From contig NC_069001.1 in assembly GCF_001194135.2 (NCBI RefSeq), positions 37,469,477 through 37,514,028 on the forward strand: a DNA stretch of 44,552 nt, in the 5' to 3' direction. Shown here in pieces: positions 1 to 44,552 of the stretch (positions are counted from its first letter, which is position 1; every line of letters begins with the position of its first letter). The notes under the pieces are model-generated. The model did not search any database. It was given only the letters and a program-made list of their open reading frames with translations, and had not been told where the DNA came from. Source of the DNA: Octopus bimaculoides. Its lineage: Eukaryota. Made by a program: the position numbers and the translations under genes.

Positions 1-455
1 TTATTAAGCAATCTATCGTAGTGGCATCTCCAGACCTTTCTTTGCATCCTGAATTGATGGAGGAAAATTGTTTTGGGGAGTTTTCTTTTGTTCTTTACAT
101 TTTGAGTTCAAATTCCACTTGGTTCATCTCTTATTTTATCATTTTGGGATCAATAAGGATCTTTCAAGAGGTGGGGGTTGAAGTTACCTACTTACCCCCT
201 CTCTTCAAAATTGCTGGCTTTTAAGTTAGTGTTTAGAATGTAAATTAATATGAAATTTTGGTGGGAGATGTTAATATAAATTCCTTTAAAACAGAAAGTT
301 TGTGTCATAGAAGAACCATGGGTGGTGGACTCATGTGGACTGGTATCACAAGAGTTAATGTCTTTTTTATTTTTTATTCTATTTTCATTTTTCTCTTTTC
401 TAATTTTTAAACTGTTAAATCAAACAATTCTATATTGAAGAGATGAGGAATTATG

Positions 456-865
456 TACATTATTTACATTTGACGGATATTTGTCCTCATCTTGCTTGTT
501 GTTAACACCATGTTTCGGCTGATATACCCTCCAGCCTTCATCAAGCATATGGTGTAGTGGTTAAGAGCGCGGCCTACGAACCCCAAGATTCCAAGTTCGA
601 TTCCAGGCAGTGACCTCATCATCATCGTTTAACGTCCGCTTTCCATGCTAAACGATGATGATGAGGTCACTGCCTGGAATCGAACTTGGAATCTTGAATA
701 ATAATAATAATACCAACAACAGCAACATCGAAAAATACCTTAGGAATGAGAACTCAGGTTTGAAATTTCCCCAAGACACCTGATGAAGGCTGGAGGTTAT
801 ATCAGCCGAAATGTGTTAACAGCAAACAAGATGAGGGTTAATATCCGTCGAATGTAAATAATGTA
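456..865 (+). mobile_element. Composite repeat: inverted partial Penelope-like terminal repeat, tRNA-derived SINE-like head, and 3' segment with a degenerate hammerhead-ribozyme motif
   Basis: 456-543 is an imperfect reverse complement of 781-865. A tRNA-like head at ~545-616 has an A box (TGGTGTAGTGG) and a B box (GTTCGATTCC, 595-604). CTGATGA (780-786), GGCTG/CAGCC stem and GAAA (808-811) follow, with GACAC/GTGTT flanking complementarity. Confidence 0.65.
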
Positions 866-894
866 AAATCAAAGTCTTGTTTTTCTCTTTGCAG

Positions 895-1500
895 GTTCTC
901 TATCAACTTAGGATCTTCACTACATGTTTATTCGCTGTGATGATACTGGGGAAAGAAATCAATCGCAGCCAAGGCATAGCGATTGTGATGTTATTCGTCG
1001 GTGTCTGTGTCGTACAGTTAAACCTCGACACAGAACAAACACATAAACATGTTGAGCAACAGACTCAGAATAATTTCCTTGGAGTAGTTGCCATTGTCAT
1101 CTCGGTGTTCCTTTCAGGGTTTGCAGGGGTCTACTTTGAAAAAGTCCTCAAATCAACCTCCAAATCAGTTTGGATACGCAACATACAGTTGGCCAGTTAT
1201 GGCATCTTCCTTGGTTTCATAGGAATAGTCACAAAAGATGGAGCTAAAATACTTGAAAATGGCTTTTTCTTTGGCTACGATAACCTTGTGCTTCTGTCGC
1301 TTTTCATTCAAGCTTTTGCTGGCCTCAGCATTGCGGTTGTGTTCAAATATGCTGACAACGTGCTCAAGTCATTTGCCTCCTCCACGTCCATCATCATTTC
1401 TTGTATTGCTGCTGTCATATTCTTCAAAACACACCTTACACCTGCATTCTACTGTGGTACACTTTTTGTTATATGCTCCCTGTTTCTATACAATAGATAA
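895..1500 (+). CDS. SLC35A: SLC35A-family nucleotide-sugar transporter (UDP-Gal/UDP-GlcNAc/CMP-Sia type), last coding exon; upstream exons are outside the window
   Basis: Acceptor ttttctctttgcag|GTT at 894/895. Translation has family motifs VLYQLRIFTTCLF, SGFAGVYFEKVLK, SVWIRNIQL, GFFFGY, VVFKYADNVLKSFA. Stop TAA at 1498-1500; AATAAA at 2417-2422. The paralog (A1/A2/A3) cannot be resolved by eye. Confidence 0.9.
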   Translation, partial: VLYQLRIFTTCLFAVMILGKEINRSQGIAIVMLFVGVCVVQLNLDTEQTHKHVEQQTQNNFLGVVAIVISVFLSGFAGVYFEKVLKSTSKSVWIRNIQLASYGIFLGFIGIVTKDGAKILENGFFFGYDNLVLLSLFIQAFAGLSIAVVFKYADNVLKSFASSTSIIISCIAAVIFFKTHLTPAFYCGTLFVICSLFLYNR

Positions 1501-2347
1501 CTCAACCTGTTGCCCCTATTTCACACAATAACCTGGTCTATGCTGGAGCCTTCAGCCAAGTCACACTGCTTCATAGCAAACATTCAGGCCAGGTTGAAGG
1601 CCTGCAGATAATGTCATCCTCTAAGTAAACCATTCATATATATATGTGTATATATATATTTATCTATTTAAACATTTAATCCATAATCATTAGTGTGACA
1701 AAATGTATGATGTATAATTAATTCTTTAATTAATGAAAATTAGATTAATTTAAAGCAGTTGTTGTTTCCCTAAGTAAATCTAGATTTCCATGCTACAACA
1801 TGAGAATGCTACCGGCTATTTGGGAATTCTAAGGGTGAACGAGCTCTATTTGTACTCTTATACATTCTTAACAGAACACACCTCAACTATATATATATAC
1901 TTTAGACTTGATGCATCAGCCAACCACTTGGTGAATAACTTTGGAAATCTGGTAGATTAACTTAGAGAGATTCTTACGTTCCTCATTTAACATTCTGTTT
2001 CATGAAGTGCTTATTGAGGTAGTCACCTAGGTCTCTTCAAGCCTTATTTTCCATCACTACACACATTCATAATTGTGTGTGTGTGTGTGTGTGTGTATAA
2101 TTTAATTATGTGCAACAGAATTAGTATTAGATTAAATTAGCAATTTGTTTATGGTACTTAATGCAAATACATGACAAAAGTCCAAACTAACTGTGGTATT
2201 CGTTCAGGTATAATATCTCTTATGGATGTGCAATGGTAAATTAACACAAAACTATATCAGTAGCAGATGAAAACCATTCATCAGCTATGGTGGGAGTGCT
2301 AGATGTGCATTTCTGCCTTTACATATGTATATATGTGTGTGTGTTTG

Positions 2348-2382
<35 letters not shown>

Positions 2383-3199
2383 CTTAACATGAAACCAAAG
2401 GTAGCCTTAATGCACAAATAAAGAATGTTTATCCACCAATGTGGCGGTGAGCACTATATATTTATTTATTATATGGATTCATAAGAATCGAGGAATATCC
2501 ACTCACACGACAGCTGTTTCAGGAGAATTGTCTCCCTCTTTTAAATATATATATGCATGTGTGTATATATATACAACCACCACACACACATATATATATA
2601 TATATATACATACATACACACACACATCTCATATAACTGAATATATCCATGACAACCAACACTCGTTTCATTGCTCCATTCTCCCACCATCATCAATTCA
2701 CCTACTTAAACTACACCAAACATCTGCTAACAATTTTGGACGTTTTCAAAAGGGTTTCAAATCTTTTCGGTTCACAACTCAACATTTACACATTTCTCTT
2801 TTTAAACAACTCATATTTTGGTAATAATAATAATAATGACAATATTTTTTTATAACAAGAAAAACAAACTGATCTAATGTTTTTTGGGGGGTTTTTTTTT
2901 TTGCAATGAATTCTATGCCACAAAAATCTAAGAACATTCTAGATTGATGAAGGCTTGTGGGATCTAATTTATATTTTTTTATTTTCTATTTTTGGTGATA
3001 AATAACTTATATTTCCATAAAACGTCTTGCGCTTTGATGTTTTTTTTAAAAATATTTTTTCCTCTGCATTTTGTTTCCTTGTTTCAATCACTGGGATTGC
3101 AGCCTTGCTGGGGCTTCATCTTGGATGGTTTTAGTCAAACAAATCAACTAGGGATGTAAACAAACCAACACCAGTTGTCAAGTTATGGTTGGGACACAA

Positions 3200-3247
<48 letters not shown>

Positions 3248-3465
3248 GACAGGATTCTTTCAGATTCCATCTACCAAACCTTGTGCTAACTTGAAGTTAT
3301 AGTGGAAGACGCTTGCCCAAGGTGCTGCAAGTTGGAACTGAACCCAAGATCACATAGCTGGAAGACTAGCTACTTGCCACACCTTTCTATTGTTCTGGTT
3401 CCACAGTCCAAGGATGTTGATAAAATAAATATTTAACCTGTGTATGTGTGGGGTGGGGGGTCAGT

Positions 3466-3542
3466 CTAGTTTAACACCACCGCATGGTTCTCGGGGACGT
3501 TTAGCAGACTCCACTCTGTTGCCTTTTCTACGACAAATCCTG
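3466..3542 (-). CDS. Candidate terminal coding exon of NABP (unconfirmed)
   Basis: Strong pyrimidine tract and tandem CAG|CAG acceptor on the minus strand at 3544-3540. Phase-1 entry, as required after exon 5, gives (A)GFVVEKATEWSLLNVPENHAVVLN* with the stop at 3468-3466. No homology support; the real exon could lie in the 6752-7145 gap. Confidence 0.25.
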
Positions 3543-4239
3543 CTGCAAAACTCAAACCAGCAGGAAAAAAAAACAATCACGAACCAAGGGAAACAACTGT
3601 GTAAATCCCGGCAATTCATGTTTTCTGGTCTTTTACGTGTTTGGCATTAGACGCTGACCATGCTGGGGCACCACATTGAAAAGTTTTAGTTTAATAAATC
3701 AATCCAACTATATATTTTTTAAAGCAGGACACTTATCCTGTCCCTTCCGACGAACCGCTCATATACGGGAACGTAAGCATTCAAACACCCAACGGGCTTC
3801 CACAGTTTCTCTCTACCAAATTGACTCACAAGACATTGGCTGGCCTGGGGCTATAGGAGATAGTTGCTCGTAGTGTCATGTAGTGGGACTGAACCCCAAA
3901 CCACAATATTGCAAAGTGAGTTTCTTAAGCACAGAGGAACACTTGTACCTGTTGTAGAGAGATTTGCCAATTGAATGAGGTTCCTTGGGCAACCCAAAGC
4001 CTTGTAAGTGAATCTGGTAGACAGAAAGTTATGGGGAAGTCTGTCGTGTGCATGTTATATGTCTCTGTATCTCCCCACCGTTTCACAACTGCTGTTGGTT
4101 TGTTTATGTCCTCATAAATTATCAGTTTAGCAAGTGACTGATAGAATAAGTACCAGACTAAAACCCTTTCAAGGAAGGACCCCAGCATGGCCACAGCTCA
4201 ATGAATGAAAAAGATGTTTATGTATCTGATAATGGTTTC

Positions 4240-4440
4240 AAATTTTGTCCCAAGGGCAGTAATTTTGGTGAGGGGGGGGGGAATGAATCGACAACACCGA
4301 CCCCCGGGTTCAATTGATACTCATTTTATCAACCCCAAAAGGATGAATGGTTAAGGTGACTACGGCAGAATTTGAACTCAGAATGTCGTGTCGGGTGAAT
4401 TTGTCTGGTGCCCTTACAATTCTGCCAGCCCGCCATCTTA
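4240..4440 (-). mobile_element. tRNA-derived SINE-like repeat, family B (also ~25545-25700, ~27655-27870, 29904-30115, and partial ~34065-34215)
   Basis: The recurrent body cccc(g/a)aaaggatgaa(a)gg...gacct..ggcggaatttgaactcagaa is seen in several places. Its reverse complement has A-box and B-box-like motifs (GAGTTCAAAT). Confidence 0.75.
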
Positions 4441-5191
4441 AGTGTGTGTATCTAATAATGAAAGATGTGAATATCTCAAAATCTCTTCCATGCTCACATG
4501 GGTCAGACGGAATTTGTTGAGGCAGATTTTCTACAGCCAGATGCAGTTTTTTTATTGCCAATTCTTCACTCATTTCCAAATATAGTAATATTTCTCCCCA
4601 TGACCAGAGATGACAATAGTATCCACTTTGATAGCACGTGCTTACATCCTCAAAAATAGCTGACCAGTGTCTGAAGCAGGTGAGGTTGGAAGAGCATTGT
4701 GGATGGTTGTCTGCAAAATTTGATGTCGAGTCCAGACAATTATTGCTGTCGATTAGATTAAAGAAGGCAACTGATGAAAAACATGCAGAATCGGCCAATT
4801 GGAAAGGCGAGATCTCTCTTCAGAACGATACTAAGCACCATGTTTATTCTAATGGCTTCTTTCTGGAACCCACTCCTTTTCTTCTGCTCCTTGATAGTCA
4901 GTCCTTTCAGCTTTCTGTCAACCGACGTCCTTCAAAATTTGTAGACTTCTTTTCCTTCTTTGAATATATTACAATGACCTCAAACCTTGTTTAGGACAAA
5001 ATTGTGTGTGTGTTTGGTGATGCAAACAGGAAAAATATATAAGTGTCAAAGCACCAAACTCACCATTCTAGTTGGTGTTGCTTCTGCTAAACATCAAAAC
5101 ACACACATTGTGTGTGTGTGTGTCTAATGCCTGGTGGGATTTCAAATTTATTAATGTAACTTGCAACACAACACATTTCATAACTATGTTA

Positions 5192-5534
5192 AAGGGACCA
5201 ACTAATAAAGTTCACGTCCAACAGTGCAGTTCAATGTGGCCTCCTTTTGTTGTCTGCCATACACATCTGTTACGCCAGTTGAATGAGCAAAGAAAACAAG
5301 ATGTGCATGAAGCTATTCACAGGATAGTAACACAAATGATGCCACACCAGACCAATGCATCAGTCTACATGTGGATGCTGCACAGAAAAGTTCAAGGCAT
5401 TCTTTGGCTTACACTTGATGTTCTTTGTTGTATGCAGCAAGAACCGGAATATCGATTAGATGTGTGCAGGGAAACAAATGAAAGCAACATCAAACTGCAC
5501 CAAACTATATGTGAACTTTGCTAGTTGGCCCCTT
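5192..5534. mobile_element. MITE with ~23-bp terminal inverted repeats, flanked by TTAA/TA
   Basis: AGGGACCAACTAATAAAGTTCAC (5193-5215) matches the reverse complement of 5511-5533 (AGGGGCCAACTAGCAAAGTTCAC) at 20/23. TTAA overlaps both ends. Superfamily unresolved (Kolobok-like or Tc1/mariner-like). Confidence 0.7.
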
Positions 5535-5581
5535 AATTAACATGGATATGAAATGCCACCATGACACGTGTGTGTGCGTGC

Positions 5582-5647
<66 letters not shown>

Positions 5648-6751
5648 ATACACACGCTTGGACTGTTCAATGTAGCTATCATCCAAAGCTGCAAACCCCA
5701 AATTGGTCATCAAATGAAACTCCTGGACTGACCAGTGGTCAGTGTCAACAACTACAGCCACTGCCAGTTGCAATAACAACAACAAAAGAGAATTTGTAAG
5801 AAAAATGTATTGTAAATAATGAAATGATAATGAAGTATGTTGAGAGGTCAAACCTGGGAGAGGAGAGCAGAGTATATAGATGTGTATGTGTGTGTGTGTG
5901 TGTGTGTGTTTGCGTGTAATGATTGAGAAGTTTACTTTACAACCATGAGGATCCAAGTTCAATCTGTGTCTTTGGCATTGTGCCTTATGTCACAGCGTTG
6001 GGCCAAAGTAAGGCTGATCAATTAAATTGAGTGGAAACTGTTCAGAAGCCCTTGGCTGCATTGTACTGCATATTCAAAAGGGTATATAAACCTGGATCCC
6101 ACCTTTCTATGCTGATTCTGTCTGAAGATTAATATTAAGGATGGACACGACTGGAATACTCAGCCAGTAGGCCATTCAGCTCACAAAAGTAGGGATCAGG
6201 GCTGAAACCAAATGGGACTTTTTTTTTCAACTATACACTTGTACGACCTCAATTATGAAAGCAAATAGAGTGTGTGTGTGTGTATCTATGGGGTATATGT
6301 AACTAGTAGATAAAAGCATATGCATACATGAACACGCACACACATTTATTCCATTTTTAGTAGATTCAGCCACTGGGTTGTGGCCATGCTGGTGCAGCAT
6401 CCTCAAAATATTAGTCAACTACCAACCATGACAGCTTTGTTTTATTTTTCCATCTCTACTTGACAAATCTCTAAGTCACAAGAGATTAACAGACTACACT
6501 GAACTTTAGGCACATACACACATATGGAAGGCTTCAGCACAGTTTCCGTCTCCCAAACTCCGCTCCCATGGTTTTGATCAAAGCAAAGCTAAGGAAGAAT
6601 TTACTTGCCCCAGCAGCATGCAGTGGGGATTGAACCCTAGAAGCGACTGGCTGTGAAGCAAACTCCTTAAATACACACACACACAATTTGTGTGTGTGTA
6701 TGGATATTTTAATAATTAAAATTGTTTCACTGCTTTGTTCCTCTTGGGGGG

Positions 6752-7145
6752 NNNNNNNNNNNNNNNNNNNNNNNNNNNNNNNNNNNNNNNNNNNNNNNNN
6801 NNNNNNNNNNNNNNNNNNNNNNNNNNNNNNNNNNNNNNNNNNNNNNNNNNNNNNNNNNNNNNNNNNNNNNNNNNNNNNNNNNNNNNNNNNNNNNNNNNNN
6901 NNNNNNNNNNNNNNNNNNNNNNNNNNNNNNNNNNNNNNNNNNNNNNNNNNNNNNNNNNNNNNNNNNNNNNNNNNNNNNNNNNNNNNNNNNNNNNNNNNNN
7001 NNNNNNNNNNNNNNNNNNNNNNNNNNNNNNNNNNNNNNNNNNNNNNNNNNNNNNNNNNNNNNNNNNNNNNNNNNNNNNNNNNNNNNNNNNNNNNNNNNNN
7101 NNNNNNNNNNNNNNNNNNNNNNNNNNNNNNNNNNNNNNNNNNNNN
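6752..7145. other. Assembly gap (N run)
   Basis: Run of N. Confidence 1.
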
Positions 7146-7176
<31 letters not shown>

Positions 7177-8811
7177 CAGCTAGAAATTACAGCTAAGTCT
7201 CCCTTAATTCATAACTTTGTTGTGGTTACTTCTCACCAATAACAGTCCTGTCTTTTATTTAGACTAATTTTATCTTGGAGTATGTTATCTAAAGTGTTTT
7301 GTTGCTGCTGGGTCTCTGGTCAGCTCTGATTCAGTAAAACCAACAATCAATGATATCTCAAACACAGTGTATCAAGGAATACATTGTCCAATGCTTCCTA
7401 CTTTGTATGAACCCCTTAACATTTAAACTGGCCATATCCAGTCCAAATATTGTTTTATATTTGGGTGGATTTAGTAGATGGAAACTGAAGGAAGCCCGTC
7501 GTATGATGCTGGTGTGTTTAGATCCCCGTAACTTAGCAGTTCAGCAAAAGAGGCCGATAGAATAAGTACTAGGCTTACAAAGACGAAGTCCTGGGGTCAA
7601 TTTGTTCGACTAAAGATGGTGGTGCTCCAGCATGGTCGCAGTCAAATGAGTGAAACAAGAAAAAGAATAAAAGAACATCCAGATCTGTCTTCTCACACCT
7701 ACCCTACAATGTCATTCTAAAAATAATCACATCATCAAAATCTCAAAGCTACAAGTAATAATGCAGGATTAGTTGAAAACCAAATAAAGCAGCAACAGAT
7801 TTGTGAGAATTATCTGAATGCTTAACCCTTTAGCAGCCAGATTACCCAGTCAAATGTAATATTTATTCATTCACATTGTTTTGAGTTAATCCTGGATTAT
7901 CTCATAGCTCTGAGGTTTCAGTGATGTGATTGCTTATTTCTAGACAAAAGAGGGGACAGTTATGGCTGGAACATTTTTGCTTATAGTTCTGATGGGCGAA
8001 AAATAACCACAGTGAAGAACACAGTGTAGTTCTAGATACTCCTGTCTGAATAACATGGGATGGTCACAGTCGGAACGTCTCATTGCCTGTTGGATGAATC
8101 AGAGCTAAATCACAATTATCCACTTTTTCCAGGCTTGCATCGGTCAGACAGACTGGCCAGAGGCCCTTGTTGTCAATCCTCACTTGTGTCCATGCAAGGT
8201 AATATTTCACCATGACCAGACATATCTTGGGGATTGAGGGAAAACAAAAGGACACTGAATGACAGTGAAACTTGTTTACAACGGCGACGTATGTAAGAAG
8301 AGGAGGAGGAGGAGGAAAGGTTTACATTGCAGCTGAGTGGTTAAGAAGCTTGCTTCCCAACCATGTTCAGCCAAGTTTCTTCTAGTACAGTCCTGGGCCA
8401 AACAAAGCCCCGTGAAGGTATTTGGCGGATGGACTCTCAAATAAGCCTATGAAATGTGTGTGTATATATACATCCGTGTTGATATCATTTGATAGTTCCC
8501 TGTCACACAAGCAGTGCTGTTCATTTCCAGTCTTCTATGCATGATAAAACATGTCTGGCCATGAGGCAACATTACCTTGCTTGGAAACAGTTGAGGGCTG
8601 ACAAGAGAACAGGGTATCCGACCATAGAAAATCTGCCACAACAAAATTCATCTAACTCATGGAAGCATGCAAATGTGGACATTAAAACAATGATAATTAA
8701 TGACAATTAAGCAATGTTGTATTTCCATTGCCCAACCAATTCTTCTATGAGTATAAGCAAAGAATATAAAAATTGGAAGACGGAGACAAATTAATGAAGT
8801 GCCACCCTTAC

Positions 8812-8977
8812 CTGTGGGAACACCTGGAGGGACGCCCATAGGAACTGGCATAGGTGGTCTGGCCATAATGGCATTGTTCGGTACAGGTGGGCCTTGGTTC
8901 ATTATCATTGACTGAGAGGAGTTTCCATTGTCTGGTTGTTCTGATGGAGGAGACTTCCGCTGACCAGGGACATCTTG
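8812..8977 (-). CDS. NABP: NABP/SOSS-B coding exon 5 (Pro-rich low-complexity tail)
   Basis: Acceptor tattattgcag|CAA and donor G|gtaagg. 166 nt, phase 0 to 1: QDVPGQRKSPPSEQ...PPMPVPMGVPPGVPT(G). In phase with exon 4. Confidence 0.75.
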
Positions 8978-9059
8978 CTGCAATAATAGAAAAGAGTTTC
9001 ATTTTAAATGCTAATTAATTGAATCCTGATTATCTTCATGCAGGCATGGATTTATGAGG

Positions 9060-9260
9060 GCACTTGATAGCCATGAGAGAGGATCCACTAGGGCTGTGTA
9101 GTGTGTCCAAATTAACAGGGTACCAGATACTCACCAGAGAAGGGTCACAGGCACTGTAGTGTGCCCAAGTCAAAAGGGCATCAGGTACCCTTGAGATAGG
9201 GTCCACTGGTGTTGTGTAGTGTACCCAATACTCATCACATAAGGGATCATTGGTGAATGA
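9060..9260. repeat. Degenerate minisatellite (~50-55-bp units)
   Basis: Repeated gg(a/g)tcca(c)..g....tgtagtgt(g/a)cc(c)aa motifs in NABP intron 4. Confidence 0.55.
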
Positions 9261-10062
9261 GTGGGATGGTCGATGCTTTAAGCCTTGGTCAGCAGTAACC
9301 CAGTAGACTTATGATCAAAGACATTCCAGTGGTGACCATCCTGTTAAAATCCTCACACACACACTTGCTCACCCAAGACTACACCATTGAAGAAGACCAT
9401 CCTCTTCAAAACATTAGACTGTCATTGGAGTTAGATTTAGCTACCGTTTCTATTAGATTGCTTGAGACAACTGGCTGGCGTCTTTCCTGTTCCGAGTAAA
9501 GCCAGAGTTTATCTGCAACATAATGACGGCATCTGGTGATATTTGAACTGGTGTCCTTGTGATCCGTTGCCCAACAACTTAAACACACTGGTTCGCAACC
9601 TTTTGGGTTTTGTGCCACATTGCAATTTAAAAATACAGAAATCTATTATCCAGTTTCAGTAATCGTATTTCTGTTTAACCCTTTTGTTACCATATTTCTG
9701 CTGAAACAGACAGATGTTAAAAGGAAACAAAAGTTCCTGAAAGGAACTGCATGACGATCACAGCTTCCACACCATTACCCAGTTTCATGCTTGCAGGAGT
9801 TAGAATTTAATGAAACAAACTTTTCTCTGGCTGGATGCCCTTTCTGTCACCAACCCTCACCTATTTCTAAGCAAAGAAATATTCCCTCATGGCTGAAAAA
9901 TTTGAAATCAGGACACCACATGCCATTTCCATAAGGTTCCACACACTGGGATTGAACCCAAAACTATGTCATTGGGGAGGAAACTTCTTACCACAAAACC
10001 ACACCTGGTCCTTCAATTAATTATCCAGAATAATTAAGTAGAATATTGCAAAAAGAAAGTAC

Positions 10063-10120
10063 CTTGAAATCTAAATTGGCTTCACTCATGTTTGGTGTCT
10101 CAATAAACTGCATCGTGAAT
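10063..10120 (-). CDS. NABP: NABP/SOSS-B coding exon 4
   Basis: Acceptor ctcctctccag|A and donor AAG|gtac. 58 nt: (E)FTMQFIETPNMSEANLDFK, matching the recalled hSSB1 segment EFCMVYSEVPNFSEPN. Confidence 0.88.
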
Positions 10121-10956
10121 CTGGAGAGGAGAAAAATAAAACAAAGCAAGAAACATTAGATATAAAATGGCAGCCAAAGAATACAACAAGGAAGAAACAC
10201 AAGAGAAAGATTACAGAAATGGCCCTCCACCCTGATTGCTCCCATCCACTCTAATGTACATAACCATGCAACCTCTCCACAGCAAAAACTTGTTCTGTTC
10301 TGGCCCCTTCTTTCACTTTAACTCCTCATTTCCTAGCAAAGTGCCACCTCTCTCTCTACTGTAACCCCACTCAGTTGAAGGGGATTTTAGTCTTGCATTT
10401 AGGGTTTCAAAACGGCACCTCATACAATCTGTATTGTTGGTATTAGAAAGGGCATCCAGCTGTAGAAAGCATGCCAAAAGAAAATGGATGTTAAAAAGAT
10501 GACCCTCCCACACACACACACAATCTCCTTTTGGTTCTGTTCTCATTGTGAGGACTCTTGCTGCTGTGGTGATTAATGATGGTGGTTCAAGTGAGTTGTC
10601 CAGCTTACTACCAAGAAAAAGAGTACGTTTGATAATGGACACAAGAGAAATAGCAGTATGACCACAGCTGGAAAGCACCAATCCCAGATCTCTTTTGTCA
10701 TCACACAATCTCCTAAAAAATCCTTAAATCCCATCTTGTCTTCAAAAAATAAAAAAGGTAAGATGGGATGGTCATGGGGGCTAACCATACATAACCTCTA
10801 TGAAGGTTAAATAACAGAAACATTGAATATTGTTTTGCTAACCCTTCATCTGACATTGGGCCGTCTTCAAACTGTGCCCTTCCCCTTTCATCAATGAGGC
10901 AAATCCCACCATCAGACATACAGTGCAACAACAACAATAACAACCACATTACTTAC

Positions 10957-11028
10957 TCTCCCATCTTGGTGATTTCACCATTCTTGCCAGTATACAGCGT
11001 CAAACATCCTTTCCAAAGTGAGGAATAA
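10957..11028 (-). CDS. NABP: NABP/SOSS-B coding exon 3
   Basis: Acceptor tttctttatag|T and donor GA|gtaagt. 72 nt: (G)[23 protein letters not shown](E), matching hSSB1 [25 protein letters not shown]. Confidence 0.93.
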
Positions 11029-11872
11029 CTATAAAGAAACAAATGAAATTGATTTATTTTAACTAATCAACAAGGTTTCCACACACACACATTGACACTC
11101 CAGTCTGATGATTGAAGAAAGACGATGGGGACACAAAGTCTGTCTGTCTGTGTATAGGGTAAACATGTGTGCTGAGAGTGCAGCTGTATTCTGTGTCCAA
11201 ATGCAAGAGTCAATGCCTCATCAGGGAGTGAAATAGCTGGAGGGTTTTCAGCCTTTTCCACTGCAACATCAAAGCAGCCTAAAGCCACCTGCTGATGTCA
11301 GTTAAATTCCCATACACAACAGCACACCTTAAAACAGAAAAATGTTAACTGGAAATAGAGCTGTAGTATTACTGTTTATTCTTAAGTTTAACCCTTTTGT
11401 TAGCAAATTTCTGTTGAAATATGCAGACTTTGTTTCAATTAATTGTAAAAATTGAAAATTTAAAAAACTGATGAAGTCCCTTTTAGGCTGTAGTTTGGAA
11501 CATAATAAACATGAAATTTTAATTTAGATAATTCATAATTCTAAAACAAGTTCGTATCACCTGAACAGCATTAGTCTCAGTTGGTTTGGCATGAAAAGTG
11601 TTCAACATGAAAAATTTAATAGAAGCAGCATCTGGTGAGTTGTATTGAAAAGAGAAAGAATATCTAAGACAACACGGCCTCACCAAATATGCCTGAAAAA
11701 TTGGGATGGTCATGGCTGGAATGCAATTGATTAGGGTTGGCTTTAAGCTAAGCAACGACATGGCTGTTTGGTTAAAACGTTTTTATATCAAGTTACTGAG
11801 TTTAATCACATCACAGAGCTCCTGGTGGCTCTGGTCAACACAAACCATGTAAATGTTTCTGGCCATTTTCTA

Positions 11873-12026
11873 TGTACCCTCAGCTCTCATAATCTACGTC
11901 ACAGGCTCCCTCTCAGTGACAGCCACTATCACACACTCACACACACATACATAAATGCACACACACATTTATACAGCAGCTGTTCACCGAGTGAGCCTCA
12001 AGTCAGGTTTCTCATCATTGGGTACA
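11873..12026 (-). ncRNA. Box C/D guide RNA copy 1, SNORD97/SCARNA97(SNORD133)-like; predicted Cm34 of elongator tRNA-Met(CAT)
   Basis: Minus strand: 7-bp terminal stem TGTACCC/GGGTACA, box C ATGATGA (12018-12012), D' CTGA (11916-11913), box D CTGA (11883-11880), guide TAGATTATGAGAG directly before D, and a UG-rich hairpin. It is intronic and on the host strand. Confidence 0.85.
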
Positions 12027-12231
12027 AGAAATACACATTAAGTTACAACTGTACTGACCAAGTGTTTCTTCTAACCCCACAGGTGTATCCACCCAGAATA
12101 CAAGCATTCAACCACATGGTTTCAGGTTCATTCTTACTGCATGGCACCTTGGGCAAGTGTCTCCTACTCTAGCCCCAAATCAACCAAACCATTATGAGTG
12201 AATTTGCTAAATGGAAACTGGAAGTCCACCG

Positions 12232-12268
<37 letters not shown>

Positions 12269-12435
12269 TGTGATTGAGAAGACCCGGCAAGTAAAGTGAG
12301 ATCACAGCCGTAGCCTATAACAGTGTTGCATAACCAGCCCATAACAAAGATATTTTACTAAATTACTCTTCGTTTTCTTCAAAATAATTGAACCAAAGTC
12401 TGTGTATTTAGAAATACAGGAACAAAATGGTCTCA

Positions 12436-12609
12436 CCCTTTAGCATTGAAATTCCTCAGTTAAAAATATTGCTTATTTATTCAAATTGTGTTTAGTTAGT
12501 TATGCATTCAGTAGCTTTGAGATTTCAGTGATGTAAAAGTTTATTTTGAAAATGATATTGTAGGGTAAGTGTGAAAGGCTCGATATGGCTGGTTTAAATA
12601 GCTAAAGGG
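12436..12609. mobile_element. piggyBac-like MITE, decayed copy (CCCTTTAGCA...GCTAAAGGG)
   Basis: Same body as 42306-42528 and the partial copy at ~7822-7990. It sits between guide RNA copies 1 and 2. Confidence 0.7.
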
Positions 12610-12691
12610 TTGAGAGAATGCAACCCTCACTCGGTCTCTCTCTGCTTGTAAAGACACCCCACCATGAGTGTTAAACTATGCAAGTTTTCTG

Positions 12692-12841
12692 TGTACCCTC
12701 AGCTCTCATAATCTGTGTCATTGGTTCCCTCTCAGTGGCAGCCACTATCACACACGCACACGCACAGCCTCACACTCACACACATATACAGCAGCTATCC
12801 ACTGAGTGAACCTCAAGTTCTGTTTCTCATCATTGGGTACA
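12692..12841 (-). ncRNA. Box C/D guide RNA copy 2, SNORD97/SCARNA97(SNORD133)-like
   Basis: Terminal stem TGTACCC/GGGTACA, box C ATGATGA (12833-12827), D' (12735-12732), box D (12702-12699), guide CAGATTATGAGAG, UG-rich hairpin. Confidence 0.87.
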
Positions 12842-13336
12842 TGAAACTACAATATTTGTCCCACCCCCACCGTAAAGCAACATATCTACCCTTCTTACAG
12901 CAATACAAGCCAACCTCGAGGTTGTGAAAATAGCAGCTGCATCTCACCCACAGAAATTATAGTGCCACACAAGCCAGGATGGTCATGGCTGGAACGCCTT
13001 TAATAAGGTCTGGTCAACTTATTTGATCTGCGGCTACAATATGGTCGTGTTGTTAAGAAATTCGATTTGCCATGACAAGAACCACAGATCTGTCACCGTA
13101 AGTTACCTCCCTTGTTTGTTACTCCAAGCCACATGCGTTAACAAAACTAAGTAAATGGAAACTGTGTGGAAGCCTGTCAGATTGCTTGTTCTCGGGTACC
13201 ATTAATGGAGTACATTCTGCTGGAAGACTGCTTGGTTTTCAGATATCAGTCTTTTCTTCCATTAATCCAAGAAGCCAGGCAAAAGACATCATGGCTGCTA
13301 CTCGTCTCCAGTCTAAACTACCATGAGTATATCCAC

Positions 13337-13490
13337 GCATGGCCCAGTGGTTAAGCACTCTTCGTAACCCCATGGTTTCAGGTTCAGCCCTCCTGTGCAG
13401 CATCTCAAGCGTCTTCTACAATAGTCCTAACCCTAATTTAATAACTTGAGTGAATTTGGTAGATGGAAACTGCGTAGAAGCCCGTCATAT
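13337..13490 (+). mobile_element. tRNA-derived SINE-like repeat, family C (other decayed copies at ~5925-6050, ~8325-8450, ~12100-12230 and ~39886-40058 on +; ~3250-3380, ~3800-3920, ~6520-6670 and ~19285-19480 on -)
   Basis: A-box-like GCATGGCCCAGTGGTTAAG, then (g)gttcag.ccc, and the recurrent tail gagtgaatttggtaga(t/c)ggaaactg...agaagccc. Confidence 0.7.
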
Positions 13491-13739
13491 TTATATTGAA
13501 TTTCTTTATCTCTGTCACCATCATCACTTGACCCACTATCGGTTTGTTTACATCCCCTTTACTAGTTTGGCAAAATAGATTAATAGAATAAGGACGGGGC
13601 TTACCAAATGGTTTTATTTTGTGTACTAATTAACGCCATGACGTCTCCTCGAGGAATTTCACACTCCTAACCATAACACCAAGTGATCGTACCTACAGAC
13701 ACTACCCAGGGTGTGGAAGGAGCTTTTTTTTTTTTTCAA

Positions 13740-13895
13740 TGTACCCTCAGCTCTCATAATCTGCGTCACAGGCTCCCTCTCAGTTACAGCCACTATCACA
13801 CACATACCGACATATATAAACGCATACACTCACACATTTATACAGCAGCTGTCCACTGAGTGAGCCTCAAGTCAGTTTTCTCATCATTGGGTACA
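13740..13895 (-). ncRNA. Box C/D guide RNA copy 3, SNORD97/SCARNA97(SNORD133)-like
   Basis: Terminal stem TGTACCC/GGGTACA, box C ATGATGA (13887-13881), D' (13783-13780), C'-like GTGACGC, guide CAGATTATGAGAG, box D (13750-13747), UG-rich hairpin. Confidence 0.87.
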
Positions 13896-15112
13896 AGGAA
13901 TATTCTACAAAAAGTTACAACTGTACCGACGAAAGGAAGTATTTGTTCTACCCCTACAACGGTATCCACTTTTATAGCACGTGCTTACATCCTAACTCTG
14001 CTCAATAAAAAGTACCACAGAACAAGGGAATATCCATGTGGTTACTTCACCTGGTAAAAATAACAGCTAAATCTCTTAAATCATAACTACTATCTTTTAT
14101 ATAAAAAAAAGGGAGAAAAAAAAAGCCAAGAGAGACATGATGGAACACCCGAGTTGCATGGCGATTGACATAATCACTATGTAGTTAGTTAAGTCTTATA
14201 ACTATTTCTTTAAGGGTGGCCATCAACTGATTACACAACCTAACATCTCATTAACAGCAATATATTAATGTAAATATAAAATACAATTTCGTTATTCATT
14301 ATAAATTATATTTCTCCTTCACACCTACCCGTAATAAATAATTATTATTGAGGCTGGCTGGACGTCTTCCTCTTTATTATTAGTTTGTTTCAGTCAGTCC
14401 AGTTTGAAGACCACCCACACATTATATAAGAAATAATTAAGATTGAGTTGAATTAGGTATTTAAGTTGAGACACCAAGTCAGTCCAGTATTGTCCGCACA
14501 GTTCGAAGTAAGGTGAATAAAAAACAAATAACCAACGAGGATACCTGGACATCCTCGTAACTTATTTACTTTATATGGCGATCTATCGGGAGTGTCTCCA
14601 GATTGCCGATATGAGACATCAATCAATTTCTTTTTCAGCCTAGTCGTCTGGGTCTTGTGTGTACACACACACACACACGCAAGAGCCAGGACACCAGTTC
14701 TACACGAGTTCAGTTATAGACTATTTCACGAGAAAGCGCCGCACTTAATACACACACATACGTATTATACACTCACAGGCTTCGAGTTTCTTTCTACTGG
14801 ATTGGGTCACTGGGATCTATATCAGAAGACACTTGCCCAAAGTAGCATGCAACACAACCAAAGTATTAAAAAAAAATGAGGTGAAGGGAGGGAACTCTAG
14901 CGATTTAGGCTGATCCCCTTCCTCCCTCCTAATAATTATAAAGGGGTCAACCACACATTTGAGGAAAGGTTACGATCACTTAGTTCGTGATTGGTACTTA
15001 TTTTATCCAAGGAGAAAACAGTGACAATATTGAATAGACGCAGAAGAATTTTATAGGAAATACAAGAGCCTCTTGATCAAGTGCTGGCTTGAGGTGAGGC
15101 GAAAATACGAAC

Positions 15113-15251
15113 CCTTTCGTCAGCTTACAGATGTCTCCGGTTTGTAGCAAACAGCCTGCTTCGTCCCACACGGACACGTTGACCGAACCGGATTTATCGG
15201 CCACTTTACACGACCGCACATCATGTCCATCTTTGGTTCGGGTAGGTTTAC
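15113..15251 (-). CDS. NABP: NABP/SOSS-B coding exon 2 (OB fold)
   Basis: Acceptor atatttcag|GT and donor GG|gttcgt. 139 nt: (G)[45 protein letters not shown](G), matching hSSB1 [29 protein letters not shown]. Confidence 0.95.
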
Positions 15252-16283
15252 CTGAAATATAAATTCGGGTTAGATACACAGTGGAAAAAAACAAACAAAC
15301 CAAAAAACCAAAAACATACACGCCACAGATATATACATACATATAAGCACATACATACGCGCGCACAACTTTAAGAATATATATATCAAAAGTAGCTGGG
15401 CAAATAAATACAAAGCTAGGAATAAAAATATAGCAGTAATTATTATATTATGAAATTTCGGGAGAAATATTGAGTAACCATCTGCTTAAACGTAAGTTTA
15501 AATACATGAAACATAATTTGAAATCCTTGCATAGATCTAAGTAAAACTAAGTTTCCTAGCCACTCACCATTTGTTAGTGACTGCGTGTTGTAATAAATTA
15601 AATGCCTATGAACCCCACTAACTACCTCGATACAAGGTAACGCCAACCACCCATCTTATATACTTTTACAACTTGATAAAATATGTTATTAATGCACACA
15701 CATCCCGATTCCCTTACTATATTAGTTACTAAAACGACTTTGCTGTTCGATTGCGTACGCATGAGGTAAAAATAATGTTAGCCGTTTTCTATACGGAACA
15801 CAAGGCAAACTAACTGTTTACCATGTGCTGTGTAAAGGTGTGTGTATATATATATATATATATACACACACACATACAAGCTCTTACATGCTGCTACATA
15901 CCTAGAGAGAGAGGACCTTTCCATAGTCAGCGAGAACCAGTAAAATAGAAGATAAATATAGATAAATGTAGCACCACCAGACATACCCCCAACTCAACCA
16001 ATCAGGACGATTCCATTAGTTCACCACTACCAACCAAACAATCGCCCGTCACAACACTATCCTCCTCCACCCCCTGCTTCGTCTACGTCTAAAAATGGAC
16101 TCTTCCATGTCAGCAGATAATTTACAAGACACAGTATTACAAGTAGAGTATGTATATACATACACATATAGTATTACGAAACCACCATCCCGAAGGGGGG
16201 AGGGAATCGGGGTGCAATAAGGGTGTAGTTAAGTTACGCACGTTGACGGCTGTTTTTTTTTTCTGTTTGTATGTATTACCTAC

Positions 16284-16371
16284 CTATTTCCAGAACAATA
16301 AAAGCAACATTAAGACTCTTCAGACCAGGTCTTATGTCTTTGATTTGCATAAATGCAGGATGGCCGTCCAT
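16284..16371 (-). CDS. NABP: NABP/SOSS-B (hSSB1/2-like ssDNA-binding protein) coding exon 1
   Basis: ATG at 16371-16369: MDGHPAFMQIKDIRPGLKSLNVAFIVLEI(G), donor G|gtaggt. Matches hSSB1 [21 protein letters not shown]. Confidence 0.93.
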
Positions 16372-16399
16372 CGAAATATTAAAAAAAAAAAATTAAAGG

Positions 16400-16920
16400 A
16401 AATATAAATATCACAAACACACACCCCGACTACCGGAAGTCGTGAATAAAATGCCAACTTGGACTACTTCCGTTATGTAAGGACAACAGAAAAAAATTAT
16501 ATAAAAAAAAAAAGAATCAAGTTCCGCTTCGGTCCCCCCCTATCTATCTTAAAAGCCGCCTCAGGAATCAATTATGTTGGTTGAATGTCCGAGAAATCAG
16601 AAAGCTTCATATTGCTGTTGCTCAAAAACAAAATAAATAAAGACTAGTATTAAGGATGAAGCGAAAGTATAAATCGTTTTGTCAGTGAAGGGCGGGAAAG
16701 AAACATAAAATGGCGTTCAGAAGAAGTCAGCCATTTTGTCCCCCACCCTTTAAAGTGACAAAGAAAAACTTTCTGGAATTATATCTCTGAAAAGAAATTC
16801 GTAGTACGGCACGGCTTCGCTTCTCTTTCGTCTTTCTATAAAGACGATCAACGCAAAAGATGACAACAGGAAGGGAGTGGGAGACTAATATAGAAGTAAA
16901 AAAAAAATGGCTAAGGCTAC
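16400..16920. promoter_or_regulatory. Putative housekeeping, possibly bidirectional, promoter of NABP
   Basis: Locally CpG-richer. ETS/GABP-type CCGGAAGT (16433-16440) and ACTTCCG (16466-16472), GGGCGGGA (~16690), and YY1-type AAAATGGCG (16707-16715) and GCCATTTT (~16730), immediately upstream of the NABP ATG. Confidence 0.55.
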
Positions 16921-17139
16921 TACACAACTACGACTGAAATGTTTGCTTGTAAATGACCCAAAGAGAAAAACAACAGGGAGGCTTTCTTTGCTAGAGACAA
17001 GCGTTATGGAGTATATATACGTCGAGTACCGGCTTAGAGTGTGAGTAAAGGTGTGAATGAGTAAGAGCGAGGACAGAAGTGAAGGCGATCACGGCTACGG
17101 TCCTACTGCCTCGTGTTGTAGACGAGACGATTTATAGCA

Positions 17140-17930
17140 GTTACATACGGGCATTTACACAGGCGATGTGTGTGTGTATATGTATATGTCTGCCAGCAGC
17201 TACATGTGTGTGTGTGTGTGTGTTATAAACACATACGGGCATTTGTACAATATGGCTCTGTGTGTGTATCTACGAATGTGGTGTGTATGTTTATGTATTA
17301 ATGCGCATGTATGTGGGTATAAAGTGTGTCTGTGTGTACGAGCGTGGCTATAAAATATGAATCTATACTAATATATGCGTGTGTCTGTGCGAACGTAGAT
17401 GTAAATGTGTGTGTGTGTGTGTGTGTGTATTTATATGTCAGTGTATATGTACCAATGTGTGCGCGTGTAGCTATGAACACATACGGGCATTTACACTATG
17501 TGGACGTATGTATTTGTCAGTGTGTGTGTGTCTGTGTGTATGCGCGCGCATGTTAACATACGGGCATTTTGAAAACTGCGGATGTAAATGCATCTAACTC
17601 TCTTTATGTATATATATATATATATGTATGTATTTTTATGTACGTGTGTATATATCTGGATATGTATGTGTGAGTTGCTGCAACTACATTAAAGACGTAT
17701 GTGTGTCACTATAAACATATATGGGTGTATCAACGTATGTGCGCATGTGGTACTATACATATATGGGTATTCATAATGTGAGATAGCGCGTATCTATGTG
17801 TATGTGTGCATAAATACATAAAGCCCATGTTACATATATGTATGTGTCTATAAATAATACATGGGCGTAGCCAGTGTGTGTGTGTGTGTGTATTTTTATA
17901 ACATATATGTATGTATGTGTGTGTGAATGC
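17140..17930. repeat. (TG)/(TA)-rich degenerate minisatellite containing four ACATACGGGCATTT units
   Basis: Units seen near 17143, 17231, 17479 and 17556, embedded in TG/TA repeats. Confidence 0.75.
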
Positions 17931-17939
17931 TGTCATTGG

Positions 17940-18660
17940 AGAAGGAAGGAATAACGGAATAATAGAGTAATTAAACCATGGAAATAGGCTGAAGCACGAC
18001 AGAAAAGAAGTAGGGATAGAGAGAATAAGGGAATGATGAGAGAAAGAATAATATAGCTAAGAGTGAGAAAACGAAACGCAAAGAGGGAGGATGTCAGAGA
18101 GAGAGAGAGAGTAAAGTAAAGGAGTGAGGTGAGAGTAAGAAATAAATGAAAGGTGAGATGGAATAAGTATTACGCAAAGTAAGAGAAAGACAAAGGAAGG
18201 GAAGGTTACGAATTACAGAGGGGGAGATAAAAGTGAGAGTAAGACAGGTAAAAGGAGGGGAAGCGTGGAGATCGAGTAAGAGAATGAAGAGAGGAGAGTA
18301 AGAGTAAATGAAAGGTGAATAACAGGAAAGATACAGAATTAAATAGAAAAAGTGAGAGAGAGAGAAAAAAACAAATAAGGAGGTAAAGAGATACAAAGGA
18401 AGGGGAGGACGAATGTTAAAACAAAGGAGAAAAATAAAGAAGTGGAAGAAGTTTAAGAAACAAAGAGAGAGGAATCAGAACAGATAGGGAGAGAAAGAAA
18501 GTAGAAACGAAAGGGGGAGGGGAAAGTCAGAAAGGGAATAAAGAGCGAGAGAGAGAGAGAGGAAAGGAAAAGGGAAGATGAGAAAAGAAAACATAAGATT
18601 AACAAATGGGAAGAAGCTGAATAGAAGAGGAGAGAAAAAGATAAAGAAAACTATGGAAGC
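17940..18660. repeat. Purine-rich (GA/AAAG) low-complexity tract
   Basis: About 700 bp, nearly all A/G on the + strand. Confidence 0.85.
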
Positions 18661-19826
18661 ATCGACTTCGTAATAAATAGTGTTTGTTTGTATATTCTTT
18701 TTTCTTTTTTATTCTTCTATTTGTTTCAGTTAGAGTAGTTGTTTAGCCCAAGGTCAGCCTTGACCGAGCAAACCAATGATCAAATCGCGACCATTCTGTC
18801 TTTTAACTAATGAACAAGACACCGAAGATCACGCTATTTAATAATCCAACGTGTCGTTTCGAAGTGAGGGAGATTTAGTTGCTATTTCTAGCAGGTCGAG
18901 TGAACACCTACAAGCATCCTAGTCAACTAAAGACCAAACAGCAGTTGATATGGGGGTGGGGGGATAGTCCACTGCACACACACGAGTGGCATGTAAAAAG
19001 TTCTGGAACATTTCAGTAAGGGTGGCTTGGCAGAGTGGAACGAAGTGACTACAATATTTAAATACGGCACTACGTTCTGAGTTCAAATGACTGGTATCGA
19101 TAATGTACCAACAGAGAATCGGGTTAGGGAGAATTCACAAAAAAAAAAAAAAAAAAAAAAAAAAGACGAAGACAGGTGCTGTAGAGTCTACAGTGTAGAC
19201 AACAAACAGATGTATTAGTTTAACGCTTGGGAAGTGAAGAAGTGTTTAACGTTTCGAACCTACGCGCTCTTCCACAGAAAGAAACAAGGAGAGAAAATAA
19301 AGAACGTGTAGTGGCTAGTAGGCTTCTTTTAGTTTCCATCTACCGAATCCAGTCACAAGGATTTGGTCAGCCCAAAGTTACAGACGAAGACACTTGCCCA
19401 AGGTCCCACGCAGGAGGACTGAACCCGGGACTATGTGGTTGAAAAGCAAAAGTTCTTACCACATCGCCACGCACGCGCCTATGTAAATATGTAGGTATAT
19501 CTGTCTGCATGTATGTATACATGAATATATGTATGTATAGCTGTCTGTGTGTGTGTGTATGTACTGAGGTATCAATATTCAGGTTTATCAGGAAGCAGAA
19601 AATGATCTGAATATATATAGAGAGCCAATCCTTACAGACTTAATTGTTTACATTGTGTATCTGTGTCATACATGTTTGCGTGTGTATACTTTCTGGACAC
19701 TCCTTAACTACTCATTTATCATAGGCTGTGTATGTATACATATGTTTGTGTATGTGCATACAAATATATATATACATATATATACACACACACACAAACA
19801 CATATACATACACATCTATGTATACA

Positions 19827-19877
<51 letters not shown>

Positions 19878-22563
19878 GTATACACACACACACGCACACA
19901 TATATAAGAGAGAGAAGGAGGGATTATTTACATCCTTGTCACTCCTTATTCAAAAGTCTGTACTGTGCTACAGATTATATCCATAGATTTACAGATTTCA
20001 GCCAACATGCTCTGTAATAATAAACAGATGTAAACAACCTTGTTATTGTTTACAGAGCAGAAGACAACCCACTCCTTTCCAATCTCGAGTGATTACATCA
20101 TCTTCTCTCTCATATCAATCTTTAATCTTCATTCATGGTTTTGTGGCCTATAACAGCATCATCATCCTCTTTATCATCACTTAACATCCACTTTTCCATG
20201 TATGCATGGGTTGAATAGAATTCGTTGTTGTAGATTTTCTATGGCCAGATGCCCTTCATGTTGCCAATCACTGATGATGGTGCCAGATAGAAAGCTCCCA
20301 GTACACTGTAGAGTGGTTCATATTAGGAAGGGCATCAAATTGTAGAAACGATGATAGAACAGAAAATAGAGTCTGGTGTGGCTTTGGCCTTACAAATTCT
20401 GGTCAAACCATCCAACCCATGCCAGTATGGAAAATAGACGTTAAACCTTGATACAATTGGTGAAATGGCCATTATAGCTGAGGAAAACATCAGGATTATT
20501 CAGTCTGAAAACACAAAGCATAAAAGGCCATTAAATCAACCAACTTTCTAACTTAGTTTTCCCCACTGACTATTGATTTCATATTTGGTGTAGTTTGGTA
20601 TGAAATAAAATCCAAGATTAATTCAAAACAATGTGAATAAATAAGCCTTACCTTTGAGAGAGTAATCTGGATGCTGAAAGGTTAAACTCTGCGGTGAACA
20701 TTTGAGTCATTTCAATGGCTGATGGTTAACAAAATGCTTGCCCCTTTCTTAGTGTCAGCGCATTTTATACACCCAGTCATTTTACATAAAATTTTCCCAT
20801 TTTCTTCAGGCCACTCAAAATTCCCTGCTGGGGCACACATGCAGACATCTTGCATTTACATAATAAAAGAAACAGCTGCCGATCACCACTTCAGCCTGTA
20901 TTTTGGTGAATCCAATGAAGTCGTATTAATTCTGTTGTGGCTGGTATGACTTTTTGGTCAAGAAGTTTGATTTGTCATGATGTGGTTTTCAGTGCAACCC
21001 GATGCATGGCACCTGAGTCAGATATCTTCTACAAAAGCTTCAGGTTGACCAAAGTTTTGAGGATGGATTTGGCAGACATGAACAGTGGAAACCCATCCGA
21101 TGAACTGTTGTTGAGGGAATAGAATTAATCCATTGCCTGATCTTAGGGTGCCTTCTGCAGGGTCCTTGCTTTGAAAATAAGTTACTCCCTTTCTTTCTTT
21201 GGTGAAGTCATAAAACAAAGATCTTCAACTTTGACATCTAAACTATCAAATACACCCGTTCATTCTCCAAAGAGTTTCTAGAATTTTCTTCAAGTTATTT
21301 ATGATTTCTATGATAAAAGATATGCAACAGACTGGCATCCCATCCAGTGAGGAATATATATATATATATATATATATGCCAGAGAAACCAAGAAACCAGC
21401 CTTATGATTCTTATGGAGTAATGTGAGCTAACCCACAACAAAGATAAAAAAAAACCATCTTTAATTTGGTGAATTAATTTATTAAATGTCTGAGATGAAT
21501 TAATGATTCTTCTGATTTTAGTGTAGTTGTAAATGTTGATTTTCATTCAGGGACACAAAACAGCATATTTTTGTGAAAGATGTATTTAGAGGTACAAAGA
21601 CCCTACATTTGGTGAAGGGTATAGTTTAACGGCATACGGCCCTTCATTTTAGAGAAAGGTATAGTTCAGGGGTTGTGGCACCTGTAGCTTTTGAGACCTG
21701 CAAGTGTGATTTTTTGGGGAAAAATTTTTGATTTTTGCTTTAAAAAATATATTTTTGATGATTATCAAATGGTATTATGTATTGATGACAGGGGGACAAA
21801 AGGGATTTCCGTCAGTTTTGATGATGATTGTTCCAAATGTCTGATATACAGAAGTTTGTTGAATTGGTACATGGTTGAGTACTCCACAGATACATATACA
21901 CTTAATGTATTTCTCAAGGAAAATCAGCATAATACAATAAGTGACACGATGGTCCCTTTGAATTACAACTCAACTTCAACTATTTATTGTGCGTGCACAC
22001 ACACACACACATTGGGTCATCCCATAAATAATGCAGTTTTTTTAATCCTTCTTTTATCTTTCAAAATTAAGATAAACAAAGTTCTTTTTTTAATCTAAAA
22101 TATACTCTCCTTCATTTTATATATATATATATATATGTAGCCATCTGGTTCACCAGTCCTCAGTCAAATCGTCCAACCCATGCTAGAATGGAAAGCGGAC
22201 GTTAAACGATGATGATGATGATATATATATAACATCATCTTTTAATGTCCAGGTTTCATTCTGGCATGGGATTTTTGACAAGTAATTACCTTTCCCTGTT
22301 TATTTTAATAAAGTTTTCTTTAATGCATCCTTATTGCAGTTTATACGTGGCGTCACTTAAATATATGAACAAAAGTTTCACACCACTGGTATATCCGAAT
22401 GACTGAATCGTCCAGGCATCTCTGGTCATTTACTTCATTGGGATCTGAACGATGAAATGCAATGTCGACCTTCACAGGTTTTAATGTAGACGTAAATATA
22501 TATATTTTAAATATTTCATTTCTAAAGATGATATTAATTAGTTCAAGCAATTAAATTCTCGGA

Positions 22564-23973
22564 TTATTTGACATTTTCCACTTTAATGAATTTGGCAATA
22601 AAAAACCCGATTGTGTCTCTGTTAAAGGCGTCTTTGCTATCACCTGAAACATCTGGTTTAAACCGTTGAACTAACTTCAGATGTTCTGGTGATAGGGAAG
22701 AACCTACTAAACCAGTATCTCCAATATGAGGCTCCTGTGCAGTGAGGACGAGCTGGGGGAAGCTAGCCAAAACCCAGGCCACTTGTTCTTCATTTTCTGC
22801 TAAAGTTATGGTGCAAGTACTGTATACCAAAGTGCCACCGACTTTTAACAGTCCGACGGCTTGTCGAAGTAGTTTACGTTGATACATGGGGAAAGACTTC
22901 AGAAACGATAAACACATTTTGTTACAACACGACGGTCTCTGTCCGAGAGCACTGCACGGAGCATCAAGCAGAATCCGGTCAAAGGTTCCCGGAGGGTACG
23001 GGGGACCTTTGGTTGCTTCAGCTGAACCTTGAAGTGATTTTGTGGAATCAAATGCATAAACCTCAACACATGTTAGACCCCAGCAAGACACTAAAGAGGT
23101 TAGGCGCTCTGCTTTGGGTTTAGTGCGATCTATCGCCACCAGGCGGCCTTTGTTTCTCATCAGTGTGGCAATATGAGTGGTTTTGCCTCCTGGAGCGGCA
23201 CACATATCGAGGACAGTATCGTTTGGCCGAGGGTTCAGCACGTAACTACAAACGGCCGAGGGAAGATTTTGGGCAAATATCAGATCTGAGGTTAAATTGT
23301 CAAGTCTTGGAGCTGAATACAGAGCATTCGTTACCGATACACCAACTCCTGATAATACATGATCGGGCGACGAGTCGCGGAAGATCTGATTGCGACTGAC
23401 CAGGGCAACGCCGTTCCCGAGAAAAATTTTCTCCCCCTTCAAAGGCTGTGTTTGTCCGCGAAGACAAGATCCTTCCATATCGACATACAGCGAAACAATA
23501 TCCCCACGAGTCATATCCAAAGGAGCACCAATGATCCCTTTAACGAACACTTCAGATCCCCTTAGAACCGACATACCACACATGTGGTCAACAACTACTT
23601 GGTCTCCTCGTCTCTCGATCGACTGAACTGGCCCAGCATTAGGTATTATCACAACATCGGGCATGAGAGGGTGGAAGAAAGGCTCGGCCAGTTGCACGGC
23701 CCTTTTTCGGTGGTTGTCTATCAACTGTTCTTTGAGGAGGGCGAGTAGAGGTTCGGGGTCCTGTTGGAGGGTGTTTACACGTACGACAGTAAAGAGTGGC
23801 GGGATTGGAAGAAGAGAGAGTAAATGACAAATTTCTTTCTCACATCTGTCTCTGTCACTTTCAGTAGACTTGGGGAAATTCAGAGATTCTGTCTTCAGGT
23901 ATTCCAGAACTTCACTATTCAATTTAATTTGAGGTGGCAGACAATCATTTGCAGTTTGTTGATTCCTCTCCAT
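22564..23973 (-). CDS. NSUN6: tRNA (cytosine-72-C5)-methyltransferase NSUN6, single-exon CDS, 469 aa
   Basis: Uninterrupted ORF. N-terminal PPLFTVVRVNTL, PUA domain (CGMSVLRG...GDIVSLYVD), motif I DMCAAPGGKTTHIA, motif IV DRILLDAPCS, motif VI YSTCTI, and C-terminal DTIGFFIAKF. Minus-strand AATAAA at 22304-22299. Confidence 0.95.
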   Translation of the reverse strand: MERNQQTANDCLPPQIKLNSEVLEYLKTESLNFPKSTESDRDRCEKEICHLLSLLPIPPLFTVVRVNTLQQDPEPLLALLKEQLIDNHRKRAVQLAEPFFHPLMPDVVIIPNAGPVQSIERRGDQVVVDHMCGMSVLRGSEVFVKGIIGAPLDMTRGDIVSLYVDMEGSCLRGQTQPLKGEKIFLGNGVALVSRNQIFRDSSPDHVLSGVGVSVTNALYSAPRLDNLTSDLIFAQNLPSAVCSYVLNPRPNDTVLDMCAAPGGKTTHIATLMRNKGRLVAIDRTKPKAERLTSLVSCWGLTCVEVYAFDSTKSLQGSAEATKGPPYPPGTFDRILLDAPCSALGQRPSCCNKMCLSFLKSFPMYQRKLLRQAVGLLKVGGTLVYSTCTITLAENEEQVAWVLASFPQLVLTAQEPHIGDTGLVGSSLSPEHLKLVQRFKPDVSGDSKDAFNRDTIGFFIAKFIKVENVK

Positions 23974-24456
23974 GTTTCAGTCAACACCGAACAGTGAAAC
24001 CGGTATCTTATTAAATAAAGTCCCCGGTAAGATTTGTTTTACCCTGGATATTTATGTATAAACATGATGAAACAATTATAGCGTGGAAGACCTATTAGCC
24101 ATTGCCAAAAAAGAAAGAAAATAACACACACACGAAAAACTGTTAACTTCAACCAAGTAATGAATGTTTAAGTTAACAGTTTTGCTGTGTCTTTCAATGA
24201 CTAATATGTCCTCCACGCAGAAATTGTTTTAGTTTTCAGTACATGGTTTCAGAATCAAACCATTTGCCTAGCAAGTACGCCTATGGTTAGAAGCTGGAAA
24301 TAGCGACAGAGAGAGAAAAGGCATATCTACACACACACGCACGCACACAAACATCAAGAAAGACAATAGTGAACACAAAGATTCGGTTTCAAACCAGTTG
24401 TCAGACGGTTGATACTAGGAGTAAATATATATATACACACACACAAAGGGAAAATT

Positions 24457-25028
24457 GGCACTGTCATGCTATTAGCTGTCAGAAGTGAAAGTGCTCACTG
24501 CTAGTGAAGTATCTGTCTGTCTGCCTGCATGCCTGTTGCTGGCCTGTCGATTCTTTGGCTACTGACAGCTAATACCATGACTGGCCGGAGCGAGCTATAT
24601 GTCTGTCTGTCTGTCTATTACTCGAAAGTTCGCGCGTCCTATTATTTTTAAACTTCAAACTTCATTTGTTTTCTATTTTGATAAATTCTCTCTGTTGAAA
24701 ATTATATTTTTATATTTTAAATAATTTGCAATTTCAGGAAATATGTTTTTATATTAAATTTGTGTTTTCTACTCACGACTAGCTAGCGCGGACGCGCGAA
24801 CTTTCGAGTAATAGATAGATAGATAGAGAGAGAGACAGACATATAGCTCGCTCCGGCCAGTCATGGTATTAGCTGTCAGTNNNNNNNNNNNNNNNNNNNN
24901 NNNNNNNNNNNNNNNNNNNNNNGTGGCCAAAGAATCGACAGGCCAGCAACAGGCATGCAGGCAGACAGACAGATACTTCACTAGCAGTGAGCACTTTCAC
25001 TTCTGACAGCTAATAGCATGACAGTGCC
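24457..25028. mobile_element. Foldback-type non-autonomous DNA transposon with ~183-bp TIRs and an 8-bp TSD (MULE-like)
   Basis: 24457-24639 is the reverse complement of 24790-25028, apart from the N gap. The spacer is 150 bp and AT-rich. GGAAAATT is duplicated at 24449-24456 and 25029-25036, and the termini are GGCA...TGCC. Confidence 0.8.
24881..24922. other. Assembly gap (N run) inside the right TIR; true size probably near zero
   Basis: The left arm reads continuously across the equivalent position. Confidence 0.9.
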
Positions 25029-28000
25029 GGAAAATTAACGGAGAAACTAAGTGAAGCCTTCATTTTATGGAAATCGTTATGTTAGGGATTCTTATGATTT
25101 TCCACTTTATGGTTACAACACACCAACCTAAAACGTGACTGGGTTTGATTTTTTTTTTTTTTTGAGAAATATGTTTAATAAATTCTAAACCCCTCTGGTA
25201 GTCTCTCTGTCAGTAACTAATGTGGTGTTATTGTAGCTACAGAGATAGTGACGAAACAAGGAGTACTAAATATTGCCGTTTTGTAGGATTTAAAGCAGGC
25301 ACAGGTAACTTTTTTCGATCAACGGGTCACACGAGACATTCTCATGATAAGGCGGACCTCACTACTAAAAAAATTCTAGATAATTTTCATTAGGCGTGCC
25401 ATTCCAGGAACCCCTATGTGCCGTAGTTTGCCAATGTCTGGTTCAGACTTCTGACACACCCCAAGCAATTTTATGTAAGTTTGTTCTGACAGACTTTGGT
25501 ATTTTGTTTTGTTCTCCATATTTTAATATTAGTTTCAAATTTTGGCACAAGGTCAGCAATTTCAGGGGAAGGAGTAAGTCGATTACATCGACCCCCCTCC
25601 CTACTCAACCGGTACTTATTTTATCAACCTGGAAAGGATTTGAACTCAGAATATAAAGATGGATGAGATGCTGCTAAGCATTTGCCAGCTCGTCGCCTTC
25701 TGTCAATATTTTAATACTGGTTCAAATTTTGATACGAGGCCAGCAATTTTGGGTTAAGGGTCGGTTACATCATACATAATATTAGTAACAATTATCGTAT
25801 TTATTGACCTCATGTGCTTAATGTCCCATTTATAACAAGGCCACATTAGATGCGGGGCAATTTCTTTTTTTTATATATTTCGGAATAGAATAAATGTGCC
25901 GTGTATGTCCGCAAAATAAAGCAGGTTGTTCACTTATTAGTCAATTAATGACTTTGAAAAAATTGGCCAAGTTTTCAAGGTGACCGGTAAGAAAGTCACA
26001 ATTAATTTATGGGATCCGGACAAAACCCCAACTAGGACAAACCACCTCCCGGGACAAAACCCCTGTGATATTTTTTCCGTGCCTTTTTTTACCTGCGACT
26101 TTTTTTTTGTGCCTGGATTCGTTTTCAAACAGTTGACTTCGAAGTCCCATACCAAATGAGAAAAGATATTTTGTTATCCTTTTAATTTTAGTATTTCTGT
26201 AAATACCGTTCCCTTTTCACATGAGATATGGAATTTCGAAGGACAGCTATTTCTAAATTCAGTCCTTTGATTCATATTTATGGTATTTAAATGAAATATA
26301 TATTTTCCTCCTCAGCCAAAATTCCGCCCTGTGATTGTATTTTCGGTCACCGCTCCATTTTTGTCATCCCAAAACTTTGATGAAGTTCTGACATGAAATT
26401 AAAACTCGTATACCATTCACAAGTTTGACGTATGTAGCCCGCAGGGTAAATTTTGATATTAACACCCACACGATTTTTACTAAGAACAAAAAAAAAATTA
26501 TATATATATTCTTGGTAGTCTTCCGTATAAATATATATATATAATCGTCTTAACTTAAAGAATTTTCTAAGTGAAAATCGTGCGGGTGTTAATAACAAAA
26601 TTTACCAAAAAGACGTTAAACATATTGTGAAGTGACGCAAGGGAGATAACTGAGGCAAAACAGATTTGATAGGCGGTCAGCAGAATTGAGAACGATTACC
26701 TACAAAACAGCTAAACACAGCACACTTATGCTATATATGATCTTTCTATGCATATTATTTATATTAGACGTGTATAGATGCAGTTTTTTTTCCTTCTTAC
26801 CCTTATCCATTTCTTCAAACACCCATACGTGGAAATCGACGAGAGTGACTATCAGTATTTTATATATAACTGTTGTGTTTCAGCCAGCATAGTTTCCTGG
26901 TCTCTTGTTCTGAAAATTCTCAGAATTCATCTGGCTATTCACCTGCATTTCGTTACCATCTTGGTGATAGGTACATGAAACGAGGCATCGTTGCTCACAT
27001 CAACCCTTGAATTAAACTTGAACAGCCAACGACAGCTGCTATAGATCCACTCTGATAAGAAAAATAAAGATCTTGGGGTTTTGAAAATTTTAAAAATCCT
27101 TTTGTCACTGTATTTTTTGTTGAAATATACTGCTTTTGTTTCAATTAATTTTGGAAATAATACACAAATTTGTCAATATTAAGTTGGTGTTTGGAACATG
27201 GATTAACAGGATATTTTGATATTTAAGTGCAGGTACAATGCAGTGATGCAATGTAGAATACCTTAGTATCTTCAACATTGTCAGTTTGCCATCCAACTCA
27301 GTAACCCCACTTTCAGCAGCTCAAATATTCTTAGGGGTTACACAAGGTATAACAGCCCAAGCTTAAAACAAATTATTTACAAATTTCTTGTTTGCTAAAT
27401 ACTTGAAGGCATGTGGCGTAGTGCTAATGATGGCAAGATTATGGGTTCGATTCCTAGACTGGGTGGTGTGTTGTGTTCTTGAGAAAATTACTTCATTTCA
27501 TGTGGCTCCAGTTTGTCCAGTTGCAAATGAGTAAGCCTGCAACAGACTGGGGAAGGGTTGATTGTGATATCAGTCACTTCTACCACATGGGAACTAGGTA
27601 ACCGGCCTCTATGAGTTCTGGAGCTCAAATAGTGTCAAGGGGTTGATGATGATGATTTCAAATTTTGGCTTCAAGAGCAGCTTGTGGGAGGGGAATAAGT
27701 CTATTACATCAACCCCCCAGTGTTTCACTGGTGCTTAATTTATCGACCCCAAAAGGATGAAAGGCAAAATCGACCTTGGTGGAATTTGAACTCAGAATGT
27801 AGCGATGGGCGAAATACGACTAAGTATTCTGTCTAGTGTGCTAACAATTCTGCCAGCTCACCACCTTGGGGTTGATGATAATGAAATACCTGAAAGGAGA
27901 TGTAAAAGGTGTGAAAACGGTTTTTTTGATCGAGTTGACAGAATTATTAGAAACAATACAGAGTTCCCTTCTGGCACATTGTGACACTGGCAACGAAAGG

Positions 28001-28555
28001 TGCACCAGCAAGAGTTGGCTGTTACAGGGGATTTGCAGGCACACTCAGCAATGTCCATACAGACGCCGTCTCACATCCGAGAAATTCAACAGAGAACTGC
28101 ATGAGGCCTTAAAAATATGTAGGAGATTCATCAATAAAGTTTACAGACTTCATCATAATTCATAACTGTTTGCAATGTTATGAAAGAAGGAAAAGAAATT
28201 ACTTTTGTAGAAGGAGGACAGCTAGATATCAAGAGGTGACAGCTTGCAAAGACATGTCGCCTTGTTTGACACAGGTGTGGAATGTCTTTCTTATGTAAGG
28301 ATATCATTGGGTGATGTGTTGTAAGAAAGTTTAAGAAGAAGATATTTGATAGAGGTGGGTTTCATATTTAAAATTTAATAAAGTTCAGAAGATGTCTGAA
28401 AAGAAAAGATGTTACAGTTAATTAAATCTGAACCTAAATAGGGAAAATAATGAGAATGTTGGATATAGGCATGGAAAAAATGTGTGTGTGTGTGTATATA
28501 CACACACATATATATACATGTATACATATATATACACATGTACACATACATACAT

Positions 28556-28597
<42 letters not shown>

Positions 28598-28862
28598 GTA
28601 TACATACATAGAAACACATTTGCTTACATTGTTGTAATAAGAAGATACAAGACAGCAGAAACATACAAAAGAATGAGGAGAGAAAATAAATTGCTGAGTA
28701 GCTGATGGTATAAATAGTTTATTAAATTGCAGATTGTACAATGATAGCATCTAGAGATGACACTAAGCACCGTTGAGACACAGGGAGAGGAGATAGAGAC
28801 TTAACGACTGTAGTCGCCAAAGCCTCATAGCTGGCAAAAATTACAATGGAGCAGTCTAGAAG

Positions 28863-29051
28863 CTAGCACAGGTCTTCATCAGATCCGTGTCCATTATCTG
28901 TGTTGCGGGTTAGCATATAGTTGTCCATGTCAATTGAACGGCAGTTGTTAATGGCGTAGCGCAGTTTCTCTGCTAACACCTCTTGGCTTGAGTACATCGG
29001 CAGCCGGAGTTGGAAGAAGCAAGTCTGAGATGTGGGAAGACTGTCAGGACT
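28863..29051 (-). CDS. HERC1: HERC1 terminal coding exon (HECT C-lobe containing the catalytic Cys)
   Basis: Acceptor accag|AGT: SPDSLPTSQTCFFQLRLPMYSSQEVLAEKLRYAINNCRSIDMDNYMLTRNTDNGHGSDEDLC*. The tail RYAINNCRSIDMDNYML is characteristic of HERC1. Minus-strand AATAAA at 28723-28718. Confidence 0.95.
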   Translation of the reverse strand, partial: SPDSLPTSQTCFFQLRLPMYSSQEVLAEKLRYAINNCRSIDMDNYMLTRNTDNGHGSDEDLC

Positions 29052-29504
29052 CTGGTGGTCGTGGAGGAGGAGAAAATATGAAAAGGAAACAACAGACAAA
29101 TGTAAACAGAATTGAATTACTGCCGCTGCCACCGAACCCCATGCAAATAGTAAGAGCTACTTCTTTACACCACCATGTAGTGATTAGGACTCCTTCTACT
29201 GATGCATATAGTACATACTATCCCCCCTAGATATGCTCCTTTCCTTTACATTATTCTGTAGAGTCCTTCCATATATTCACTGGTCTCTCCTCCACTCCAC
29301 CCACCAACAAACCCTAATTATATCTAGAATTGCCCAACACATCCCCAACCCTCAGATACACACAGTAAAACCTCCTCCCCTACCCACACCCAACAAATTT
29401 CCCACCCTATACAACATCCCATTACATAGAACTCAGCTCCCCCCACCACCACCACACCTGCACATTATTCCCCTGCAATGCACACACCTCTGTCTGATAC
29501 TCAC

Positions 29505-29676
29505 CCTGTCCGAGTTCATAATCTGGAATCTCTGTGAGATGTCTGAAGAGTTGGCAGGTAAACGTGTCCGACCAGACACAAAACGAAGGAACTGGATGCG
29601 TTCTTCGTTGGCAAATGTTTCCAGAACTTTCCAGAACCATGTAACCACAGGACTAGATTCTTCAATACCACGGTAC
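29505..29676 (-). CDS. HERC1: HERC1 exon (HECT)
   Basis: ttag|G ... AGG|gtgagt, 172 nt: YRGIEESSPVVTWFWKVLETFANEERIQFLRFVSGRTRLPANSSDISQRFQIMNSDR. Confidence 0.93.
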
Positions 29677-29724
29677 CTAAGCAAGGACACACAGACAGAT
29701 GAGGTTCAAAATACAAAAAGATCA

Positions 29725-30720
29725 GAAATCTATGATGTCATAGATGTGCGAGTATACAATGTCATAAGTTTAGGATGTCATAGCTATAAAATATGATAAA
29801 AGTGTGATGTCACAGATGGGCTCTGGTGTAATTACACAATGTCATAATTTAGGATATCATAAATATGTGATGTAGCTGTACAATATGATAGAAATATAAT
29901 ATTCTTCTCTACTCTAGACAAAAGGCCCAAAATTTTAGGGGAAGGGGCCAGTTGATTAGATCGGCCCAGTATGCAACTGGTACTTAATTGATCAACTCTG
30001 AAAGTGTGAAAGGCAAAGTTGACCTCGGCGGAATTTGAACTCAAAACGTAAAGACAGATGAAATACTGCTAAGCATTTCGCCCGGTGTGCTAAGGGTTCT
30101 GCCAGCTCACAGCCTTGATAGAAGTATAATATTAGATGTGTCATAATGTAAAATGTACAATGTCATAACTTTTATGCTGTCATAGGTGCGTGATGTAAAA
30201 GAATGTAACAGATGTATAATGGTGCAAATCTGTCATAAGTAAGATATATCGTAGTTGTATGATGCTATAGTAACACAACCTGATGGAAGTATGATGTCAT
30301 AAATGTGATGTGGCACAATCCTACCATGTTATCAATTTATGATGTCATACATTTGTGATGTTATAGCAATGCTGTATGGTAGAAAGGCAATGTCATAAGT
30401 TTATGATGTCACTGACATCTGTTAGTATATATGCATGTAGTCATAAGAGTACAATAGATAGGTGGGTAATGAAGTAAATCTACATCATAGGTTTATGATG
30501 TCATTAGTATATAACGTCACATATGCTTAAAGTCACAGAGGTGTAAATTTACAGACATGTGATGTCATAAGTGTGTAATGGCAAAATATATGTCATAGGT
30601 GTATAATGTCACTGATATATGACATCATAGCCGAGTAATGTTGCAGACATATGATGTCATAACAACCTGTTATAGAGACTGTAACTTCAGGATGTCACAA
30701 AATTATGATGTTGCAGAAGT
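29725..30720. repeat. Decayed satellite-like array of (T/A)GATGTCA(T/C) motifs, interrupted by a SINE
   Basis: Roughly 15-20 motif copies by eye, irregularly spaced. Confidence 0.7.
29904..30115 (-). mobile_element. SINE family B copy with an 18-bp target-site duplication
   Basis: TGATAGAAATATAATATT (29886-29903) versus TGATAGAAGTATAATATT (30116-30133), one mismatch. Confidence 0.8.
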
Positions 30721-31073
30721 CAATCAGAGCCATTATGGCAATGAACTAGTTCGTTAGTCATTTTAACTCAGACTTGATGTTACTACTTGATGGTGGTGGG
30801 GGTGGTGATGTTGTAATGTCAGTCATAACATTGTGATTGTTACTTTTAATTACTACAAGATTATAACTCTCGTTATTAAGAAATGCATATAGTTACTATG
30901 GATCGTGACTGCTGTTACCATGTGATGGCTGTTGCTATGACTAAAAAAGGAATATGCTGTGACTGATGCAGTCATCATGAGATGTTAACTGCTGTAAAGA
31001 AGAGATGGTAACCAGGTAATTACCACAAGAGAGGGACCAAGTGGCGTTAACACCACTAGGTATAGAAACTTAC

Positions 31074-31207
31074 CTCACAATTTTACGCAAGACATCAATA
31101 GACACCTGTTCCATGCCACACACCAATTGTTCAAGATTTCTGGCAGTGAGGAGAGAGAGAAGGGGAACAGGGATGATCCAAGCCATGCCTTCACGTACAG
31201 CAGCAAC
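31074..31207 (-). CDS. HERC1: HERC1 exon (HECT)
   Basis: ttcag|GTT ... AG|gtaag, 134 nt: VAAVREGMAWIIPVPLLSLLTARNLEQLVCGMEQVSIDVLRKIV(R). Confidence 0.95.
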
Positions 31208-32224
31208 CTGAAATAATAGGGTGTAAATATTAGGTTGAAAAATTCCTTTGGAATAACAAAAAGTCAAGGGCTGTCCATGGGACCTGAACCCACATCTCCT
31301 GCAAACATGACAGCCATTCTACCACACACAGACACACATTAAAAGCGCAGAACTTGTGGTGCTTTACAAGACCTTTGACCCTGGTGGAGGGGAGTAAGAA
31401 AGCAGGACTCCTGACTGTCTGCTACAGTAACAATAAGTAGAAACGCATCAACAGATGGATTCACTGTTAAGACACGAACCTGGTCTCCGTGTTTGGGAGA
31501 CAGCAGTGGACCCTGCTAAGGGGAGCCAAAGAAGGACAAAGATTGGGAAGGGAGTTATTTGAGAGAAGTGGTTCTCAAGTATCTTTTACCTACAGTCCCC
31601 TTTGATGCCTGTTTTACTTGGAGGGACCAACATAGACATTTAAGGTTTGAAAAAAAATCCCATTTTAAAATTTGTGGTTTTTACAATTGCTAAGAACAAA
31701 ATGTGAAAATCAGACTAAGTTGGAATTTCATTGATTAATATGTTCTTCTATACACAATCAAACTGGGATATATATATATACATACATATATGTGTGTGTG
31801 TGTGTACGTACATATGTACGTTATATATACATACACACACATACAAACAACTATTCAAAAGCACACACACACACACACACACACAACTAGTCAACTAATG
31901 ATCCAGAGGGAGCTTCTATACAGTCAGCTGATCTGTTTCTGCTAGAAATAACAGCTAAATTTCCCTCAAATCGCACCCCATTATCTTAAAGAACAACAAC
32001 ACATTGGATAATGTAGTCCAAGGTACATTGTGCATGTATAAAAATAGCTTGCTCACAGCTAATATCCTTTTAACAGAAGTCTGCTGGGACTAGGACTGAC
32101 CTGGAGCTAAACAACACCAATGAAAGCTACATTAGATAATGTAGTTCTAGATACACTATGCCTGAATCAAATCCAGTCTGACCCAGGTCTAAACGACAAC
32201 ACAGTCTGTGAGACAAATACTTAC

Positions 32225-32377
32225 CTGTTTATCCATCTCATGTAAGCGATAGAGGGTCGCAGCCTCGGTGTAGGCCTTTCTGTTATGGAATGTTAGAGGA
32301 ATGCTCTTGCCACCTGATACGATAGGAAGCATCTGTCCTGAGGCACTCTGGCCTTCAAAACTGTCCAAAGGGATGTA
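32225..32377 (-). CDS. HERC1: HERC1 exon (HECT)
   Basis: cttccag|TAC ... CAG|gtaagt, 153 nt: YIPLDSFEGQSASGQMLPIVSGGKSIPLTFHNRKAYTEAATLYRLHEMDKQ. Confidence 0.93.
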
Positions 32378-32462
32378 CTGGAAGAGAGGGAGAGAGACAA
32401 ACAGAGAGATGAATATCATAACACAGAATGGCAAACATATATATACACACACACACATATAC

Positions 32463-33082
32463 ACAAGGGGAAGTCAGAAATTATCTGCACTTTCACCATA
32501 ACATATCTTTATTATTGTCACACTGCCTTCTGTGCATGCATGCTTATAATTTTGGTACTATTGTGGTCATGTGATCAATGTTTGTGCCTGATCGTGGTAT
32601 TTTTTTTTTCTGGATTTCCAGCGTAAGCATGGCCACTCCACTAGCAATGGGCACCAAAGAAGAACAAAGACCAGTGATCCAATTTCTCTGCAAAAGGGGT
32701 TTAACAATCAACAGTGCAAGATACAGAGCTTCCCTGGTCAACAAAACTGAAGCCAGCAATTTGCACCAAATGCCAAAGTCTGTTGTCAAAAAAAGTTTTG
32801 TTGTTGTTGCATGACAATGGCCAGATCTTGCCCCTTCTGACCATCATACTTTGGACAGCTCAAAGATGATTTACAAAGTCGTTGATTTCCTATGGATGAA
32901 GATGTGAAGGAAGCGGTGCATAAATGGTTGCATGTAGGGAATACACAAGTTTGTGGACCGTGGGACCAAGTGCACTGAAAAGGAAGAAGACTATACAGAA
33001 AAATGATGGACTTGTTTATCCCCTGCTTTCATGGAAATACATTGAAAAATCAAGAGTGTGTATAATTTTTGAATTTCCCTCG
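32463..33082 (+). mobile_element. Internally deleted, decayed mariner transposon
   Basis: 20-bp TIRs: CAAGGGGAAGTCAGAAATTA versus the reverse complement of the right end, CGAGGGAAATTCAAAAATTA (16/20), with TA at the right end. Transposase remnants MATPLAMGTKEEQRPVIQFLCKRG (~32628) and PDLAPSD..., ...DEDVKEAVHKW..., ...EKEEDYTEK* (~32820-33006), broken by frameshifts. Confidence 0.85.
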
Positions 33083-33559
33083 TATATATACATATATGTT
33101 AAGGCAGTGCTCCAGCATGGCTGCAGTCAAATGACTGAAACATGTGAAAGAATAGATAGGCAAATCAAAAATAAAAGACAGGAAAAAACAACAAAAGTCA
33201 ATTGGGCAAACACTCAGTGAATATATTAGACTGACAATCAGTGAAAGTTCTAAATGGGAAAATAGGAATAGAAATGATTGAGCATGGCTCTTTGTTGTTG
33301 GGAGGAGGAAAAAGTGTTGAGGAGGAACTGACAGTCCATCCCCCACCTCTTTTTTCTGTCACTGTTATAGTAAACCAACACTTGTATTGTATTGTACTAT
33401 CACCTAAACTGTACACCGTATCAATAATGTGCTATCTAATAGTACAGCCCATACTGTATTAAACAACCCACTCTGCACTACAGCCTATACTGTAATGTAA
33501 CACACTATATACCACAGCCTATTCTGTATTAGCAAAATCAACAAACAAAAATGACATAC

Positions 33560-33640
33560 TTCATGAAAATTTGTTTCATTGACACCACTTTCTTGAATGT
33601 TCCGAATCCCAGCCATGGTTTGGACAAAGAAATTGTCTAC
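33560..33640 (-). CDS. HERC1: HERC1 exon (HECT)
   Basis: ttttgcag|GTA ... GAA|gtatgt, 81 nt: VDNFFVQTMAGIRNIQESGVNETNFHE (human as recalled: VDLLYVQTLNSILHIEDSGITEESFHE). Confidence 0.9.
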
Positions 33641-34254
33641 CTGCAAAAGATAATTGGAATATTAGCAAACAGACGTGTGATATAACATTTTACCTGGATT
33701 TTTCACATCATAATCCCTGCCCCACCTGAAATACAAGCTGTGGTTTGGACAAAGAAATTGTCTACCTGCAGAAGATAACAGAGATATAGAGCCCTGTATT
33801 GCCCAAGGACGACCATTGTATCTCCACCTGTCAAGTTTCTTTCCTGGGTTCTTGTTGGGTCAGAGTTTCTCAAGGAAACTCATTATTTGCCCCCATTTGG
33901 TACGTGTACCCCCTTCACACCACTGATGTTGCCCCCTCTCTCTGCTGTTCTTACCCAAAAGAAAGAAAAAAACTGACACAGACTGACACCAGTGTCATCA
34001 CAGACAAACTCCAAACGTAAACAGAGACAGCCAATATCAAATACAAGACATTTTGTCCACAACTTTAATGATTCCACCACTCCATGGCCCTAAAGTGGGA
34101 CTATATTTAATCAAACCCTGGAGGGATGAAGGGCAAATTTGACCTTGGTGGGGTTTGAACTCAGAATGTAAAGAGTCACAAAGCATTTTATGAGACCCTC
34201 TTAACGATTTCACCAGTTCAATGTCTTCAAGAAGTTTCTTCACTCATGTCTTAA

Positions 34255-34500
34255 TGTGCAAGTAGCTGAGTACTCCACAGACAAGAGTAACCTTAATATA
34301 GTTCTCAGGGAGATTCAACATGACACAGAATGTGACAAGACAGGCCCCTTTGAATTACAAGTACAACTCAGTTTTGCCAGCTGAGTGAACTGGAACAATG
34401 TGAAATAAAGTGTCTTGCTCAAGGACACAATGCATCACCAAAGAATTGAACTCATGACCTTATGATTGTGAGCCGAATACCCTAACCACTCAGCCACACA
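34255..34500 (-). mobile_element. tRNA-derived SINE, family A (related copies at ~27408-27620 on + and ~21820-21960)
   Basis: The reverse complement begins GTGGCTGAGTGGTTAG...GAGTTCAATTC and carries the core GTCCTTGAGCAAGACACTTTATTTCAC. Confidence 0.75.
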
Positions 34501-34702
34501 TCTTCGTTTGAAACATAATGAAGGGGCAAATAACAAACACTTTTATTTTCATTTCTAAAAATGAGATTAATCATCAGAAAAATGATAATAATTATTCACT
34601 AAAGATTTGCTTTGGTAAACTTCCAACAGCCCTATCTTCAACCCCTGCCACCTCTGATGTCCCTTAATAAGGGATAGTTAATACGGAAGTAGAGATACTT
34701 AC

Positions 34703-34874
34703 TTCTTCCAGATCACTGATGTCTAGTGCCATGCCAGCCAGAAGTTTCCAGACACAGGGAGCTAAATGGAGGTCCAACGGTTTCTTGGTACGGATGGCAA
34801 CACCAAACAATACCCCAAGGAACTTCAGCATATTCATGTGTTCTTCAGAAGATAATAACGGGTTTAGCAGGAAT
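34703..34874 (-). CDS. HERC1: HERC1 exon (HECT N-lobe)
   Basis: ctctag|A ... GAA|gtaagt, 172 nt: FLLNPLLSSEEHMNMLKFLGVLFGVAIRTKKPLDLHLAPCVWKLLAGMALDISDLEE. Confidence 0.95.
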
Positions 34875-35088
34875 CTAGAGAGAGAGAGATGGGAAAGGTA
34901 CGATTAACACTGAGTATGAGGGTGTTTGTGTGGCTACTGGTCAGATTTTTCCTGTTCATGTCCCTCTCTTATGTCCACTCAATAATACCACAGCCGACAT
35001 ACATACATACATACATACATATAACACACACACACATGCATGCATGCATATTAATACAAACATGGCTATACACAAGGCTAGGTCTTAC

Positions 35089-35165
35089 CTGTCTCTGTTG
35101 TTTCCAGACTCATGCCGTTCATTCGGGGTCAGAATCAGTAATGGTACAAAACCTTTCTCAAGTTC
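35089..35165 (-). CDS. HERC1: HERC1 exon (HECT N-lobe)
   Basis: ttcttccag|GAA ... AG|gtaaga, 77 nt: ELEKGFVPLLILTPNERHESGNNRD(R). Confidence 0.9.
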
Positions 35166-35481
35166 CTGGAAGAATTGGGAAAAAAATAAAGAGACTGAAA
35201 AAGATATACAAAAAAGTCTTCGGGTGTTTATATTTTTTCTTTTATTCTTTTACTTGTTTCTGTGGCCATGCTGGAGCACCACCTTAAAGGGGTTTTTTGT
35301 TGAAGAATTTAACGCCGGGATTTATTCTTTGTGAGCCTGGTACTTATTCTATCGGGCTTTTTTTGCTGAACCACTAAGTTACAGGGATGTAAACATACCA
35401 ACATCAGTTGTCAAGCAATGATGGGGGAACAAACACAGACACACACACTCATAAATATATACATACACACATATATATATA

Positions 35482-35870
35482 GGTGCATGGCATAGCTGGT
35501 TAGAGTGTCGAGCTTATGATCGTGAGGTTGTGAGTTCGATTCCTGGACTAGGTTGCGTGTTGCGTTTTTGAGCAAGACACTTTATTTCACGTTGCTCCAT
35601 TTCATTCAGCTGTAGAAATGAGTTGCAATGTCACTGGTGCCAAGCTGAATCGGTTTTTGCCTCTCCCTTGGATAACATCGGTGGCATGGAGATGGGAGGC
35701 TGGTATGCATGGGCCACTGTTGGTCTTCCATAAACAACCTTGGCTGGACTTGTGCCTCGGAGGGGAACTTTCTAGATACAATCCCATGGTCATTTTGCTC
35801 GAGAACAAAATGCCCTACTGGGACTCGTACTCACAACCTTACAATCGTGGGATGAATACTCAACCCATGA
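35482..35870 (+). mobile_element. tRNA-derived SINE, family A, near full length
   Basis: A box TGGCATAGCTGG, B box GTTCGATTCC (35534-35543), and core TTGAGCAAGACACTTTATTTCACGTTGCTCC. Confidence 0.8.
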
Positions 35871-35959
35871 CTCACACACACACCTGGCACACCTATGTGA
35901 TGGGGTAACACACATAGTTACATACATGTATACACACACACACACTTATATATACATAC

Positions 35960-36125
35960 CTGGCACATCTCGGTGATGGTGTCATCAAACACTCCACCAG
36001 CATCGTCGGCCCCTTCTCCAATTAACTTCACTTTCCAAGCCCTGGCAGGGAGACGCAGGTCTTCAGGTTTCATCTTCACAACCTGCCGAGCCACTTGTAC
36101 GAAGATGGGTTTACACTTCTTACCC
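35960..36125 (-). CDS. HERC1: HERC1 exon (start of HECT)
   Basis: ttctcccag|G ... CAG|gtatgt, 166 nt: GKKCKPIFVQVARQVVKMKPEDLRLPARAWKVKLIGEGADDAGGVFDDTITEMCQ. Confidence 0.95.
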
Positions 36126-36164
36126 CTGGGAGAAGAGAAAATACAGATTAAGGCAAATAGGGAG

Positions 36165-36375
36165 ACAACTCCTCAGGGTAGACACAGCAGGCATTGGGCC
36201 AAGACAGGGAGATGACCCTGGGGAAAAAATACAATAGACATTGGGGTAGGTAGGGAGGTGACCTCAAAGGGAAGACACAGTGGTCATTGGGGCAGTTAGG
36301 GCAATGAACCCCTCACCAGTGGGAGAGACACAGTAGACGTTGGAGTAGTTAAGGCTGTGACTCTGAAAAGCTAAG
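36165..36375. repeat. Degenerate ~48-bp minisatellite, about four units
   Basis: Repeated gacacag(t/c)ag(a/g)c(a/g)ttgg(g)g.ag..agg...tga motif next to a HERC1 acceptor. Confidence 0.6.
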
Positions 36376-36936
36376 GACATTAACCCCTAATTGAGGTTAT
36401 ATTCAAAGAACTGTGTATTGCATTTTGTGTAAATGTGAAGCGTGGATGTTTAAAGTGTAATATGTGTGTGTGTGTGTGTGTATTACTTGTTATAAATCTC
36501 TGAGTGAGAGATATACAGTAACAGTACCGAATAGTAATGTTTATATGCCAACAGAACCTGGAAGTCCTATGAAGGGTGATGTTACTGTTGTTTTAATCCC
36601 CAGGAAAACCTCTTTTCCAGCTGGCTGCTAACAGTATGTAGTAAGTACTGTGTAGACAGTTTATTACCTGATGGAGAGAAATCCTTGCTGCTTGATATCC
36701 TGTCCTCATAAATACTTTATCTCTCTTTTCCTCTTTTCCAATACACACACACACACACACATTTAATCAGCATAACACACACATATACACACACACAACA
36801 ATACTACCATTAGCTCCAACACACAGCAATACATCCAGTGTCACACACACACACACACACACACAACAATACATCACCATATACCCACATACAAACATAC
36901 AAACGCACAGAGCAATTCATCCATCTACCAAGATCG

Positions 36937-37672
36937 NNNNNNNNNNNNNNNNNNNNNNNNNNNNNNNNNNNNNNNNNNNNNNNNNNNNNNNNNNNNNNNN
37001 NNNNNNNNNNNNNNNNNNNNNNNNNNNNNNNNNNNNNNNNNNNNNNNNNNNNNNNNNNNNNNNNNNNNNNNNNNNNNNNNNNNNNNNNNNNNNNNNNNNN
37101 NNNNNNNNNNNNNNNNNNNNNNNNNNNNNNNNNNNNNNNNNNNNNNNNNNNNNNNNNNNNNNNNNNNNNNNNNNNNNNNNNNNNNNNNNNNNNNNNNNNN
37201 NNNNNNNNNNNNNNNNNNNNNNNNNNNNNNNNNNNNNNNNNNNNNNNNNNNNNNNNNNNNNNNNNNNNNNNNNNNNNNNNNNNNNNNNNNNNNNNNNNNN
37301 NNNNNNNNNNNNNNNNNNNNNNNNNNNNNNNNNNNNNNNNNNNNNNNNNNNNNNNNNNNNNNNNNNNNNNNNNNNNNNNNNNNNNNNNNNNNNNNNNNNN
37401 NNNNNNNNNNNNNNNNNNNNNNNNNNNNNNNNNNNNNNNNNNNNNNNNNNNNNNNNNNNNNNNNNNNNNNNNNNNNNNNNNNNNNNNNNNNNNNNNNNNN
37501 NNNNNNNNNNNNNNNNNNNNNNNNNNNNNNNNNNNNNNNNNNNNNNNNNNNNNNNNNNNNNNNNNNNNNNNNNNNNNNNNNNNNNNNNNNNNNNNNNNNN
37601 NNNNNNNNNNNNNNNNNNNNNNNNNNNNNNNNNNNNNNNNNNNNNNNNNNNNNNNNNNNNNNNNNNNNNNNN
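36937..37672. other. Assembly gap (N run), probably hiding one HERC1 exon
   Basis: The flanking exons end in phase 0 (..LIPNH) and begin in phase 2 ((R)GKKCK). About 55-60 codons present in recalled human HERC1 are not found in the visible sequence. Confidence 0.8.
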
Positions 37673-37802
<130 letters not shown>

Positions 37803-37978
37803 GATAGTTAGACAGACAGATACACATACATATACACACAAACAGATAAATATATAGGTAGACAGACAAACAGATACATAGATAAAGAGATAGACTGATA
37901 TGTAGTAGACATGTAGATACAGACAGATTGATAGATGGGAATGATAGGTAGAGAGGCATAAAAGACAGACATGGTAGG

Positions 37979-38095
<117 letters not shown>

Positions 38096-38162
38096 TTGTG
38101 GTACCAAGACAGTCAGTCAAACAGACCAACCCCTTCAGACAAAGATGAAGGCTGTAACTTAC

Positions 38163-38393
38163 ATGATTTGGTATCAAATTGAAGAGTCGCCATGAAGTGT
38201 ACATCAAGTTGGAGAAACGATGAAGCAAGTTGAGACGTTGCCGAATGTCCTCGATACTGTTCTCTTTGATTAAGGCATACTGGGGAGGGATGCTCTCTGG
38301 GGTGCCCAGCTGGAGGTCTGTGGCACTGCCAGGGGTATGTTTCACCGGAGGAGGTGCTGTCCACGCAGCACTATGCGTGCGACCAGCAGAAAT
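38163..38393 (-). CDS. HERC1: HERC1 exon (end of RCC1-like domain and linker)
   Basis: tttgcag|ATT ... CAT|gtaagt, 231 nt: ISAGRTHSAAWTAPPPV...RLNLLHRFSNLMYTSWRLFNLIPNH. Confidence 0.95.
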
Positions 38394-38450
38394 CTGCAAA
38401 TAAAGAAATCCAGGTTTTGTTGTTGTACTTGAAGGTTACTTGAAGGTAGG

Positions 38451-38488
<38 letters not shown>

Positions 38489-38889
38489 CTATGCAAAGCT
38501 GGGCCTATATTACCTGCTTTCATGCACTAAAGACTTTTTTTCCTGAATATTGGGGTGCATCTAATATACCCAGGTGTTTTTATGCCATCAAACATTGAAT
38601 GCTTTTTTAACGAGTTTTATGTTGAGCTTTGGCTTTCCCCACCAGGTGCATCTCTGTCCTCTTCAGTTATGTGTGTTTTATTATATGACACCATCTCTTC
38701 TTTGGGGTCACTTTCAGTGCTCTCAGTGCCACAGGGATGCCTTGTCAGCAACATCTGCTCCCATGAGAAACAATGTGTTGACGGCAGAGAAGGAAAGAAG
38801 GTCTTGCATCAATGCTGTCATCACCTTCACATTGGCTGTCATAAGCAAGCGAGCAACCATCACATACCCCTATAGGATGCTGACTTTGT

Positions 38890-39330
38890 TCAACTGAATT
38901 GTATTGAATGCAGTTCAACTAAACGGAGATCAAGTTAACTGTACTGAACTGAGCTTGTTTGAACAGGGATCAACTAAACCAGTGGTCCTTAACTGGGGAC
39001 CACTTCTACAATACACAAAATATTTTAACAATTGTTTCAATACAATTCCTAACAATATTTAACAATAAAACAGAAGGATTGTTTTTCACATACATTGAAT
39101 GGCAGTTCAGTGGAATAAAATAGGAATCAAAGGGGTCTAGAGGCAAACAATTGTTGAGAACCACTGAATTATGTTCAACTGAACTGCACCAAGTGTAGTT
39201 CAATTAAACTGAGATCAACTTCACTGTACTGAACTAAGCTCATTTGAGCTGGGGTCAATTAAACTGTACCGAACCATGTTCAACTAAACTGCACTGAGTG
39301 TAGTTTAACTAAACTGAGATCAACTGTACG
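38890..39330. repeat. Degenerate (AACTG/AACTAAAC) array with a nested hAT-like MITE at 38980-39166
   Basis: Many aactgaac/gttcaactaaac/gatcaact units. The internal element is bounded by CAGTGGTCCTTAAC...GTTGAGAACCACTG; its 8-bp TSD is not preserved (4/8). Confidence 0.65.
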
Positions 39331-39357
39331 AAATCAATATGAAATAATCTTACATAC

Positions 39358-39602
39358 TTGTCTGATATTTTTGCCAGAAAGTTCTGCAATCTTCTGTGGT
39401 TCTCGGACGCTGTTTGTGGTGCCATTCCCTAGCTGGCCTTCTGCATTGCTGCCCCACACCCACACATCACCTTCGTTGCTCAGGACAATCGTGTGTTCAG
39501 AGCCAACGTCAATGTCTATTATGAAGAAGTCAGCAAGGGTTGGAATCTGCTGAGGTTTCGTATGGTTTCTCCACAATGGCTCCGGTAAACCAATGAATCG
39601 AT
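39358..39602 (-). CDS. HERC1: HERC1 exon (RCC1 repeats)
   Basis: ctcctcag|AT ... CAA|gtatgt, 245 nt: (D)RFIGLPEPLWRNHTKPQQIP...GSEHTIVLSNEGDVWVWGSNAEGQLGNG...SGKNIRQ. Confidence 0.95.
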
Positions 39603-40549
39603 CTGAGGAGGAAAAAAAAGAGGAGTGTTATGGTTAGGTAAACAAACAAACAGAATATTAGGACTTAAGAGTGAGATTAAGGTTTTCTCCTTGACCCTCC
39701 ACTGGTGATAGAATAGTAAAATGACTAGAATAAGGGAATGGAAGAATAACTAGATTGAGGGAATACTGGAATAGTTGTTGTTGGTGGTGGTGGCAGTGGT
39801 TATTTAGTGTCAGTTCAAACACATTCCAGTTATGATCATCTCATCTTTTTCCTAAATGCAGGGAAAGCTGGTCCAACATTATCACATTTGGCAGAGGTGC
39901 AGGTGTGGCAGAGTGGTAATGAAACTTGCTTCTCAACTATACGGTCTCAGGTTCAGTCTCACTGCAGAGCACCTTGGACAGGTGTCTGCTAGTATTGCCC
40001 TAGGCTGATCAAAACCTTTTCGGTGAGTTTGGTAGACAGAAACTGAAAGAAACCCATTATATAAGTATGTGTATGCATGTCTGTGCATTTGTATGTGTAT
40101 ATATATTTACATATGCATATGTCTGTGTGTGTGCCTGTGTCTTGGAATCATGCGATGGTTGCAAATGAGCATCATCATCATCATCATCATACAAGCAATG
40201 TTGTTTATTTCCAGTTTTCTGTGGCAAACATGTCTGGCCATGGGGAAGTATTACTTTGTTTGGAAAGAGACAAGGGTTGGCAACAGGAAGAGCATCCAGC
40301 CACAGAAAATCTGCCTCAACAGATTCCATCGGAGTCATGCAACCATGGAAAAGTGGATGTTAAAACAATGATGCGGATGGTATTTTTCTAAGGTAGTAGC
40401 ATGTAATTTGAAGGGGGATTCGGCTGCTATTTTTAGCAGGTAGTACAACTACAAAGAAGCTCTCACTGATGCATGGAATGACAGGCATGACGGAAAAGTG
40501 GAACATGAAGAAATGAGTGAATGCAAACGGTTCGATGGGAGATCCATAC

Positions 40550-40775
40550 CTTGACCCCATGAGAATACTTTGCCATCTTTGGTGAGTGCGATGGAGAACT
40601 GGGCCCCGCAACACACTTTTTTGATTGTCTGACCCTGGAGGAGTTCGATTTTGGTCGGTAGGGAGCGAGCAGCACAATTGCCAAGTCCAAGTTTGCCGTA
40701 GTCTCCATCACCAAACGCCCACACTGTGGATCCGTCTTTAGACACACACAACGAATGATTCAATCCACAGGCCAC
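40550..40775 (-). CDS. HERC1: HERC1 exon (RCC1 repeats)
   Basis: gccag|GTG ... G|gtatgg, 226 nt: [33 protein letters not shown]...GAQFSIALTKDGKVFSWGQ. Confidence 0.95.
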
Positions 40776-41958
40776 CTGGCAACAAGAAACAGGTTTCATT
40801 ACTAGGATAACGATAATGAAGATGATATATTAACAATGATAACGACAACAACGATATATTGATGGCTTCAGCATTAACAGGAAACTATTTAATTAACATG
40901 TCATCATTATTATATCATCGTTAACACCATGAAAAATATCTAATTTCCATAGCATCATCAACATCATTATGTATAATTAGCTGGTCATCCCCCTCCTCAC
41001 AAAACAATTACCATCATTAAGCATATAAGGCATCTAATTTACATATTATCATCAAAACCGTTATGAAATATTTAATTAAATTTCATTGCCATTACATTTA
41101 ATTTTCATCCTCATTACCCTCAAAGTATATGGCATTTAATTAGAATATCCTCATCAACACTATGTAAAATATCTAATTTGCATGTCATCTTCAACATTGT
41201 TATATCCAATTAGCATGTCCTCGTCACTGTTGTTGCAATTAATTAACATCATTATATTTAATCATCATCATCATCATCACCATCATTGTTTATCATGACC
41301 ACCTTCATCACAATGGCACAGGGCCACACGTATGACTGGTATGGCAGAGTAGCAGAACGATGGGTGTAAGGGAATAAAAGAATGACTGATAGGGAACAGG
41401 AGGCTCTCGTCTGCTCATTCACAAAAGGGTCAACCCTGCTAAAGACCCTCCCCACAACACACAATGACCAGGTATTGCTGTTGTTATTGTTTGGCCCCAG
41501 GTCAGTCCTGATCAAAGACACTCCAACCATGATCCTCCGGTCTTGTTTTCAGAAATACTCTATCCCGAATCCCATCACTGAGTAGTGTGTTCTTCCTTTT
41601 TCCTGTTGCGTGCACTTTGAAGGTAATTTGACTGCTGTGTCTAGCAGATCAAGTAACCTCACAGAGGCAAATATCTTATGCCTGCCACCCATGCCATAGA
41701 AACCAGACTTAAAATCCTGCCTAACCCATGACTGCATGGAAAAGCAGACATTAAAATGCCACTGTGCTGTTACTGCTACTGTCAATGACGATGACAATGA
41801 TAATGATGACAGCAATGATGACGACAACGATGATGACGCTGACGACAAAGACGGTCAGATGACAACTTGCAACAAGTCAACAGCAAAGCTTAATGAAAAC
41901 CTAGAAATGGAATTTTATAAGAATTATCTGCAAAAGAAGGAGGAGACAGTTTACTTAC

Positions 41959-42114
41959 GTAGCCTATTTTGTGACCTTCCAAAGCTGTTACCCTTTCTGG
42001 AATTTTCCTGTTGGAATTGGAACCCAAGCCTAGACGTCCATAGTCTCCATTACCAAATGTAAACAATACTCCATCATGGGAGACAACAGCACTGTGTTTG
42101 AATCCGCAGGCCAA
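41959..42114 (-). CDS. HERC1: HERC1 exon (RCC1 repeats)
   Basis: cttcag|TTG ... TAC|gtaagt, 156 nt: [52 protein letters not shown]. Confidence 0.95.
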
Positions 42115-42305
42115 CTGAAGAATGGGTGAGAAGGAGATGGTTCAGAATGCCGTCCTCACATCACACTGATGCACATTAAAAGCTACAACAATCAATTACA
42201 TCAAACATAAAATTTGTTCTGTTTTTTTTTTTAATTAAAGTTAGTGGTTGTTTCTCGTTACATTAATATTTTATATTTAATCCTTAATATCTTAATCATC
42301 TTTAA

Positions 42306-42528
42306 TCCTTTAGCATTCAGATTACTCAGGCAAATGAATTCCTTATTTATTCTCATTGTTTTGAATTAGTCATGCGTTATCTTGTAACTTTGAGGTTTCA
42401 ATGATGTGACTATTTATTTTTAGAATGACATTGTAGGATAGGTGTGAGAGGTCAGATCTGGTTGGTTTGAGCATAAAACAAGTAGAATATTTGGGCCAGA
42501 TATGATTTATGGTTTAAATGTAAAAGGG
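42306..42528. mobile_element. piggyBac-like MITE with TTAA target-site duplication
   Basis: TTAA (42302-42305), then (T)CCTTTAGCATTC ... AATGTAAAAGGG, then TTAA (42529-42532). Confidence 0.8.
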
Positions 42529-42844
42529 TTAAAAACCTAGAATCCTTAATGTAACATCTTTAATCATTTTACAAACATCTTTATTGAAGATGTTAAAAGA
42601 ATTATCAAAGATGCTTATAAACTGAGTAAAAACATTATTCAAACATAAATAAAGATGTTTTTTTTCTTCTTAATTTTGAAAAAAACATCTTTATTTGCGC
42701 TTGAATAGTATTTTTTACTCAGTTAATAAACATTTTAAATCATTCTTTTAACATTTTCCAAAAATTTTTAAAATACTGTTTTGAATATTTTTACTAATTT
42801 TTAAACATTTCCCTCAAAACCCAAACCCAACTAGCTTAAATGAA

Positions 42845-43310
42845 GGACACGTAGTATATTGTAGTCCTAGATACATTGTGTCCGAATAAAAGACAGCTGG
42901 GGTATATTTGGCCATAGGTTAGCTGGATCAGAGCTGACCGATAATGTTTAATTAGACAATGCAGTCCTAGATACATTATGCCTGATCACAGTTAAAGTAT
43001 TCCTATCATAGGCCTCCTGGATCAAACTGACCTGGGGTTAAACAACAACAACAACAAGGAGGAACACATTAGATAATGTAGTCTTAGATACACGATGAAT
43101 AAAAGATGGGAGGGTTAAGGTTAAACATCTTTGATCATAGCTGTAGTGGATGAGGGCTAACCTGGAGTTAAACCACAAGAAAGGCAACATTACATAATGT
43201 AGTCCTAGATATACTATGCCTGAATTAATGAATGGTCACAGCTAGAATACCTTTGATCATAGATCTACTGGATTGGGACTGACCTGGGGTTAAACGACAA
43301 CCACCACCAC
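42845..43310 (+). repeat. Four head-to-tail diverged copies of a ~115-bp repeat ending in (CAA/CAC)n; two more tandem copies at ~31985-32195
   Basis: Recurrent unit atg(t/c)agtcctagatac...atcatag...ggatca..gctgacctgg(g)g(t/c)taaac(aac)n. Confidence 0.75.
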
Positions 43311-43500
43311 CTCTATGAAACAACATCATTATCATCATCATTGACACAACTGAAGAAAGTTGTGAAAACAAAATGAAATTCCAATGGTGCCGAAAAAAAA
43401 ACAAAACAAAAGAACTGAAATTATTTCTAAAAAAGATGAAGTTACAGAAAGAAGAAAAAGAAAACAGAAAAAAAAAAAAAAGGCTGGAAGAATATTAAAC

Positions 43501-43682
43501 CTGAACAATTTCTTCTCCTTGAAGAGCTTCAATTTGTCGAGGCCGACGCTGCCTGTCGCTGTTTCCATGACCAAGTTTACCATAATCGCCATCACCCCAA
43601 CTGAAGACTTCACCACTCTCAGCAAGGGCCATACTATGACCATCAGATCCAACGGAGGTTACAAGTTGGGTTATCACAAAAC
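43501..43682 (-). CDS. HERC1: HERC1 exon (RCC1 repeats)
   Basis: gtgtctag|GT ... CAG|gtttaa, 182 nt: (G)[60 protein letters not shown]. Confidence 0.95.
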
Positions 43683-44091
43683 CTAGACACACAGACACAC
43701 AAAATCGTTTAATAGATTACTGTGTGATGGAGCGTTGATTTACACATTTAATATTTAGCATGTATTAGGTGGCAAGCTACAGAGAGAGGAGGGAGACATA
43801 CCATTTCACATTCAATATGAGAATAATTTCATTCAAAATGAGAATAAAAAATACAGTACTTTTTGCTTTAATTATTTATGTAGCACTAATTATAAAAACA
43901 AACTTTTGTGTAATAAAATGACAATAAATGGAAGGATATAATGCCAAAAATACTGTAATTTCTATTCTTATTTTGAACGAAATTATTCCATTTTGAATGG
44001 AATTACTCTTGTTTTGGATTATTCCATATTGAATGTGAAATGGCATAGACTGAAATAGGGGGAAAGAGAGAGAGAGAGAGAGAGTGAGTAC

Positions 44092-44230
44092 CTTGCATTG
44101 ATGAGATGACTGTGAGTGAATGGAGATCATCGGAGTTTCCTTGTCCTAATCGTCCATAACTACCTTCTCCACTGGCCATAACGGTGCCATTAGCTTGGAT
44201 TACAAATGTAGAATTCTGGCCACAGATTAT
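44092..44230 (-). CDS. HERC1: HERC1 exon (RCC1 repeats); the gene continues beyond the right end of the window
   Basis: ctgttacag|ATA ... G|gtactc, 139 nt: IICGQNSTFVIQANGTVMASGEGSYGRLGQGNSDDLHSLTVISSMQ(G). Confidence 0.95.
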
Positions 44231-44552
44231 CTGTAACAGAAACACATTCAATAGTGGTGGGCTGGTATGGAAAACACCATGCAATATAGGGAGGGATTAA
44301 ATCAAAACGTGTGTGTGTGTGTACATGTGTATATATATGTATGCATGCACTTATATATGTATGAATGTATATATGTATGAATGTATATATTTATGTATGT
44401 ACATATGTATGTATGTATGTATGTACATATGTACATATGTATGTATGCATGTATGTATGCATGTATGTATGCATATGTGTATGCAGGTAGTTGTGTGTGC
44501 ATGCGTGTGTGTAGATGCACATACGTATATATATATATATATATATATATAT

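What the first reader, a model, noticed from the sequence alone, without database searches (positions are those of the whole stretch)
11873..13895. Three intronic box C/D RNAs that predict 2'-O-methylation of the wobble C34 of elongator tRNA-Met(CAT)
Seen: three ~150-nt copies (11873-12026, 12692-12841, 13740-13895) on the minus strand inside NABP intron 2, the same strand as the host. Each has a perfect 7-bp closing stem TGTACCC...GGGTACA around box C (ATGATGA) and box D (CTGA), plus an internal D' CTGA. Directly before box D sits (C/T)AGATTATGAGAG. Established: the eukaryotic elongator tRNA-Met anticodon arm contains 31-UCUCAUAAUCUG-42, and C/D guides methylate the nucleotide paired to the fifth base upstream of box D. 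In human, SNORD97 and SCARNA97/SNORD133 guide Cm34 of this tRNA, which protects it from angiogenin cleavage (Vitali and Kiss 2019). Inference: copies 2 and 3 pair 12/12 with U31-G42, and copy 1 pairs 11 bp plus a G.U at G42. The D+5 base is the G opposite C34 in all three. The initiator tRNA-Met loop as recalled (GCCCAUAACCC) does not match. Boxes, guide and stems are invariant while the loop and flanks have diverged, as expected under selection. The host is NABP, whereas the human hosts as I recall them are EIF4G2 and LARP4. A triplicated tRNA-wobble guide cluster in a mollusc may be unannotated.
Basis: partly seen in the sequence, partly recalled or inferred. Interest (0 to 1): 0.92.

Follow-up and report, generated by a model that had tools for sequence, protein, structure and literature searches.

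The report
Three octopus SNORD97-like guide RNAs
An intron of an octopus DNA-repair gene carries three conserved copies of a small guide RNA from the known SNORD97 family, which directs methylation of the methionine tRNA anticodon; this is a solid but expected new member of that family, not a new mechanism.

Summary
Three 150-156-nt elements lie on the minus strand in coding intron 2 of the NABP/SOSS-B gene. Each has a perfect 7-bp terminal stem, box C AUGAUGA, box D CUGA, and the antisense element (C/U)AGAUUAUGAGAG. Its fifth base upstream of box D faces C34 of elongator tRNA-Met.

All three copies sit at orthologous positions in Octopus sinensis and O. vulgaris. Argonauta hians has one copy in the same intron. 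Paralogue bodies are 83-90% identical, while their flanks match no better than shuffled sequence. Boxes, stem and guide are essentially invariant, so the elements are under purifying selection.

Rfam gives full-length but sub-threshold matches to SNORD97 and to C. elegans ceN56, which carries the same guide.

Vitali and Kiss (2019) already reported single SNORD97/SCARNA97 homologues in invertebrates and plants.

- The real D' is probably an invariant UUGA, not a CUGA.
- A conserved ~95-nt hairpin lies between D' and C'. In Octopus it is capped by a GU-repeat tract resembling the vertebrate Cajal-body signal.
- Three copies depart from the reported single-homologue pattern.

Expression, the octopus tRNA-Met sequence and genome-wide copy number were not testable here.

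The parts
13740..13895 (-). 5' copy of the SNORD97-like box C/D RNA (156 nt). 5' stem 13889-13895; box C AUGAUGA 13881-13887; D' UUGA 13867-13870; internal hairpin 13771-13866; C' UGUGACGC 13763-13770; guide CAGAUUAUGAGAG 13751-13763; box D CUGA 13747-13750; 3' stem 13740-13746.
   Evidence: Rfam SNORD97 21.3 bits full length. Model R1 181 bits. Orthologues at L001 4796-4952 and L002 4819-4975.
12692..12841 (-). Middle copy (150 nt). 5' stem 12835-12841; box C 12827-12833; D' UUGA 12813-12816; hairpin 12723-12812; C' AAUGACAC 12715-12722; guide CAGAUUAUGAGAG 12703-12715; box D 12699-12702; 3' stem 12692-12698.
   Evidence: Rfam ceN56 24.7 bits full length, E 0.04. R1 180 bits. Orthologues at L001 5835-5991 and L002 5796-5952.
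11873..12026 (-). 3' copy (154 nt). 5' stem 12020-12026; box C 12012-12018; D' UUGA 11998-12001; hairpin 11904-11997; C' UGUGACGU 11896-11903; guide UAGAUUAUGAGAG 11884-11896 (U at position 13); box D 11880-11883; 3' stem 11873-11879.
   Evidence: Rfam SNORD97 19.6 bits full length. R1 195 bits. Orthologues at L001 6801-6957 and L002 6774-6930.
11029..15112 (-). Host intron: coding intron 2 of NABP/SOSS-B, 4,084 nt. The 5' copy starts 1,217 nt after the 5' splice site. The 3' copy ends 844 nt before the 3' splice site.
   Evidence: Exon borders with GT/AG. Orthologous intron in O. sinensis, O. vulgaris and Argonauta.
15113..15251 (-). NABP coding exon 2 (OB-fold core, [23 protein letters not shown]...KLTKG), upstream of the host intron.
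   Evidence: Splice model. 100% identity to P0001.
10957..11028 (-). NABP coding exon 3 ([24 protein letters not shown]), downstream of the host intron.

Best explanation
These are three tandemly duplicated, intron-encoded box C/D 2'-O-methylation guide RNA genes of the SNORD97/SCARNA97 (nematode ceN56) family.

Shown here:
- Each RNA can fold so that its 7-bp terminal stem brings box C (AUGAUGA, preceded by a 3-nt AAU bulge) next to box D (CUGA). That is standard kink-turn geometry.
- An invariant UUGA (D') and an RUGACRY (C') are brought together by a conserved ~95-nt hairpin. This gives the layout C - 10 nt - D' - hairpin - C' - 12-nt guide - D.
- The guide AGAUUAUGAGAG is complementary to U31-U41 of the universally conserved elongator tRNA-Met(CAU) anticodon arm. 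C34 lies opposite the fifth base upstream of box D.

Inferred:
- The RNAs are released from the spliced NABP intron and bound by the 15.5K/Snu13, Nop56, Nop58 and fibrillarin proteins.
- Fibrillarin then methylates the 2'-OH of the wobble cytidine, as was shown experimentally for human SNORD97 and SCARNA97.
- Three units share one 4-kb intron, and none is near the 3' splice site. Releasing all three should therefore need endonucleolytic cuts in the spacers, followed by exonuclease trimming back to the terminal stems.
- The short D' spacer varies among copies and is probably not a guide.
- The benefit in a mollusc is more likely decoding or anticodon-loop stability, or protection from some other anticodon nuclease, than protection from angiogenin.
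For: - Motifs, stem and guide.
- D+5 geometry and invariance of GTCTCATAATCT in tRNA-Met from Arabidopsis to human: Suppl. Fig. S4 of PMC6601510.
- Experimental proof of the mechanism in human cells: PMC6601510.
- Rfam sub-threshold but end-to-end alignments to SNORD97 (21.3 and 19.6 bits) and ceN56 (24.7, 19.3 and 18.1 bits). Similarity extends beyond the guide: a CCC/GGG stem next to the boxes, an A-rich tract after box C, and the C' position. Argonauta gives ceN56 20.7 bits.
- ceN56 levels fall after depletion of C/D snoRNP proteins: PMC2442092.
- Three copies at orthologous positions in O. sinensis and O. vulgaris, and one in the same intron of Argonauta.
- Purifying selection. Paralogue bodies are 83-90% identical against flanks at 47-60%, where shuffled sequence gives 50%. 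Variable alignment columns number 1 of 15 in stem plus box C and 1 of 24 in guide plus D plus stem, against 33 of 38 in the hairpin apex. Orthologue identity is 93-98%, against about 90% for the rest of the intron, a quarter of whose alignment columns are gapped.
- Fold energies have z-scores of -2.4 to -3.5, and the guide is largely unpaired.
- 98.5% of cells pair in the proposed structure, against 30-50% when partners are slid by 1-3 columns.
- An independent homologue with the same layout occurs in environmental contigs.
Against: - There is no expression or RNP evidence of any kind.
No tRNA gene lies in the window or in seven loci.
- Rfam gathering thresholds are not reached. The sub-threshold scores are driven largely by the boxes and by the guide that prompted the hypothesis.
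- Covariation support is weak: one compensatory pair, and the shuffle controls are not exceeded convincingly.
- None of the copies sits at the roughly 70-80-nt distance from the 3' splice site that favours splicing-coupled snoRNA release in vertebrates (my knowledge), so processing efficiency is uncertain.
- Genome-wide copy number is untested.
Confidence: 0.8

Rival explanations
1. The RNAs are genuine tRNA-Met Cm34 guides, but they work as Cajal-body (scaRNA-type) particles rather than nucleolar ones. The GU/UG-repeat tract at the apex of the D'-C' hairpin would act like the vertebrate G.U/U.G wobble-stem localisation signal bound by WDR79/TCAB1. The three paralogues might differ in localisation or expression.
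For: - All nine Octopus copies carry a 32-38-nt apex with a GU-step fraction of 0.43-0.66, the 98th-99.9th percentile of 40-mers in the window.
- That apex can form an uninterrupted (R.U/U.R)n helix of 7-14 pairs with 5-9 wobble pairs.
- PMC4041459 shows that such a helix on the apical hairpin of an intronic C/D RNA is necessary for Cajal-body targeting in human cells, and that (UG)4-6 is sufficient.
- The RNA is long (150-156 nt), as that paper suggests is needed.
- UGAG (CAB-like) motifs occur in the apex of every copy, including Argonauta.
Against: - TG microsatellites are common in this genome: 63 runs of at least 4 units in 44.5 kb (CM hits to TG repeats). The apex is also the most variable part of the RNA, as expected for a neutral microsatellite in a tolerant loop.
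- Argonauta lacks the GU tract (GU-step 0.22, 5-bp helix). The tract is therefore one lineage-specific event inherited by all three paralogues.
- Minimum-free-energy folds do not predict a clean wobble stem.
- The wobble-stem signal is documented only in vertebrates. Drosophila C/D scaRNAs use a different motif, and human SCARNA97 uses a pyrimidine-rich tract.
Confidence: 0.2
2. The RNAs are real box C/D RNAs, but in octopus their main substrate is not tRNA-Met. They would target another RNA with the same complementarity, or have a non-methylation role such as small-RNA production from the long hairpin.
For: - The octopus target was not examined.
- The internal hairpin arms are conserved between Octopus and Argonauta. 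That suggests a constraint beyond guiding.
- The family was classed as 'orphan' for years.
Against: - The 12-nt guide is identical in Octopus, Argonauta, the ceN56 consensus and an environmental homologue, and nearly identical in human SNORD97. This matches the deep invariance of the tRNA-Met anticodon arm.
- The authors' survey of human stable RNAs found tRNA-Met as the possible target, and knockouts confirmed it.
Confidence: 0.08
3. The three elements are non-functional: decaying duplicates, snoRNA retro-copies, or part of a dispersed repeat that happens to carry box-like motifs.
For: - A 14-nt A-run directly follows the 5' copy at 13723-13736, reminiscent of retroposed snoRNA copies.
- SINE-like repeats occupy the spacers.
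- Genome-wide copy number is unknown.
Against: - Flanks of the paralogues are at random-level identity while the bodies are 83-90% identical. The functional motifs are invariant across ten sequences from four species.
- Each copy is retained at its orthologous position in three Octopus genomes, and a single copy lies in the same intron of Argonauta.
- The A-run is short and interrupted in the other two Octopus species.
- No other copy exists in the window or in about 50 kb of other octopod sequence.
Confidence: 0.04

Closest known systems
Human SNORD97 (Rfam RF01291), an intronic box C/D snoRNA in EIF4G2 intron 13
   Same: - Terminal stem with CCC/GGG next to the boxes.
- Box C/D core.
- D-box antisense element AGAUUAUGAGA that places tRNA-Met C34 at D+5.
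- A degenerate C' just 5' of the guide.
- Intronic, in sense orientation; length about 140-155 nt.
   Different: - The host gene is NABP, not EIF4G2.
- Box D is CUGA, whereas the Rfam consensus has AUGA.
- The internal region is a conserved long hairpin, whereas the paper calls the internal regions of the human RNAs pyrimidine-rich and unable to form conventional secondary structure.
- There are three tandem copies in one intron.
- The Rfam score is 20-21 bits against a gathering score of 45.
Human SCARNA97 (SNORD133), a Cajal-body box C/D RNA in LARP4 intron 10
   Same: It has the same guide and target, and it carries an extended internal domain that determines localisation.
   Different: SCARNA97 is 216 nt long. 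Its signal is a 93-nt pyrimidine-rich stretch, and it lacks GU repeats. The octopus RNAs have a structured hairpin capped with GU repeats. According to the authors, the vertebrate SNORD97/SCARNA97 pair arose by an early vertebrate duplication, so the octopus triplication is independent.
C. elegans ceN56 (Rfam RF01643, listed as 'sRNA')
   Same: - The consensus carries ACAGAUUAUGAGAG before the D box.
- It shares the layout C - spacer - D' (CUGA) - internal hairpin - C' (AUGAUAC) - guide - D, with the same C'-to-D spacing as the Octopus copies.
- It is the best Rfam hit for the middle copy and for Argonauta.
- Its level falls after C/D snoRNP depletion.
   Different: ceN56 is shorter (125 nt), has AUGA as box D, and lacks a GU tract. 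Scores of 18-25 bits fall well below its gathering score of 60.
Vertebrate intronic box C/D scaRNAs U90 (SCARNA7) and mgU2-47, which carry the G.U/U.G wobble stem
   Same: They are intron-encoded, unusually long C/D RNAs. Each has a long apical hairpin whose tip is a 20-40-nt GU-dominated repeat.
   Different: Those RNAs guide snRNA methylation. Their signal is known only in vertebrates and has been validated experimentally. Here the resemblance is compositional only, and it is absent in Argonauta.
Archaeal box C/D sRNA that guides Cm34 of elongator tRNA-Met in Haloferax volcanii (Joardar et al. 2011, as cited in PMC6601510)
   Same: It is an RNA-guided 2'-O-methylation of the same nucleotide in the same tRNA.
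   Different: It is an archaeal sRNP acting on the pre-tRNA. I did not examine any sequence relationship.

Membership tests
Box C/D 2'-O-methylation guide RNA (generic) | Box C (RUGAUGA) near the 5' end and box D (CUGA) near the 3' end. | tested here: met
   AUGAUGA lies at RNA positions 9-15, and CUGA lies 7 nt from the 3' end, in all three copies. Argonauta has AUGAUGU.
Box C/D 2'-O-methylation guide RNA (generic) | A terminal stem that juxtaposes boxes C and D in kink-turn geometry. | tested here: met
   A perfect 7-bp stem UGUACCC/GGGUACA is invariant in 10 sequences. A 3-nt bulge (AAU) precedes the GA of box C, and box D abuts the stem. The geometry is read from the sequence, not modelled in 3D.
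Box C/D 2'-O-methylation guide RNA (generic) | An antisense element of at least 10 nt directly upstream of box D, complementary to a stable RNA, with the target opposite the fifth base. | tested here: met
   Positions 2-12 upstream of box D are complementary to U31-U41 (UCUCAUAAUCU) of the elongator tRNA-Met sequences printed in Suppl. Fig. S4 of PMC6601510, with G5 opposite C34. This was tested against the conserved consensus, not against an octopus tRNA gene.
Box C/D 2'-O-methylation guide RNA (generic) | A stable RNA bound by fibrillarin, Nop56, Nop58 and 15.5K. | not testable with these tools
   No expression or RNP data were accessible.
SNORD97/SCARNA97 family, as defined by Vitali and Kiss 2019 | A phylogenetically invariant D-box target-recognition motif for tRNA-Met C34. 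| tested here: met
   AGAUUAUGAGAG is identical in all 10 cephalopod sequences. It matches the SNORD97 and ceN56 Rfam consensus sequences.
SNORD97/SCARNA97 family | Rfam RF01291 gathering score (45 bits). | tested here: not met
   There is no hit at gathering thresholds. Full-length hits score 21.3 and 19.6 bits, E 1.6 and 3.7 over 4,227 families, and the middle copy is not listed for this model. The model is built on vertebrate sequences, so this limits automatic annotation more than it argues against homology.
SNORD97/SCARNA97 family | Located in an EIF4G2 or LARP4 intron (vertebrate hosts). | tested here: not met
   The host is NABP/SOSS-B. The octopus EIF4G2 and LARP4 loci were not examined. 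Hosts of the published invertebrate homologues are not given in the text I could read.
SNORD97/SCARNA97 family | Required for Cm34 of elongator tRNA-Met. | not testable with these tools
   This needs RiboMeth-seq or primer extension on octopus tRNA, with and without the RNAs.
SNORD97/SCARNA97 family | A single homologue per invertebrate genome (the reported pattern). | tested here: not met
   Three Octopus genomes each hold three tandem copies, and Argonauta holds one. The published pattern is described.
ceN56 (Rfam RF01643) | Gathering score (60 bits). | tested here: not met
   Scores are 24.7, 19.3 and 18.1 bits for the window copies and 20.7 bits for Argonauta, all full length.
Vertebrate intronic C/D scaRNAs with a G.U/U.G wobble stem | A GU/UG-dominated 20-40-nt repeat that forms the terminal stem-loop of a long apical hairpin. 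| tested here: inconclusive
   Composition and possible helices fit in the nine Octopus copies. However, minimum-free-energy folds do not show a clean wobble stem, Argonauta lacks the tract, and TG microsatellites are common in the window.
Vertebrate intronic C/D scaRNAs with a G.U/U.G wobble stem | WDR79/TCAB1 binding and Cajal-body accumulation. | not testable with these tools
   This needs FISH and immunoprecipitation.

The most novel reading that the evidence does not exclude
Octopus has independently turned its tRNA-Met Cm34 guide into a small multigene family. Its members carry a GU/UG wobble-stem Cajal-body signal on a conserved D'-C' hairpin. This would be the first such signal outside vertebrates, and a convergent parallel to the vertebrate SNORD97/SCARNA97 split between nucleolus and Cajal body. 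The three paralogues might be subfunctionalised by localisation or tissue.
Probability: 0.12. Interest if true: 0.6.

Novelty: new member of a known kind. Interest (0 to 1): 0.35.

Why it matters
This extends RNA-guided methylation of the tRNA-Met wobble base to molluscs. Until now the guide was experimentally proven only in human cells and predicted in insects, tunicates and plants.

It also shows that Rfam's curated thresholds miss these genes, so standard genome annotation will probably overlook them. The covariance model built here, or the guide-plus-box pattern, would recover them.

The shared layout (C - D' - hairpin - C' - guide - D) links octopod RNAs with nematode ceN56 and with an environmental metazoan sequence. 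That suggests ceN56 is the nematode SNORD97 orthologue.

The tandem triplication and the GU-capped hairpin offer a modest natural experiment on snoRNA dosage, processing of several snoRNAs from one intron, and localisation signals. None of this changes what is known about the mechanism.

Tried and rejected
- Rfam at gathering thresholds gave nothing on the window or on five other loci. Only the permissive mode was informative.
- tRNA search of the window and of seven loci found no tRNA gene, so the species' own target could not be checked.
One CUGA lies too close to box C and is missing from the middle copy; the other is base-paired inside the hairpin.
- The small hairpin that RNAalifold drew inside the guide (columns 162-177) was dropped as implausible for an antisense element.
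- NABP as an ancestral host was tested and not supported. The NABP genes of Haliotis, Crassostrea, Mizuhopecten and Lingula have no guide match, even with 2 mismatches, and no CM hit.
- The metagenome pattern scan returned 8 contigs. Three are one real homologue (L008, L009, L015). The other five lack a terminal stem and were treated as chance.
- The many weak CM hits cover model positions ~50-110 only. They are TG microsatellites matching the hairpin apex.
- An exact look-up of the window's 469-aa methyltransferase ORF, meant to identify the source assembly, found nothing on record. The window is about 10% diverged in this intron from O. sinensis and O. vulgaris, so it probably comes from another Octopus species (inference).
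- Pfam did not recognise the spliced NABP fragment at E<0.001. Its identity rests on homologue names and on the tblastn to human NABP2.
- I did not search the octopus EIF4G2 or LARP4 loci. A human query would probably fill the 120-row hit list with vertebrate proteins, and the search is costly.
Full report
**1. What is in the sequence**

Read on the minus strand, the region holds three elements:
- 13740-13895 (156 nt)
- 12692-12841 (150 nt)
- 11873-12026 (154 nt)

Each begins UGUACCC-A-AUGAUGA and ends (C/U)AGAUUAUGAGAG-CUGA-GGGUACA.

- The 16-mer AGATTATGAGAGCTGA occurs three times, against 0.04 expected by chance.
- A repeat search finds only these three copies, and similarity stops about 7 nt beyond each end.
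- A three-way alignment shows the stem, boxes and guide invariant and the centre variable.
- A covariance model built later from ten cephalopod sequences finds no other copy in the 44.5-kb window. Its remaining weak hits are TG microsatellites matching the variable centre.

**2. Host gene**

- exon 1: 16284-16371
- exon 2: 15113-15251
- exon 3: 10957-11028
- exon 4: 10063-10120
- exon 5: 8812-8977

The spliced product is 100% identical, over 100% of the 175-aa query, to an annotated Octopus protein. Its homologues in many animals are named SOSS complex subunit B1/B2, which is NABP.

The three elements lie in coding intron 2 (11029-15112) on the host strand. The 5' copy starts 1,217 nt from the 5' splice site. 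The 3' copy ends 844 nt from the 3' splice site.

**3. Anatomy**

- The 7-bp terminal stem, a 3-nt bulge (AAU), the GA of box C and a box D that abuts the stem together give textbook kink-turn geometry.
- Single-sequence folds are more stable than shuffles (z = -3.35, -2.41, -3.50). All show a long internal hairpin, with the guide mostly unpaired.
- On the ten-sequence alignment, 98.5% of cells pair in the structure I propose, against 30-50% when partners are slid by 1-3 columns. Only one pair shows compensatory change, so covariation support is weak.

One CUGA lies only 5 nt after box C and is CAGAAC in the middle copy. The other is paired inside the hairpin.

An invariant UUGA at RNA positions 26-29 sits directly 5' of the hairpin base (GGYUC). 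The 3' strand of that base (GRRCC) is followed by three nucleotides and then GAC(R)Y. This mirrors the terminal C/D arrangement and is the expected position of a C'/D' pair.

The layout is therefore C - 10 nt - D' - ~95-nt hairpin - C' - 12-nt guide - D. The 10-nt D' spacer differs among copies, so I take it not to be a guide.

**4. Target**

Counting from box D, the guide bases are G1 A2 G3 A4 G5 U6 A7 U8 U9 A10 G11 A12 (C/U)13.

The elongator tRNA-Met genes printed in Suppl. Fig. S4 of Vitali and Kiss (PMC6601510) all contain GTCTCATAATCT, from Arabidopsis to human. Position 42 is G in vertebrates and Ciona, and T in insects.

- Guide positions 2-12 pair with U31-U41, and G5 faces C34.
- Position 13 adds a C-G pair (5' and middle copies) or a U.G pair (3' copy) if the octopus tRNA has G42.
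- No tRNA gene is present in the window or in seven fetched loci. The species' own tRNA was therefore not checked.

**5. Relatives and selection**

Using the host protein, I fetched the NABP loci of several species:
- Octopus sinensis (L001)
- O. vulgaris (L002)
- Argonauta hians (L003)

Findings:
- Both Octopus genomes have three copies in the same intron. Argonauta has one copy in the orthologous intron.
- In the alignment, the 5', middle and 3' copies each group with their positional counterparts across the three Octopus genomes. The triplication therefore predates their divergence.
- Paralogue bodies are 83-90% identical, while their 100-nt and 200-nt flanks score 47-60%. Shuffled sequences score 50%.
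- Variable columns number 1 of 15 in stem plus box C, 1 of 24 in guide plus box D plus stem, and 33 of 38 in the hairpin apex.
- Between species, the RNAs are 93-98% identical with almost no gaps. The rest of the intron is about 90% identical, and about a quarter of its alignment columns are gapped.
- The NABP genes of Haliotis, Crassostrea, Mizuhopecten and Lingula carry nothing similar. On present evidence the NABP location is an octopod feature.

**6. Comparison with known families**

Rfam at curated thresholds reports nothing. In permissive mode the only C/D families that align end to end are:
- SNORD97 (RF01291): 21.3 and 19.6 bits, against a gathering score of 45.
- C. elegans ceN56 (RF01643): 24.7, 19.3 and 18.1 bits, against a gathering score of 60. 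Argonauta gives ceN56 20.7 bits.

These E-values are unimpressive for a blind scan, and much of the score comes from the guide that prompted the hypothesis. The alignments do share other features: the CCC/GGG part of the stem, the A-rich tract after box C and the C' position. The ceN56 consensus has the same guide and the same D'-hairpin-C' layout. ceN56 expression falls when C/D snoRNP proteins are depleted (PMC2442092).

A pattern scan of metagenome contigs recovered one more homologue (L008, L009, L015). It has the same layout and scores 32-34 bits, full length, with the cephalopod model.

**7. What the literature already says**

Vitali and Kiss (PMC6601510) established the following:
- Human SNORD97 (EIF4G2 intron 13) and SCARNA97/SNORD133 (LARP4 intron 10) jointly direct Cm34 of elongator tRNA-Met.
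- Loss of both abolishes the modification.
- Cm34 protects the tRNA from angiogenin.

The same paper states that a single SNORD97/SCARNA97 candidate exists in insects, Ciona and flowering plants, with an invariant guide. A later review repeats this (PMC7038934). Searches for snoRNA work in cephalopods found nothing specific.

The octopus genes are thus a new member of a known, ancient family, not a new kind of system. Angiogenin belongs to the vertebrate RNase A family (my knowledge). The protective role would therefore have to involve a different nuclease in a mollusc, or else the benefit lies in decoding.

**8. What is mildly unusual**

(a) Three tandem copies occur where invertebrates were reported to have one.

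(b) All three share a single 4-kb intron, far from the 3' splice site. Releasing all three should require endonucleolytic cuts in the spacers (inference).

(c) The internal hairpin arms are conserved between Octopus and Argonauta although the surrounding intron cannot be aligned. This points to a constraint beyond boxes and guide.

(d) The apex of that hairpin is a GU/UG-repeat tract in all nine Octopus copies.
- Its GU-step fraction is 0.43-0.66, the 98th-99.9th percentile of the window.
- It can form 7-14 consecutive R.U/U.R pairs.
- Marnef et al. (PMC4041459) showed that such a tract at the tip of the apical hairpin targets vertebrate intronic C/D RNAs to Cajal bodies, and that (UG)4-6 suffices.

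Against a functional reading of (d):
- TG microsatellites are frequent here.
- The apex is the fastest-changing part of the RNA.
- Argonauta lacks the tract.
- Energy-based folds do not predict a clean wobble stem.
- Human SCARNA97 uses a different signal.

I give this reading about 0.2 as a localisation hypothesis, and 0.12 for the fuller convergent-evolution story.

**9. Verdict**

- Best explanation, confidence 0.8: functional SNORD97-family box C/D guides for Cm34 of elongator tRNA-Met, triplicated in the Octopus lineage and hosted in NABP intron 2.
- Novelty: new member of a known kind.
- Interest: about 0.35. It is a useful annotation and a tidy evolutionary case, with a speculative localisation angle.
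- Untested: expression, RNP association, the octopus tRNA sequence, genome-wide copy number, and the EIF4G2 and LARP4 loci.

Noticed in passing
Rfam RF01643 alignment to window 12694-12839 (-): The consensus of C. elegans 'sRNA' ceN56 carries ACAGAUUAUGAGAG before an AUGA box D and has the same D'-hairpin-C' layout. It looks like the nematode orthologue of SNORD97, yet Rfam keeps it as a separate, unclassified family. The nematode is not among the species named in the text of the 2019 paper that I could read.
   Followed up: partly
L015 564-711 (-), L008 51-198 (-), L009 61-208 (+): Environmental contigs from JGI metagenomes carry a SNORD97-like C/D RNA: GCCC-GAUGAUGU ... ACAGAUUAUGAGAG-CUGA-GGGC. 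It has the same architecture and lies downstream of exon-like ORFs on the same strand. By eye those ORFs resemble a deoxynucleoside-kinase/NDUFA10-type protein (L015 2049-2594, 1519-1704, 1179-1493). The source organism is unknown and the protein identity was not tested.
   Followed up: partly
window 13723-13736 (minus strand, directly 3' of the 5' copy): A run of 14 A follows the 5' copy three bases after its terminal stem. In O. sinensis and O. vulgaris the run is shorter and interrupted. All Octopus copies share GAAAA a few bases after the stem. It could be a remnant of the duplication unit, a microsatellite, or a trace of retroposition.
   Followed up: partly
window 13472, 12220, 40045, 7487, 4030 (-) and 3803, 19330 (+): A dispersed SINE-like repeat (core CAGTTTCCATCTACCAAATTCACTCA, up to 6 mismatches allowed) occurs seven times in the window on both strands. 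Two copies lie in the spacers between the snoRNA genes, which probably explains the different copy spacing among Octopus species.
   Followed up: partly
window 22564-23973 (-): An uninterrupted 469-aa ORF carries an RsmB/F-type (NOL1/NOP2/Sun) RNA cytosine-C5 methyltransferase domain (Pfam PF01189, E 4e-40). It seems to be an intronless gene in an otherwise intron-rich region. An exact-sequence look-up found no record of this product.
   Followed up: partly
window 877-1500 (+): A large exon encodes the C-terminal two thirds of a nucleotide-sugar transporter (Pfam PF04142, E 3e-70).
   Followed up: partly
window ~29400-44300 (-): Several exon-sized ORFs encode RCC1 repeats (e.g. 40449-40799, 41890-42114, 39334-39576, 44003-44284) and part of a HECT domain (29433-29690). 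This fits a HERC-type ubiquitin ligase gene spanning the right third of the window.
   Followed up: partly
window 6752-7145, 24881-24922, 36937-37672: These are assembly gaps (runs of N). The window is also very rich in TG, TA and TC microsatellites. The source is probably an Octopus species other than O. sinensis or O. vulgaris, since intron identity to them is about 90% against 97% between those two.
   Followed up: no
window 11884-11896 versus L002 6908-6923: Guide position 13 is U in the 3' copy of the window species and of O. sinensis, but C in O. vulgaris. O. vulgaris also changes the preceding C' base (UGUGAUGC). The only variable column in the guide block is therefore the one facing tRNA position 42.
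   Followed up: no
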